The position numbers and the translations under genes were made by a program. The notes below the pieces were generated by a model, which searched no databases, was not told where the DNA came from, and saw only the letters and a list, made by a program, of their open reading frames with translations. From assembly GCA_963716725.1 (NCBI GenBank), contig CAVQUB010000013.1, positions 1-64,000 of the forward strand: a stretch of DNA of 64,000 nt, in the 5' to 3' direction. The stretch comes from an uncultured delta proteobacterium. Lineage in GTDB: Bacteria; Myxococcota_A; Polyangia; Polyangiales; Polyangiaceae. This document shows positions 1-64,000 of the stretch, one piece after another (the first letter of the stretch is position 1; each line of letters starts with the position of its first letter).

Positions 1-1
1 C

Positions 2-202
2 TCGGCGGGGCTCGATCCCGACGCGCTGCCGACCAGTGACCCTTCGCAGATGAGCTTCGGGTCCGGGCGCACCAAGGCGTGGCGCGACATCTGGGGAGCC
101 GGGCAAGGCGTCGGAGCGATCCACGAAGTACCGCCGGCCCGGGAGCTGGTAGCGCGAATTCGAGGCGAGTACCATGCGGCCCGCGCGGAGCTTTGCCCAT
201 GA
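2..202 (+). CDS. nitronate monooxygenase family protein, C-terminal part (truncated by window edge)
   Basis: Frame from base 2 reads ...MSFGSGRTKAWRDIWGAGQGVGAIHEVPPARELVARIRGEY...*, typical of the NMO/2-nitropropane dioxygenase C-terminus; stop overlaps the next ATG (ATGA). Confidence 0.8.
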   Translation, partial: SAGLDPDALPTSDPSQMSFGSGRTKAWRDIWGAGQGVGAIHEVPPARELVARIRGEYHAARAELCP

Positions 203-1079
203 TCCCCAAAGAACTGATCAAGGCGCTGCGCAAGATCGAGATCACGACCAACCGGCTCGCGACCGAGCAACTGTCGGGCAACTACACCTCGGTCTTCAAG
301 GGCCAGGGCCTCGCCTTCCGCGAAGTGCGCCAGTATCAGCCGGGCGATGACGTTCGCAGCATCGACTGGAACGTGAGCGCGCGCATGAACGAGACCTACG
401 TGAAGGTCTTCGTCGAGGAGCGCGAGATGACCGTGATGCTGGTGGTCGACCTCTCCGCCAGCGAGAGCTTCGGCACCCGGCGCTCGAGCAAGGCGGCGCT
501 CGCCGCCGAAGTCGCTGCGCTCTGCGCGTTCTCCGCCATCAAGCACAACGACCGCGTGGGCCTGATCCTGACCAGCGATCAGGTCGAGAAGATCGTTCCG
601 CCCAAGAAGGGCAGAAGCACGTGATGCGCGTGGTGCGGGAAATCCTGGGGGCAAAACCCGAGCGCGTTGGCACTGACCTCACCGTCGCGCTCGAGACGCT
701 CTACAACGTGGCCCGCCGCCGCAGCGTGGCCTTCTTGCTCTCGGACTTCTACGCCAGCGGCTACGAACGAACGCTGGCGCTGGCCGCAGCCCGTCACGAC
801 GTCATCCCCTGCATGTTGGTCGACCCTCGCGACGAAGAACTTCCCGACGTGGGGCTCGCCACCTTCGAAGACTTCGAGACCGGCGAGAGCGTGATGGTCG
901 ACACTTCGAGCGCGCGGGTGCGCGCGCACTACGCTCACTTCATGCGTGCGCAACGCGCCGAGCACGTGAAGACCTTCCGCAAGCTCGGCCTCGACCACGT
1001 CGTCATCCGCACCGACCAGCCCTACGTCAAGCCACTGCGCGACCTGTTCGCGCGGCGCGCGCGCCGGCTGCGCCGATGA
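199..1079 (+). CDS. DUF58 (MoxR-associated vWA-like) protein; one frameshift near 612
   Basis: FKGQGLAFREVRQYQPGDDVRSIDWNVSAR and VDLSAS motifs in 199-624; continues as KHVMRVVREIL...SDF...DPRDEELP in frame 621-1079. Confidence 0.9.
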
Positions 1080-1169
1080 GTACGCTCGTCAGGGCCAAAC
1101 CACCTGGACGACGTTCGAGCATAGCGAACCGGCTTGCCAACTCGGCTCGATGCCGCGCATCGTGAGCGC

Positions 1170-1535
1170 ATGCGCGACCCGATCCATTTGCTGCAGGCCT
1201 CCGAGCGCATCGACAAACCCTGGGCGCCTCGGGTGGTGGCATCGCTCAACGACTATCGCCTGAAGCTGGCGCGGCTCGAGGGCGAGTTCGTCTGGCATTC
1301 CCACGACGATACCGACGAGGCGTTCTACGTGCTCGCTGGCGAATTCGAGATGCAGCTGCGCGATGGCGTCGTGCCGGTTCGCGCGGGTGAGCTCGTGGTC
1401 GTTCCCAAGGGGCTCGAGCACCGACCCGTCGCCAGGGAGCCCTGCACGGTTCTGCTGGTCGAACCCGCGGGTTTGCTCAACGTCGGGAGCGCGCACGAGA
1501 CCGAGCTCGCGGCGCCCGTCGACGAGTGGCTCTGA
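1170..1535 (+). CDS. cupin domain protein
   Basis: GEFVWHSHDDTDEAFYVLAG and GELVVVPKGLEHRP cupin motifs. Confidence 0.9.
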   Translation: MRDPIHLLQASERIDKPWAPRVVASLNDYRLKLARLEGEFVWHSHDDTDEAFYVLAGEFEMQLRDGVVPVRAGELVVVPKGLEHRPVAREPCTVLLVEPAGLLNVGSAHETELAAPVDEWL

Positions 1536-1591
1536 GATGCCCGCTGGCTCGAGCCGTGCGCTCTGCCGCGCCCGATGACATGATGGGCCGC

Positions 1592-2335
1592 ATGCGTACG
1601 CTGCTTTGGCTCGTCGGGCTCGGCTTCGCTCTGGGATGTTCGGGCAACGACGACTCGTCGGCGGGCAGCGGCGGGAGCGCGGGCAGCGGCGGAAGCGACG
1701 CGGGCTGCGGAGCGCCTGACCTCGACTGCCCAAAGCTACGGCCATTCCCCGGCGCTCCCTGTGCGGCGCCAGCCGAGAAGATGTGCCAGTACCCCTCCGA
1801 CATGTTCCAATGCGCAAACGGCAAGTGGCAACAGCTGTGCATGGGCACCTGCGCCCCGCCGCTGAGCGAGGCCTGTGACCAGCCCTTCCCGGACGTGCTG
1901 GCAGACGCGACGCTCCAAGTCGGCCACGTCGATGGAGCCGGCTTCAGCAGCTACGCCGATGGTCAGCCCATCGACGTGATCTGGGGCGGCCAGGGCGCGG
2001 CGATGCTCGCCTACCGCCTGCGCATCAGCGCGCCGGTGAACGCCCCGACCTGTGTGCTGACCGAGACCACGTTGAGCGTGGGCGGGCAGTCCACGCTGCC
2101 AAGCAAATTGCCCGTGACCTTGCGCTGCACCGATTCCCTCGCGGTCTACGCGATGGCGCCCGTCGAGTTCTTCGCCTGCGCGCCGGGTGAGCAGGTGCCG
2201 ATCACGCTGAAGGTCAAGGTGGCGGGGGTGGGCGAGAAGACCTTTGCCCTCACCGTCGACGCGGGCATCAGCTGCTCCACCTTCGATGGTGACGGCGGGC
2301 CCGGCGGCGACGGCGGGCTCGACGCCGCGGACTGA
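1592..2335 (+). CDS. Cys-rich lipoprotein, hypothetical
   Basis: Signal peptide with lipobox FALGC, Gly/Ser linker, Cys-rich body. Confidence 0.7.
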   Translation: MRTLLWLVGLGFALGCSGNDDSSAGSGGSAGSGGSDAGCGAPDLDCPKLRPFPGAPCAAPAEKMCQYPSDMFQCANGKWQQLCMGTCAPPLSEACDQPFPDVLADATLQVGHVDGAGFSSYADGQPIDVIWGGQGAAMLAYRLRISAPVNAPTCVLTETTLSVGGQSTLPSKLPVTLRCTDSLAVYAMAPVEFFACAPGEQVPITLKVKVAGVGEKTFALTVDAGISCSTFDGDGGPGGDGGLDAAD

Positions 2336-2598
2336 GATTCCGCGCCCGAGGGGCGCCAGGTTGCCGACCAGATCCCGGAGCCGGAGGCCGCGGCGCTCCG
2401 GTCCTGCTGGAAGCTGGCCGCGCATTTGCCCGTGTCGCCCGGGACGACAAACCCCTGGCTAAGCCCGCACGTCGGAATACGGATGGCCCCGAGATTGTCT
2501 TGTGCGAGCGGGTCGAGCTATAGCAAGCGCCGGTTTTTTCCGTGGAGCTTCGCAGGGATGGACAAGGTCATCGCGCCCCGCCGGAGGCAGCCCCGGCC

Positions 2599-3708
2599 GT
2601 GAGAGCGGCGGCCCTGATCGTGCTCCTCGGCTCGTGGCCGGCCGTCGCGTCCGCAGACGCCGGGGTGGACTCGGGTCGGCTCGGGAGCGTGGCTGCGACC
2701 TGCACGGAGCGTTGGCCCGAGGGCAAGCCGCGACCCAAACTCGAGGAGCGGTTCCCGGAAAAGGGAACGAGTGGCTGGGCCGCGACCCTCGAGGTCGTGG
2801 TCGAGCACGGCAAGGGTGAGACCGTCTTGCCCAACGGATTTCGGATCGAGCTCGAGAGCGATGCGGCGCGCGCCCTCGAGCGCGCTGGTTTCGCGCTGCC
2901 TGATCCCGAGGGCGGCGCTGGACCCAGCATCGAAGTCGTCGCGAGCGGTGAGAGCGCAAAGAGCACCGTCAAGGTCCCGGTCGTCGCGCTGCCGCCCAAG
3001 CCCGGACGCAACGTGATGGAGCTGCCACCCTTGCCCATCGCCATCGCCCGCGCCAGCGGAGAGATCGTCACGCTGTGCACCGCCCCGCACAGCATCGTGG
3101 TCGAAGATCCAATCGCGAACACTCCAGACGCGAAGCCGAAGGACAACCCGCCACCGCGCCCGCAGCCGGAGGTCTGGACCGCCGCGCAGCAGGTCGCCTT
3201 GGCAGCGCTGATCGCGCTCGTGGTGGGCGCGCTCTTGGCGTGGCTGATCGGACGTTGGCGCGCTCGCCCCAAGCCCGCCGCGCCGCCACCACCGCCGCGC
3301 CCACCCTGGGAAGTGGCCATCGAAGAGCTCGGCGATCTGCGGGCCCGCGAGTTGATCAAGAACGAGCGCTTCACCGAGCACTACGACCTCGTGTCGCATA
3401 TCGTGCGCAAGTACTGCGGCGATCGCTACGGCTTCGACGGCCTCGAGAGCACGACCCGAGAGATGATGAGCGTCCTCCGGCGTGTCGTGCCGGCGATCCC
3501 AGTGCTGGCCGAGATCGAAGAGTCGCTGCGCCACGCAGATCTGGTGAAATTCGCCCGGCTGACTCCCACCGGCGACGAGTGCAAAGAAGCCCTGGGTCGG
3601 GCCGAGGAAATCGTGCGCCGAACCGTGCCGCTGATGACCGAGCCGCCGCCTTTGCCGCCCGCCAGCCGCACCGAGCCGCGCGCCGGTGAAGGAGCCGGAG
3701 CCCGATGA
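2599..3708 (+). CDS. Bat-operon membrane protein (BatD-like/DUF4381-like)
   Basis: Signal peptide, beta-rich domain, single TM helix, PPWEVAIEEL...IVRKY...LESTTREM...ADLVKFAR tail typical of the gene preceding batA; start uncertain (2542 or 2599). Confidence 0.75.
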   Translation: MRAAALIVLLGSWPAVASADAGVDSGRLGSVAATCTERWPEGKPRPKLEERFPEKGTSGWAATLEVVVEHGKGETVLPNGFRIELESDAARALERAGFALPDPEGGAGPSIEVVASGESAKSTVKVPVVALPPKPGRNVMELPPLPIAIARASGEIVTLCTAPHSIVVEDPIANTPDAKPKDNPPPRPQPEVWTAAQQVALAALIALVVGALLAWLIGRWRARPKPAAPPPPPRPPWEVAIEELGDLRARELIKNERFTEHYDLVSHIVRKYCGDRYGFDGLESTTREMMSVLRRVVPAIPVLAEIEESLRHADLVKFARLTPTGDECKEALGRAEEIVRRTVPLMTEPPPLPPASRTEPRAGEGAGAR

Positions 3709-4927
3709 AGCGCCCGGAGCTGCCCGCGCAGCAAGCGGAGCCTTCGCCCGCGACCGCGGCCACCGGGCCCGGGCTCGCGGATCCTGGCAGCGCATCGGCT
3801 TCGTGACCCTCGCGCTCGTCGTCGCGTTGGGCGCAGGCCTGGCGTACCCGGCCGTCGCGCGGGGGCCCGAGCTCGTGAGCGCGAGTTGGCAGAACTGGTG
3901 GCTGTTGCCGCTCTTGGTGCTGGTCCCCGTCGTATTCTGGCGCGCGACCTGGGGCGAAGACCGCCGCACTCCGCGGCTGCGCCTCGGGACGCTCGCTCCC
4001 TTCGCCGTCGGTCCCGTGGGCTGGCACGTGTGGCTGCGGGATGTTCCGGGAGTGTTCCGATCGGTGGGCTTCGGCCTGTTTGTCCTGGCGTTGGCGCGCC
4101 CCATCAACACGCTGCGACCCGAGGTCGGCACCGAGCGAGGCATCGACGTCGTGCTCGTGCTCGACCTTTCCGGATCGATGCAGGCCGTGATCGACAACGT
4201 GCCCGAAAACCTGTCCAAGTTCATGCCGCGAGATCGCGATCGCCGCATTCGGCCCACGCGGCTCGACGTGGCCAAGGCCGTGATTCGGGACTTCATCTCG
4301 CGGCGCAAGACCGACCGCATCGGCGTGGTGGTGTTCGGCAAGGAGGCTTACGTGCTGTCGCCTCCGACGCTCGACTATCACTTGCTGGACGCGCTGGTGG
4401 CAAAGATGGAACTGAAGCTCATCGACGGCAGCGCCACGGCCATCGGAGACGCGACGGGCGTCGCTTCCGCGCGGCTCCGCCGCAGTCAGGCCCAGAGCAA
4501 GGCCATCATGTTGCTCACGGATGGCGACAACAACGCTGGGCAGATCTCGCCGGAGTACGCCGCGCACCTGGCCAAGCTGGTGGGCGCGAAGCTCTTCACC
4601 ATCCAGATCGGCAGCGGCGACGTCGCCGAGGTGCAAGACGGCTTCGACCTGTTCGGGCAGCCGCGCTACGTGACGGTCCCCTTCCCGGTCAACCCCGCGC
4701 TACTGAAGAAGCTGGCCGACGAGACCGGCGGAGAGACCTACGTGGCGAGCGACGCAGCGAAGCTCCAGGAGAGCTTCCACGACGTGCTCGACAAGCTCGA
4801 GAAGACACGCTTCGAGGCCAGCATCTCCAGCTTCGAGGACATGTACCGCTTCCTGCTCCTGCCGGGCGTGCTGCTCATCGCGCTCGACGCCATCTTGCGC
4901 GCGCTGATGCTGCGGAGGTTCCCGTGA
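3686..4927 (+). CDS. batA: BatA-type vWA domain membrane protein
   Basis: LALARP, MIDAS DLSGSM, DRIGVVVFG, TAIGDA, LLTDGDNNAG, C-terminal TM helix. Confidence 0.85.
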   Translation: MKEPEPDEAPGAARAASGAFARDRGHRARARGSWQRIGFVTLALVVALGAGLAYPAVARGPELVSASWQNWWLLPLLVLVPVVFWRATWGEDRRTPRLRLGTLAPFAVGPVGWHVWLRDVPGVFRSVGFGLFVLALARPINTLRPEVGTERGIDVVLVLDLSGSMQAVIDNVPENLSKFMPRDRDRRIRPTRLDVAKAVIRDFISRRKTDRIGVVVFGKEAYVLSPPTLDYHLLDALVAKMELKLIDGSATAIGDATGVASARLRRSQAQSKAIMLLTDGDNNAGQISPEYAAHLAKLVGAKLFTIQIGSGDVAEVQDGFDLFGQPRYVTVPFPVNPALLKKLADETGGETYVASDAAKLQESFHDVLDKLEKTRFEASISSFEDMYRFLLLPGVLLIALDAILRALMLRRFP

Positions 4928-7023
4928 AGTTCGCGCAGCCGCTCTGGCTGGTCGGAACCGGCCTCGCAGTCGTGGTCGCAGTGCTGCTCATCACCGGCGG
5001 AGTCTTGTTGGTCCGGTCGGTACGGCGATTCGGGGACGAGCAGTTGGTCGAGGGCCTGCTCACCGCAAAACCCGGCGGTCGCCGAGCCTTCAAGGGCGCG
5101 CTCCTCGTGCTCGCCGTCGCCTTCGGCTTCTTCGCGGCCGCTCAGCCTCAGTACGGTCGCGGCACACGGATCATTCCGGCCACGAACCTGGATGTCATCG
5201 TCGCGCTCGACTACTCGAAGAGCATGCACGCGCGCGATGTCAAACCGTCGCGCACCGCACGGGCAAAGACCGAGGTCGCTCAGCTCATCGCGGATCTGCC
5301 CGGGGCCCGCTTCGCGGCAGTGGCCTTTGCCGGCGAGCCGATGGCCTTCCCCATGACCAGTGATGGCGGGGCCGTCGCCCAGTTCTTCCGTCAGCTCTCG
5401 CCCAACGACATGCCAGTGGGCGGAACCGCCATCGCTCGAGCGCTCGAGGCCTCGCGAGATCTCTTCGCCCGAGATCCACTCTCGAAGACTCACAAGAAGG
5501 TCATCGTCCTGGTGACCGACGGCGAGGATCTCGAAGGCGATCCGGTGGGCGTAGCCGAGGCGGCAGCGCGAGACGGGGTCACCATCCACGTCGTGCAAAT
5601 CGGCGGGCGTACCCCCGAAGCTCTGCCAGAGGTGAGCGAAGCGGGGGAGATCACCGGCTGGCGCACCGACTCCGAGGGCAAGCCCATCACCACGCAGCTC
5701 TCGGCGGCCGGCGAGGCACAGCTCGGCAAGATCGCGACGGTGACCGGCGGCAACGTCGCGCGCAGCGAAGCGGGCTCCACCGGGATCCGCACCATTGCCG
5801 CCGCGCTGCGCAAGATGATGACTGGCGAGCTGAGCGAGCGGGTCGAGACCGTCTACGCAGACGTGTATCTGTGGCCCCTCGGCCTCTCGCTCCTGCTGCT
5901 CTTCGTCGAGACCTTCGTCCCGGAGACGTCCAGGCGCTCCCGCCCAACCCAGCTGCCTCCACCGCTGGACAAGTCCAAAGCGCGGCGTCGTCGACGCGGC
6001 AAGACGCTCGCGGCCCTCGGCGCGGGCACGCTGCTGGCGCTGGTGTTCCCCCTCGGATGTGACGGCGGCATGGACCGCGTGTTCGAGCGGAACGCCCCTC
6101 AGGTAAATGAGGCCATTTCCGCCCTCGATGCCGGGGACGCGCAGGTTGCCATTGGGCTCCTGGCGGACTACCTGGCGACCGGCAAGTGTGAAGAAGGTCA
6201 AATCAGCACTAACGACGGCTTGCGCAAGCGGTCGAACGCGACCTTCGACCTGGGACTGGGCCTGTTCGAGATCGCCGAGACCTTCGGCAAGCGCTTCGGC
6301 GACGAAGTGATCGCCGGCGACGCTGGGCTCTCCCCCCAAGAAGAGGCGGAGCTGGCCCAGCGCAGCGATCAGGTGGACTGCGCGCTGAAGATCGTCGAGC
6401 TGATCGCCCTCGATCAAGAGGTCCGCATCGACCTCCGAGCGCGAGCGCACTACCTGGCGGGCAACCTGGAGTTCTTGCGGCGCAGGTATCGCGCGGCCGT
6501 CACCCACTACGATCGCGCGCTCAAGCTCATCCCGGGGCTGCCCAACGACGCCGGCGACGAGGTCGGTCGAGACGCGGCGTGGAATCGATCCATCGCCCTT
6601 CGCCGAGCAGAAGACGAAGAAAACGCCAACGACGGCAGCCACGACGCGGAGCCAGACGCGAGCGACGCGAGCGAGGACTCGAAGCCCGACGGCGACGACG
6701 GGGACGCACCGGAAGCCGGCAACGACTCCGGCGAAGGGGGAGGAGGACCAGACGGGGGAACCGACAGCGGCCCCGACACCGGCGACGACGGCCAGAGCCA
6801 GAACGCCGACGAAGACGGCGGCAAGGAAGCGGGCACCGACAGCGGCGCCGATCCCAAGGATCAACCGGACGCCGGCGCGCCGCCGGAGCAGCAAGAGAGC
6901 CCGACCACCAATCAAGACGAACGCATGCTCGACATGCTCGAGCGCGCGCCGACCTTGCAGCAGCAGGCCGCCAAAAACCGCGCGCTCCAGCGCCAGCCAC
7001 GCACGGGCATGGAGGACAAGTGA
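4924..7023 (+). CDS. batB: BatB vWA domain fused to a BatC-like TPR/acidic region
   Basis: AQPQYG, DYSKSM, FAAVAFAG, LVTDGED; then TPR-like helices (AHYLAGN...YDRAL...AAWNR), acidic low-complexity stretch and MLDMLE tail; GTG overlaps batA stop. Confidence 0.8.
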   Translation: MKFAQPLWLVGTGLAVVVAVLLITGGVLLVRSVRRFGDEQLVEGLLTAKPGGRRAFKGALLVLAVAFGFFAAAQPQYGRGTRIIPATNLDVIVALDYSKSMHARDVKPSRTARAKTEVAQLIADLPGARFAAVAFAGEPMAFPMTSDGGAVAQFFRQLSPNDMPVGGTAIARALEASRDLFARDPLSKTHKKVIVLVTDGEDLEGDPVGVAEAAARDGVTIHVVQIGGRTPEALPEVSEAGEITGWRTDSEGKPITTQLSAAGEAQLGKIATVTGGNVARSEAGSTGIRTIAAALRKMMTGELSERVETVYADVYLWPLGLSLLLLFVETFVPETSRRSRPTQLPPPLDKSKARRRRRGKTLAALGAGTLLALVFPLGCDGGMDRVFERNAPQVNEAISALDAGDAQVAIGLLADYLATGKCEEGQISTNDGLRKRSNATFDLGLGLFEIAETFGKRFGDEVIAGDAGLSPQEEAELAQRSDQVDCALKIVELIALDQEVRIDLRARAHYLAGNLEFLRRRYRAAVTHYDRALKLIPGLPNDAGDEVGRDAAWNRSIALRRAEDEENANDGSHDAEPDASDASEDSKPDGDDGDAPEAGNDSGEGGGGPDGGTDSGPDTGDDGQSQNADEDGGKEAGTDSGADPKDQPDAGAPPEQQESPTTNQDERMLDMLERAPTLQQQAAKNRALQRQPRTGMEDK

Positions 7024-8879
7024 ACGCGCTCAGGCTGCTGTGCCTCGCGCTGGCGGTGCTCTGCGGAATCGGCTGGCCGAAGCCGGCTCGCGCCCAGAGC
7101 GTGGCATCGCTCAAGACCCAGGCTTCGAGTCGTCAGGTCGAGGTCGGAGAGTCGTTCACCGTGACCCTGACCGCGATGACCGACAAGGGAACGACGCTGC
7201 CGCAGGGCCCCTCGATCTCCGTGCCCTCGGGCATCAGCGTGAGCGGTCCGAGCGTCGCCATGCAGCAGCAGGTGACGCTGCAGGGTGGGAGCTTCCAGCA
7301 GCGCTTCGGCATCAGCGCCACCTGGACCCTCGAGGCGCAGAAGCCGGGCCGCTACCGCATCGGCCCGCCGAGCGTGGCCGTGGGCACGCGGCGCGTGTCC
7401 GGCGACGTAGTCGAGGTCGAGGTGGTGGCCGCAGGCGGATCGCCCAGGCCGCGACGCCGCGATCCCATGGACCCCTTTGGCTTCGGGTTGCCTTCACTTC
7501 CGGGATTTCCCCTCGGAGACGATCCGCCGCTGGATCTCCCCGCCTTCCCCGAAGAACTACGGGTCTCGGCGGCGGAAGAGCCCGTGGCCTTCCTGCGGGC
7601 GGTTGCCACGCCGTCGCGGGTGGTCATGGGCGAGCAAGTCACGCTCAAGATCTTCGCTTACGGCGGGCGCGGTCCCTTTCGCGAGACGCACACCTCGGAG
7701 CCGAGCCGCGAGTCGTTCCTGGCCCACACCCTCCTCGAGAACTCCTACGGCGAGACGATGCACCGCGTGCCCATCGCCGGTGAGACCTGGCACGTCAAGA
7801 AGGTGCGAGAGCTCGCGCTCTTCCCGATCCGCACCGGAAAGCTGACCATCGGCGCCATGCGCATGGGCTTCGACGGCCGCGGCTATCCCAGCTCCAGCGC
7901 CCACAAGGGCCTGGTCAGGCACAGCGCACCGATCGTCATCGACGTCGTCGAACCTCCGCTTCAAGGGCGTCCGGCCGGCTACAAGTCGGGAGACGTGGGA
8001 CGCTTCGCGCTCAGTGCGAACGTCGAGCCACGGGAGCTTACAGCGGGGGACGCGGTGAGCGTCGTGGCCAAGCTCGAAGGCACGGGGCACCTGCCCTTCG
8101 ATCTCAAAACGCCGCAGCGAACAGGGGTGACCTGGCTCGAGCCCACCACCGTGGAAGAGATCGAGCCGCGTGGAACGAGGATCGGTGGGTGGCGCAAGCT
8201 CACCTACGTCGTCCGTATCGACACCGCCGGCGACGTCGATCTGGGCGAACTCAGCCTTCCCTACTGGGATCCCGAGCGTGAGTCCTACGACGTGGCCAAG
8301 GTGTCGCTGGGACTGATCAAGGTTCGGCCGGGAAGTGGATCGGCCAACGACGCAAAGCACGACGACGCGCTCGCGGGCGTGGTGACGGCGCGAAAGACCC
8401 TCGGTTCGCCGCCGAAAGGACCCTTCACCCTCGGCAACCACGCGCTCTTTTGGCTCGCGCTCGCCCTGGCGCCCCTCGGCGTCGTGCTGGCCGGCGCGGG
8501 GCATCGTGTTGGCAGTCGCCTCTCGACCCACTGGCGGCAAAAATCCCGGAGCCACGTCTCGCTGGCGCGGGAGGCCCTCGCCGATGCCCGCGCCGCGTTG
8601 AAGAGGCAGGACGCGGCCGAAGCCGCGAACCTGAGCGAGAGGGCGGTACTCCTCGCCGTGGAGGGCGCGACCACTCTGCGTGCGCGCGCTGTGCTCAAGA
8701 GCGAGCTCGGCGGCGAGCTCACGGCTCGCGGCGTGGACCCCGCGGTCGCCGAGGACATCGTCACGCTCCTCGAACGCTGCGACGACCTGCGCTTCACGGG
8801 CGATGCGGACGCTCTCGGGGCAGAGGCTCTGGTGGAGCGGGCGGCCACCGTCGTGCGATCGCTGGGGCGCGGTGCATGA
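7020..8879 (+). CDS. batD: BatD family protein
   Basis: Signal peptide, VEVGESFTVTL, PGRYRIGP, GDVGRFALSA, C-terminal TM helix; GTGA overlap with upstream gene. Confidence 0.85.
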   Translation: MNALRLLCLALAVLCGIGWPKPARAQSVASLKTQASSRQVEVGESFTVTLTAMTDKGTTLPQGPSISVPSGISVSGPSVAMQQQVTLQGGSFQQRFGISATWTLEAQKPGRYRIGPPSVAVGTRRVSGDVVEVEVVAAGGSPRPRRRDPMDPFGFGLPSLPGFPLGDDPPLDLPAFPEELRVSAAEEPVAFLRAVATPSRVVMGEQVTLKIFAYGGRGPFRETHTSEPSRESFLAHTLLENSYGETMHRVPIAGETWHVKKVRELALFPIRTGKLTIGAMRMGFDGRGYPSSSAHKGLVRHSAPIVIDVVEPPLQGRPAGYKSGDVGRFALSANVEPRELTAGDAVSVVAKLEGTGHLPFDLKTPQRTGVTWLEPTTVEEIEPRGTRIGGWRKLTYVVRIDTAGDVDLGELSLPYWDPERESYDVAKVSLGLIKVRPGSGSANDAKHDDALAGVVTARKTLGSPPKGPFTLGNHALFWLALALAPLGVVLAGAGHRVGSRLSTHWRQKSRSHVSLAREALADARAALKRQDAAEAANLSERAVLLAVEGATTLRARAVLKSELGGELTARGVDPAVAEDIVTLLERCDDLRFTGDADALGAEALVERAATVVRSLGRGA

Positions 8880-9703
8880 GACGCTGGCTGGCTGCCTCGG
8901 TGATCTGCCTCTCGATGCTCGCGTCGCCCCCGAGTTCGGCCCAGGTGTCACCCGAGAAATCCTTCGCAGACGCCGTCCAGAGCCTGGAGCGCGGCGCCCA
9001 CGACGACGCCATCGATCGTCTGGAATCCCTGGCCGACAGCGGATTTTCTCACGCGGACGCGAGCTTCAACCGCGGGGTGGCCTACATCGAGCGCGCGCGA
9101 TCGCCCAACGCGCGGCCCGGCGATCTGGGACGCGCCGTCGCGGCGCTCGAGGAGACGCTGCTGCTCCGACCGAACGATGCGGAGGCCGAACGCGCTCTAG
9201 AATTGGTCCGCGGAGAGATCGCCCGCCGTCGCGCCCGCGAAGGGGCGGAGCCCGTCATCGCCAAGACCACCCTCGGCCGCGCACTCGTGGGGCTCTTGCC
9301 CGAGCTCGTCTGGGCCGTGCTCGCCTCGATCGGGTCGCTGATGCTCAGCGTGGGGCTCGCCGGGCGCTGGTTGTCCCGCGTCGAGCGCCTGCGGCTCGCG
9401 GCCACGACGGTCGCGAGCGTTGGAGGTGTCCTGTTGGCGTCGTGCGGCGCACTGGGGCTCACGGCTCGCCACTTTCGCCTCAGGTCGAAGCCGGCGGTGG
9501 TGGTGGTGAGCGACGCTCGTTTGCTGGACGAAGCCGGCAAGCCGGTCGTGCAGCGGGGCGGAGTGCCCGAGCACCTGTCGGCACCCGAAGGCGCGAGCTT
9601 GTTCGTGCGCGAACGTCGCAACGAGTTGGTGCGGGTCGAGTGGGGCACCACCGAGGCTTGGATGCAGGCCGCCCAGGTTCGGTTGGTCGCCGGCGGGAGC
9701 TGA
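8876..9703 (+). CDS. batE: BatE-like TPR + SH3-like protein
   Basis: Signal peptide, TPR (ASFNRGVAY...GRAVAALEETLLLRPND), two TM helices, C-terminal SH3-like segment; ATGA overlap. Confidence 0.75.
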   Translation: MRRWLAASVICLSMLASPPSSAQVSPEKSFADAVQSLERGAHDDAIDRLESLADSGFSHADASFNRGVAYIERARSPNARPGDLGRAVAALEETLLLRPNDAEAERALELVRGEIARRRAREGAEPVIAKTTLGRALVGLLPELVWAVLASIGSLMLSVGLAGRWLSRVERLRLAATTVASVGGVLLASCGALGLTARHFRLRSKPAVVVVSDARLLDEAGKPVVQRGGVPEHLSAPEGASLFVRERRNELVRVEWGTTEAWMQAAQVRLVAGGS

Positions 9704-9742
9704 GGCCTACCGCGTGCAGCCCTGAGGCTCTACACTCGCGGG

Positions 9743-10861
9743 ATGCTCAGTTCACGCTACTTTCTTGCCTTGGTGATCGCGCTGGGCGCGGCGGGCGCCG
9801 CCGGCGCCTGCTCTTCGAGCACGACCAATGAGAGCCCCTCGGCCACTGGCGGCACTGGAGGTGCCACGGATGGTGGCAAGAACTGCGTGACGGCCAGCGA
9901 CTGCGACGACGGCAACAGCTGCAATGGCAACGAAGAGTGCAGCGGGGGCTCGTGCACCGCGGGCACCTCGCTCGCCGAAGGGACGAGTTGCACGCCGGGC
10001 GGAGTGGCCGCCGAGAGCTCGGGCGTCACGTACCAGTGCGGCAAAGGCGAGTGCTTGCTGACCTGCAAAGAGGACGCCGACTGTGACGACTCCAACGTCT
10101 GCACCGGAGCCGAGACCTGCGGCCCAAACAAGACCTGCCAGAGCGGCACGCCGCTGAGCTGCGACGACGGTTCGATTTGCACCAACGACGAGTGCGACCC
10201 CGAGGGCGGGTGCTTCTATCCGCTCATCGACAACGACAACGATGGGCAAGCGGACAAGAAGCTCCTCGGCTGTGGCACCGACTGCAATGACGACGACGCC
10301 AGCGTGTACGAGGGCGCGCCGGACCCTTGTAACGACAAAGTCGACAGCAACTGCAACGGCAAGATCGACGACGCGGCGCCGGTCTGGTACGCGGATTGCG
10401 ACAAAGACGGATTCGCGCCGGCGGCGGCCACCACGCTGGCGCAGTGCGAAAAACCCTTGGCAGGTCCCAGCACCTGCACCTCGGGGGGGTGGACCGGCGT
10501 GGCGCCGGCGGCGGGCACGACCGACTGCGCCGATAAAGAACCGGTCGCACACCCGTACACGGCCACTGCCAATGGTACCGCGTGGCGCACGACTCCCATC
10601 CCAGGCGCAACCACGAAGGTAGACTTCGACTACAACTGCGACGGGAACGAAGAGAAGCGTTACTCGACCAAGGCAGTGCTGGCGGCCTCCCTATGCGGGC
10701 TCAAAGGGTCGGGGCAGTACTACACCTGCTCCGGGAACTCCGGCTGGACCGGCGCCGTCGTACCGGAATGCGGAGAGAAAGCGGAGTTCTCGAAGTGCGG
10801 GAAGTCGGGGCTATCCAGCTGCACGCGGGTAAAAGGGCAGCAGGCGCAGGAGTGCCGCTGA
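9743..10861 (+). CDS. Cys-rich lipoprotein with CDDG/DCND (MopE-like metal-binding) repeats
   Basis: Lipobox AGAC; CDDGNSCNGNEEC, DCNDDDASVYEGA, DSNCNGKIDD, WYADCDKDGF, DYNCDG. Confidence 0.8.
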   Translation: MLSSRYFLALVIALGAAGAAGACSSSTTNESPSATGGTGGATDGGKNCVTASDCDDGNSCNGNEECSGGSCTAGTSLAEGTSCTPGGVAAESSGVTYQCGKGECLLTCKEDADCDDSNVCTGAETCGPNKTCQSGTPLSCDDGSICTNDECDPEGGCFYPLIDNDNDGQADKKLLGCGTDCNDDDASVYEGAPDPCNDKVDSNCNGKIDDAAPVWYADCDKDGFAPAAATTLAQCEKPLAGPSTCTSGGWTGVAPAAGTTDCADKEPVAHPYTATANGTAWRTTPIPGATTKVDFDYNCDGNEEKRYSTKAVLAASLCGLKGSGQYYTCSGNSGWTGAVVPECGEKAEFSKCGKSGLSSCTRVKGQQAQECR

Positions 10862-10884
10862 GGCAAGAATGACAGCGGCGTCCC

Positions 10885-12741
10885 TCACTCCGGCGCCGCC
10901 CCACCGTCCGGCTCCGGGCACTTCTCGCCGGTGTGGCCGGGTTCGCCCTGCGGCACCTTGCAGGGGTGCACGACGATGCGACGCGTGCGCGGCTTGTACA
11001 CGACCTTCCGCTTCTCTTCCTTCTTGGTGCCGTCTGACAGTTGAACCTCGCGGGTGACGAACACAGTCCAGCCGATCTGGCCGGCCTCCATGGTCTTGTC
11101 CTTCTCGTGGGACTGGGTCAGATCCGGGATGTACTCGATGGGCGCCTTGACCAAGCTCTGCTGGGGCGAGACCTTGAAGCGCACCTTTCGACCCGCGGCG
11201 TCGCCGAAGATCTTCACCGTGATGTGATCGCCCGAGTACTCGGTCCAGATCAGAGCGCCAGCCTCCGTGTCGTTCTTGAACGCCACGTCGGGCTTTGGCC
11301 ACGACAAGGTCGCGTCCCGGCCCATGGGGTAGCGCGCGAACCAATAGCTATGGGGCGCCCGCTCCAAGATGTCGTACCCGCCGAGGAACAACGCGTTGAA
11401 CAGCGTGGTGGCGAACTGACTCACGCCGCCGCCGAGCGAGTCCACCATCTCGCCCTCTTCGATGGTGGGCGCGGCCTTGAAGCCGTTCTTGGCCGTGCGA
11501 GGTCCCACCAGCGCGTTCACGCTGAAGCTCTCGCCGGGTTTCACCACCTGACCGCGGAGCAGATCCGCGATGCGATGGATGTTCTCGACCCGCGGCTGGC
11601 AGCAGGGGTGGTGCGTGGTGTACTGGCCCACCAGTTTGGTGATCTTCAGCGCCTCGAGCGCTTCCGTCGTCACCGCCGGGGCAGCGCCCTTTTCCAAGGG
11701 CAGCGGCGCGCTGCGGGTCGCCGACCCCGAGGCCTCGAGCAGCGCTGCCGCGACCGTCTCGGCGCGCAGCACGGCGCCGGATCTGCCCGGCTCGACGCGA
11801 ATGCGATCGCGCTCTTCGACGACGAAGCGCGCGTCCTGGGGAGGCGCCTCGAGCTTCTCTCGGAGCGGAGCCAGCTTCTCCTCGATTGCGGCGACGTCGA
11901 ACTCAAGGGCAACGCGCGGCTCGCGCGGGGTTGGCTCGCGACTGCGGAGGGCGCGTGAGACGTCATCCTTCTCGAGGCGAAACTCGAGGCCCGCGTCGCC
12001 TGCCAGCACCAGCGCGCCACTCACGATTCCCGACGCTCGCTTCACCGCTGCGTCCACCGCACCGGAAACGGTGAACGGCTCGCGGGCCGCGAGGGGGATC
12101 GTGACAGCGACACGAGGCCACGCCCCGAGCCCGCGAGCAATGGCGTCAGCTGCGGCGTCCCGATCGACGACTCTGCCCTGGCGCGGAGGGTCGGCGGCGA
12201 CAGCGCCGGCCTCGATGCGTACGCCGCCACCGAAGGGCAGGTCGACGTGGCTCCGCTCCCAGTCGTCGATGATCGGCGGCAGCAGCCCCGGATCGATCTC
12301 GGTCACCGGGACCACCGCCGCTGGGGATGCGAATCGCGACAGCCAGTAGCGGAAGTCGGACCAGATCCCGCCGCCCTTTCCCGAAGTGACCGCGCGCTGC
12401 GCCGTGCCAACCGCGTCCAAGCGGAACGCGAGTCTTTCGGGCGCGAGCTCAACCTTCGCATCACGCACCTGCACGACGAGGGCCTCGGCCTTCAGCTTCT
12501 GCTCCAGCGCCCGCGCAACCTCCTCGATTTCCCCCACGTTCATGCCGCCCACGGCGCGTTCCGCGAGCCAGGTGTTGCGCAGTGCCCGTCCGGAGTGGCG
12601 CGCTCGATCGATGCCGTGAGCGATCACGATCAGCAGCGGCAGCAAAAGCGCAAACAAGGCGAGGGTACGCTTTCGCCTTCGAGCCTTCGGTCGCTCGGCT
12701 GCTTCACCCTCGATCCCGTCCTTCGATTCGTTCGGCACCAC
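10885..12741 (-). CDS. VanW family protein with peptidoglycan-binding-like region
   Basis: N-terminal TM helix; PGESFSVN, GGGVSQFATTLFNA, ERAPHS, GRDAT, FKNDT. Confidence 0.9.
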   Translation of the reverse strand: MVPNESKDGIEGEAAERPKARRRKRTLALFALLLPLLIVIAHGIDRARHSGRALRNTWLAERAVGGMNVGEIEEVARALEQKLKAEALVVQVRDAKVELAPERLAFRLDAVGTAQRAVTSGKGGGIWSDFRYWLSRFASPAAVVPVTEIDPGLLPPIIDDWERSHVDLPFGGGVRIEAGAVAADPPRQGRVVDRDAAADAIARGLGAWPRVAVTIPLAAREPFTVSGAVDAAVKRASGIVSGALVLAGDAGLEFRLEKDDVSRALRSREPTPREPRVALEFDVAAIEEKLAPLREKLEAPPQDARFVVEERDRIRVEPGRSGAVLRAETVAAALLEASGSATRSAPLPLEKGAAPAVTTEALEALKITKLVGQYTTHHPCCQPRVENIHRIADLLRGQVVKPGESFSVNALVGPRTAKNGFKAAPTIEEGEMVDSLGGGVSQFATTLFNALFLGGYDILERAPHSYWFARYPMGRDATLSWPKPDVAFKNDTEAGALIWTEYSGDHITVKIFGDAAGRKVRFKVSPQQSLVKAPIEYIPDLTQSHEKDKTMEAGQIGWTVFVTREVQLSDGTKKEEKRKVVYKPRTRRIVVHPCKVPQGEPGHTGEKCPEPDGGAAPE

Positions 12742-12856
12742 GCGTCAAGTCTCCGAGATGCGCACGGAATCTCTGCCAGGCACGGGTCGAAGACAAGCGG
12801 CAGTCTGGCAAATTTGGGGTTGCGTGCCCGGTCCGCGTGCTAGAACGAAGCACATC

Positions 12857-13438
12857 GTGTGGGTCCGTAGCTCAGCCATCCGCCCCGTCCCGTCCTACGC
12901 GCGGGTGTCGAGTCACGCCCTCGACGCCGTGCGCGAGAGCTTGGCAGATGACGACGCGGCGGCCCGCGAGCAGCTGGACGCCGCCTTCGAACGCTTTGAG
13001 CGACATCAGCCCGCGCTGGCAGCGCGAGTCGCCGAGACCCTGGGCAAGCCCTTGGATGAGACCGCCCTTGGGCTCGGCTATTTCCTGGCTCTGGCGGTGT
13101 GGCTCGCCTTCGAGCGGGTCCACGGAGAGCACGTGGCCGAGATCGCCGAAGACGAGATCCTCGCGACCGAAGAGCTGCTCTCGTTGGACGAAGAGCTTCG
13201 GCGCGCCGATCCGGCGGAAGCCCTCGACAGCGACGACGTCATCGGCATGGAGCAGCCTGATCTAGTCGAGTTCGTGCACGAGCACGTCGACGCGACGCTC
13301 GAGGCCAACGCCGACGAGGTGGACGTGGACGACGTGCACCTCGTCTACCGGGCGGTCCTCATCGAAATCCTGGCGCTTTCCTACGCGGTCCAGCGTCCGA
13401 GCGGCTACCCCGTCGCAAAGACCGAGCTTCTGGCGTAA
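12857..13438 (+). CDS. acidic hypothetical protein
   Basis: Coherent high-GC3 ORF, helical and acidic; start uncertain. Confidence 0.7.
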   Translation: MWVRSSAIRPVPSYARVSSHALDAVRESLADDDAAAREQLDAAFERFERHQPALAARVAETLGKPLDETALGLGYFLALAVWLAFERVHGEHVAEIAEDEILATEELLSLDEELRRADPAEALDSDDVIGMEQPDLVEFVHEHVDATLEANADEVDVDDVHLVYRAVLIEILALSYAVQRPSGYPVAKTELLA

Positions 13439-13482
13439 CCTTCCGACCGCGAGCGCGCCCCCTCCGCTCGCACGGAGTCGAG

Positions 13483-14575
13483 ATGCGTGCTCATCGTGCC
13501 AGCTTTCTCTCATTGATTGCCACCCCCATCGCGATCCTCGTCGGCTGCGGCGGCGTGACCGACATCGATTTCCTCGGACCCGACGCCAGCGCCGGGGGCT
13601 CGGGCGGCACGGGTAACACCGGCGGCAACACCGGCGGCTCCGCCGGAGTCGCTGGCACGGGCAACACCGGCAACACCGGCGGTACGGGCAACACCGGCAA
13701 CACCGGCGGTACCGGCAACACCGGCAACACCGGCGGCACGGGCAACACCGGCGGCACCGGTCCGGTGGTGTGCGGCGGCAAGGTCTGTCCTCCGCCCAGC
13801 GTGCCCATCGGGCAGGTCGACTCGTGTTGCGTCGGTGACAAGTGCGGCATCAGCTCGAGCCTCATCGGGGGCTCCTGCGTCGAACTCGGCCAGGTCGGAA
13901 AGCTCGACCCGACCTGTCCCCCACAGTCGATTCAAGGCTTCACCCTTCAGGGGTGCTGCAAGCCCACCGGCTGGTGCGGCGTGATGGACACTTTCCTCAA
14001 CGCGGGCTGCGTCGATCCGACCCAGTTCGGAGTCGGAACCCCGACCAAGTGCGGCGGAGGCGGAACCGGCGGAACTGGCGGAACTGGCGGAACCGGCGGA
14101 ACCGGCGGAACTGGCGGAACCGGCGGAACTGGCGGAACTGGCGGAACTGGCGGCATTGTCGATGCCGGCGTCGGCGGGACCGGTGGAGCCTCGGCCGACG
14201 GCGGGATCCCGGGCGAGGTCTACTGCGACCAGTCGCCTTCAACCTTGATCTGCAGCCCGAGCCAGAACTGCTGCCTGTTGAACCCGGGCTCGGAGTACTG
14301 CACGAACAAGGGAACGGCCTGCGCGTGCACCGGCACCAACTGCGACGCGACGACGGTCAGCTGCGACGGACCGGAAGACTGCAGCGGCGGCCAAGTGTGC
14401 TGCGGCACGTTCTCACAGCAAGCCAACGCTTACACCTCGCTGCAGTGCAAGACCACCTGCGGCGGCCAGTGGGAACGCGAGATTCTGCAAGCCGAACGGC
14501 GGCAAGTGCTCGAACGGTTCGCAGAGTTGCTCGGCGTCGAGCTTCTTGCCGAACCACATCTGGCGCTGCAACTGA
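13483..14575 (+). CDS. Gly/Thr- and Cys-rich lipoprotein; probable 1-nt insertion near 14483
   Basis: Lipobox LVGC, GGTGNT/GGT linkers, CDGPEDC motif; the +1 frame continues CKPNGGKCSNGSQSCSASSFLPNHIWRCN* to 14575. Confidence 0.75.
13603..13760 (+). repeat. coding tandem repeats (GGT/GNT units)
   Basis: Repeated ggcaacacc/ggcggcacg 9-mers. Confidence 0.85.
14059..14148 (+). repeat. 9-bp tandem repeat GGCGGAACY x10 (Gly-Gly-Thr)
   Basis: Directly visible in sequence. Confidence 0.95.
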
Positions 14576-14582
14576 CGCGAGC

Positions 14583-15791
14583 CTAGAACCCCAGCGCGTA
14601 CGCCGCGCCCGTACGCTCGGACGCGAGGGGCGCGCCGACGACCAAGCGTTTGTCGGAAAGCGCCACTGCGTAGCCGAACCAGTCCTCGTTCTTGCCGTCA
14701 GCAGCGGTCACCGTGCGCTCGAGCTTCCACTGGCCCTCGGCCTTTCGGTAGAGCAGGACCCGACCGGCGTCGACCAGGTAAAATCCGATGGCCAGGCGCT
14801 CGTCCGTCAGGGCCAGCGCCGCAGTGGCCAGCCCCGTGGTCACGGGTGGCGTGAGGCGCTGAGCCTCCTTCCACTCGCCGCCGCTCTCGCTGAATACCGA
14901 AACTTGTTTCTCACTTGTGACGGCGAGGGTCGTCTTGGATACGGCGACTGAGCTGCCGAAGTGCTGGCCCTCCCCGGCGCCGGGCTCGCTGAGCTCCGCA
15001 GGCTGCGACAGTCCGCCCTTGTCCTTGTCGCGCCGATACACAAACACGAGCCCCTGCTCCGAGAGCTTTCCCACGTTGGGCGCTCCCACCACGACGAAGT
15101 CACTGCTTGCGGCGATGAGCTCCGCGGGTCCGTTCTGATGCGGGAACGCGACGGACTTCTTGGCGACGAACCCAGCCTTGCCGCGCTCGTGCAGGTAGAG
15201 CGAGCCGCCTGCCTCACGGCTGTTGCATACGATGGCGACACCACCCGAGACCGCCACGCCGATTCCGAAGGCATCGTCTCGCTTCGAATCCGCGGCGGCG
15301 AGCTTCTGGCCCTTGGACCAACCCGAGGCTTCGCGCGAAAACACGTAGGCGGCGCCGGTCTCTGGCGCCTTGCCTTTGTCGTAAAGCGCGCCGGTCAGGA
15401 TCACGCTGCCGTCGAAGGCGAGCGCGTTGCCGAGTTGGTGCGACCCGTCGACGGTGAGTTCGGCTTCCGGCTCCAGCTTTCCGGGGCCCGCTTTGAATAC
15501 GAATACAGCGCCGGGACGGCCGTCGTCGCTCTTGCCCTTGCGCTTGAACGCTGTCACGACCACGCGCTCGTCGACGGTGGCCACGCCGTACCCGAATTCG
15601 TCTCCGACTCCCACGGCCGCTTCGAGTCGAACCACGCCCGCGCTGTGGTTGCGCTCAGGGGGTGCTTCGGCGCTCGTCGCTGGCGCGGCCACGCTCGGGT
15701 TCGCGGTGGTGGCCGGCGGAGCTGGGGCCGGATCCTTCTTGCAACCCAGCAACACCAGTGCAGCCCCGACCCAGACGGTGCCCTGCCTCAT
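14583..15791 (-). CDS. FG-GAP repeat (integrin-alpha-like beta-propeller) lipoprotein
   Basis: Lipobox LLGC; FGYGVA, FGIGVAVSG, FGSSVAVS, FGYAVALS...VVGAP...GAAY repeats. Confidence 0.9.
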   Translation of the reverse strand: MRQGTVWVGAALVLLGCKKDPAPAPPATTANPSVAAPATSAEAPPERNHSAGVVRLEAAVGVGDEFGYGVATVDERVVVTAFKRKGKSDDGRPGAVFVFKAGPGKLEPEAELTVDGSHQLGNALAFDGSVILTGALYDKGKAPETGAAYVFSREASGWSKGQKLAAADSKRDDAFGIGVAVSGGVAIVCNSREAGGSLYLHERGKAGFVAKKSVAFPHQNGPAELIAASSDFVVVGAPNVGKLSEQGLVFVYRRDKDKGGLSQPAELSEPGAGEGQHFGSSVAVSKTTLAVTSEKQVSVFSESGGEWKEAQRLTPPVTTGLATAALALTDERLAIGFYLVDAGRVLLYRKAEGQWKLERTVTAADGKNEDWFGYAVALSDKRLVVGAPLASERTGAAYALGF

Positions 15792-15795
15792 CCGC

Positions 15796-16287
15796 TCAGC
15801 TCTCCGCCGCTTGCCCCGCGCGCTGCGCGCGCGCCTCGGCCATACGCTCGTCGATGATACGCCGGAGCGCGCCGAGATCGTAGCGCAGTGGACGGATGTC
15901 CTCTGACTGGTGAGCAACCTCGCGCATGATCGCGTCGGCATGCTCGCGCGGTTTGTCAGGGATGCCGAGCGCGTCGCCGAGCTTCTTCAACACGGCGACC
16001 TCGTCGTCGCTCACCTTGCCATCCAGCCAGGTCATCCAAGACGCAACGGCATAGACGAAGAGCTTGTCCTCTTTCGACATTCCGCGCCGATCAATCTCAC
16101 CGATGTCCACCGGGAATTTGGTCGCCTTCTCGATCTCGGCGATCTCGGCGAGCCCGAGGCCCTCGTCGGTCGCGGTCCGAACGATGGCATCCGCTTCATC
16201 CCGATCCAGCGAGCCGTCCGCCCAACCGACGGCGGCCAACGCGATGTACACATCCAGACTGAGCGCGTTTTTGCTTGGTTCCGTCAT
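15796..16287 (-). CDS. TerB-like domain protein
   Basis: Two (W)ADG/(W)LDG..EV/EA motifs typical of the TerB fold. Confidence 0.75.
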   Translation of the reverse strand: MTEPSKNALSLDVYIALAAVGWADGSLDRDEADAIVRTATDEGLGLAEIAEIEKATKFPVDIGEIDRRGMSKEDKLFVYAVASWMTWLDGKVSDDEVAVLKKLGDALGIPDKPREHADAIMREVAHQSEDIRPLRYDLGALRRIIDERMAEARAQRAGQAAES

Positions 16288-16392
16288 CGGCTCCCTCCGA
16301 AAACAGCCTTCTAACATGGGGCGGCCCCGGTTCGGCACCCGACCGGATTCCTGCCACCGCCACCGGAAACTGCCCTAACATCCGCGCTGCTC

Positions 16393-17961
16393 ATGGCGCC
16401 TCCCCCCTCGGCCCGGATCTTCCGCGCGACCCTGACCGCGTGCTTGCTCGTCGCCCCGCTGTGCTTCGCGGGCAAGGCGGACGACCAGGCCAAGAAGAGC
16501 ATCACGGAGGCAATGGAGGAGGACTACCTCGCGACGAACATGACCACGGCGGTGGCCAAGCTGAGGTCCGCACTCAGCACCTGCGAGAAGAGCGGCTGCT
16601 CCAAGCCGACGCTGGGCGCCATCTACGGCGCGCTCGGCACTGTATACGCCGCGGGGCTCTCGGCGGAAGAGGAGGCCGTCGCGGCGTTCAAGAAGATGCT
16701 CGACGCGGATCCAAAGGCCAAGCCGCAGGCCGCCTACATCACGGCCGAGGTGCAGAAGGCCTTCGACCGCGCGAAGGCTCAAGCGAAGGGCGGCGGCGAA
16801 GCGCCCCCGTCGGGCGGAGGCAGCGTCGGCGTCCTCGAGGAGCGTCCGTGGAGTCAGCAGGCGACCTTCCACCCGGTTCCGGTCTTCGTGGAGGCGCCGG
16901 CTGGCGTGAAGGTCTCGCGGGTCGTCGTGCGCTACAAGGGCCCCGCGGACGACGACTGGCGCGAACTCGCGATCGCGAAACACAAGAACGGCTACGGTGG
17001 GTTCATCCCCTGCGCTGCCGTCGAGAAGAAGGGCGAGCTCGTCTACTACGTGACCGCCTTCGACTCGAACCTCGATCGCGTGGCGAGCGCAGGCTCCGCG
17101 GACGAACCGCGCAAGGTCAAGCTCACGTCAGCCATCAGCGGCCGACAGCCCTCGCTGCCGGGCGGCGTGCCGCCCGAAGCCTGCCCGCGCCCGGTTCAGG
17201 GCCTCTCCTGCGAGACCAACGACGACTGTCCCGGGGCCAAGACCTGCGTTCAGCTGTCCTGCGTCGACGAGTCGAGCCTCGAAAAACCCGAGGCCGAGGA
17301 GAAGCCGGACACGACGCCGCGCAAACGCAACTGGCTCTCCCTCGCCTTCTCTCCGGACCTCACCGTGCTGTCCAACGTGTCCGACGCTTGCAGTGCAGCC
17401 GCTCAACAAGACGAGACGATGTCCTGCTTCTTCAAGGGCGACGTGCAGTACACGGGCACTCCGGTCCAAGGCAACGGCAACACCATGAAGGGCGGGGTGG
17501 GGCTCGGGTCGATGCGCGTCCTCGCCGGCTATGATCGCCTGATTGGTACCAGCGTCACCCTGGGCACGCGCCTCGGCTTTGCCTTCAACGGAGCCCCGAA
17601 GGGCAACGGCGGCAAGACCTTCATCCCAGTCCACGCCGAGGCCCGGGGAGCCTATTGGCTCGGAAGCGACCCCTTCGCCCGGGCTGGCGTTCGTCCCTAT
17701 GTCGTGGCGAACGCGGGCCTCGCCGACACCACCGCAAAGCTCTCGACCGAGGTGCTCGAGGACAATGGCTCCGGCGGGTTCAGCAAGTTCAAGCTGGAAG
17801 TCTACAAGACCGCCGGCCCGTATTTCGCTGGTGCTGGCATCGGTGTGCAGTACGCGGTCTCGCCGGAGGCGGCGATGGTGATCGAGGTGGCCGGTCGCGC
17901 GCTCTTCCCGGATTTCGCCCCCGTGATTGCGCCGTCCTTGGGATTCGCCTACGGCCTCTGA
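16393..17961 (+). CDS. secreted/outer-membrane protein (TPR-like N-terminus, beta-barrel-like C-terminus)
   Basis: Signal peptide, helical N-terminus, alternating beta strands, ends in LGFAYGL. Confidence 0.7.
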   Translation: MAPPPSARIFRATLTACLLVAPLCFAGKADDQAKKSITEAMEEDYLATNMTTAVAKLRSALSTCEKSGCSKPTLGAIYGALGTVYAAGLSAEEEAVAAFKKMLDADPKAKPQAAYITAEVQKAFDRAKAQAKGGGEAPPSGGGSVGVLEERPWSQQATFHPVPVFVEAPAGVKVSRVVVRYKGPADDDWRELAIAKHKNGYGGFIPCAAVEKKGELVYYVTAFDSNLDRVASAGSADEPRKVKLTSAISGRQPSLPGGVPPEACPRPVQGLSCETNDDCPGAKTCVQLSCVDESSLEKPEAEEKPDTTPRKRNWLSLAFSPDLTVLSNVSDACSAAAQQDETMSCFFKGDVQYTGTPVQGNGNTMKGGVGLGSMRVLAGYDRLIGTSVTLGTRLGFAFNGAPKGNGGKTFIPVHAEARGAYWLGSDPFARAGVRPYVVANAGLADTTAKLSTEVLEDNGSGGFSKFKLEVYKTAGPYFAGAGIGVQYAVSPEAAMVIEVAGRALFPDFAPVIAPSLGFAYGL

Positions 17962-18486
17962 ATGCTCCTCAGCGCCGACGCCAGCCTGCGCTTTCCGCGG
18001 CCAATGGTCTTCGCCGCCTACCGCGATCACCTGCCGGATCTCGCGGACTTCCTGCCGAACATCCGCCGCATCGAACTCAAGAAGCGGGATGACCGGGGCG
18101 CGCGCGCACAGCTCTTGAACGAGTGGCACGGCGGCGGCGAGATCCCGGCCGCGGCCCGGGCGTTCTTGAGCGAGAACATGCTGAGCTGGTCGGATCACGC
18201 CAGCTGGGATCAAGACGAATGGACCTGCGACTGGCGCATCGAGACTCACGCCTTCACGGAGGCGGTGCGCTGCGCCGGCAAGAACCGCTTCGTGGAAGCC
18301 GAAGGCGGCACGCGCCTCGAGATCCGGGGTGAGCTCAGCATCGACGGCTCCAAGCTCAAGGGGGTCCCCGGGCTGCTGTCGAAGAGAGTCGCCGCCGCAG
18401 TCGAGGACTTGCTGGTGAAGAAGATCACGCCCAACCTGGTCAGCGTGAGCGACGGTCTGAGTCAGTACCTGGAGCAGCAGGGATGA
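17962..18486 (+). CDS. START/SRPBCC-like (DUF2505-like) protein
   Basis: Length and helix-grip pattern (GGTRLEIRGEL, long C-terminal helix). Confidence 0.65.
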   Translation: MLLSADASLRFPRPMVFAAYRDHLPDLADFLPNIRRIELKKRDDRGARAQLLNEWHGGGEIPAAARAFLSENMLSWSDHASWDQDEWTCDWRIETHAFTEAVRCAGKNRFVEAEGGTRLEIRGELSIDGSKLKGVPGLLSKRVAAAVEDLLVKKITPNLVSVSDGLSQYLEQQG

Positions 18487-18734
18487 CCCGAGTTCGTGTG
18501 CTCTATTTCGCCGGCGTGCGCGATCTGCTCGGCATCGTGGAAGAGGAGCTGGATCTGCCTCCCGAGATCGTCAATCTCGCGGGTTTCATCCGCTTCTTGG
18601 TCGAGGCCCACCCCGCCCTCGATGGCCGCCTGGGCGGGGTCCGCTTCGCGATCAACGAGACCTTCGCTGACGCTTCCGACCCCCTCGGCGCGGGCGACGT
18701 CCTGGCGGTGATCCCGCCTGTGGCCGGCGGCTGA
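18483..18734 (+). CDS. moaD: molybdopterin converting factor small subunit (MoaD/ThiS)
   Basis: VRVLYFAGVRD...FAINE...GDVLAVIPPVAGG C-terminus. Confidence 0.9.
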   Translation: MTRVRVLYFAGVRDLLGIVEEELDLPPEIVNLAGFIRFLVEAHPALDGRLGGVRFAINETFADASDPLGAGDVLAVIPPVAGG

Positions 18735-18754
18735 CCGAGCTACACTCCCGCCCC

Positions 18755-19681
18755 GTGTCCGCCAGCTTCCGGATCGGCGCCGACGAAAACGGGCTGGGGT
18801 CGCGCCTCGGCCCCATGGTGGTCACGGCGGTGCTCGCTCGCGTCGACGAGCGCGGCGCTCGGCTGCTCGCGCGGAAGCTCCCGGCGAAGCTCGCCGACAT
18901 GATCGGCGACAGTAAGCAACGGGTTTCTCACGACAACGTCGCGCTGGGCGAAGCCTGGGCGCGCGCCCTGGTGGATCCCGAGTTCGCGTCACCCGCCGAG
19001 GTGTTCGGGGGGCTGTCGCTCGAAGGAGTGGAACGACTGCGCGCCCCCTGCCCCGACCACGTGCGCGCGCAGTGTTGGTCCATCGCGGGCGAGTCCTTCG
19101 GCGCGGATCCCGGCCTCGTGAGCGCTGCCACGCGCGCCCGGGCCGAGCTGTGTCGGCGCGGGGTCGAGGTGCTCGCGGTCAAGAGCAGCGTGATCTGCAC
19201 CGAGCGCTTGAACGCAGCACGCGCCGCCGGCAAGAACCGCTTCGTGACGGACCTGCACGCGATGGAGTCGCTGATCCTCGCCCACCGCGCGCAGGTCGAC
19301 TCCGACGTGGTCGCGATCTGCGGCAAGGTCGGCGGCATGGGTGCATATTCGCGATTCTTCGGGCCGCTCGGCGGTCGGCTGCACCTGGTCCTCGACCAGC
19401 GCCGCGAACGCAGCGCTTACCGTTTTCCGGGAGTGGGTGAGCTGCATTTCGTCCGCGACGCCGACGCGAGCGATCCACTGGTGATGCTCGCGTCGTTGGT
19501 CGGCAAATGGGTGCGGGAGCTGCTGATGGCCCGCGTGGGCCGCTGGTACGAGGGCGCCGGCCTCCCGAGCGGGTACCACGATCCCGTGACGGCTCGCTTC
19601 GTCGAAGCCACGGCGCTTCAGCGCAAGGACCGCCGCGTCCCCGACACCTGCTTCGAACGTTTCAGGGCCCGCAGTGACTGA
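18755..19681 (+). CDS. ribonuclease HII-like protein (divergent)
   Basis: IGADENGLG..LGPMVV, GDSK, DAD...LASLVGK..RE, SGYHDP. Confidence 0.75.
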   Translation: MSASFRIGADENGLGSRLGPMVVTAVLARVDERGARLLARKLPAKLADMIGDSKQRVSHDNVALGEAWARALVDPEFASPAEVFGGLSLEGVERLRAPCPDHVRAQCWSIAGESFGADPGLVSAATRARAELCRRGVEVLAVKSSVICTERLNAARAAGKNRFVTDLHAMESLILAHRAQVDSDVVAICGKVGGMGAYSRFFGPLGGRLHLVLDQRRERSAYRFPGVGELHFVRDADASDPLVMLASLVGKWVRELLMARVGRWYEGAGLPSGYHDPVTARFVEATALQRKDRRVPDTCFERFRARSD

Positions 19682-21104
19682 CCAGAACCGGCGCATCCTC
19701 GACGGTTCCGTCCCGCTAGAAGTCGCACGCTTCGGCACCCCGCTGGCGCTCGGAATGGGGCTGCAGGTCACCTTCAACCTGGTCGACGCCTATTTGATCT
19801 CGCGCCTGCCCCACGAGGTGGCCGGCCCTGCCCTGGGCGCCATCGGAATTTGTGATCAGCTCGCGGCGCTCGGCACGATCGTCAGCTACGGGCTCAGCGT
19901 GGCAACGGGGGCCATCGTCAGCCGCAAGCAAGGCGCAGGTGACGGATCCGGAGTGCGGTCCACTGCGTGGCAATCGTTGCTCTTGGTGCTCGGTCTGAGC
20001 CTCGTGTTCGGCCTCGCTGGCATGCTGGGCGCGCGCTTCTTGATCGCAGACTTGGTGGGCGCCAAGGGCGACGTCGCCGAGCTTGGAGCGCACTACCTGA
20101 CGGTGATGTTGGGCGGGAGCTTCAGCATCTTCTTGCTCCTCCACCTCACGACCCTTCAGCGCGCCTTGGGCAGCAGCAAGACACCGGCGTCGCTCTTGGT
20201 CCTGGCCAACGTGTTGAACTTCGTGCTGGCGGTTCTGTTTGTGTACGGACCGGGGCAGGCCCCACCGGTGTTTTCGTGGGGACCGCCCATCGCGAGCGCC
20301 CTCGGAATTCCGCGCATGGAGCTGATGGGCGCGGCGTGGGCCACGGTCCTCGCGCGCATCTTGGTCTTGCTGCCCGTCTGGTGGCTCCTGACCCGCCGCT
20401 TCGGGCTCTTCCGGCTCGACTCGGTCCGCAAGCCGGACCTCCGCGCCCTGTCGTCGATCTGGCGAGTCGGCTGGCCCTCGAGTACGCAGCTGGTGGTGCG
20501 CATCGCGGCCATGCTGGTCATGCACTCTCTGGTCGCCCGCGCCTACACCACGCACAACGACCAATCAGCGACCACGGCCCTGGGCATCGTATTCCGCCTA
20601 GAGACCATGGCGCTCTTCGTCGGCCTCGGCTGGGGCAGCGCGGCCCAGACCTTCGTGGGTCAGAACCTGGGAGCCAACCGGCCCGAGCGCGCCGCGAACG
20701 CCGGCTGGTACGCCGCGCTCTACAACGCAGCCATGATGACGCTGTTGGCGCTGGCCTACCGAGCTTGGGGCCGCGACATCATCGGGTTCTTCGACCAGTC
20801 GCCCAGCGTCGTCGAGGTCGGAGTGAGCTACGTCAGCGCGGTGGGCTTCAGCTACGTGGCGCTCGGGATCGGCATCGTGCTTGGTGCTGCCATCCAGGGT
20901 GCCGGCGCGACCAAGCAGACGCTGGGGATCGACAGCGTCGTCGTGTTCGCCTTTCAGCTCCCGGTGGCCTACCTCGTGGTGTTCGGCCTGGGCGCTCCCC
21001 TCGAGCGCCTCTGGCAGGTCATCGCCTGGAGCTACGTCGCCTTCGCCGCGCTGTACGTCGGGAGCTATCGGCGCGGTTCGTTTCTGAGGACAGCGCTGCC
21101 GTGA
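19674..21104 (+). CDS. MATE family efflux transporter
   Basis: About 12 TM helices; RALGSSKTP, GAAWAT, FVGQNLGA. Confidence 0.92.
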   Translation: MTDQNRRILDGSVPLEVARFGTPLALGMGLQVTFNLVDAYLISRLPHEVAGPALGAIGICDQLAALGTIVSYGLSVATGAIVSRKQGAGDGSGVRSTAWQSLLLVLGLSLVFGLAGMLGARFLIADLVGAKGDVAELGAHYLTVMLGGSFSIFLLLHLTTLQRALGSSKTPASLLVLANVLNFVLAVLFVYGPGQAPPVFSWGPPIASALGIPRMELMGAAWATVLARILVLLPVWWLLTRRFGLFRLDSVRKPDLRALSSIWRVGWPSSTQLVVRIAAMLVMHSLVARAYTTHNDQSATTALGIVFRLETMALFVGLGWGSAAQTFVGQNLGANRPERAANAGWYAALYNAAMMTLLALAYRAWGRDIIGFFDQSPSVVEVGVSYVSAVGFSYVALGIGIVLGAAIQGAGATKQTLGIDSVVVFAFQLPVAYLVVFGLGAPLERLWQVIAWSYVAFAALYVGSYRRGSFLRTALP

Positions 21105-21222
21105 GCGCGCACTTTCGCCGCCTCGATCTGCGCCAACTGGCCTCGTTCACGAAGTTGACGCGTGGCCCCTGCGTCGACTCGATCGCGTCCGTGGCGGTCC
21201 CATGCAAGGCTGCTTCGCCAGC

Positions 21223-21645
21223 ATGATCCGACTGGAGCTACCCCAGCGCCGCTCGCGTCGGATCGCGCTCCTGTTGCTCTCCCTCGCCTTCGTGGCCGCC
21301 GGCAGCAACCACTTCGTGAATCCAGAGGTGTACCTGGCGATCATGCCGGACTACCTGCCAGCGCATCGGCTGCTCGTGGAGGCGAGCGGGGTGTGCGAGA
21401 TCCTGGGAGGCATCGGGGTGCTCCTGCCCCGCGTGCGCTCGCTCGCCGGCGTCGGCATCGTCGCGCTGCTCGTGGCTGTCTTCCCGGCCAACCTGCAGAT
21501 GGCGCTGCATCCGGAGCGCTTCCCCGATATCCCACCGGTGCTCACGCTCCTCCGGTTGCCTTTGCAGATCCCGCTATTGGCTTGGGCTTGGTGGGCCACG
21601 CGATCCGACGCGCCGGCTACCGGCAAAGCACCGGATTTGTCGTGA
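21223..21645 (+). CDS. DoxX-like membrane protein
   Basis: AGSNHF..P..Y..IMP, SGVCEILGG, VFPANLQMA, RLPLQ. Confidence 0.85.
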   Translation: MIRLELPQRRSRRIALLLLSLAFVAAGSNHFVNPEVYLAIMPDYLPAHRLLVEASGVCEILGGIGVLLPRVRSLAGVGIVALLVAVFPANLQMALHPERFPDIPPVLTLLRLPLQIPLLAWAWWATRSDAPATGKAPDLS

Positions 21646-21713
21646 GTCGTGACCCATCAGCCCACACGCCGTCTTGCGATCACCACCACTGAATCGTAGG
21701 CTCGCCGGCTGCC

Positions 21714-22697
21714 ATGTCGAATCACTGTGCCTCACTGCTGCCCTTCGCACTCGTGTCGATGCTCGCCGCCTGCGGTGGCGGGGCTGGCAAGATGTCCCTC
21801 AAAGACCCCGGTAAGGGGGGCGGGGCGCTGGAGCCGCGCTGCCGCGACGCGAGCGACGGGACAGAGCAGCTCACCGTCGGCTGGTCGCCGGAGGAACGCG
21901 CCAACTTGGAAGCGCAAGCCAGGGACGGCGTCGTGGTCGTGCGCTACGCGGACTGCGAGCTGTCGATCCTGCCCGATTGTCGGATCAAAGAGAAATACGT
22001 CTTCGAGCGTAGCAGGGTGAAAGAAGACCGGCTGAGCATCGACAACGATGGGCAACTCGAATCTCTGATGCCCGACCAAGCTCGGCGGCTGCGCGGCGAC
22101 ATGCTCGCAGGCGGGATCGTCATCCAAACCTCAACCATCGGCGGCTACTCAACCGCGCTCCCCTTCGTCGGAGAGCAGGATCTGATTGGAGCCTGCGCGG
22201 GCGCCACCCATTTCGTGGCGTCGATTGCCGTCGGGGCGTTCGAGATGGGCACCGGACCCGGGGCTCCCGGCAGCGCAGGTCCGAGCGCAGCGGAACCAAA
22301 CCCGCGTGGTCGCGTGCTGGCCAAGAGCGGTGACCGAGCGTCCTGCACCGAGCCGCCCGCGGATGCCGCGCGCCCGCCCGAACGCTGTTCCGACCTGCTT
22401 CGAGTCGAACTCGCCCCTATCGGCATGGCGCGCGCCCCCGAGCTGATCCATACGAACTCCCCGCCGAGGAGCGAGCCCGCGCCGGCGCCGCCGGCGACCG
22501 CCCCCGGCGTTCCGCCCGAAGGCAGCCTGGTCAGGGGCACCGGGACCGAGATCTTCGTGGTCGAAGCCGGCAAGCTCCGCCACATCCCCGACCCCGCGAC
22601 CTTCAACGCCATGGGCTACGACTGGGACCAAGTGACGTCGGTCACGGACGACGAGCTCTCGCGCATGCCGCGCGGCGAGCCCCTGCCCCGGCGTTGA
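21714..22697 (+). CDS. lipoprotein, hypothetical
   Basis: Lipobox LAAC; myxobacterial-type GVVVVRY..C...CAGATHFV domain; C-terminal RHIPDP.TF.AMGYDW motif. Confidence 0.7.
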   Translation: MSNHCASLLPFALVSMLAACGGGAGKMSLKDPGKGGGALEPRCRDASDGTEQLTVGWSPEERANLEAQARDGVVVVRYADCELSILPDCRIKEKYVFERSRVKEDRLSIDNDGQLESLMPDQARRLRGDMLAGGIVIQTSTIGGYSTALPFVGEQDLIGACAGATHFVASIAVGAFEMGTGPGAPGSAGPSAAEPNPRGRVLAKSGDRASCTEPPADAARPPERCSDLLRVELAPIGMARAPELIHTNSPPRSEPAPAPPATAPGVPPEGSLVRGTGTEIFVVEAGKLRHIPDPATFNAMGYDWDQVTSVTDDELSRMPRGEPLPRR

Positions 22698-22729
22698 GGC
22701 GGCGGTTCGCGAAGCTCGGATACGTCAGC

Positions 22730-24340
22730 CTACCGCCCATGACCCCGGCCGAGGATCCGCGGCCAGGCCTGCTCGACGCTCCAGTCTTTCCCGACGTGAG
22801 GCGGGTGGTGGCACTCCGACGCGCAGAGTGATTTGGGTGGCGAGCGGAGGATCAGCGTCTTGTCGTTCGGTGACTCGGCGTGACGCGAGGCCGGTCCGTG
22901 GCAGATCTCGCACTGGATATCGGTGAGCCCCTCCACGTGGGTGACCGTCGAACCTCCGGGTTTGTCGTAGCCCGTGACGTGACAGCCCACGCAGTCGAGG
23001 TTGAACTGTTTCTCGTCGCGGACCAGTGGAGCGTACGCCCGCGAGTGCGGCGTGCTCTTCCAGGATTTGTGCTCCTCACCGTGGCAGGTGACGCACTTGT
23101 CGACGCCGAGGTAGCCGCTCTTCCCGGCCGCGACCGGCGCCGGCTTCCGATCGGCAAAGGCCGTTCGATTGTGATCGTTGACTCGCTTGTAATAGGACTT
23201 CAGGCGGGCGCTGACCGCCGCATCCGCGCCCAATCCTTCCCGCACCAGCTCCAGCTCGTAGCGGAAGAAGCTTCCCTCGGGCGGGGGCTCCGCCACGCCG
23301 AGCTGATCGATCTCCCGCTTCACGGCGTCGCGATCCTTGCGGCGCGCCTCCAGGTCCTCGGCGCGTACCGTGCTGCCGGGTTTCTCGGCGCTCAGCAGCA
23401 GTCGCTCCAGTTCTTCGAGCCGCCGGCGCAGCGTGTCTCGCTTCTCGGCCCGCGCCAGACCCGAGCCGTCTTTGAAGCGGGTCTCCCCTGCCCGCACGAA
23501 CAGATCGACGACAGCGATCCCCTGGAGATGGTTCGGAGTCTGCACCACCAACGTTTCGCCAACCAGAGCCGGAGGCGTCGGCGCGTCGTTCACGTCGCCC
23601 CGATCCACGGCTTTGCCCACAACGACCAGCTGATAGCCGGAGACGGAGTCGATCATTCGCATCGCGTCGCCGCGCGGCATCGCGACCATGGCGATCCTGA
23701 TGCGGACCCCTTGGGCCTCGAGCTCGTTCTTGGCCTCTTCGAGGGCGGCTCGCGCGTCGCCGAGCTCGACACCCGTCGGCGTGCCGCCCGCTTCCAACGG
23801 CACCGACACTCCCACGATGCCAATCTTGTGGCCCTGAGCCTCGACGATCTTGAAGCGCTGGGCGCCGACCGATTGCCCGCCGAGGTTCGCCGCGACGAGT
23901 GCGGCTCCGGTGCTCTTGTTCAGCCGGGCGAGCTCGACCGCTCCCGCCGCCCAGTCGTTTGCTCCGGGAGTCCACGCGGTCAGCTTCGCGTCCGCCAGCG
24001 ATGCCGCGATGGCCTCCGCCTTCCACAGCGACTGGGCGCGTTGGTCGGATTTCAGCGCGGTGTCCATGAAGAGCGTCGGACCGGAGGCGAGCAAGATGGA
24101 CGACGACGCCGAATCCCGGCGACTCTGCACAAAGGCCGCCGCGTGATCGATTCCGCCGAGCATGTCTTTCACGCAACCGCAGGGCTCGAGGGCGCCAGCC
24201 AGGTTGCTGACCACGAACACCCGCACCGTGGGCGTGCTGGGCGGGCTCGCGGGAGTCGCCGGCGCGCGCTTGCACGAGGCCGACGCGAGGCAGGTCGCCC
24301 CCGCGATCAGGACCTGGGCAAGGAGGTTCGGCACTCGCAT
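22730..24340 (-). CDS. 5'-nucleotidase(UshA)-like domain fused to multiheme cytochrome c (c554-like)
   Basis: LEPCGC...GGI, PGANDW, VAANL, KIGIVG; heme motifs CVTCH, CVGCH, CEICH and atypical CASECH. Confidence 0.85.
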   Translation of the reverse strand: MRVPNLLAQVLIAGATCLASASCKRAPATPASPPSTPTVRVFVVSNLAGALEPCGCVKDMLGGIDHAAAFVQSRRDSASSSILLASGPTLFMDTALKSDQRAQSLWKAEAIAASLADAKLTAWTPGANDWAAGAVELARLNKSTGAALVAANLGGQSVGAQRFKIVEAQGHKIGIVGVSVPLEAGGTPTGVELGDARAALEEAKNELEAQGVRIRIAMVAMPRGDAMRMIDSVSGYQLVVVGKAVDRGDVNDAPTPPALVGETLVVQTPNHLQGIAVVDLFVRAGETRFKDGSGLARAEKRDTLRRRLEELERLLLSAEKPGSTVRAEDLEARRKDRDAVKREIDQLGVAEPPPEGSFFRYELELVREGLGADAAVSARLKSYYKRVNDHNRTAFADRKPAPVAAGKSGYLGVDKCVTCHGEEHKSWKSTPHSRAYAPLVRDEKQFNLDCVGCHVTGYDKPGGSTVTHVEGLTDIQCEICHGPASRHAESPNDKTLILRSPPKSLCASECHHPPHVGKDWSVEQAWPRILGRGHGR

Positions 24341-24459
24341 CGTCGGCGATCTCTAGCGCAGAATCCGCCGGATTTCAGGCAGAGAAAGCCCGCCACGGCC
24401 TCGGGCACAAAGCTCGGTAGCCGCCCTGGCCCACCGGACGGCATAATGGACCGACGAGC

Positions 24460-26523
24460 ATGAGCAGGGATACGAAAGAACCTGCCACGCCCTTCGGCCC
24501 CTTTGTGCTCGAGCGGCGCCTTGCCGTCGGCGGCAGTGCCGAGGTGTTCCTGGCGCGGCCCAAGACGGGGATCGTTCCAGCGCCCAAGTTGGTCGTCAAG
24601 CGCCTGCTGTCCGATCGTACCGAGGACCAGTTCGACGTGCTCAGCCACGAGGCCGAACTCAACCGCGCCATCACCCACGCCAACGTCGTGACCGTCTTCG
24701 GCGCCGGGATGGTCGGACGCGAACCCTACCTGGCCATGGAGTACGTCGAGGGCGTCGACCTGTATCGACTGCTTCGGCACGCCGAGACCGAGCAACGCAG
24801 GCTCCCCCTCGGCGTCGCCGTCTACATCACGCGCAGCATGGCGGCTGCCCTCGCCGCCGTGCACGCCGCCTGCAGCGCGGAAGGCCTCCCCCTCAAGATC
24901 GTGCACCGTGACGTGACACCGTCCAACGTCTATCTGTCGATCGACGGCGCCGCGAAGCTCGGGGACTTCGGCATCGCGCGGGTGAGTGAGCAGGTACGCC
25001 CCCCGTCGGAAGACGCGGGGCTCAAGGGCAAGTTTGGTTACCTCGCCCCCGAGCAGATCGCGGGCGAGCCTTTCGACCACCGCGCGGATCTTTTTGGGCT
25101 CGCCGCCATCTTGGGCGAAATGCTCCTCGGCGAGCGTCTGTTCCCGGGGAGCGGACAGCTCGCCGTGTTGCTCGCGATCCGCGACGCCAACATCGAGCTG
25201 CTCCGGGCCCAGGCGGCGCGGATGCCACCGGGGTTCTTCGCCATCTGTGAGCAGGCCCTGGCTCGCGCGCCGAACGACCGATTCCAGTCCGCCGACGAGC
25301 TGTCGACCGCTCTCGCCCCCTTCGACGATGCCTCGGCGCGGGGCCAGCTCGCGGAGTTGGTACGCGAAGCCTCGGACTCGAAGCAGATGGCGCGACAGAT
25401 CAAGGACAGCGTCGATCGCATGCGGGCCGTGGCGCACCGATTCACACCGAGCCCGGCTGCCCCGGAGTCCGTTCCGCCGATGGCGCAGTCGCGCCGGACC
25501 GCGCCGGCCGGCCCTCGCGCGAGGGCTGGGCTCCCAGCGCCGGACGCCTCGCCAGAATTGGAGATCGCGCAGGTGCGGCGCACGGACGGCCGTATGCTCG
25601 ACGGCATCGGCCTGCCGCGCCTGCTCGAGCTGGTCGCCACCGGCGAGCTGTTGGGCGACGACGAAGTCGCGTTCGGCAGCGGCGCTTTCGGGAAGATCCG
25701 CGATCACGGCGAGCTCGCGCGACACCTCTTGCCGTCAACCACCCAGACCACGCGCGACCTGCACGCTCCCGGCGCGCCGGACTACCGCGTGCTGCTCAGC
25801 GACACGCCGATGATGGAGGTGCTCGCGCAGATGCGACGTGAACGCGAGAGCGGAGCGTTGTTCGTCGAACGCGCCGACCGGACCGGCGCGCCTCAACGCA
25901 AGGAGCTCTACCTTCGGAGCGGGCGACTGCATCACGTCGCCTCCACCGACAGGAGTGAGCTGCTCGGCGAGTACTTGGTTCGGCGCCACGCGATCTCGCG
26001 CGAGCAACTCGACAGCGCTCTGGCTTCGCTGTCGCGCTTCGGCGGCCGCCTCGGCGACACGGTCGTGGGCTTGGGCTTTGTCCAGGCCATGGACGTGTTT
26101 CGCGCGATCCGCGATCAGGGCCGCGACCGCGTGGCCGCGCTTTGCGGCTGGAAGCGCGGGTCGGTGGTGTTCTATCGGGCGACGGACTCCGGCCGCGTCG
26201 AGTTCCCGCTGGACTTGGATCTGGCCAGCCCGATGATGGCCGGCTCCATCGTGCAGTCGGGCGGCGATCCGCGGGTGCTGCTGCCGGACTTCGAGGCGCC
26301 GCTCTCTCCCGGCCCGCGCCACTACGCCGCCTTCGACCCGGGAGAGATCGGAACTGCTCCGGTCAGCCTGCGCATGCTGCCCGCGCTGGCGACGGAACGC
26401 ATGACACTCGGCAAAGCAGTCCAACACGTCACGACGCCCCGACCCTCTGAGCGCAAAGTTGGCGACAAAGAAGCCTACGCGGCCCTGGTCGCCGCCAAGG
26501 TGCTGGGCTGGGTGGACTACTGA
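24460..26523 (+). CDS. Ser/Thr protein kinase with C-terminal DUF4388-like domain
   Basis: GGSAEVF, VVK, HRDVTPSN, DFG, GKFGYLAPE; SELLGEYLV and RLGD repeats. Confidence 0.92.
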   Translation: MSRDTKEPATPFGPFVLERRLAVGGSAEVFLARPKTGIVPAPKLVVKRLLSDRTEDQFDVLSHEAELNRAITHANVVTVFGAGMVGREPYLAMEYVEGVDLYRLLRHAETEQRRLPLGVAVYITRSMAAALAAVHAACSAEGLPLKIVHRDVTPSNVYLSIDGAAKLGDFGIARVSEQVRPPSEDAGLKGKFGYLAPEQIAGEPFDHRADLFGLAAILGEMLLGERLFPGSGQLAVLLAIRDANIELLRAQAARMPPGFFAICEQALARAPNDRFQSADELSTALAPFDDASARGQLAELVREASDSKQMARQIKDSVDRMRAVAHRFTPSPAAPESVPPMAQSRRTAPAGPRARAGLPAPDASPELEIAQVRRTDGRMLDGIGLPRLLELVATGELLGDDEVAFGSGAFGKIRDHGELARHLLPSTTQTTRDLHAPGAPDYRVLLSDTPMMEVLAQMRRERESGALFVERADRTGAPQRKELYLRSGRLHHVASTDRSELLGEYLVRRHAISREQLDSALASLSRFGGRLGDTVVGLGFVQAMDVFRAIRDQGRDRVAALCGWKRGSVVFYRATDSGRVEFPLDLDLASPMMAGSIVQSGGDPRVLLPDFEAPLSPGPRHYAAFDPGEIGTAPVSLRMLPALATERMTLGKAVQHVTTPRPSERKVGDKEAYAALVAAKVLGWVDY

Positions 26524-26703
26524 AGGTCTGTCGAAGAATGGCGGAGCGCAAGCCGGCGGAGCCGGCCCACACCCGTCGGCCCGTCGGGTGTCACGCAGCG
26601 CGTCGCGTGGGGTGGGGCCCCAACGAATTCACTTCGGTGGGGCGGGGAGGCGCGTGCCTCCCCGATGACAAAGTGAAAGAGCTGTCGAATTTTCGACAGC
26701 TCT
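26524..26703. mobile_element. MITE/REP-like hairpin element
   Basis: Imperfect TIRs AGGTCTGTCGAAGAAT / rc AGAGCTGTCGAAAATT, flanked by TGA on both sides; internal hairpins CCCCAACGAA..TTCGGTGGGG and CGGGGAGGC..GCCTCCCCG; 13-bp IR at 26677-26704. Confidence 0.6.
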
Positions 26704-26707
26704 TGAG

Positions 26708-28171
26708 TCAGGGGCCCGGGGCGAAGGGCAAGATCGTCTTGAGATCGTCGTCGTTGAACTTGAGCTGCAGGCCGATGAAGTAGTCCCGACGCCCTGCACT
26801 CAGGATGTCGTCGATGCCGGCGAGCAGCCACAGGCGGCTCACGAACTCGTAGCCCAGCGAGATGCGCCAGCGCGGCAATACGACCTCGCCGAAGCCGAAG
26901 AGATCCTGCCGTACCTCGAAGCGATCGTCGAAGAGCAAGGTGTCGAGGCCGACGCCGCCGGTCGACTCTTTGATCCCGAAGCGCCCGACGAAGGGGCCCA
27001 CCCGCTGGGCAAACTGGAGCGAGAACCGAAACGAGTTGGTGGTGACGGTGCGCACTTCGCGATAGTGCGGCGGGTCGTTGGGGTTGGTGGTGTCGACGTC
27101 GATCTGCTCGAAGCGCGTCAGTCCGCGGGGGTCGTTCACCACCTCGATCGAGTAGTATTTGTCCTCGCGGGGCTGGAGGCGAAGCTCGACGTAGCTCTTC
27201 ACCGTGCTGGCCAAGAACTGGTAGTCCGTGCGCAGTGCGACGATGGTCTGCAGTCGGTTCAGTCCGCCCACGAACTCGCCGACGTTCTCGGCCACGCCCT
27301 CGACTTCGTCGATCAGCTTCTCGTCCTTGCTCAGGCGACCCAGCGTGCCCTCGCCGCGCTCGAGCCGTCCGGTGGTCTTTTCGAGGTTCGAGAGGGTCTT
27401 CTCTAGATCCCCGCTGGCTCGGTTCACACGCTCGATGACCTGCCGCACTTCGCCCGGCGAACCCCCGGCCGCTTCGCCCTTCTGCAACAGTTCCCGGACG
27501 TCTTTGGTCGCGACCCGGACGTTCTCGAGGATCCGATCGACCTCGGGCTCGCCCTTGGCCGTGATGCGCTCGACGTTGTTCAGGATGCTCTTGATGCTAC
27601 CGCGGTTCTCCCGAACGGTCTGATTGAGCGCCTCGGTGACGTCCGCCAAATTCTGGAGCGTGTCCTTGAGGTTCGCTTCGCCCTTCTCGCTGCCGATGGA
27701 TCCAGCGAGGCTATCGGCGATCTTCTTCACCTGCTTGGTGATGTCTGCGACGTCTTTCAGGATTTGGTCGGTGGTCGCTGCTTCGACGACGGCGTGGATG
27801 CGGTCGCCGTTCTGAAGCTGCGGCTTGCCTTCGGTGCCCGGCGCAACGGCGAGGAAGTACTCGCCGAGCAGGCTCGAGCTCACCTTCGCGACTGCTGCGT
27901 CTTCGTAGAGCGGCACGTCTGCGCGAATGCGGATGTCGATGCGGGCCTTGCCGTCTTGCAGCCGGATGCTCTCGACCTGCCCAATGGGAATGCCGGCGAC
28001 CTTGACCTGCGAGTTCTTCGGCACCCCGGTGGCGTCCGAGAGAAGCGCCCAGACGACGTAGCCCCCCGTGCCTGCGGCCTGCTTGCTGACGAAGCGATAG
28101 ATGAACACGCTCGCGACCACAGTCAGGATCGCGAACAGGCCCACCTTCGCCGCTGTAGAAATCCGGTTCAT
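26708..28171 (-). CDS. MlaD/MCE family protein
   Basis: N-terminal TM (AAKVGLF), DATG...SQVKVAGIPIGQV, SLLGEYFL, long helical region, GTLGRL. Confidence 0.9.
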   Translation of the reverse strand: MNRISTAAKVGLFAILTVVASVFIYRFVSKQAAGTGGYVVWALLSDATGVPKNSQVKVAGIPIGQVESIRLQDGKARIDIRIRADVPLYEDAAVAKVSSSLLGEYFLAVAPGTEGKPQLQNGDRIHAVVEAATTDQILKDVADITKQVKKIADSLAGSIGSEKGEANLKDTLQNLADVTEALNQTVRENRGSIKSILNNVERITAKGEPEVDRILENVRVATKDVRELLQKGEAAGGSPGEVRQVIERVNRASGDLEKTLSNLEKTTGRLERGEGTLGRLSKDEKLIDEVEGVAENVGEFVGGLNRLQTIVALRTDYQFLASTVKSYVELRLQPREDKYYSIEVVNDPRGLTRFEQIDVDTTNPNDPPHYREVRTVTTNSFRFSLQFAQRVGPFVGRFGIKESTGGVGLDTLLFDDRFEVRQDLFGFGEVVLPRWRISLGYEFVSRLWLLAGIDDILSAGRRDYFIGLQLKFNDDDLKTILPFAPGP

Positions 28172-28272
28172 GCGCGCCCGGGCACTGGGCAGACTACCAG
28201 CGGCGCTCGCCGAGGTCGACTTCACGGCAAAATTCGCGAGGATCCACTGAGCTTTTGCTACGCTGACCGGCG

Positions 28273-29475
28273 GTGCGCTCGACCCTGCTCCTCTCCCTGA
28301 CGCTGGCGGGCTGCACCCCCGCCGATCCGGCGCTGCCGCCGGCAAGGGCACCAGCAGCGGGCAGCGCAGGTGCGCCCGACGCCGCGGCCCCGACCCCCGG
28401 GGGCCTGCCGTGGCAGGCGGCGACTCGGTCTCCTGAACCGAGCTCCGCAAAGGGCCTGGCGCGCGCGTTGGCGGGAGCCTGCGCCCGGGGCGATGCGGCG
28501 CTCGATCGCGTGGCCGCTCGCCTGGCCACGCGCATGGATACCGGCAACTTGGAGCCCGCCGAGCTCGCCTTCGAGCTGCGCGCCGCGGGGTCGCCCCACG
28601 TCTGGCCGCGCGCGTGGTCCTACGCGGGTCCGACCCTCGAAACGAAGGACGCGCTCCAACGCGCCGAGCGCTGGCTCGCTGGATTCGGCGACGGCGGGGT
28701 GCGCGCCTGCGGGGCGGCGCACGTGAAGAGCCCTGACCACGAGTCCGTGACCCTGGTGGCCGTGGACGCCCTGGCGGATCTCGAACGCTTGCCGATCTCG
28801 GCGCGCCCGGGCCAGTGGCTCGACGTCACCGCGAACATGCTGGTCGCGACCCGCGACGCGAAGGTCGTGGTTCTCGGCCCCCGCGGCGCGCCCCGAGCGA
28901 TCCCCACCTCGCTAGACGGGGGCATCGTCCGGGCGCGCTTTGCCCCGAACAGCCCCGGCACTTGGCTCGTGCAAGTGCTCGCGGACGTCGACAAGGGACC
29001 CCGTCCAGTGCTGGAGGCCTACGTGCACGCAGGCACGAGTCCCCCCTCCGCGTTCGCTTCGAGCCGGGCTCCCGGCGAGGACGCCGGCGAGGGCGCGAAT
29101 GAACCCGGCGCAGCGCTCTTGGCCATGATCAATGCCGCGCGCCACCGGGAGGGGCTCGGCGCCCTGGTCCGAAGCGATGAGCTCGATCGGGTGGCGCTGG
29201 TGCACTCCGAAGCGATGCGCGACGCGCGGAGCCTGGGACACGACGTCGGCAAGGGCACCGTCAAGCTGCGACTCGAGTCGGCCGGCCTCGAGCCACGGGC
29301 TTTCGGAGAGAATGTGGCCCGAGCGGCCAACGCCGCGCGCGCGCATCGAGCGATCTGGGCGAGTCCTTCCCACCGCGGCAACCTTCTCGAGCAGCGCTAC
29401 GACTCGGTGGGGATCGCCGCCGTGGCAGGCCCCGACGGCATCTGGGTGACCGAGGTCTTCGCCGACATGCGCTGA
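28273..29475 (+). CDS. CAP (SCP) domain lipoprotein
   Basis: Lipobox LAGC; INAAR...HSEAM...GENVA...SPSHRGNLL. Confidence 0.88.
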   Translation: MRSTLLLSLTLAGCTPADPALPPARAPAAGSAGAPDAAAPTPGGLPWQAATRSPEPSSAKGLARALAGACARGDAALDRVAARLATRMDTGNLEPAELAFELRAAGSPHVWPRAWSYAGPTLETKDALQRAERWLAGFGDGGVRACGAAHVKSPDHESVTLVAVDALADLERLPISARPGQWLDVTANMLVATRDAKVVVLGPRGAPRAIPTSLDGGIVRARFAPNSPGTWLVQVLADVDKGPRPVLEAYVHAGTSPPSAFASSRAPGEDAGEGANEPGAALLAMINAARHREGLGALVRSDELDRVALVHSEAMRDARSLGHDVGKGTVKLRLESAGLEPRAFGENVARAANAARAHRAIWASPSHRGNLLEQRYDSVGIAAVAGPDGIWVTEVFADMR

Positions 29476-29558
29476 CTCCAGACCCCGAAGATCAACGGGA
29501 CCGGGTGTTTCTGGCTTTCAATGCCGGAGGCGGCGGGGTAGCTTCCCGCGGGGTTTGC

Positions 29559-31271
29559 ATGCTGGAAAATCTCCATTCTCTCGCTCTCCTTCGCTTCGCC
29601 AAGCCGGCCTTGGCCCTCGGGCTCGGGCTCGCGGCGCTGACAGCCACGGCGCCCGCCGCCGCCCAGACTCGGGTCTGGTACCTCGACCGAGCCCAGATCT
29701 CCGGGGCTCCGGACGACGGCTTCATGGTCTGGCGGCCCTACATGGCCGAGCGCTCGCGTTTCTACGGGATGGCGGCCCTGGGGTTTTCGCTGAACCCACT
29801 GCGCGACTCGAACGTCACCGATGACGGCAACACTCAAACGAACATCCAAAACCCCGTGCAGGGGCAGATCATCAACTACCTGAGCGTCGGCATGGAGCTC
29901 GCGAGTCGTGCCAGCTTCAACGTGGCGCTGCCCATCGCTTTCTACCAATGGACCGGCGAGGATCCATCGTCCCGGGACGTCTCGGGCGGCCTCGACGTGC
30001 GCAAGGTCACCATTCACGACCTGCGCATCGACGCCCGGGTCAAAGCCCACGAGTCGAGCAACCGCAAGTTTCGACTCGGCTTGGGCGGTGGGCTTTGGGC
30101 GCCCACCGGCGATTCCAACTCGTTCACGGGTGACGGCCAGACCAGCGGTTGGTTCTACGGCAACGCCGAGTACGACGGCGGGAAGGTCATCATCTCCGGA
30201 CACCTGGGGCCGCAGTTCCGTCCCGAGCGCTCCATCGGCGGAACGCAGGGTAGCCTCACCGTAGCGAGCGAGATGCGCACCGCGGCTGGCATCTACTTCC
30301 CCCTGCGCAGCGGACGTGTGCGCATCGGCGGCGAGGTCTTCGGTTCGACCGGTCTCACGAAAGACAGCCTGTTCAAAGGCAAGAACACGCCCTTCGAGTG
30401 GATGGCGCAGGGCCGCTTCGCGCTGGGCAAGAAGGAGAAGACCTGGGCCATGGCCGGCGCGGGCACCCGATTCACCGGTGGCTACGGCGCGCCGGATCTT
30501 CGCGTGCTGGTGTCCCTCGGGCACTACCTGAACCTCAGCGACTTCGATCCCAAGTCGCCGCCAAAGAAGGTCCGAGTCGTCCCCGATGTCGAGGATCACG
30601 CGTTGGACCGCGACAAAGATGGCTACCCGGACGACATCGACAAGTGCCCGGACGTGCCGGAAGACGGCAAGCCGCCGGATCCAAGCGACGGCTGCCCCGT
30701 GGGCTCCGATCGCGACAACGACGGCATCCCCGACACTGCCGATGCGTGCCCGGACGTGCCCGAGGACAAGGACGGCATCCAGGACTCCGACGGCTGCCCC
30801 GAGGACGACGCGGACAACGACAAGATCCCGGACCAAGAGGATCGCTGCCCGCTCGAACCCGGTCTCAAGAACAAGATCGCCGAGAAGAACGGCTGCCCGG
30901 GTCTGACCAAGGTCACCGAAGACGGCGAGGTCGCGCTGCTCGAGCCCATTCAGTTCGAGACGGGCAAGGCCGTGATCAAGGCCGTGAGCTTCCCGATCCT
31001 CGACGAAGTCGTGGCGCTCATGCAGGCTCGCCCCGCCCTCAAGATCGGCGTCTACGGCCACACGGACGACGTCGGGGCCGACGCAATGAACATGAAGCTC
31101 AGCAAGGACCGCGCCGCGAGCTGCCTGAAGTACCTGACGAGCAAGGGCATCGCCGCCTCGCGGCTTCAGAGCGAAGGTTTCGGCGAGACCAAACCGCTCG
31201 TGTCGAACGACAGCAAAGAGAGCCGCGCGAAGAACCGTCGCGTGGAATTCAAGATCCTGAGCGGCGAATAG
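29559..31271 (+). CDS. OmpA family protein with beta-barrel and thrombospondin type-3 repeats (TraB-like architecture)
   Basis: DRDKDGYPDDIDKCP repeats; IQFETGKA, GHTD, LSKDRA, GFGETKP, NRRVEF. Confidence 0.9.
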   Translation: MLENLHSLALLRFAKPALALGLGLAALTATAPAAAQTRVWYLDRAQISGAPDDGFMVWRPYMAERSRFYGMAALGFSLNPLRDSNVTDDGNTQTNIQNPVQGQIINYLSVGMELASRASFNVALPIAFYQWTGEDPSSRDVSGGLDVRKVTIHDLRIDARVKAHESSNRKFRLGLGGGLWAPTGDSNSFTGDGQTSGWFYGNAEYDGGKVIISGHLGPQFRPERSIGGTQGSLTVASEMRTAAGIYFPLRSGRVRIGGEVFGSTGLTKDSLFKGKNTPFEWMAQGRFALGKKEKTWAMAGAGTRFTGGYGAPDLRVLVSLGHYLNLSDFDPKSPPKKVRVVPDVEDHALDRDKDGYPDDIDKCPDVPEDGKPPDPSDGCPVGSDRDNDGIPDTADACPDVPEDKDGIQDSDGCPEDDADNDKIPDQEDRCPLEPGLKNKIAEKNGCPGLTKVTEDGEVALLEPIQFETGKAVIKAVSFPILDEVVALMQARPALKIGVYGHTDDVGADAMNMKLSKDRAASCLKYLTSKGIAASRLQSEGFGETKPLVSNDSKESRAKNRRVEFKILSGE

Positions 31272-31332
31272 CTCGCCCCAACGGCAGGGCGCCCGGCGTG
31301 GTCCAGTCGCCGGGTGGCCACCAACAAACGTG

Positions 31333-31365
31333 AAAACCCGCGGTGCTCCCAGAGAGGACCGCGGG
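31333..31365 (-). terminator. putative intrinsic terminator after rpmG
   Basis: CCCGCGGT/ACCGCGGG stem followed by TTTT on the minus strand. Confidence 0.5.
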
Positions 31366-31412
31366 CGAGTTGGAACGAGTACCAGGCGAGAAGCGAGACG
31401 CTCCCCGACCGC

Positions 31413-31580
31413 TCACTTGCTGTGAGCCGGCATCTTCGCTTCTTTGAACACCACGTGCTGGCGCGCGACCGGATCGTACTTCTTCAGCTCGAGCTTCGAA
31501 GTCTGAGTGCGCTTGTTCTTGGTGGTGTAGTAGGCGAAGCCAGTGCCGGCGGAGGACACGAGACGGATGTTGTCGCGCAT
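31413..31580 (-). CDS. rpmG: 50S ribosomal protein L33 (Cys-free form)
   Basis: Not in ORF track; translates [55 protein letters not shown]. Confidence 0.97.
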
Positions 31581-31769
31581 GGGAGCGACGGATTATCACT
31601 CGGCATCACACCGGGCAAGCCCCGACTGGGGGACTGATCGGAAATCCGGCCCTGGAACCGTCGGACTTGACTAGCGGCCCGCCCCGTGGCTGACTGCCGG
31701 CCCCTCGACGCCGGGGCTCCACCCGGCCGACCGAGATGAAGCTCAACCGAGACCAGAGCGGGTAGCCCA

Positions 31770-31919
31770 ATGAAGCGCACTTTCCAGCCCAGCAACACCA
31801 GCCGCGCCCGTACCCACGGGTTTCGCAAGCGCAACAGCACCAAGGGCGGGCGCGACATTCTGAAGGCCCGGCGCCGCAAGGGCCGCTGGCGCCTCGCGGT
31901 CTCCACCTACAAGAAGTAG
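31770..31919 (+). CDS. rpmH: 50S ribosomal protein L34
   Basis: Not in ORF track; [49 protein letters not shown]. Confidence 0.98.
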
Positions 31920-32356
31920 TGCCCCGACCTTCCGGTCGGTTCCCGCCTGCCCAGCGGGTTCGGAAACACGCCGAGTACCAGGAGATACTCCGAGGTGCGC
32001 GGCGGGTGTCCACCGCGCGCTTCGTTCTACTCGTGCGCGCGCGCCGCGATCCCTTGGGCGCTCGCCTGGGCACGGTGGTGAGCCGCAAGGTCGGGGGCGC
32101 AGTGGTTCGAAACCGAGTGAAACGCCTGATTCGCGAGGCGTTCCGCGCAACTCGGGACCTCTGGGACACCGACGTCGACGTGGTCGTCATCGCGAAGCAA
32201 GCCCGGGGCGAGCCTGGACTCGAGGGAGTGATCGCCGAGTTTCGTGCGGTCGAGTCGGTGCTCCGTCGGCGCTTCGCCGACGCTCGGGCAGACCTCCTCC
32301 GATCCGCCGGGGCTGGCGAGGGCCGCGAAAAAGCGGGAGACTCCGCCGAGCCATGA
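31919..32356 (+). CDS. rnpA: ribonuclease P protein component
   Basis: RLGTVVSRKVGGAVVRNRVKRLIREAFR; synteny with rpmH. Confidence 0.97.
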   Translation: MPRPSGRFPPAQRVRKHAEYQEILRGARRVSTARFVLLVRARRDPLGARLGTVVSRKVGGAVVRNRVKRLIREAFRATRDLWDTDVDVVVIAKQARGEPGLEGVIAEFRAVESVLRRRFADARADLLRSAGAGEGREKAGDSAEP

Positions 32357-32658
32357 TCGCGCGGCTGCTCATCCTGCTGATCCGCGCCTACCAGATCGTG
32401 CTGTCGCCCTTCCTCGGCAACGTGTGTCGTTTTCACCCATCGTGTTCCCGCTACAGCCTGCGCTGCATCGAGCTCCACGGGGCCGTCAGGGGCAGCTGGC
32501 TGACGGTGAAGCGCCTTTCTCGTTGCCATCCGTTTCATCCGGGGGGATACGATCCGCCACCCCTGCCGGAGGGCCACGCCGATGCGGCACTCCCTCCCGC
32601 CGACCCGACCGGCAGTGGCGCGCCAGAACGGCGCGATCAAGCGGCTGACTCCGCCTGA
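32353..32658 (+). CDS. yidD: membrane protein insertion efficiency factor
   Basis: CRFHPSCSRY...RCHPFHPGGYDP. Confidence 0.97.
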   Translation: MIARLLILLIRAYQIVLSPFLGNVCRFHPSCSRYSLRCIELHGAVRGSWLTVKRLSRCHPFHPGGYDPPPLPEGHADAALPPADPTGSGAPERRDQAADSA

Positions 32659-32693
32659 GTTTTCCAAGCACTCCCTCGCCCCTCGAGCACGAC

Positions 32694-34413
32694 ATGGAAC
32701 GAAGCGGTATCGCGCGGTGGCTCTTCATCGGCCTCACCGTGCTCTTGGGGGTCTTGTTCTTGCCGAAGCTGTTCGGCGAGAAATCGTCCGAACAGCAACC
32801 GCTCAAGTACGAGGGCACGTCGGTCCCGGCGGTCCGCAAGCCGAAGCAGCTCTGTGACATCTGGGCACCGCGCTTCCATGCGCAGCTGAGCACCGAAGGC
32901 GCTTCGCTCGAACACTTCTACCTGAGCACCGCCAAGTACACGCAGAAGGGCGTGGCCATCGACCTCGCGACGACCCCGGACGTCGAGCTGCGCCGACAGC
33001 TGCGCTTCCACTTCCGCAACGAACGCTTCCACCCCGCGGACGACTGGCAGATCGACTTCGACACCGTCGACTACGACCTGGTCAAGGCTGACGGGAAGAG
33101 CTGCGAGTTCGTGTACCGCGACGCCAAGGTCGAGATCCAGCGGACCGTTCGCGCGACCGAGCACCCCTACGAGCTCGAGGTCGATGCCACGATCACCAAC
33201 CGCGCGGAAAAGAAGCTGAAGCACGCGCTCACCGTGCACACCGACGCCTGGCGGACCAAAAAAGAAGTCGAGAGCGGCATGTTCCGGGTGAGCCCGTTCA
33301 TGACGCACGTCGAGTGCGTCTCCGAGGCGAACAAGGCCGTCCGCATGCGGCCCCCGGATTTCGAGCCGGACCAGTTCAAGGAGGCCGGGTTCTCGGGCCC
33401 ATTGAACCTCGGGGACTGGTTCGAGACCAAGACGCCGCCCGCTTACGCCGCGGTTTCAAACGCCTACTTCTCTCACGCGCTGGTCCCGGTGTCGGCCCCG
33501 GCCGACGCCAAGCCGACCTGCCAACTCCAGATCGAGGAGCGCTGGGACGCCACCAAGTACAAGTCCGAGGGCGCCGATCCGAACGGCGGCGCGATGTATC
33601 GCGCGCGACTCGCTTACCCACTGGTCGAGCTCGAGCCGAAAGAGAGCGCGCGCTACACCGTCCTGACCTACATCGGGCCGAAAGAACGGGACGCGCTCGC
33701 AGGCGTGGGCGGCGGCAAGCACGACCTGACCGAGATTATCGACCTGGGCTTCTTCAGCGTCATCGCCAAGGTCCTGGTCGCGTTCTTGCTGAAGGTTCAC
33801 TCTGTTCTGCCGAACTGGGGTCTCGCCATCATCTTGCTGACCCTCACGGCGCGCGTGATCTCTGTTTCCGCTCGCGGTGCCCAGCATCAAGAGCATGATC
33901 AAGATGCGCGAGCTGAAGCCCGAGCTCGACGCGCTGAACGAGAAGTTCAAAGACGACGCCCAGGGCAAGGGGCTCGCTCAGATGGAACTCTGGCGGACGC
34001 ACAAGGTGAACCCGCTCAAGGGCTGCCTGCCGCAGCTCGCCAGCATGCCCGTGTGGTTTGCGCTCTACACGACCCTTCAGACCGCCGTAGAGCTCTTCAA
34101 CATCCCCTTCCTGTGGTTCCCCGACCTCTCGCAGCCCGATCGCTTCTTCATCCTGCCGTTCATCATCGGTGCCACCAACTTCGCTCAGCAGAAGATCATG
34201 CCGATGCAGGGCGACCCGATGCAGCAGAAGATGATGCTGTATTTCATGCCGGCGATGTTCACGGTGTTCATGCTGTTCTTGCCGGCGGGTCTCGGGGTCT
34301 ACATGTTCAGCAACGGGCTGTTGACGATCGCACAGCAGCAGATCGTCGAGCGCTACGTGAGGCGCCAGACGATCAAGCTCGAGGCGGAAAAAAAAGCCGT
34401 GATATCGGCGTAA
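32694..34413 (+). CDS. yidC: membrane protein insertase YidC; frameshift near 33861 (possibly another in the A8 run near 34390, giving end 34439)
   Basis: YIGPK, IDLGFF, NWGLAII in the first frame; KVNPLKGCLP, WFPDLS.PD, PAGLGVY in the second frame. Confidence 0.93.
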
Positions 34414-34477
34414 AGATCAAAGGGGAAGCGAGTAGCTAAGGCACTCGCTTCACTCTTGGCATGGAAAGGCCAGTCAG

Positions 34478-35143
34478 ATGAGCGACGTAGAGCAAGAGAC
34501 CGAGCAAGGGTGGGACGACGAAGCGGATCTCGAAGGTGACGAGGAGGGCGACGACGAAGGCGGAGGCGACAACGGCGCCGAGGCCTCCGCCGACGGCGAC
34601 GGTGAACCGCGCCGACCTCGGCGTGGCGGGCGCAGGGACGACGAGCCCGACTACGTGCCCGAGAACGACCCGCGGGCGACGCAGGCCCTCGAGTTCGTCG
34701 CCGAGGTCGTCAAAGAGATGGAAATGGACTGCCGCGTCCGCCTCCTTCGTCCGAAGGACGACGACGAGAACCCCGAGATCAACATCGAGATCGCGGGACC
34801 CGACGCCGGGCGCATTATCGGCAAGAAGGGGCAGGTGCTGATGGCCCTGCAGTTCATCACCCACCGCATCGTCAACCGCTCGGGGCTCGACAAGCGCCAC
34901 GTTCTGGTGGACGCGGAGGGCTACCGCACCCGGCGCGACAGCTCGCTGGCCAGCATGGCCAAGCGCCTGGGCAAGCAGGCGGTGGAGCTGGGCAAGATCA
35001 TCACCTTCGAACCGATGAACCCGCGGGACCGCCGCGTGGTGCATCTGGCTCTCGCCAAGTTCGAAGGTGTGGTCACCAAGAGCGACGGCGAAGGCGCGAG
35101 TCGACGAGTTCAGATCATCCCCGTGCGCCGCACCACGGCGTAG
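34478..35143 (+). CDS. jag: Jag/EloR (KhpB) KH-R3H RNA-binding protein
   Basis: GRIIGKKGQVLMALQ, DAEGYR, PMNPRDRRVVHLAL, SDGEG. Confidence 0.92.
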   Translation: MSDVEQETEQGWDDEADLEGDEEGDDEGGGDNGAEASADGDGEPRRPRRGGRRDDEPDYVPENDPRATQALEFVAEVVKEMEMDCRVRLLRPKDDDENPEINIEIAGPDAGRIIGKKGQVLMALQFITHRIVNRSGLDKRHVLVDAEGYRTRRDSSLASMAKRLGKQAVELGKIITFEPMNPRDRRVVHLALAKFEGVVTKSDGEGASRRVQIIPVRRTTA

Positions 35144-35217
35144 CAACCGCACCCTTCATCTCGCCGCGACGCCGTTGTCCGGACAGCCCGCGGCGCGATG
35201 ACGCTCGCCGGATCTGA

Positions 35218-37071
35218 CTACTTCCCGCAGGGCGAGAGCTCGACGGGCGCGGCGCGCTGGACCCACGCCGCTGTGCTCGGTGGTGCGACGAGCTCGGCGC
35301 GCGACTGTCCGGCAGCCTGGAGTGCGCTCCGCGGCGCCCACATCCAATCTTCGGTAATCTGACAGCTATGGGCCGCGCAGCGCGGGCGGCCTTCGAGCTC
35401 GATGGAGCGGGCATCGCCTCTGACGTTGAAGAGCAGCGGTCGCCAGCTGGCGCCACCGTCCACCGTGCCCCAGAGCTGAGCCAGGTTCCTGCCCGTCGCC
35501 ACGCCACGCTGCGCGTTCGCCATCGCCACGTGCAGCGCACCGGCAGGGAGCGGCTTTACTTCGAGCTTGCGGCCCAGAATGCCAGACGCGAGGTAGCGAG
35601 CCCTGCCCCGGACGACCTCGGCGAACACGGTTCCGTCGACCAAGTGTGCGTCCGCTACGGCGCCTTCCCCGAGCGAGGTCTCCAACCGTCGCCCCTTCGA
35701 ATCGCGCGCCAGGTCGACGACCGCGTACTCGAATCCCGTCGGCTTCGTCGGCGTCCGATAGAGCAGCGTCGTCCGGTTCAAATCGACGAGTTCGAGATCA
35801 TCCTCGTCGTTGCCGGTGACGAGGCGGCGGTTCCGGAAGCGAGTACCGTCGTACCAGCACAGTTCGTGAGCGCGCACCGAGGGGTCGAGGACGGATTCTG
35901 CATCCTCAGAACGGCACGCGGACCGCACGACGATGCCGCCCGCCGCACTGACGGCCGCGGACGGCCGGGCCTCGGGGTCGAGCGTCGCCACCGAACCCAG
36001 GTGCGTCCAGCCCGCGGCGTCCAGTCGATACAAGGCGTCCAGCCCTTCGCCGGCATCCTCGCCCCCATCGTTCGCCGGCTCGAGCGTGCAGGTCAGAAAC
36101 GCGTGGCGCGCCCCGAGCCGAGCGCTGCAGCTGCCGGTGACCGCCGGCAGTTCGATGCGCTTGCGCACGCCATTCTTGACCTCTTCTAAAGGGTGCAAGA
36201 AAAGTGACCGCCCACCCTCGGGTAGAGCGCCGGCAGGCAACGTGGCCGGCGCGTATAGCGCCTCTAGGCGCTGCTGCACGCGACCGCCGACTTCGTTGAG
36301 TGCGGTCAGCGAGAAAGGCCAAGCGCTCCCCCCGGCCGCTGCCTCGCCTTCGGCGACCTCCGTCACTTTCCCAGCCGCGGTCACGAGCTTCATACCGCGG
36401 GTCGACTCGAAGATCACACCTCCGCCGGCTTGCTCGTGGAAGCGTCGGGCGCACGCGCCGCGGAGCTCGACGTCCACGAATGTCTGTGCGCCGTCGCTCG
36501 ACCTGGCGAGGGACCCAGCGCCGCGAATCACGAAGAGCGTCGTGCCAACGACGGCGAGGTCGGCGACTTGCCCTTCGCCCAAGGTGCGCGCCAGGGCAGG
36601 ACTGGAAGGTGCGAGTCGCCACAACGCGCCGCGCTCGTCGTGCAGGACCTCCACGCCAGCGGCAAGCGTGAAGATCGTGCTTGGCTTCGCGCCGCGCGTA
36701 TCGCCCGCGTAGGTCAGCGGGCCGAGGCGTTTGGCGGCACGGTACGCAACGCCGTTCCGAGTAACGACGACTTCACCTTCGCCAGCAAGGCGCGCATAGG
36801 CGATCGCGCTCTCCGTGCCCTGCTCCGAGATCGTCACGCTGTCCTTCGTGGCCCGCACCCGCCAGCGCCCCATGGTGATGATTTCCCCGTTCTCCCAGAG
36901 CGACGAAGCCTTCCCGAAGTCGACGTAGGTCAGGTCCCAGGGGTCCGCGGCCGGAAGCTGCGGCGGCGTTGGCTTCGTCGAGACCGAGGGCCGACTCGCC
37001 GGCCCCGTGCTGTTCGCGCATCCACCGAAGGCGGCGACGGCGCACAGAACGCGCGCGCTCCACCCAAGCAC
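35218..37071 (-). CDS. hypothetical lipoprotein (beta-propeller/BNR-like)
   Basis: Lipobox FGGC; RSSDGAQTF and TVDGGASW BNR/Asp-box-like motifs; start uncertain. Confidence 0.65.
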   Translation of the reverse strand: MLGWSARVLCAVAAFGGCANSTGPASRPSVSTKPTPPQLPAADPWDLTYVDFGKASSLWENGEIITMGRWRVRATKDSVTISEQGTESAIAYARLAGEGEVVVTRNGVAYRAAKRLGPLTYAGDTRGAKPSTIFTLAAGVEVLHDERGALWRLAPSSPALARTLGEGQVADLAVVGTTLFVIRGAGSLARSSDGAQTFVDVELRGACARRFHEQAGGGVIFESTRGMKLVTAAGKVTEVAEGEAAAGGSAWPFSLTALNEVGGRVQQRLEALYAPATLPAGALPEGGRSLFLHPLEEVKNGVRKRIELPAVTGSCSARLGARHAFLTCTLEPANDGGEDAGEGLDALYRLDAAGWTHLGSVATLDPEARPSAAVSAAGGIVVRSACRSEDAESVLDPSVRAHELCWYDGTRFRNRRLVTGNDEDDLELVDLNRTTLLYRTPTKPTGFEYAVVDLARDSKGRRLETSLGEGAVADAHLVDGTVFAEVVRGRARYLASGILGRKLEVKPLPAGALHVAMANAQRGVATGRNLAQLWGTVDGGASWRPLLFNVRGDARSIELEGRPRCAAHSCQITEDWMWAPRSALQAAGQSRAELVAPPSTAAWVQRAAPVELSPCGK

Positions 37072-37227
37072 ATCACGACTATCCGCCTTGAAACGGTTGC
37101 GTGAGTTCAATGTCGCGCCCGCCATCTACGCCAGAGTGGCGGACGGGCGAGCCGACGACAAGGACCGAGTTGGAGCGTCCGTGGTCGTGGACTGATCTCG
37201 AGCTGCAGAGGAGCTCGGGGCTGCAGT

Positions 37228-39156
37228 TCACTCCAGCGCGAAGCCGTTGCCGTCGAACTTGTACTTCCGCGCGCTGCCGGCTCCCCACGGCAAGAGCAAG
37301 GGCTCGAGGCCACCGGCGGCGGTCGTATCCGGCGGAAACGGATAGGTCTTGTCGGTCCACCCGACGGCGCGGCCGGGTCGAAGTTCGATGCGGACTCCGG
37401 TCTTCGAGGGAACGAACGAGATCGTGCCCACCACCCGGTTGTCTTTGAGAGCGCGGCCGGTCTCGGCGGCGAACACGCGGCGCACGCCGCCGTCCGTCAC
37501 CTGGTAGACGAAGAGCGCGTAGCGGTCGACGACGTCGCCACCGAGTTCTTTGCTGGCCTTGGCGTGCAAGAGCCCCCGCACGACGACCTCCGCCTTGCCG
37601 TCTCCGGTCAAGTCGCGCGCCGTCACGTCCAGGATGTCCTTTGCATCGGGCACTCCGATGGTGATGAACGAGTAGGTCGTGCCGCCGCGATAGCCCTTGC
37701 CGAACACCACGATGTCCCTGTCGTGGACCAGGACTCGCTCGGTCTCCGCGCCGCCCGCGACATCAGTCACGAAGTCGAAGCGCGGTGACTTGCCGCCGAG
37801 CTTGCGGTCCTTTCGATAGAGCGCGTAGAGCCGATCGAGCATCTCGTCAGCCGTGGGGGGGCGAGGCGCGGGCGGCTGAGGCGGGCCGGCGGGAGCGTTC
37901 GCTCCGGGCTTCGTGCCCGGTTTCTTGCCACCGACCTTGGGCGTCTGGGTGCTCTCGTCGACCTTGCTGAATTGCTTCCCGTCCCACTGAAACGAGCGAC
38001 TCTTCACGCTCTCCCACGGCAAGAGCGCGCCGGGCATGTCGCCGGACACCGGCTCCGCGTAGGTGTCGGGCTCGAAGCCGTCGGCGACGCCCTGCGCGAT
38101 CTCGATGGTGGTCAGCTTGCCCTTCGTTCCCAGGCTGAGCGCGTTCTGGATCTTGCCTTTCTCGGTGACAATGGCGACCTCGTGGGAGAAGGCCGCCCAG
38201 GGTGCGTCGTCGCTGCCAATCTTCAAGATCTGCACGACCTCTCGGTACTTGTCCGGGGCGCCGATGCGCTTCCGGATCAAGATGTCGTCCTTTTTGTCGC
38301 CGTCGAAATCCCGAAGCTCGAGCCGCGTCACCATGCTGGCGTCCGCAACGCCGAGCTCGCCAAAGTAGAACTGATTACCGCCGCGGTAGCGCGGTCCGGT
38401 GATGGTCAGGTACCCGCCGTAGACGGCCACGCGCTCGAGCATCTTGTCGCCAGACACATCGCCGTAGGCTTCCCGGGCGGGCGTGGCGGCCAAGCCCTTG
38501 GCGCGGATCAGGCTCTTGTCGAGCCCCTGCTCGTTCTCGAGCAGCAGCGGCGGCAACGCACTCCCGCTGCCCGCCGCGGTGCCAACGATTCCCTTGACCG
38601 CTCCCGCGCTGTCGGAGTCGGTGTAGCGGAGCGCACCACGCAGACCCACCCGCACCGTGCCGGCCTTCGAGAACGCGCTCCAGGGGATCTTGGCCTCGAA
38701 GATGAAGCCGTTCTTGCTGGGCGCCTCGACCAGAGTCGCGCCGGCGACGGCGCCGGCACGGGTCCGCACCGAGCCCGCGACCTTGCCCGGATCGCCCTGA
38801 AACAGCAGCAACTCTTCCGTGACGAAGCCGCCCTTGGCGTTCGGAAACGCGATGATCAGCGAGCCATGATCCTCACTCGCTGCGTAAGCCGAAGTGCGCA
38901 CCAGGGTCTTGTCGTTCACCCGAAAGGCGACGTAGACGTGGCCGTCGTCGTAGCCAAAGTGACCCGAGGCGGCATCGGACGAGCCCTGGAGCGCAAACGC
39001 CAGGTCCGTCATCTTGCCCGGCCACTCGCGCAGATCTCCGTCGATGCGGATCTTCGTTCCGGTCATCGGGATGCCTTCGAGCGTGCGCCCCGCGGCCCAG
39101 GCTCGAGAGCCGAAGGCCGTGAGGGCCAACCCGAGGACGGCAGCCGAAGGCTTCAT
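37228..39156 (-). CDS. secreted protein with CBM9/DOMON-like N-terminal domain and FG-GAP-like motifs
   Basis: Signal peptide; IRIDGDLREWP, YD...YVAFRVND, FEAKIPW; DFDGDKKDDI, DLTGDGKAEV. Confidence 0.7.
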   Translation of the reverse strand: MKPSAAVLGLALTAFGSRAWAAGRTLEGIPMTGTKIRIDGDLREWPGKMTDLAFALQGSSDAASGHFGYDDGHVYVAFRVNDKTLVRTSAYAASEDHGSLIIAFPNAKGGFVTEELLLFQGDPGKVAGSVRTRAGAVAGATLVEAPSKNGFIFEAKIPWSAFSKAGTVRVGLRGALRYTDSDSAGAVKGIVGTAAGSGSALPPLLLENEQGLDKSLIRAKGLAATPAREAYGDVSGDKMLERVAVYGGYLTITGPRYRGGNQFYFGELGVADASMVTRLELRDFDGDKKDDILIRKRIGAPDKYREVVQILKIGSDDAPWAAFSHEVAIVTEKGKIQNALSLGTKGKLTTIEIAQGVADGFEPDTYAEPVSGDMPGALLPWESVKSRSFQWDGKQFSKVDESTQTPKVGGKKPGTKPGANAPAGPPQPPAPRPPTADEMLDRLYALYRKDRKLGGKSPRFDFVTDVAGGAETERVLVHDRDIVVFGKGYRGGTTYSFITIGVPDAKDILDVTARDLTGDGKAEVVVRGLLHAKASKELGGDVVDRYALFVYQVTDGGVRRVFAAETGRALKDNRVVGTISFVPSKTGVRIELRPGRAVGWTDKTYPFPPDTTAAGGLEPLLLPWGAGSARKYKFDGNGFALE

Positions 39157-39977
39157 CGCTTCATTCGGAGCTCGGCCTGCTCCTGGGCCTCGAGATCGGC
39201 GAGCGCTCGCGTGAGTTCTTCGTGCTCCGCCGCGTCGAGCTCGACGACGGCTTCCTTCTCTTCGACCCGCACGGCCTCCCGCGGAGCCGGCGCCGCCTCC
39301 GGGGGCAGCACGCCCATCTTGCGCTTGAGAGCCTCGAGATCGGAGTCGGCTCCGGCGGTCTGCTCGAGGTGCGCGAACTTCGTCGCCAGCACGTCTCCGC
39401 TGTACTCCTCGGCGAGCTCCGCCCCCGCTTCGGCCTCTGCCTCCATCTGGTTGATGCGGCCTTCCATCTGCTCGAAGGCCTCGAACGCGCTCGCGTTCTT
39501 GAGGCCGCTCATCGTCTCTTGAATCTGCTTCTGAGCCTCGGCGCGCTTCTTCCGGGCTATCAGCAGGTTCTTCTTGCGCTTCGCCTCTTCAATCTTCGCA
39601 TTCAGCGCCCTGAGCGCGAGCTTGAGGGAGTCGACGGCGTGCTTCTGCTTCTGCCACTGCTGCTTGTACTGCTCGGCGAGCTGCCCGTGTTCCTTCATGC
39701 GGGCCAGGCCTTCTTTGGCCAGATTGTCGTCGCCCGCACGCACGGCCATCATCGCCCGCCGTTCCCACTCGGCAGCGGTGGCGGCCTCTTGCTCTGCTTG
39801 CTTGGCCAGGCGCTTCTCGTCGGCGATGGAAGAAGCCACTTGCTTCTTCGCCTCGATCAGCTGCGCGTTCATGTCGATGACGATCTGGTTCAGCATCTTC
39901 TCCGGATCTTCGGAGCGGCTGATCAGATCGTTCAGGTTGGACTTGATGAGTCGGGCGAGGCGCGCGAAAATTCCCAT
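39153..39977 (-). CDS. pspA: PspA/IM30 family protein
   Basis: MGIFARL...EDPEKML, GDDNLAKE, coiled coil, FEQME.RI..MEA. Confidence 0.95.
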   Translation of the reverse strand: MGIFARLARLIKSNLNDLISRSEDPEKMLNQIVIDMNAQLIEAKKQVASSIADEKRLAKQAEQEAATAAEWERRAMMAVRAGDDNLAKEGLARMKEHGQLAEQYKQQWQKQKHAVDSLKLALRALNAKIEEAKRKKNLLIARKKRAEAQKQIQETMSGLKNASAFEAFEQMEGRINQMEAEAEAGAELAEEYSGDVLATKFAHLEQTAGADSDLEALKRKMGVLPPEAAPAPREAVRVEEKEAVVELDAAEHEELTRALADLEAQEQAELRMKR

Positions 39978-39997
39978 GGTCGTTGCTCCGGCAGGCC

Positions 39998-40393
39998 TTA
40001 GTTCTTGATCAGCTCTCGCAGCATGCCCACGTGTTTCGATTGCGCCATGCCCATGTCGGCGAGCACAGCCTCGAGTTCGTTGCCGTCGAGGTTCTCGAGC
40101 TCGAGGGAAGCGATCAGTACGATGCGCCCGTCTTCGAGGGCGTAGGCGGCGTGCATCAGGTCGAAGGCGTTGAGCTCCAACAGCCGCCGAAAGACCTTGG
40201 CCTCGATCGCCGGGTTAGCGCTGGGCGCGTCGCCGATCGCGACCTGGAAGACCAAGACGGGAGGCGCGACGCGCAGAGCCACGGGCGCCAAGCTCGCGCC
40301 CACGGCGACCAGAAATGTCCCACTTTCGAGTCGCTCGAAGTGCCTATCGAGCTTGCTCAGAAACCCCTCGAGATCTTCGTCGGTCTTCAGCAT
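39998..40393 (-). CDS. CesT/YbjN-like chaperone-fold protein
   Basis: 131 aa, acidic; FRRLLELNA...HAAYAL...LENLD.NEL. Confidence 0.75.
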   Translation of the reverse strand: MLKTDEDLEGFLSKLDRHFERLESGTFLVAVGASLAPVALRVAPPVLVFQVAIGDAPSANPAIEAKVFRRLLELNAFDLMHAAYALEDGRIVLIASLELENLDGNELEAVLADMGMAQSKHVGMLRELIKN

Positions 40394-40461
40394 CGGAAGG
40401 CTACGGTACCATGGCGCAGGCGCACGGTGGTGCCGCAGGAAGAGCGCGAATTCCCCGGGGC

Positions 40462-41427
40462 TCAGCCCTTATTCTCGATGGGGGCGCCGTGCCGGCTGGC
40501 TCGCAGGCTGACCACGGCCTCCGGGGGTGGCGCCTCGGGTTGAATCGTGGCGTGGGCCAGGCCGAACTCGGCCTTCAGCTGCTCAGCGACAGCCCGACAC
40601 ACCTCGGCGCCGTGTGCACCCCGCTCGAGGGTGACGTGCACCGTGAGCGCGTCGAAACGGTCCGAGATGCGCCACACGTGCAGGTCGTGCAAATCGCGGA
40701 CGCCCGGGCAGCCCCGGATAGCCGCCTCGATGGCCGAGACGTCGAGGTGACCGGGGGTCGCTTCGAGCAAGATACTCGTCGTCTCCCTCAGCACGCGCCA
40801 GCCGCTGTAGGCCACCAGCAGGGCGATCAGCACCGAGAGCACCGGATCCGCGCGATTGACCCCGAAAAAGTGCACCATTGCGCCAGCCAGCAGCGCTGCC
40901 ACCGAACCGAGGGCGTCCGACGCCACGTGGGCAAACGCCGCGCGCACGTTGAGGCTATCGCGCTGGGCACGCATCAGGACCGCCGCGACAATCAGGTTCA
41001 CGACCAGGCCCGCACCAGCGACGGCGAGCATGATGTCAGCACGGATTTGTGAAGGCGCGAACCAGCGTTCGACTGCCTCCTTGATCACCCAAATGGCGGT
41101 AAGCGCCAGGGCGATGCCGTTGACGAAGGCGGCTAGCACCTCGGCGCGGCGAAGACCGAAGGTGGACCGCTCGGTGCGGGGGCGCTGGGCCCAGCGATGG
41201 GCCGCAAGGGCGAGAGCCAACGCCCCAGCATCCGCCAGCATGTGGCCCGCGTCTGCCATCAGCGCGAGGCTGCCGCTGATCACCCCGCCGACGAACTCGA
41301 CCACCATGAAACTTGCGGTCAGCCCCAAGGCCACGCCGAGCGCGCGCGAGGGCGTGGCGACGTGACCATGGCCGTGGCCGTGGCCGTGGCCGTGGCCTTG
41401 CAGGTCGGGGTGGGCGTGGGCAGTCAC
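40462..41427 (-). CDS. cation diffusion facilitator (CzcD/ZitB-like)
   Basis: His-Gly N-terminus, SLALMADAGHMLAD, RAEVLAAFVN, NVRAAFAHV, HDLHVW, HATIQPE. Confidence 0.95.
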   Translation of the reverse strand: MTAHAHPDLQGHGHGHGHGHGHVATPSRALGVALGLTASFMVVEFVGGVISGSLALMADAGHMLADAGALALALAAHRWAQRPRTERSTFGLRRAEVLAAFVNGIALALTAIWVIKEAVERWFAPSQIRADIMLAVAGAGLVVNLIVAAVLMRAQRDSLNVRAAFAHVASDALGSVAALLAGAMVHFFGVNRADPVLSVLIALLVAYSGWRVLRETTSILLEATPGHLDVSAIEAAIRGCPGVRDLHDLHVWRISDRFDALTVHVTLERGAHGAEVCRAVAEQLKAEFGLAHATIQPEAPPPEAVVSLRASRHGAPIENKG

Positions 41428-41556
41428 GGCCCCCCAGTCTAGCCCGGGGCACCGGGCGGCGGGCAACGCCGCCCTTTCGAGCGGGAACGCTCCACGCACC
41501 CAGAGCCGCAATGGCCTTCTCCGGCGGCACTCGATGAGGTAGGCGGTGGGTCGCCC

Positions 41557-42054
41557 ATGAAGACTGCCTCCGCTCTGTGTCTCGGCTTCGTGCTCGCCGC
41601 CTGCAACGCGAGCAGCGCGGCGCCGCCAACCAGCCCCGCACCCTCCCGCGCCTGCACCCAGCTGGGGTGCAAGAGCGGCCTCGATCTCGAGCTCGTCCGC
41701 TCGACCCCCTGGCCCCAAGGCACGTATCGCATCACGCTCCGAGTCGACGACAAGTCGGCGAGCTGCGAGGGCAAGCTTCCCCTCGGCTCCTGCGAGAGCG
41801 GCCCTTCGTTTCGCTGCAGCGACCCGTCGCTGACCATTTCCGAGAGCGGGTGTGCCCTGCCACCGGATCAACACGCGCTCAGTGGCCTGGCCTCGACGGC
41901 CACGGCAGCGTCGAAGGTGTCCCTCGTCATCGAACACCAGGGTTCGATCCAAGCCACGGCCCAGCTCACGCCGACATTCCAAAGCCTGCAGCCCAACGGC
42001 GCGGGGTGCGAACCCGTCTGCGAGACGGCTTCGATGAAGCTCAACCTGCGCTGA
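41557..42054 (+). CDS. Cys-containing lipoprotein
   Basis: Lipobox LAAC; CTQLGC...QPNG.GCEPVC. Confidence 0.8.
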   Translation: MKTASALCLGFVLAACNASSAAPPTSPAPSRACTQLGCKSGLDLELVRSTPWPQGTYRITLRVDDKSASCEGKLPLGSCESGPSFRCSDPSLTISESGCALPPDQHALSGLASTATAASKVSLVIEHQGSIQATAQLTPTFQSLQPNGAGCEPVCETASMKLNLR

Positions 42055-42088
42055 GCGCGCGACGGTCGAATACCGACCAGTCCTCCGA

Positions 42089-42925
42089 TCAGGCCTGACG
42101 CGCGAGCTCTGCCGGCGCGAGCAGCGCGGCCGCGAGCCGCTCGCCGAGCTTGGCCATCAGGTGGCCGTCGATGGCCCGATGATCGACCACCATCATGATC
42201 GGGAGCACTCGACGCACGACGACGCGGCGTTCTTCGGCAACGGGCGCATCGCAGGCCGGCGCGAGCGCGAAGGCAGACGCCACGTGCCCGAGCCGCGAGG
42301 GCAAAGTCAACGACACCGAGCGGAAGCGCGCTCCCGTCGGCAACTCGAAGACAGCACCGACGTTGGTGACCCCGGTGCTGACGCTCGACCAGGGGCCGAG
42401 CAAGCGGTAGCCGACAGGATGCCGAAGCACCGTGCCCGCCAGATCGACCGCCGCTTCGGCGGCGCGCGGCAGACTCTGGGCGAAGCGCCGGCCGAACGCG
42501 CTGCCGAAACCGTCCAATTTTCCCGAGCGCTCGGCGCGGGTGCGCGCTCGGGTCTCTCTCGCGATTTCCTTGAGCGTCTTCTTCTCGACGCCGTGCAGCA
42601 CCATCATGCCGGTCTGGTCTTGGCCCGAGCCTTTCGACCCCAAGCTAACGGGTACTGCCACGTCCACGCGCTCGAGCTGATAGAACGCGCCGCCGACGAT
42701 CTTGACGTTCAACGCCGGGAACTCGTGAAGGCAGCGCGCCACCGCCGCCGTGACCAGGTGCTGAACACCAGCGCGCTCGCCCTGCTCCCGCTCGAACGCG
42801 TCCAGGAACTCGAGTGCCGGCTCGAGGTTCACGTCCATGGTGATCGAAACGTAGGGATCGCTCGAGGGCGTCTCGAAGAACCGGAGCATCAGCCGGCGCT
42901 GGCCGGAGACTCGTAGTCGTCGCAT
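42089..42925 (-). CDS. stand-alone 2-oxoacid dehydrogenase acyltransferase catalytic-domain protein
   Basis: FPALN, VDVAVPV, GVTNVG, DHRAIDG; no lipoyl domain. Confidence 0.8.
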
Positions 42926-43013
42926 GGGGCCTCCCAGAACGCTCTATGCCGGCAGGCGATTCCTGGCTATCGCCCCTCGGATTCGCGCCGAGAAGCGGCC
43001 CGCCGCCGCGACG

Positions 43014-44246
43014 CTAGCGACGCTGGCGACGTCGCGCAGCGAGAGCTGCGACGACGATTGCACCCAAAACCCACGGCACGGGCCCCACGGGACCGCTCGT
43101 CGAGCAACCGCCGTCGTCCCCCGAGTCACCGCCGGCCGGCTCGGACTTGGGCACACAGACCTTCAGGTTGGCGTCACAGGTCGATCCAGAGCTGCAGGCG
43201 GGCGCCGCCGGATCGCAGGGCGCCGAGCAAGTACCCGCGCCACCGCCGGTCGCCGAATAGCAGGCATAGCCGCCGGGGCACGGCTTGTCCGCCGCGCACG
43301 CCTGTCCCTGGGGGTCCAGTGCACCGCCATCGCCGCCGGCGTCCGGCTCCTCGGGCGGCGGCCAGCTCACGCCGGTCTTGGCCCAAAACGGCGCCTCGTA
43401 CCCGCCCTGAGCCGCGGCATCGAGGGCGGCCGCGATGATCATGTCCTTCCACTGGCTGACGTCGCCGTAGACCGCATTGCCACAACCTTGAGGGCCACGG
43501 GAGAGCACGCCCATCACTCGGCCCTTGTCGTCGAGCGCCGGACCGCCAGAGTCGCCCGGGCATGTGCCCGGACCGCCCTGCCACTCGGAGAACTGCACGC
43601 TGGAAAAACCGGAGCAATCGTTGCCGACGCAGTCCACTTCGAGCCCATCGCGCCGCATGCGCGTTCCGCTCGAGTCCTGGTTGTTGGGATCGGTGAGCCC
43701 GTAACCCACGGCCGCGTACTTCTCGGGAGCCTCGGGCCGCGAGTCGATGCGCGGGATGATGGGCTTGGTCACGCTCGCCGGGATGCCCGCTCCTTCCAGC
43801 ATGATCAGCGCCACGTCGTTGCCGCAGATGTCGGTGGAGTCTTTGGGCACCACCAGGGTGCCGGTGCCCTTGTAGAACTCGGGCCCGTCTTGGCCCGGAC
43901 GCACGGTTTCGGTCGTGACCCGGAAGATGGAGCCAGCGGGAGGGTTGCCGAAGTTGGTCTGGCCGCAGATCACGCTGCCCTGCGGGCCTCCGCCCTGAGT
44001 CAGCGCGACGCAGTGCCGGGCGGTCAACACCAAGTTTGGCGCGATCAGCGAGCCGCTGCAGTGCCCCATGAAATAGGAATTGAAAATGTTGATGGCCAAT
44101 CCGACCGCGGACGTGTCGGCGTGGTCGATTTGCCCGTCGACGACCCGTGCCTGCGCCAATCGGGTCTCGGGCACGACGTCACGCTCGCCGCCGCAGCCCA
44201 CCGAGAGCAAGGCAATCCCCAACAGGCACGACGCACGTTTCATCAT
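43014..44246 (-). CDS. trypsin-like (S1) serine protease with MYXO-CTERM anchor
   Basis: [31 protein letters not shown]-terminal GGCS..TM..RRRQRR. Confidence 0.92.
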
Positions 44247-44351
44247 GGCGCTCCCAGCCGAGGGTCGAAATGTACCGGGCCCCCGCGCCGGCGCAAGCAC
44301 AGACTCCTTCGAGGCCCTTCCGAGCCGCGAAGCCCGGGGGTATGCTGCCCC

Positions 44352-46761
<2,410 letters not shown>

Positions 46762-46982
46762 CGCGGCCGGCACTATCGCCTTGTCTCGGGACACACGCAA
46801 CGCGGCGCGCGCCGCTGGCGAAGGCTAACGCCAGCAGCCGCGGTCGCCGCCACGCTCCGCCAACTCGCACGGTCTCCATGGCTCCGATGACGAACACTGG
46901 CGCCATCAGCACGAGCAACACTACCGCCGACCCCAGGGGTCCCAGGCTGGTGAAAACCGCGTCGAACATCTGACCTCCAAAT

Positions 46983-47032
46983 AAAAACTGGCCGGTTGGA
47001 TTGTTTTTAAACACGCTTGCGCAGCGTGTCAA
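46983..47032 (-). promoter_or_regulatory. sigma70-type promoter with two overlapping inverted repeats
   Basis: TTGACA (47032-47027), 17 bp, TAAAAA (47009-47004); IR ACACGCT-N5-AGCGTGT (47011-47029); AAAAAC-N14-GTTTTT (46983-47008). Confidence 0.65.
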
Positions 47033-47192
47033 TGGGTCAATTGCCCGTGGTTTTCCGCGGATCCGCCAAGACGGCGCCCTTCGAGCCCTTGAGACCGACC
47101 TCGGCCGGGCGCACCCCACCCCCGGCCGCGCGGGCCCCGGGGCTGCCGGAGGCAGGTCCCGCGGCACCTCGGTGGGCGCGCCCCCGAAGACC

Positions 47193-47801
47193 TCAGGTCT
47201 GGATCAGCGACAGCGCGATGGCCTCGAGGGCGGACTGAACGACCTCTTCGTCCGCGTCGCTCATCGGATCGAAGAAGTCGTGCAGCGCCAGCCCGTCGAG
47301 GATGCCGATCACGAGCCGCGGCATCACGTGCACCGGGACGCGGGGCGTGATGCCCAGCTCTCGGAAGCTCTGTTCGAGGTGCACGCGCACCTCCTCGCGG
47401 TTCGCCTCGAACATGGCCGAGAGCGACTTGCGCAAATCGGGATCGTAGATGCCCTGGGCCATGAGATTGGCCAGGACACGCAGCTCGGGGCTGGACTGCG
47501 CGCGCGCGGCGCGCATCTCGCGCAGCGCGCGACTCACCTTCTCTCGAGGCTCGCCGGGCGCGTCCCAGGCCGCGCGGACCCGCTCGCGCATGGCGTCGGC
47601 GCAACGCACCAGGACCTGCGCCATCAGATCGTCCTTGCTGTCGAAGTGGTAGTGGACCGCGCCCTTGCTCATGCCCGCCGCCGCGGCAATGTCGCCGATG
47701 CTGGTGCGCGCGTAGCCCGCGCCCGCCAGCGCCCGGATCGCTGCGTCCAGGACCTGCTGCCGGCTCGCTTCGCTCTTCTTGTAGGTCCGACGCGGGCGCA
47801 C
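47193..47801 (-). CDS. TetR/AcrR family regulator
   Basis: RQQVLDAA...GYARTSIGDIAAAAGMSKGAVHYHFDSKDDL HTH. Confidence 0.95.
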   Translation of the reverse strand: MRPRRTYKKSEASRQQVLDAAIRALAGAGYARTSIGDIAAAAGMSKGAVHYHFDSKDDLMAQVLVRCADAMRERVRAAWDAPGEPREKVSRALREMRAARAQSSPELRVLANLMAQGIYDPDLRKSLSAMFEANREEVRVHLEQSFRELGITPRVPVHVMPRLVIGILDGLALHDFFDPMSDADEEVVQSALEAIALSLIQT

Positions 47802-47904
47802 TGCCCGATCCCTCTAGAACAGCGCGGCGGCAGAGCGAAGCGAACCCTCGAAAACACCCACCTTTTCCGGAGTTTCTCGGGCAGTCGACCCCGCGGATCC
47901 GCCG

Positions 47905-47933
47905 TTGACAGAGTGGAAATCGGCTGCCAGAGT
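47905..47933 (+). promoter_or_regulatory. putative promoter of the tRNA-Ser pair
   Basis: TTGACA, 17 bp, CAGAGT (preceded by TG), 7 nt before the tRNA. Confidence 0.55.
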
Positions 47934-47940
47934 CCGCCGC

Positions 47941-48027
47941 GGAGAGATGTCCGAGTGGCCGAAGGTGCCTGATTCGAAATCAGGTGTACCCGCGAGGGTA
48001 CCGAGGGTTCGAATCCCTCTCTCTCCG
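47941..48027 (+). tRNA. tRNA-Ser(CGA)
   Basis: GGAGAGA acceptor, anticodon arm CCTGA-TTCGAAA-TCAGG, long variable arm, GTTCGAATC; CCA not encoded. Confidence 0.97.
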
Positions 48028-48125
48028 CTGCGTGCCTGAATTGCCGACTAGGCGGATCACCCAGGCGTGATCCACCAACCTCGACGATTCGGACCCCGGA
48101 GCCTGGTGCCGGAGTCCCCACCTTA

Positions 48126-48212
48126 GGAGAGGTGACCGAGAGGCCGAAGGTGCATGATTGGAAATCATGTGTACCTGCAAGGGTACCGAGGGTTCGAATC
48201 CCTCCCTCTCCG
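48126..48212 (+). tRNA. tRNA-Ser(GGA)
   Basis: GGAGAGG acceptor, CATGA-TTGGAAA-TCATG, long variable arm, GTTCGAATC; CCA not encoded. Confidence 0.97.
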
Positions 48213-48375
48213 CTAGCTATCCCCCGCGCAGCCTTGACTCGCCGAACGCAGACGGGGCTGACGCGGGGCGATGTATTTGGCGTTCAAGACCGGCGCCTTC
48301 TCCCGCTGCTGGGCCGCGGTCCCGTCGCCCTTTTGGCCTTTCGGCCGGCGCTGACAAGGAGCACGTGGTGCTGTT

Positions 48376-48633
48376 TCATTTCTCTTGTTGGACCCAGAGC
48401 CGCACGGCGCGCTGGCCCGTCCGGTCGTCCCGTTCGCGCGCCAAGAGTCTGAAGTGGTACACCGAGCCGAGTCGCTCGCTCCACCAGTGGTAGAGGACTT
48501 CATCGGTCTTCTGGTCCTGAATCTCCGTCGGCGATCCGTAGTACCTCATCGAGAACAGATGCGCGAAGCGTAGGCTCACGTCGGACAGCGTCTCGCCCGA
48601 GGCGAGGACGTACACGAGCTCGATCCGTCGCAC
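48376..48633 (-). CDS. small hypothetical protein
   Basis: 85-aa ORF with protein-like composition and GC3 bias. Confidence 0.55.
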   Translation of the reverse strand: MRRIELVYVLASGETLSDVSLRFAHLFSMRYYGSPTEIQDQKTDEVLYHWWSERLGSVYHFRLLARERDDRTGQRAVRLWVQQEK

Positions 48634-48879
48634 GTCACCCTGGCCCCAAACCTAATTTTTGGAAGCGGTTTCGCCGGGGCGCCAGGGCGCTTCTGGTGCG
48701 GGCGTAGCGGTGCCGCCCGTCGCTCGGGCTGGGTGTGGATCGGAAGCGCAGCCGGGGAGACTGGCAATCCACACGAGCGAAGAAATCTGCGCGAAGCGCA
48801 CGAGCATGCGCGCATCGTCTGGTCGGAATCGAAGCGAAGGCAAGTCGCAGTCCTGGCGCGTCGATTTGCCGGATGAGGC

Positions 48880-50370
<1,491 letters not shown>

Positions 50371-50378
50371 CGCTGCCC

Positions 50379-50996
50379 TCAGTCGATGGCGGGCGGGAGG
50401 TCGCCTTCCTTCTTGTCGCCCTCGCCTCCGGAGCTGCCGCCACCTTCCGTCTTGCCGCCCGGCGTGTCGTCCCAGCCGCCACCCTGACCGCGGCCCTCGA
50501 GCTCGTCTGGCATCACTGACTGCGGGTCCGACTTGCGGTTGAGTTGCTTGACGCCCTCCCACTTCATGCCGGTCTCGTCGGTGCCAAGACCAAACTCGCC
50601 CGTGACGACGTGAGCTTCGCCTTCTTTGGGCGCGGCGTACTTGAAGTAGCCCCGGCCACTGCGCGTAGCCGACGGGCCCACCATGCCGATGCGGTGTTCC
50701 TTCCACTCGTACTTGAGCAGGTCGCCGATGACCTTGCCATTGAGCTCGCCCCAGGCGTCGCCCGAAGTGGTGCGCCACTTGCCGCTGACGGTGTCGCCCT
50801 CCTTGATCATGTGGAGGTAACCATTGGTCTGATCGTAGTAGACGCCCGTCCAATCGCCGCCCTCGGGCATGTCGCCCGCCTTGACGGTCGCGACCTTGAG
50901 AGGCGGGGCGTTGTCACAACCGAGCGCGCCGACTGCGAGAGGCGTCGCGACGGCGACCGAGAGCATCAGGGGAAACAGTGTGCGCCGGAAAAACAT
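50379..50996 (-). CDS. lipoprotein, hypothetical
   Basis: Lipobox ALGC; WTGVYY...G.L beta-rich domain. Confidence 0.8.
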   Translation of the reverse strand: MFFRRTLFPLMLSVAVATPLAVGALGCDNAPPLKVATVKAGDMPEGGDWTGVYYDQTNGYLHMIKEGDTVSGKWRTTSGDAWGELNGKVIGDLLKYEWKEHRIGMVGPSATRSGRGYFKYAAPKEGEAHVVTGEFGLGTDETGMKWEGVKQLNRKSDPQSVMPDELEGRGQGGGWDDTPGGKTEGGGSSGGEGDKKEGDLPPAID

Positions 50997-51068
50997 GGCG
51001 CGGAGCCTACCACGGGGTCGGGGGGCGAATGGACCCCCTAGCGGCCCCGGCCTGATACCCTGCCCCCG

Positions 51069-51662
51069 ATGCGTTTCCGAGCCCTGGTCCCGGCGTTCCT
51101 GCTGGTCTTTGGCGTCGACTCACCGTCGAACGCCACCGACGCCGGGGACAATCCGGTCGTGGTCCAGGTCGGTCAGAGCGCCGTCCGGGACCGCGAGCTC
51201 CGCTTCTTGCTAGGGCGCATGCACGAGTTCGAACGCGAGAGCTACGGCAAGACGGCGTCGGAGGTGCGGCGGCGCTTCGTCGGCGAGCGCTTGATCCCCG
51301 AGTTGCTCTACGTCGAGGAGGCGAAGCGGCTCGGATCACCGGACAGCCCCGCCGTGGTGGCCAAGATCCGAAGCAACTTGACCCAAGCTCTGAAGGCCGA
51401 GCTCGAACGCGAGTACGAGACCAAGCTGACGCGCGCCGAGCTGGTCGCCTACTGCAAGAGCATCGGGGACGCTGCCGCCTGCACCGGTGAGCTCTCCGGG
51501 CACCGGGTGGTCATGCGCCGCAAGCACTCGGCCACCGAGATGGATCGCCTCGCAGAGGAGCTTCGGAAGCGCGAGGTGAAGGTCGACCTGGCGCTGCTCG
51601 ATCGCTGGCCGCCCGGATCAGTCCCGGCGCCGGCGCCGAGTGCGAGCCAGCGCCAACCCTGA
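51069..51662 (+). CDS. secreted protein, SurA/PrsA N-terminal-like
   Basis: Signal peptide; VVVQVG...RRRFV.E.LI.ELL..EEAKRLG. Confidence 0.55.
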   Translation: MRFRALVPAFLLVFGVDSPSNATDAGDNPVVVQVGQSAVRDRELRFLLGRMHEFERESYGKTASEVRRRFVGERLIPELLYVEEAKRLGSPDSPAVVAKIRSNLTQALKAELEREYETKLTRAELVAYCKSIGDAAACTGELSGHRVVMRRKHSATEMDRLAEELRKREVKVDLALLDRWPPGSVPAPAPSASQRQP

Positions 51663-53249
51663 CACCAGCAGCAACGCCGCTACTGGAGTGGACCCCGATC
51701 CCGTGGTCCGGCAGCCGCATCCGCCATCGTCACCGGACTCGCCTTTGGGCGCAGCGCCGCCGCTCGACGTGCCGCCGGCCGACGCGCCGCCGCTCGACGT
51801 GCCGCCGCTCGACGTGCCGCCGGCCGACGCGTCGGGCGCGTTGCCCGCGCTGCCCGCGCTGCCCGCGGATCCGGCGATGCCCCCGCCCCCGGCAGTTCCG
51901 CCACTGGCGCCGCCAGCACCGCCGACGCTGCCGCCGCCGCTGCCCCCGACTCCGCCGTCGGGGGTCGAGCCGCAGACCTCGTTTCCCTTCTTGATCGTGA
52001 TCGAGTCGATGACGCTGTTCGCCTGAGGGAACGCGCCCCAGGTCTCGATCTTCATGGTGTCGTTCTGGATGTCGACCAAGAGGTAGTGGTGCTCGTCGGT
52101 GCACTTGGCGCGCCCCGCGGTGGTGCCGCAAAACAGCTTGGGGATGGTGAAGGCCCCGGCGCCGCCGCTCACGTAGTAGACGGTGCCACCAGCGTAGTTG
52201 CTGGCGCCGACGGAGCAGGCGTTGCTGGAGCCGGGGGTACCCTTGGTCGCGCAAGCGCTGGGTTCGAAGCGCTCGTACCAGTGGTTGTGGCTGGTGAGCA
52301 CGGCGTCGACGTGGTGTTTGTCGAAGATCGGCACCAACGCGGCGTTCTGGTTGGCTTCGTTGGGCGGATGAGAGATCGAGAACGACGACTTGGTCGTGTA
52401 GATGGGCTTGTGGAAGTACACGAACTTCCACTTCTTCGGGTTGTCGGTCAGCACCGTGTCGAGCCAGGCCGCCTGGGTCGCGAAGGGGATGCTCCCGCCC
52501 TTGAAGCTGTCGGTGGAGAGCGACACGAAGATCGCGTTGGCGTAGGTGAAGAAGTAGTAGTCCTCGGTGTTGCTGCCGTTGGGGCCCGTCGAGCGCGGCA
52601 GCGCGAAGATCTGGTTGTAGTTGGCGCCGTCGCCCGAGCCGGGACCGGTGTCGTGGTTGCCCATCGAGGGCAGGAAGGGGATGGTCTTCGCGATGGGAGA
52701 CGTCCAGCCGAGCAGCTTGAGCCACTGATCGATCTTGTCACCGTCGATCACCAAGTCTCCGCCGTTGAGCATGAACGCGGGCTGGTGCTTGGCAGCTTGC
52801 GCCATGATCTGTGGCCAATTGTCGCCTCCGCCAAAGATCGGATCCGGGCGGTTGTCGGCGAGAAAGGCCAGCTTCACGCTCCCGCAATTGGGGTCCGCTG
52901 GCGGCCCCGTGACGAAGCTCGCCTCAGCCGTGAATCCGTCGGCCGTGCTGCCGGCAATGTAGAAGTACTTGGTGCTCGGCGTCAGACCGGTGAGCTCGAC
53001 TTCGTGGATGTAGCCGAGCCCGGCGTTGGCCAGCGTCGACTTCGCGGTCACCGTCTTCGTGTACGCACCCGAGGCCGTTCCGAGCTGAACCTCCGCAGCC
53101 GTGGGGCCGGTGGTGTGCCACGCGACCGCCATGCTGTTCTGGGGGTCCGCCGTGTACGAGAGGCGGGCGTACTGGGGCGCGGCCAAAGCCGATCCGGCCA
53201 CGGTCATGCACCCCACAAATGAAATGGCAGCTAGCCTGCGTCGGCTCAT
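51618..53249 (-). CDS. purple acid phosphatase-type metallophosphoesterase with Fn3-like N-domain and MYXO-CTERM
   Basis: ADNR, GGDL, GNHD, FHKP, SHNHWYER; GGCGC..TM..RRRRR tail. Confidence 0.9.
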   Translation of the reverse strand: MSRRRLAAISFVGCMTVAGSALAAPQYARLSYTADPQNSMAVAWHTTGPTAAEVQLGTASGAYTKTVTAKSTLANAGLGYIHEVELTGLTPSTKYFYIAGSTADGFTAEASFVTGPPADPNCGSVKLAFLADNRPDPIFGGGDNWPQIMAQAAKHQPAFMLNGGDLVIDGDKIDQWLKLLGWTSPIAKTIPFLPSMGNHDTGPGSGDGANYNQIFALPRSTGPNGSNTEDYYFFTYANAIFVSLSTDSFKGGSIPFATQAAWLDTVLTDNPKKWKFVYFHKPIYTTKSSFSISHPPNEANQNAALVPIFDKHHVDAVLTSHNHWYERFEPSACATKGTPGSSNACSVGASNYAGGTVYYVSGGAGAFTIPKLFCGTTAGRAKCTDEHHYLLVDIQNDTMKIETWGAFPQANSVIDSITIKKGNEVCGSTPDGGVGGSGGGSVGGAGGASGGTAGGGGIAGSAGSAGSAGNAPDASAGGTSSGGTSSGGASAGGTSSGGAAPKGESGDDGGCGCRTTGSGSTPVAALLLVSGLALARTRRRRRD

Positions 53250-53290
53250 CGCGACTCTCCTGTCTCGGGCCCGAAAGAGCCGGAAGCTTG

Positions 53291-54244
53291 TCACGAAGCT
53301 CCGCCGGACGCGAGGGCCACGACCTCGGCGGGCAGCTCGACGCGATGATCGAGCACCCACACCGGCGCGCCGCCCCGGCGGCAGGCGAGCTTGGTCGCGC
53401 ACTTCGGCGTGGTGAGCCACGCTTCGACCGCCGCGGGGCCCGGCTCTGGGATGCGGGCGTGGTCCGGGTGCAGTTCGACCACTTGCGGCACGATACCGTG
53501 GGCGGCCAGGGAGCGAAGCACGCGCTCGGGACGCGCGATGGCGAGCACTACCCCCACCCGGAGGCTGCGCAGCACGTCGAGCGTGATCGGCTCGCCGTCG
53601 GAGCCGATGACGCCCACGAGCCTCGCGTCGAGGGGGAACGCCGGGATGCGCGCATCCGCTGCGAAGGGCCCGTGCGCGAGCACGACATCGGCCGCGGCGA
53701 GCACCCGCGCCGGCGTCGCACGCAGATCACCGGCCGGCGGGCACCGCGCAGCGCCCCAGGGCATTTCTCCGTCGAGCACCAGCAGCGCGCACCCGAGACG
53801 TTCGGGGCGGGTTTGCAGGAGCCCATCGACGATCGCCACCTCGACCAGCCCCGCGGCCAACGCCAAGGCTTCGCCGCGGTCTCGCCCCACGATCACCGGC
53901 ACCGGGTCGAGGGCCCGGGCCAGCCACAGCGCCTCGTCGCCCACCCAAGCCGCCGCGTCATCGACGCGGACCACGCACGCCCTGCGCACCCGCGCTCGGT
54001 ACGCCGTCGCGACCACGGCCACGCGGCGGTGTCTCGCCATCGCACGCGCGAGTTCGAGCACGACCGGGGTCTTGCCAGAACCTCCGAGAGTAGCGCCGCC
54101 GATACCAACCACACGCAAGCCGGGCGGCAGCGCCACGGGTCGCACCGGATCGGCGAAGCGTGCCCACGCGGCGGAGACGGCGCGCGAAGCCGGGCCACCG
54201 AGCGCGCCAGTCTCGAGCGCTCGCGCCACCTGCAGCCGCAGCAT
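53291..54244 (-). CDS. lpxK: tetraacyldisaccharide 4'-kinase
   Basis: VGIG..TLGGSGKTP, VGDEA, DGLLQ, PAGDLR, AIARPE, TT.KCA.KL. Confidence 0.88.
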   Translation of the reverse strand: MLRLQVARALETGALGGPASRAVSAAWARFADPVRPVALPPGLRVVGIGGATLGGSGKTPVVLELARAMARHRRVAVVATAYRARVRRACVVRVDDAAAWVGDEALWLARALDPVPVIVGRDRGEALALAAGLVEVAIVDGLLQTRPERLGCALLVLDGEMPWGAARCPPAGDLRATPARVLAAADVVLAHGPFAADARIPAFPLDARLVGVIGSDGEPITLDVLRSLRVGVVLAIARPERVLRSLAAHGIVPQVVELHPDHARIPEPGPAAVEAWLTTPKCATKLACRRGGAPVWVLDHRVELPAEVVALASGGAS

Positions 54245-55146
54245 CAGCTCGCTCGGAGCTCGAGGCCGAGCTCGACCCCGAAACGCCTGGCTTCGGCCTC
54301 GTCCTGAGGGTACGCGATGCGCCCCTCGCGCCGACGAAGCCGCGTTCCGTCGGGCTCGGCGAGCAGCGCTCGGAGCCAGAGTTCATCGCCCTCGCGCAGG
54401 GCGTAGGCCGCGACCGGCAGCTGGCAGCTGCCCTCCACCGCCTGCATCACGCCGCGCTCCGCGGCCACCGCGATGGCGGTCTCGGTGTGAGCGAGCGGTG
54501 CAAGAAGCGCAAACGTCGCTTCGTCGCCCGCGCGTAGCTCGATGGCGAGGGCGCCCTGACCCACGGCGGGCAGCGAGACCTCGGGCTCGAGCACCTCCGT
54601 CACGCGGTCGCTCAGGCCCAGGCGAAGGAGCCCGGCGTGTGCCAGCACGATGGCGTCCACGACGCCTTCGCTGCATTTGCGCAGGCGCGTGTCCACGTTG
54701 CCGCGCAGCGGAACGAACTCGAAGCTGGGGAACGCGGCGGCGAGCTGGACCTTCCGGCGCAACGACGACGTGCCGACCTTCGATCCGGGCGCCAGCTCGG
54801 CCAGCTTCGCACCGGTGCGCGTCACGATCACGTCACGCGGATCGACCCGCGGTGGGATGCAGCCGATGGCCAGGGAGGGCGCCAAGTCCGCGGGCACGTC
54901 CTTGAGCGAGTGGATGGCGATGTCGGCGCTCCGATCCAGCAGGGCCTCCTCGATCTCCTTGATGAACAACCCCTTGCCACCGATCTCCGAGAGCGAGCGA
55001 TCTTGGATGCGGTCGCCGGTGGTGACCACGTGCTGCTCTCGGATTTCGAGGCCCGGATGCCGCGACTCGAGCTGTCGCATGAAAGCCCGCGCCTGAGCCA
55101 GCGCGAGCTGACTCTTGCGAGTGGCGACGACGAGCTTCGAGGTCAT
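54244..55146 (-). CDS. hemC: porphobilinogen deaminase
   Basis: ATRKSQLALAQ, TTGD, GKGLFIKEIE, HSLKDVP, GTSSLRR, RGNVDTRL, EGSCQLP. Confidence 0.98.
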   Translation of the reverse strand: MTSKLVVATRKSQLALAQARAFMRQLESRHPGLEIREQHVVTTGDRIQDRSLSEIGGKGLFIKEIEEALLDRSADIAIHSLKDVPADLAPSLAIGCIPPRVDPRDVIVTRTGAKLAELAPGSKVGTSSLRRKVQLAAAFPSFEFVPLRGNVDTRLRKCSEGVVDAIVLAHAGLLRLGLSDRVTEVLEPEVSLPAVGQGALAIELRAGDEATFALLAPLAHTETAIAVAAERGVMQAVEGSCQLPVAAYALREGDELWLRALLAEPDGTRLRRREGRIAYPQDEAEARRFGVELGLELRAS

Positions 55147-56525
55147 TCTCCGTTGGTTCCGGTGGCGCGACGCTGGGACCGCTCCGCGCCTTCGTCCTCG
55201 AGGGGTGGAGCGGCTCGGGACGGGGTCGATGGCACGGACACGGGCTCGGCGTCCAGATCGAAGAGCTCGGTCAGGGAGTTCATCAGCTGTTCCACGCGAT
55301 AACTCTCGTAGTCCTTGTCGGTGACCACCTGCCGCAGATGAGCCGTCGGCGCGTGCAGCATCTTGTTGAGCGCTGCCTCGAGCATCGTCTCGAGAGCCGC
55401 GCGCTCGTCGGCGCCCAGGTGTTTGAGCCGGCCCTTGAGGCTCCGGTCGAGCTCCGCGCGCAGCATGCGACCGAGCCGAGCGCGGAGCGCCACGACCACC
55501 GGCGTGACCTGCGTGCTCTCGGCCCAACGCTCCCAGCCCGCCATTTCCTCGCACACGACGCGATCGGCGTGCTCCGCTTCACGGGCACGGCTCTGACGTG
55601 TTTCGCCCACCACCCGTTCGAAATCGTCGATGTTGTAGAGAAAGACTTCGCTCTGGCTCTCGACCCGCGGATCGACGTCGCGAGGCACCGCGAGATCGAT
55701 GAAGAAGAGGCTTCGACCCCGGCGCTTCTTGCGCAGCCCGTGGACGAGCTCGTACTCCACCACAAAACCCGGCGCGCTCGTGCTGGTGATCACGACGTCG
55801 GCTTCGATCAACGCCGCCGCCAGATCGCTCCAACGGCGCGCCTCACCGTCGACCGCCGCCGCCAGCACGGCGACCCGGGCCTCGTTGCGCCCGACGACCA
55901 GCAGGCGTGTGCCGGCGTGTTTCAGGAGTTTCGCTACGGTTTCGGCCATCTCGCCGGAGCCCAGCAACACCACCGTGCGCCCGGAGAGCTCGCCAAAAAT
56001 CTGTCGCGCGAGGTCCACCGCCACGCTGGGCACCGAGATCTGCCCCGCCCCAAGCTGGGTTTCGGTGCGCACGCGCTTGGCTGCCCGGATGGCCCTGGGC
56101 ACCGTGCGGTGCAGCGCGCCGCCGACGGTTCCAGCAACTCGCGCGGTCTCGAAGGCGTCCTTCACCTGCCCCAGGATCTGCGGCTCACCCAGCACTAGCG
56201 AGTCCAAGGAGGACGCCACTCGGAACAAGTGGCGCACGGCGTCCACGCCCTCGTGGACGTACAAGTGTTGTCGGATGTCGCTGGCGATGGCCGACAGGCT
56301 CTCGATGGCCTCCCGGCCGACCGCTGCCAAGTCCGACGCCAGTCCGTCACGCCCCGCGGCGATGAGCTCAACGCGGTTGCAGGTCGAGATCAGCATTGCC
56401 TCGCCAATGGACGGCCGCGCCACGATCTGCCGGAGCACCCGCGGGATCTCCGATTTGGGCAGCGCGATGCGTTCTCGGACCGCGATCGGCGCGGTCCGGT
56501 GAGAGAGCCCAGCGACGACGATCAT
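55143..56525 (-). CDS. hemA: glutamyl-tRNA reductase
   Basis: GLSHRTAP, STCNRVE, LDSLVLGEPQILGQVK, DLAVPRD. Confidence 0.98.
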   Translation of the reverse strand: MIVVAGLSHRTAPIAVRERIALPKSEIPRVLRQIVARPSIGEAMLISTCNRVELIAAGRDGLASDLAAVGREAIESLSAIASDIRQHLYVHEGVDAVRHLFRVASSLDSLVLGEPQILGQVKDAFETARVAGTVGGALHRTVPRAIRAAKRVRTETQLGAGQISVPSVAVDLARQIFGELSGRTVVLLGSGEMAETVAKLLKHAGTRLLVVGRNEARVAVLAAAVDGEARRWSDLAAALIEADVVITSTSAPGFVVEYELVHGLRKKRRGRSLFFIDLAVPRDVDPRVESQSEVFLYNIDDFERVVGETRQSRAREAEHADRVVCEEMAGWERWAESTQVTPVVVALRARLGRMLRAELDRSLKGRLKHLGADERAALETMLEAALNKMLHAPTAHLRQVVTDKDYESYRVEQLMNSLTELFDLDAEPVSVPSTPSRAAPPLEDEGAERSQRRATGTNGE

Positions 56526-57343
56526 CCGCTCGCCCCGGTGCTCTTGATCACGTAGAGCAGGATCACCACCGTGACGCACATCACTCCCGCCAGGGTGCCG
56601 TAGGCCGATCGCCGCCCGCGCCACCCGGCGGCGGCCCGCATCACCAGCACTATCGCCAGGAGGATCCAGGTCGTGTACCCGAGGCCCGCTCGCAACAGCT
56701 CGGCGCCACCCGAAGCGCCGAGCCGGCTCGTGAAGAAGCCACCAGTGACCACCCCGAGCGTGAGCAGCGGGAACCCGGTCAAGAGTAGGCGATGCTCGGT
56801 TCGGTCGAGCGTATCGAGGGGCGGCAGCTTGGCGGTGAGCCAAGTGGGACGCTTCTCCTTCAGGCTGCGCTCCTGCACCAAATAGAAGGCGCCCGAGGCG
56901 CCGGCGAGCAGAAAGAAGCCGACGCCGGCCAGGTTCGCGGTGATGTGCACGATGAGCAGGAGCCGCGAAACGCCTTGGATGGAACTCTGCTCGGCGCCGA
57001 CGAACTGAGCACCGATCAAGAACGTGAGGGCGATGGGCGCCACCACCGCACCGACGGCCTGCAGCTTGAATCGAGTGCGCAGCGCCAAGTACATGCCCGT
57101 CAGGATCAACGCCGAGAGGCTCAGCGAGAAGTGCAGCGACTCGACGGGACAGATCCGAGAGAACAGGCTGGCGGTCACCACATGAGCGGCGTGGAGGCAC
57201 GCGCCAACGCCCAGCGCGACGGGGGCCGACATGGCGGCCGTCGCCGAGCCTTCGCGCCGCGCGAGATCGAGGAAGAAGAACACGGCAGCGGCCGCATACG
57301 CTGCGGCCCCCAGATAGAACGCGGCGGTCGCGATGCCTTCCAT
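56522..57343 (-). CDS. ccsA: cytochrome c assembly protein (CcsA/HemX-like)
   Basis: About 8 TM helices; YLVQERSLK.K, LPPLDTLD, GFPLLTLG, GWRGRR; adjacent to hemA. Confidence 0.85.
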   Translation of the reverse strand: MEGIATAAFYLGAAAYAAAAVFFFLDLARREGSATAAMSAPVALGVGACLHAAHVVTASLFSRICPVESLHFSLSLSALILTGMYLALRTRFKLQAVGAVVAPIALTFLIGAQFVGAEQSSIQGVSRLLLIVHITANLAGVGFFLLAGASGAFYLVQERSLKEKRPTWLTAKLPPLDTLDRTEHRLLLTGFPLLTLGVVTGGFFTSRLGASGGAELLRAGLGYTTWILLAIVLVMRAAAGWRGRRSAYGTLAGVMCVTVVILLYVIKSTGASG

Positions 57344-57345
57344 GA

Positions 57346-57747
57346 TCACTCGATGTGGCGGGCGAGGTACTGCGCCAGCATCTCCTCGTCGCTGCTGGAC
57401 CGCGGTCCGTCCGGCGGGGGAGCGCTGGTGGCGCGGTGCTCCACGAAGCTTCCGACGGGCGTCCCCGCGAACCCGGGCACGACGTCGTAGGCCAGATCTC
57501 CGAGCACCATGGAGGTGTCCAATATCTCCGCGCCGAGCTCGGTCATGAAGCTCACGGACTTCACTTTGCCCACGAGCTCGTGGACGTCGAGCCCCCCGGT
57601 CACCTCGGCGAGGACGCGCACCGCCTCGACCACCCGGTACTTCCGCCCTTCGCCCTTGATGACCAGCTCGCTCCCGACCAGATCGACGCGGTCCGCGCCG
57701 AGCCACGAATCGAGGGCTCGCTGGGGGAAGAACACGCGGTTTTTCAT
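57346..57747 (-). CDS. hypothetical protein
   Basis: Coherent ORF at the head of the hem operon (TTG at 57753 is an alternative start). Confidence 0.75.
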   Translation of the reverse strand: MKNRVFFPQRALDSWLGADRVDLVGSELVIKGEGRKYRVVEAVRVLAEVTGGLDVHELVGKVKSVSFMTELGAEILDTSMVLGDLAYDVVPGFAGTPVGSFVEHRATSAPPPDGPRSSSDEEMLAQYLARHIE

Positions 57748-57800
57748 GCGCAAAGGCCGATGCTACACGCTCACTGGCTAGGAGCGGAGAACGCTCTACG

Positions 57801-58297
57801 GCCGGCGGGGCCCGCCGGCAACGCCCTGGGCAAAGTCAGCGAAAATCCCACGGGAAGCCCGCGCGGGGCGGCTCAGAAAGAATCCCCAGCGACCACGAGG
57901 GAAGGAGCACCGGCAGCGCTTGGGAGTCGCCGGTATCTGGGCGAGGCGCACCCCAGGTTGATTCGCCGCGAGACGCTGGCTCGGGTCTGTGCGGCGCCGC
58001 GAGCCGCAGCGTCGCGGCATGGGCGCGAGCGCATCCGACCTGGACGCCTTCCCGCCCGGCGCTCTGCCGCGCTCGAGGGCGAAACGGCCCTGCGAAGAGT
58101 CAGTTCCTGACCCACTGCGCTGCCGCTGCCAAGACCCAAGGCGGCGTCCCTTGCACGACCCTGGGACGACCCTGGGAAGTGCCCGGAGGGGCAAGTCCCT
58201 GAAGAGGGACCCCCCTTGGTGGGGGGGCGTGCAAGCACCGTCCCAGCGCTCGGCGTCACGAGAGAAAGAGCACTGCATGCCCATTTCTTTCTTGACG
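57801..58297. ncRNA. candidate structured non-coding element (ncRNA or MITE-like)
   Basis: Nested complementary segments 57912-19/58117-24, 57944-48/58045-49, 57953-60/58036-43, 57965-78/58007-18, 57978-83/58000-05; multiloop 58150-57/58228-35 enclosing three hairpins; hairpin 58254-97. Confidence 0.4.
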
Positions 58298-58477
58298 CAT
58301 TTCCAGGCGACTCGCGCTCGCGCTTCGCCGAGAACGTCACCGAAGGCGTCCCTGTTGCGCGACGATGCTCGCCCATCGTGTTTCGCTCGAGCGACGACGC
58401 GCGAAGCGATTGGATGCGCGAAACGCGCTCACCGTGTCAGCCGTGAGGCCAAAAAACAGCGTGTTACTGAAGAAAGC

Positions 58478-59000
58478 ATGCACGCTCTCTCTTCGGTCTC
58501 CGATCGCGAACTTCGTGAGCGCCTCGCCTCCGCCGTGAGCGCCGAGCAGCTGGCCTCTGCTGACGTCATCTTCCACCTGGCGGAGCTCGACCGCCGAAAG
58601 CTATACCTCGAAGACGCCTGCTCCTCGCTCTTCGCGTACTGCGTGGAGCGGCTCGGCTACTCCGAGGACGGCGCGAGCAAGCGAGCCCGTGTCGCCCGCT
58701 TGGTTCTGCGTTTTCCCCAGGCCCTCGACGAGCTCGCGAGCGGCGCCATCCACCTGACCGGACTGTTCCTGCTCTCCGGGCACCTCACGGAAGACAACGC
58801 CGACCCACTCATCGCCGAGGCTCGCGGCAAGTCGAAACGGCAGCTCGAGGAGTTGCTCGCCCGGTCATTCCCCCGGTCCGATGTGCCGGCGACCATCACC
58901 CCGAGCGGGCCCGAGCCGGCTCGAGCGGAGCTATCAACAATGTCCGGGACAGGTGGCTCCGAGCCGTCGGCGCCGCCCGCGTCATCGGCGCACCGCCCCC
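58478..59000 (+). pseudogene. HNH endonuclease gene, 5' part (DUF222-like helical domain), interrupted by transposon
   Basis: LAELDRRKLY...CSSLFAYCVERLGYSE..A.KR..VAR...FP....LASGAIHLT; rejoins 62264 in frame. Confidence 0.85.
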
Positions 59001-59176
59001 TGTAGTTTCCCACGCTCTTCCCCCGCCCGAATCCCGGGCATTTTCGTGATGCCCTCGGGGTGGTTTCCCGGAGTGCGGTGGTCGAGTGGGCGTGGCGAGG
59101 TGGTGGCAGAAAGGGAGCGGCCCGACGGAGACGTGGATCTCCGCCGGGCCTTGTGGACCGTCGCCGGGCGCTGGGC

Positions 59177-59974
59177 TCAGGTGACTTCGGCCATGGCGGA
59201 CTGGATGTGCTCGGTCGTGACGGTCCTGCTCTTGGTGAGCGCGGCGGCCATGAGCGCGTGGTGAGCGAGCAGGTTCACCTTCCGGGGCAGGCCGTTCGAC
59301 GCCTGGAAGATCGCCTCCTGGGTTGCGGGCTCGAAGAGTTCGAGCTCGGTTCCGGCGAGTCGGAGCAGGTGCGTGAGGTACGGGCCGAGCTCGTCACGGG
59401 CAAGACCCGGGACGTGAGCGCGCACGACGACGCGCTGCGAGAGCGCCTCGTGCACCGCCATGCCGAGGCGGCGGCGCAGTTCCGGGTGTCCGACGAGGAC
59501 CAGGCAGAGGCGGTTGTCGGAGTCCATCGCGTAGTTGGTGAGCAGGCGCAGGTCCTCGAGCACGTCGCTCCTGAGGTGATGAGCTTCGTCCACGATCAGG
59601 ATCGGTTTCTGCCGGGCCTCGCTGCAGAGCCGCGTCACCTCGGTCCCGATCTGCCGGAACAGTGCGGCGCGGTTGCGCTCGGTGGGTAGGCCGATCTCCC
59701 AGGCGATGGTCTTGTAGAGATCCATCACGTTGCCGGTGGTGAGCGACACGTAGAGGACGCGGTGCAGACCCGTGTGGAGACCGGCGACAATCTTCCGACA
59801 CGCGGTGGTCTTGCCGCTGCCGCTCTCACCGGTGACCACACCGATGCCGCGCAAGTCGAGGAGATGGGCGAGCCGGGCGTCGAGTTCTCGGAGCGCACCG
59901 GAGGCGAAGAGCTCGTCGGGCTCGATGTTTTTGGCGAAGGGGTGGCGGGTGAGGCCGAAGTGCTTGCGGTACAT
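59177..59974 (-). CDS. ExeA-like AAA+ ATPase (TnsC/MuB-like role inferred)
   Basis: HFGL..HPF, GESGSGKT, IVDEAH, LVGHPEL, GLPRKVN; TGATG-coupled to the transposase. Confidence 0.93.
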   Translation of the reverse strand: MYRKHFGLTRHPFAKNIEPDELFASGALRELDARLAHLLDLRGIGVVTGESGSGKTTACRKIVAGLHTGLHRVLYVSLTTGNVMDLYKTIAWEIGLPTERNRAALFRQIGTEVTRLCSEARQKPILIVDEAHHLRSDVLEDLRLLTNYAMDSDNRLCLVLVGHPELRRRLGMAVHEALSQRVVVRAHVPGLARDELGPYLTHLLRLAGTELELFEPATQEAIFQASNGLPRKVNLLAHHALMAAALTKSRTVTTEHIQSAMAEVT

Positions 59975-61377
59975 CAGAGGAGGTCCCCCTCGTCGTCGCC
60001 AGCGCCGCCCTGCTGGTTGTCCCCGACATCGAAGTCGAAGTCGCTCAAGCGCATGCCGGGGGGCGGCTCGTCCACGGGCTGAGATGGATGCAGGGCCTTC
60101 GTCGTGTGATCGCGTCGGACGAAACAGTTGGCGTAGACGTCGACACGGCGAGCGATCTGGATCTGCTTTCCGCGATGCCAGACCTGGACGGCACGTGTCT
60201 CTCGCGGACGCGCCGGATCGAAGCGAAGGACGACGGTCTCGCCGACGAGCATCGCGTCCACTTCGTAGGCCACGCTGTCGAGCGACACGGTGCGGTCGGC
60301 CTGCACACGGCGCTTCTGCTCGAAGAGAAACAGATCGGCGAGGTCGCTCGACGACTGGCGCACCTCGTCTGAGCGCATCGCCCAGCGATCCGCGGGCGTC
60401 TCACCGTCGAGTCCGCGGTGGGGACTCCGATGATACTCACCCTCGACCCACGCCCAGAGACGGCGGTTGAGTGCTTCGAGACTCCGCCTGTCCTCGGGCT
60501 GGAGCGTCGGCAGGAGCTGAAGACGCACGGTCCGAAACCACCGCTCCATCTTTCCTTTTCCCTGGGGCGTGTAGGGACGCGCGTGGATCAAGGTGATGCC
60601 GAGCTTCGCGCACACGAGCGCCAGGTGCTGTGCTTTGAAGGCGGCACCGTTGTCGACGTAAAGCCGCTTGGGGATCCCGCGGCGGCAGATCCCTTGCTCG
60701 AGCACGCTGAGAAGGGTCGCGGCGTTCTCGCTGAGCGCGAAGGCCGCATACGGCACCATCCGTGTCGCGTCGTCGATGACGGCGAGCAGGTACGTCTTCC
60801 GCTGCCGCCCGGACACGGCGACGGCGGGGCCGTGCATCACGTCGCTCATCCACAGTTCGCCCGCCTTCTCGAAGGCGAAGCGTCGGCGGTCCTTCGCCGT
60901 CGGCTCGCCCTGCTTCTTCTGCATGAGTCCGGCCCGAGACAAGATCCGGTGCACCGTCGATGGCGCAAGCGTGACCCCCTCCGGGATCTTCGCGAAGCGC
61001 GTCACGTGCGCGATGACGAGTCCGACGCTGAAGTCCGCGTGCTGCTCTTTCGTCTCGCAGAGCAGATCCGCGATCTCCCGGGGAATGGCGCGAGCCGAGC
61101 CCTCGTCCCGTCGGATCTTCGGGACAAGGGCGTCGAAGCCGCCGCGTCGGTAGTCCGCAAGCCATCCGCGGATCGTTTCGGCCTGGACCTTCCGCCGGAG
61201 CGTTCCGGGGATCTCCCAGTCCTTCTCCGCCTTCTCGCGCAGCTTCGCGTACATGCCGCGCGCACCGCGCTCGAGGTGGAGCAGATCTGCGATCACGCCA
61301 TAACGGAACAGCGCGATCTGCTTTCTGCGCTCGGCGTCAGCGAGCGTGCGTTCGTTTTCGGGGGTCGGTGTCCTCAT
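59974..61377 (-). CDS. DDE integrase/transposase (rve core + Mu-transposase C-terminal-like domain)
   Basis: HTH region; WMSD, IDDATR, YVDNG, GKMERWF; RRVQADRTVSL...YEV...LRFDP. Confidence 0.93.
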   Translation of the reverse strand: MRTPTPENERTLADAERRKQIALFRYGVIADLLHLERGARGMYAKLREKAEKDWEIPGTLRRKVQAETIRGWLADYRRGGFDALVPKIRRDEGSARAIPREIADLLCETKEQHADFSVGLVIAHVTRFAKIPEGVTLAPSTVHRILSRAGLMQKKQGEPTAKDRRRFAFEKAGELWMSDVMHGPAVAVSGRQRKTYLLAVIDDATRMVPYAAFALSENAATLLSVLEQGICRRGIPKRLYVDNGAAFKAQHLALVCAKLGITLIHARPYTPQGKGKMERWFRTVRLQLLPTLQPEDRRSLEALNRRLWAWVEGEYHRSPHRGLDGETPADRWAMRSDEVRQSSSDLADLFLFEQKRRVQADRTVSLDSVAYEVDAMLVGETVVLRFDPARPRETRAVQVWHRGKQIQIARRVDVYANCFVRRDHTTKALHPSQPVDEPPPGMRLSDFDFDVGDNQQGGAGDDEGDLL

Positions 61378-61428
61378 CGGAGTTCTCTTTCGGTGTCGGC
61401 CCGGGTCCGTCCCGGGCACACCAACCCG

Positions 61429-62106
61429 CTATCGGTCCCGCCGAGGAGGGTCCGGCCCCGTTTCGTGTGGGGTCGGCTCTCGCGATGCTTGCCGCGCTCG
61501 CCCTCGCGCCCGCAGTCCGACCGGCGCTGGCATGGCGGCCAGGTGAATGGCCGCGGCCGACCGCAGCGCCACGAGCGCATCCGACACCCCGAGTCGTTGC
61601 CGCACCGCGCCAAGCGTCGCCGGGCAGCCCGTGAGCGCCGGCACCAGCGTCACTGCCGCCACGAGCGCCGCGTGGACAGCAACACGCCGCCGCCGGAGCC
61701 ACCGCAGCGCGCTTGGAAGCGTCACCGCGTCCGCTGCGATCGCGGGGCGCACCTTCTCGGCGACCGCCTCCAGACTCTTGGCGCCCTCGGCCACCTCGAC
61801 GGCCCGCTCGACCTCCTCGAGCGTGCCCGACAGTCGGGAAGCCAGAAAATCAGGCAAAAGGCTGATAGTCACCCGAGCCCGCGGGCACCAGAACCGGGCG
61901 ACGCGGACGCCGACGGGGCGGACCCGACCGTAGCTCCCGTGCCCCGCGAGACCGCAGCCGCCCTCCGGGTGCAGCGGGCACCGCTCCAAACTTGCGGCCC
62001 GCCACGCCTGCTCGGTAACGTACCGCTCGCTGGTGAGGGTCGTCTCGTAACGGACAACCAATCCTTCGCTGGCCGGGTCCGTGCGGGTGCTACCGCGACG
62101 GACCAA
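61429..62106 (-). CDS. transposon accessory protein with Cys/His cluster (DUF6431-like)
   Basis: CPLH..GGC...HGSYGR...RFWCP....TISLLPDFLA; start uncertain. Confidence 0.75.
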   Translation of the reverse strand: MVRRGSTRTDPASEGLVVRYETTLTSERYVTEQAWRAASLERCPLHPEGGCGLAGHGSYGRVRPVGVRVARFWCPRARVTISLLPDFLASRLSGTLEEVERAVEVAEGAKSLEAVAEKVRPAIAADAVTLPSALRWLRRRRVAVHAALVAAVTLVPALTGCPATLGAVRQRLGVSDALVALRSAAAIHLAAMPAPVGLRARGRARQASREPTPHETGPDPPRRDR

Positions 62107-62263
62107 CCTTCTCCGGCGATCAGCTTTCCGCGGATCAGCCTCTCAGGAAAAAAGAACGGCGAAGCTCTCCGGAGTCCGAACCCGGCTCACCCGAAACAAC
62201 GAGCGCCCAGACCGACACCACGACCGCGGGGGATCACGACGGAGGGTGACGGCCTACACCCCC

Positions 62264-62976
62264 GGGTCGAACCGCTCTCGGCCACGAGCTTCCGCGTGGA
62301 ATTCACAGCCAGCGCCACGCTCCGCGACAAGCTCGATCACGCCCGGAACCTCCTCAGCCACGCCGTGCCGAGCGGGGATCTCGCGGCCCTTATCGAGCGG
62401 GCCATCGACCAGCTCATCGCCGTCGAGACGAAGCGCCGCTCGGGCGCGGGCAAGCCGCGCAAGCACCGCGAAGTGAAGCCGGGCTCGCGCCACGTGCCGG
62501 TGGAGGTCCAGAGCGCGGTGCGGGAGCGGGATTGCAACCGGTGCACCTTCGTCGATGCCGAGGGGCACCGCTGTTCTGAAAAGCAGTTCTTGACCATCGA
62601 GCACGTCGACCCTTACGCGATGGGAGGGCCAACGACAGCGGATAACTGCTGTTTGCTCTGTTCGCCTCACAACGCGTTTCGAGCGCGACAAATCTACGGC
62701 GAGCAGCACGTCCGGAAGAAGGTCTCGGAGGCTCGCGCGAGCCGGGGAGCGAGCGGCGCGACTGCGGGGACTGCGGGGACTGCGGGGACTGCGGGGGCTG
62801 CGGGGACTGCGGCCGAGGCGAAGGGCGACGTGTTCGAGAAGGTGCTGGCGGCTCTGCTTCACTCGGGGTTCAAGCGGAAGGACGCGCGGCGAGCCCTCGA
62901 ACAGGTGCGCGCGCTCGGAGTCGAGCCGCAGCTCGAACCAGTGCTGCGCGGAGCGCTGGCCGTACTCACTCCCTGA
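62264..62976 (+). pseudogene. HNH endonuclease gene, 3' part (HNH + RuvA-C-like tail)
   Basis: VRERD.NRCTF....HRC.....IEHVDP...GG.T..DN..LLC..HN; tail VLAALLHSGFKRKDARRAL...LRGAL. Confidence 0.87.
62761..62814 (+). repeat. 9-bp tandem repeat ACTGCGGGG x6 (Thr-Ala-Gly linker)
   Basis: Directly visible; two units have substitutions. Confidence 0.9.
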
Positions 62977-63011
62977 CACGGTTCGGGCACACCCCCGACA
63001 AAGGCTGAGCA

Positions 63012-63824
63012 TTGGTCTCATCGCGCAAGGCTCAACTGCTCGAGCGCGTCCGCAGCTGCACGGACTCGCGCGAAGCCACGACGGATGACGATCGTCCCCG
63101 GTGGTCCACTCGAGGAATTGCCCGTGTAGCCAGCAGCTCACGCCGAGCCGCGGCGCAGAAGCGTGCGGCCCAGGATCGCCTCGACCGGCTCGACGCGGCG
63201 CTCGCGCAGTTGCCCGGGGTCGCGAGGACCAAGAGCAAGAGCGGCGCCAAGGACCCGACCCCTCGAGTGTCGACGACCGATCCGCAGGCACGGGTGATGA
63301 AGATGGGCGACGGAGGATTCCGGCCCGCCTACAACGTGCAGCTCACCACGACCGCCGACGACGCGCTGGTCATCGTCGGTGTCGCCGTCACCCATCGCGG
63401 CAGCGACATGGGCGAATCGACTCCGATGCTCGAGCAGATCGAGAAGCGGACTGGCATCCGGCCACGAGAGCTCCTCGTCGATGGGGGATACGCGAAGCAT
63501 CAAGCCATCGACGAAGCTGCCGCGCGCAACGTCACCGTCTACGCTCCGCTCCCCAAGCCCCGCAACGACGACGGCCCTGACCCCCACCGGCCGAGGGGTG
63601 CCGACAGCGCGGCCGTTGCCGCCTGGAGACAGCGCATGGCCACCGACGAGGCCAAGCAGATCTACCGGCAACGGGCCGCGACCGCCGAGACCGTCTACGC
63701 GGACGCCAAAACGCACCGCGGGCTCGACTCGCTGACCCTGCGGGGACGGGGCAAGGTCCTCGCCAGCGTGACGCTCTTCGCGCTCACGTACGACATCCTG
63801 CGCGCCATCACCCTCGGCGTCTGA
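63012..63824 (+). pseudogene. IS1182-like transposase, 5'-truncated
   Basis: STTDPQARVMK..DGGFRPAYNVQ, LVDGGY, YRQR...AE, LRG..KV; N-terminal part absent (homology seems to start near 63140). Confidence 0.85.
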
Positions 63825-63965
63825 ACCCGCCACCGCTCTGCCGCGGCCATACTTTCCGCGCTCGGCCCACCCGAATCGAATCGCGCCCCACGGCGCTCCC
63901 CGCGCTCCCGCCCTGCTCCTGGGACTCGCCCTCGCTCGATCTCCCGGCGGCGCACGCTCATCCGA

Positions 63966-63982
63966 TTTCTTCTCACCCTCTC
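63966..63982. mobile_element. putative right terminal repeat of the IS1182-like element
   Basis: TTTCTTCTCACCCTCTC about 140 nt after the transposase stop; no partner end seen. Confidence 0.4.
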
Positions 63983-64000
63983 AGTAGCCCTTGCGCGTCA

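Follow-up and report, generated by a model that had tools for sequence, protein, structure and literature searches.

A disrupted HNH nuclease gene of Polyangiaceae as a probable dead copy of a selfish, multicopy, single-gene element

The described systems closest to the locus reported here are the REP13E12 repeats, free-standing HNH homing genes, the IscB/OMEGA nucleases and insertion sequences. REP13E12 is found in mycobacteria and other actinobacteria, is given no known function and is treated as a repetitive or mobile-like element (PMC10589994). It and other DUF222–HNH units are repeated units of ~1.3–2 kb, each encoding a single protein in which HNH comes after a helical N-domain. Homing genes of the classical kind occur as one copy per allele with a fixed target; each is a single nuclease gene that forms a cassette with its own promoter region, is selfish, and is often pseudogenised. 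In IscB/OMEGA systems, an HNH protein associated with mobile elements is encoded directly downstream of a conserved non-coding region. Insertion sequences, and REPtron-like elements, in which inverted palindromic repeats lie on both sides of a nuclease gene, have inverted repeats with sub-repeats, many copies and internally deleted derivatives.

The locus lies in a 64-kb stretch of DNA (the window), and its features are collected in Table 1. We read the region, with a probability of roughly 0.6, as a dead member of a multicopy family of selfish HNH elements, each with a single gene, in Polyangiaceae. As judged from sequence comparison, an intact element comprises an inverted repeat, a leader of ~200 nt, one open reading frame (ORF) and a second inverted repeat just past the stop codon; the ORF encodes, in order, a predicted helical DNA-binding N-domain, HNH, a tandem-repeat linker and a RuvA-domain-III-like tail. 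With the REP13E12/DUF222–HNH units it shares the C-terminal HNH and the multicopy unit (22/23 members; 96 copies; as many as 23 kept loci in one genome), but the DUF222 signal falls under Pfam's cut-off, and the RuvA-III-like tail, the repeat linker, the conserved leader and the long inverted repeats of two subfamilies may distinguish it. Like a homing gene it is a single nuclease gene with its own upstream region, yet dozens of copies with inverted repeats are scattered over the chromosome at sites unrelated to one another, and it has no relatives at E ≤ 1e-3 in the phage and plasmid records searched. It resembles IscB in its conserved upstream region, but Pfam searches of the HNH protein find no RuvC or bridge-helix domain, the NCBIfam model guided_IscB reaches 20.2 bits (E 2.6e-4), far short of its cut-off of 175, and matches residues 119–187, the HNH part, alone, and the leader is unstructured and has no HEARO or other Rfam match. 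From insertion sequences it differs in that its sole ORF encodes an HNH nuclease in place of an enzyme of the DDE, HUH, serine or tyrosine type, and in that its inverted repeats (41–322 nt) were detected in only two of about six subfamilies, with no target duplication seen by eye.

Table 1. Features of the HNH locus and its flanks, in window coordinates
Feature	Position	Strand	Basis or remark
Divergent 135-aa ORF bordering the locus-specific DNA	57346–57753	-	
Locus-specific intergenic DNA, outside the HNH unit	57754–58068	.	Common to no other locus; fold z +0.29 (57801–58099)
Left end of element, IR-L	58069–58241	+	Similarity starts at 58069 (L009), 58103 (L006)
Motif M in IR-L	58104–58161	+	Repeat begins with CCCAC at 58111
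10-bp hairpin in IR-L, expanded loop	arms ~58151–58161, ~58225–58234	+	90.8% paired, 2 compensatory pairs
Conserved core leader, non-coding	58242–58477	+	65-copy alignment
TTGACG box in leader	58292–58297	+	
Complementary boxes in leader	58377–58385 and 58419–58427	+	
TGnTA + hexamer in leader	58462–58470	+	16 nt 5' of ATG
HNH gene, N-terminal piece: helical, DUF222-like or ParB-like DNA-binding domain and linker (predicted)	58478–59000	+	
Target-site duplication CCCCC	left 58996–59000, right 62259–62263	.	Direct reading; junction confirmed by intact relatives
DDE transposon, 3258 bp, TGTAG/CTACA ends	59001–62258	-	Profile matches and sequence reading
AAA_22/TniB-like ATPase in transposon	59177–59974	-	
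Transposase (rve, Mu-transpos_C) in transposon	59974–61419	-	
225-aa ORF of transposon	61429–62106	-	Without family match
HNH gene, C-terminal piece: beta-hairpin/helical region, HNH, repeat linker, RuvA-domain-III-like tail	62264–62976	+	
Right terminal inverted repeat remnant, inner ~27 nt	62978–63004	-	Rest lost
IS1182-family transposase remnant, 5'-truncated	63012–63838	+	Abuts truncated right end of element

The two pieces of the HNH gene together make 1236 nt, or 411 codons and a stop. A first-pass annotation, made from the letters of the DNA alone, had proposed that a 411-aa ORF is rejoined once a transposon is removed, and both the lengths and relatives that span the junction agree: uninterrupted relatives, 95% and 94% identical to the N-terminal piece, read ...AHRPRVEPLS... 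there. The DDE transposon that separates the pieces has the termini TGTAG...CTACA and a 5-bp target duplication. No second copy of it was found in the window or, when we looked for it in other copies of the HNH element, among the 79 loci kept for analysis, of which three MAGs contribute 23, 13 and 11. We take the ATG at 58478 as the start because 49 of 74 copies have an in-frame stop no more than 39 nt upstream; the same stops rule out an upstream extension of the ORF, which in the window is open in frame from 57962. The window copy is broken: its ORF is split by the transposon, and its right repeat has been lost beside the IS1182 remnant.

The domains first proposed for the protein were recovered. 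Pfam finds HNH on the C-terminal piece (E 1.1e-4) and in 22 of 23 aligned family members; the motif residues are invariant or nearly so in alignments, the conserved Cys, His and Asn all lie in the C-terminal piece of the window copy, and the motif appears to be the intact catalytic motif of a homing-family nuclease. RuvA_C (PF07499) likewise occurs in 22 of the 23 (best E 2e-10; E 2.3e-3, under the Pfam cut-off, on the window piece), and RuvA chains of solved structure in the PDB align to the tail through domain III (E 0.006–0.19). In the linker a 9-nt unit recurs 5.9 times (62760–62812), and in an intact relative modelled with AlphaFold (pLDDT 84) residues 1–130 form a helical N-domain. The DUF222 profile (PF02720) gives this domain a weak signal, in register (window residues 14–93 on profile positions 3–82, E 0.098); at E ≤ 1 it is found in two of 23 members (E 0.098 and 0.032, both under the cut-off), at E ≤ 1e-3 in none of 49 distant relatives, and in a neighbouring Atlas cluster on 42% of members. 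In a fold search nothing reached E ≤ 0.001, and the matches returned were nucleases and helix-turn-helix (HTH) domains only; the N-domain weakly resembles DNA-binding HTH domains, and we treat a ParB-like assignment as a lead only. With HNH and RuvA_C as the only Pfam domains, and such fold matches, no known class of transposase was found in the ORF.

The family is large, uncharacterised and unnamed. It has at least 96 confirmed copies, all in Myxococcota/Polyangiaceae MAGs, and its N-domain alone matches 10,523 cluster representatives (50% identity clusters) at E ≤ 1e-3. No gene is common to the neighbourhoods of more than eight of the 79 loci; the contexts are unrelated, with housekeeping genes (e.g. 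asnS, arfB) among the neighbours, and the element appears to be dispersed as a single gene. Elsewhere in the window we found neither a paralogue nor a solo leader, apart from a weak match to motif M at 47196–47223 (E 0.12). Column entropy at codon positions 1, 2 and 3 is 0.16, 0.11 and 0.72 (21-copy group), and the ORF is under purifying selection in dozens of copies. About a dozen copies are broken, and the ends of the unit are sharp and common to copies, 0–28 nt past the stop.

Such copies might be ordinary host genes, for example a family of repair or McrA-like restriction nucleases grown by duplication, with the upstream DNA as a regulatory region. The best structural match, a weak one, is indeed McrA (6ghc, E 0.066), JGI names many members McrA, promoter-like boxes are conserved, and a RuvA-like tail would be compatible with a role in repair. 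We regard this as improbable, given genomes in which copies number up to 23 or more and lie in unrelated contexts, the broken copies and the contigs that end inside copies, the sharp common ends and the terminal inverted repeats; among the curated defence models of PADLOC, moreover, mREase_IV alone matches, in two of seven queries (E 0.0095–0.0099, 13.6–13.7 bits).

The non-coding leader accompanies every copy. All 76 profile matches adjoin an HNH gene, none stands alone in the ~560 kb searched by profile, and at 66 of 74 loci the upstream DNA is common with paralogues in other contexts. This supports the mobile nuclease gene that had been suggested, with an inherited non-coding upstream region. 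That the region holds no convincing coding sequence also stands: its 3-nt periodicity is 0.6–3.5 versus 20–39 in coding sequence, and two long upstream ORFs have no family match. A small upstream or divergent ORF was considered and rejected: there is no periodicity, the DNA upstream of 22 group-D copies encodes no peptide in common, and the two long upstream ORFs belong to no family. Divergence of the leader is near-neutral, about that of third codon positions, i.e. the synonymous rate. In 61 of 65 copies the TGnTA box is found at position -15 or -16, and since its spacing to the ATG is fixed at 15–16 nt we infer from that spacing an extended -10 promoter that would yield leaderless mRNA; Shine–Dalgarno-like purine-rich stretches 5' of the ATG in several subfamilies argue against this. 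A T[TA]GAC box occurs in 63 of 65 copies, without any -10 box after it. As a sigma-70 -35 element it was rejected, since none of the 63 has TAnnnT 16–19 nt downstream; a scan for the sigma-70 consensus returns no promoter in the window copy. The core leader may be promoter- or operator-like, and its remaining boxes and palindromes are putative protein-binding sites.

Many nested helices had been thought to run almost to the ATG. The stretch common to other copies extends from about 58069 to 58477 only, and just one part of the upstream region, 58100–58241, folds beyond chance (z -2.32, versus -0.50 for 58242–58477 and, farther upstream, the value in Table 1; 200 shuffles each). For the whole upstream 677 nt, z is -2.9 on either strand, from only 20 shuffles. 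Over 65 copies the leader averages z +0.13, without strand asymmetry, and RNAalifold gives a consensus of four pairs in 21 copies and nine in 65 diverged copies. Rfam was searched as the first-pass annotation had proposed, with no match bar two at chance level (E ≤ 1). Covariation, another check proposed there, was seen for 34 of 43 pairs, with 82% paired, on a model-fitted and hence model-biased alignment; RNAalifold finds almost no consensus structure. On the fitted alignment G–U cells number 147 versus 49 A–C cells, a figure biased by the fitting, and the covariation mainly backs one short palindromic helix. The leader may nonetheless hold a small RNA or DNA helix. The one fold better than chance is the left terminal inverted repeat, a feature of the DNA.

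It had been suggested that the HNH protein and RNA from the upstream region may form a ribonucleoprotein; on this view a structured transcript, analogous to the omega/HEARO RNA of IscB, would guide or regulate the protein. The strict linkage of leader and gene speaks for this, as do the hairpin with its compensatory changes and the fitting-biased covariation and excess of G–U cells; the weak IscB match points the same way, and in IS200/605-type elements guide RNAs likewise come from element ends. Several results nevertheless leave the idea unsupported and, in our view, very improbable indeed: the lack of an Rfam match and of a consensus fold, energies like those of shuffled sequence, drift of the leader at about the synonymous rate, and an IscB match confined to the HNH part of a protein without RuvC. 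The N-domain, besides, is weakly like domains that bind DNA, the hairpin is mirrored 3' of the stop codon, and the spacing of the boxes points to a transcription start at the ATG.

The repeats themselves are clearest in related copies. All 13 group-A copies have motif M upstream, and in eight it recurs in inverted orientation past the stop. In the window the right-hand remnant is complementary to 58214–58241 at 20 of 28 positions, a score reached by 12 of 500 shuffled sequences, and similarity to eight related copies ends at 63003–63004; at homologous positions L006 and L009 have inverted repeats with E 4e-30 and 1e-24. Eight of the 49 loci tested exceed the control maximum (36.5 bits). Terminal inverted repeats were detected in subfamilies A and B only and not in C, D, E or F, the other 41 loci tested being at background, among them those of the genome with 23 copies, whose units have tandem arrays on their flanks instead. 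In group B either end begins at a single sharp point and contains sub-repeats, and two loci (L010 and L012) are internally deleted with both ends kept. Flanks of seven group-A and five group-B elements, read by eye, showed no clear direct repeat, and neither an empty site nor a solo repeat was seen in ~560 kb of biased sequence. The hairpin was also considered as an intrinsic terminator and rejected, no T-run following it on either strand in the copies read; the only terminator-like sites were two weak ones, each on the minus strand.

Inverted repeats that are long and contain sub-repeats are characteristic of transposase-binding ends, and those found here could belong to a non-autonomous, MITE-like element moved in trans by the product of a conventional transposase gene located elsewhere, the HNH gene and leader being cargo or having inserted into the repeat. 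The internally deleted derivatives that keep both ends, the lack of a known transposase fold in the ORF and the clustering of IS elements at HNH-element sites would all fit. We find this doubtful: the sampled repeat matches all flank HNH genes and none a transposase, selection on the ORF in dozens of copies is unexpected for idle cargo, and subfamilies without detectable repeats are equally multicopy. The selfish element that we prefer has its own difficulties, namely subfamilies C–F without detected inverted repeats, the want of a readable target duplication or a known transposase fold, and a mobility read from sequence.

Beyond the unit, the locus-specific DNA contains a short perfect hairpin at 57801–57819. 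The IS1182 remnant on the other side matches NCBIfam transpos_IS1182 over model positions 184–343 (E 1.2e-48, below the model cut-off), and the same remnant lies 3' of the HNH gene in L009 and L011. Insertion of the HNH unit into an IS1182 transposase gene was ruled out: IS1182 lies beside the element and not around it, because in L009 its N-terminus is downstream of the HNH stop.

On the reading that we prefer, the protein would bind the element's own repeats through the N-domain, the HNH domain would nick or cut DNA, the tail would recruit the host RuvB motor, and spread would follow by break-induced copying, as in homing, or by transposition. A more far-reaching version, which we offer as tentative and rather unlikely, takes the HNH protein as the only enzyme that moves the element, which would then represent a new class of bacterial insertion elements, with HTH recognition of its own long terminal repeats, nicking or cutting by HNH, and a RuvA-III mimic that loads the host RuvB motor; copies at new sites in the chromosome would result. 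Were this true, HNH nucleases would join the short list of transposase chemistries.

A literature search turned up no account of a protein that combines HNH with RuvA domain III, and the titles and abstracts retrieved on HNH endonucleases, terminal inverted repeats and selfish elements describe no such element. An RNA guide would have made the protein a candidate programmable nuclease, an idea that finds no support here. For myxobacterial genomics there is a practical consequence, in that repeats of the HNH element break assemblies; at several loci the contig ends within a copy. In Polyangiaceae, HNH units reach dozens of copies per genome, two subfamilies having long terminal inverted repeats, and this raises the question of how a gene that encodes an HNH nuclease alone reaches chromosomal positions with nothing in common. 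One suggestion, from the RuvA-domain-III-like tail, is a link to the host's branch-migration motor.

The HNH gene of the window is broken at 59000/62264, as the sequence read and the translation of both pieces agree, by a transposon whose genes run opposite to it. Removal of the insert together with one CCCCC copy leaves 1236 nt (411 codons plus a stop), and the junction is crossed unbroken in two intact proteins that share 95% and 94% identity with the N-terminal piece. The transposase of the insert is IS481-like and its ATPase is ExeA/TniB-like; the 225-aa ORF is without a family match in Pfam, NCBIfam, PADLOC or PHROGs. No second copy of this transposon occurs in the window, which is about 68% G+C, or in the HNH loci. 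The HNH residues are retained, the linker that follows is repetitive, and the RuvA_C-like tail of the window piece is matched at E 2.3e-3, below Pfam's cut-off; a RuvA_C match occurs in 22 of 23 aligned family members (best 2e-10), and the tail matches solved RuvA domain III at E 0.006. Because junction, 411-codon reconstruction, HNH residues, repeat linker and tail have all been found, the split protein described in the first-pass annotation is confirmed. The window copy of the element is dead.

In many copies of the gene, the stretch that links the HNH domain to the tail consists of tandem repeats that keep the reading frame, with units and copy numbers that vary, up to 18 nt x 10.5. An AlphaFold model was made for an intact relative rather than the window copy (71-sequence alignment, pLDDT 84, pTM 0.60), and its domains are listed in the table. 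A Foldseek search of the model against the PDB returned nothing at E<=0.001. The top matches were McrA (E 0.066) and then other HNH domains, and the N-domain bears a weak likeness to ParB/Spo0J/Noc HTH domains (probability 0.47-0.66). DUF222 (Pfam) aligns in register at E 0.098, below cut-off, and PF02720 is assigned to 42% of the members of one neighbouring Atlas cluster. Our literature search found no report joining HNH with RuvA domain III. P0004, the second-closest intact relative, has a 29-residue insertion in its HNH domain (alignment columns 348-376) that is present in no other aligned member; this may be genuine or an artefact of assembly or frameshift.

Positions of the features of the HNH element and its relatives (L-numbers are loci of relatives, in local coordinates; negative positions are relative to the HNH start codon)
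Feature	Position	Description
Inserted transposon	59001-62258	3258 bp; genes on minus strand; TGTAG start, CTACA end
Target duplication	58996-59000 and 62259-62263	CCCCC, 5 bp; flanks insert
Insert-encoded proteins		minus strand; 481-aa rve/Mu-transpos_C transposase, 265-aa AAA_22/TniB-like ATPase, 225-aa ORF
Linker repeat, window	62760-62812	9 nt x 5.9
Tandem-repeat linkers, other loci	L066 5063-5251; L078 5040-5192; L060 4965-5302	
AlphaFold model of intact relative	residues 1-130	helical domain
AlphaFold model of intact relative	residues 139-166	disordered linker
AlphaFold model of intact relative	residues 171-230	beta-hairpin and helices
AlphaFold model of intact relative	residues 250-315	HNH core
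AlphaFold model of intact relative	residues 338-386	three-helix tail
TTGAC box	near -186; window 58292-58297	in 63/65 copies
GAAACGCGC island	near -55	65-copy alignment
A-rich box	near -30	65-copy alignment
TGnTA	exactly -15 or -16; window 58462-58466	in 61/65 copies
Inverted repeats, group A	L006	82 nt, 93%
Inverted repeats, group A	L009	105 nt, 83%
Inverted repeats, group B	L013, L014, L015, L018, L019, L020	41-322 nt, 70-88%
Tandem arrays, JBMOMJ (examples)	L071 3407-3729; L061 3112-3510; L066 3461-3643	

Relatives are numerous. With 8000 candidates scored, the C-terminal piece matches 200 or more proteins (151-483 aa); those with a name are mostly called HNH endonuclease or McrA, from Myxococcales/Polyangiaceae MAGs, and several share one contig. 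Searched by itself, the N-terminal piece has 10,523 matching cluster representatives at E<=1e-3, 5,442 at 1e-10 and 96 at 1e-30. Among 49 more distant full-length representatives, HNH is found in 20, RuvA_C in five and DUF222 (E<=1e-3) in none. A scan with two peptide patterns, one genome per species, matched 129 stretches, of which 96 were confirmed and 79 kept as distinct loci; all of their record titles name a Myxococcota lineage or ‘uncultured delta proteobacterium’. The distinct loci kept per MAG, which are lower bounds, number 23 in JBMOMJ, 13 in DATDJP, 11 in CBDCTZ, 6 in DATEDZ and 5 in JACPVJ. At 49 loci the ORF is unbroken over 330 aa or more and enough flanking DNA is available; roughly a dozen copies are disrupted, and several contigs terminate within a copy. 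No relatives were found in the plasmid and phage records searched, and none of the defence models searched fits the family.

The neighbours are not common to the loci: the two biggest clusters of related flank ORFs span 8/79 and 6/79 loci, and the bigger probably consists of C-terminal halves of broken HNH copies. Identified neighbours include asnS and arfB. The unit consists of a single gene under purifying selection and the leader that belongs to it, and its many copies occupy unrelated sites; that these genes are an ordinary host paralogue family is quite improbable. Upstream of the window copy, on the minus strand of 55143-57753, lie two genes of housekeeping type: one for a ccsA-like protein of cytochrome c assembly, the other a long ORF that, when translated, appears to resemble glutamyl-tRNA reductase; a 135-aa ORF without a family precedes them. 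At one locus, L018, two HNH elements stand in tandem about 3.7 kb apart (4001-5245 and 7721-8440), with a separate leader and left repeat for each.

Paralogues in other contexts share upstream DNA at 66/74 loci, from the ATG to at least about -190 and often to -260, -320, -440 or -560. On the 3' side similarity stops 0-28 nt past the stop codon, in the window at 63004. Of the 677 nt taken as the upstream region in the first-pass annotation, only about 58069-58477 is common to other copies, and 57754-58068 is locus-specific. When the final 210 nt of the leader, as a profile of 65 copies, were searched in about 560 kb, 76 matches resulted: 71 at annotated ATGs, two at further HNH copies and three weak reverse-strand self-hits, with no stand-alone leader. 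From this similarity across contexts, and from the confinement of the profile matches to HNH genes, we conclude that the non-coding region does travel with the gene, as had been proposed.

Four islands are conserved in the 65-copy leader alignment. No -10 box lies 16-19 nt past TTGAC in any of the 63 copies that have it. Because the -10-like hexamer at the TGnTA box keeps a fixed distance to the start codon, it may be a promoter for a leaderless mRNA; purine-rich stretches ahead of the ATG in some subfamilies and a negative promoter consensus scan both weaken this suggestion.

Whether the leader is also a structured RNA, partner to the HNH protein in an IscB/omega-like ribonucleoprotein or a homing-type element as first supposed, is another matter. 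The upstream region has no Rfam match and is not coding (period-3 power 0.6-3.5, versus 20-39 in the CDS). Column entropies upstream and at third codon positions are alike in four subfamilies (0.63/0.60, 0.46/0.49, 0.49/0.45 and 0.97/0.72), so the drift of most of the region is close to neutral. The 65 leaders, each folded against 25 dinucleotide shuffles, have a mean z of +0.13 (median 0.06; 2% below -2), with no difference between strands. In the window (200 shuffles per segment), the fold claimed earlier holds for 58100-58241 (z -2.32), but not for 57801-58099 (+0.29) or 58242-58477 (-0.50).

RNAalifold finds four pairs among 21 diverged copies and nine among all 65 (-9.5 kcal/mol, versus -1.5 +/- 1.7 in column-shuffled alignments), whereas a covariance model from the window's subfamily picks up leaders in other subfamilies with 15-49 bits, and the alignment fitted to it (30 rows) has 82% of cells paired, double changes in 34/43 pairs, and 147 G-U versus 49 A-C cells. 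That alignment is biased towards its own model, many of its rows have large deletions, and its central part scores on the reverse strand too. Because of this bias we accept from covariation only one short palindromic helix, 58377-58385 with 58419-58427 in the window, which may be a genuine structure of the DNA or of an RNA. The evidence says that the proximal 200-240 nt of the leader are not an RNA; with no Rfam match, near-neutral drift, 4-9 consensus pairs and a mean z of about zero, the structured-RNA claim is not supported, and an upstream RNA acting with the HNH protein is highly improbable.

The structured part of the window's upstream region is a terminal inverted repeat. In the group-A copies (13/13) the upstream DNA holds a 59-nt motif (58104-58161 in the window), which recurs inverted 35-107 nt past the stop in six loci (L007, L008, L023, L009, L011 and L003), and likewise in L010 and L012, internally deleted elements that keep both ends. 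Next to the motif stands a 10-bp hairpin (90.8% pairing, two compensatory pairs), which has a mirror image at the opposite end. When upstream DNA was compared with reverse-complemented downstream DNA at 49 loci, eight exceeded the maximum of the mismatched-pair control (36.5 bits), all in groups A and B; in subfamilies C-F (41/49 loci) inverted repeats are not above background. Five group B elements have both ends beginning at one common point, with sub-repeats inside, and every repeat match flanks HNH genes. The left repeat persists in the window copy, but the right one is reduced to its inner 27 nt (62978-63004), with complementarity to 58214-58241 in 20/28 positions, a score reached by 12/500 shuffles. 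Inverted repeats bound the unit in two subfamilies, and it decays via insertions and deletions.

The internally deleted L010 (2246-3216) and L012 (1-731), from two different MAGs, are without the HNH domain. An IS1182-family element or remnant adjoins the right end in three loci of two genomes, namely the window (63012-63838), L009 (5409-6202) and L011 (5426-6005); the transposase N-terminus is kept in L009, and the other two are 5'-truncated. In L016 and L017 (about 2060-3600) an IS4-like insertion splits the left inverted repeat into pieces that overlap by about 10 nt; in L017 it encodes a 475-aa DDE_Tnp_1 transposase (2163-3587). At 26565-26604 in the window, between convergent ORFs, an intergenic hairpin shares 90% identity across 40 nt with the loop insert of the L009 left-repeat hairpin; it resembles a small REP-like palindrome, found inside some element hairpins as well. 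Minisatellite-like tandem arrays (period at least 15 nt) crowd close to HNH units, covering 4.5-13% at -1250 to -250 and 5-11% at +1000 to +2250, and no more than 1.2% past 2.5 kb. Their units vary between loci. In JBMOMJ they occur upstream in 13/19 loci and downstream in 10/19, and they occur also at L019, L020, L075 and L077; none lies at the five JACPVJ loci or beside the window copy.

How such a unit might multiply can be outlined from its parts. The N-domain would bind the repeats or the leader boxes, the HNH domain would cut or nick DNA, the RuvA-III-like tail, a putative RuvB recruiter, would bring in RuvB, and repair or resolution of the break would copy the element. That the HNH gene is instead cargo of an element mobilised in trans is unlikely. 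Measured against IscB, the HNH protein falls outside that family. The closest described system is the REP13E12/DUF222-HNH repeat of mycobacteria, which is mentioned as a repetitive element in PMC10589994. Among the titles and abstracts screened on HNH endonucleases, terminal inverted repeats and selfish elements, none reports an element of this kind. We rate it as a selfish HNH gene that in this case is bounded by repeats and occurs in many copies; that it constitutes a new class of transposable element is doubtful. The family behind the dead window copy is real, and it is large.
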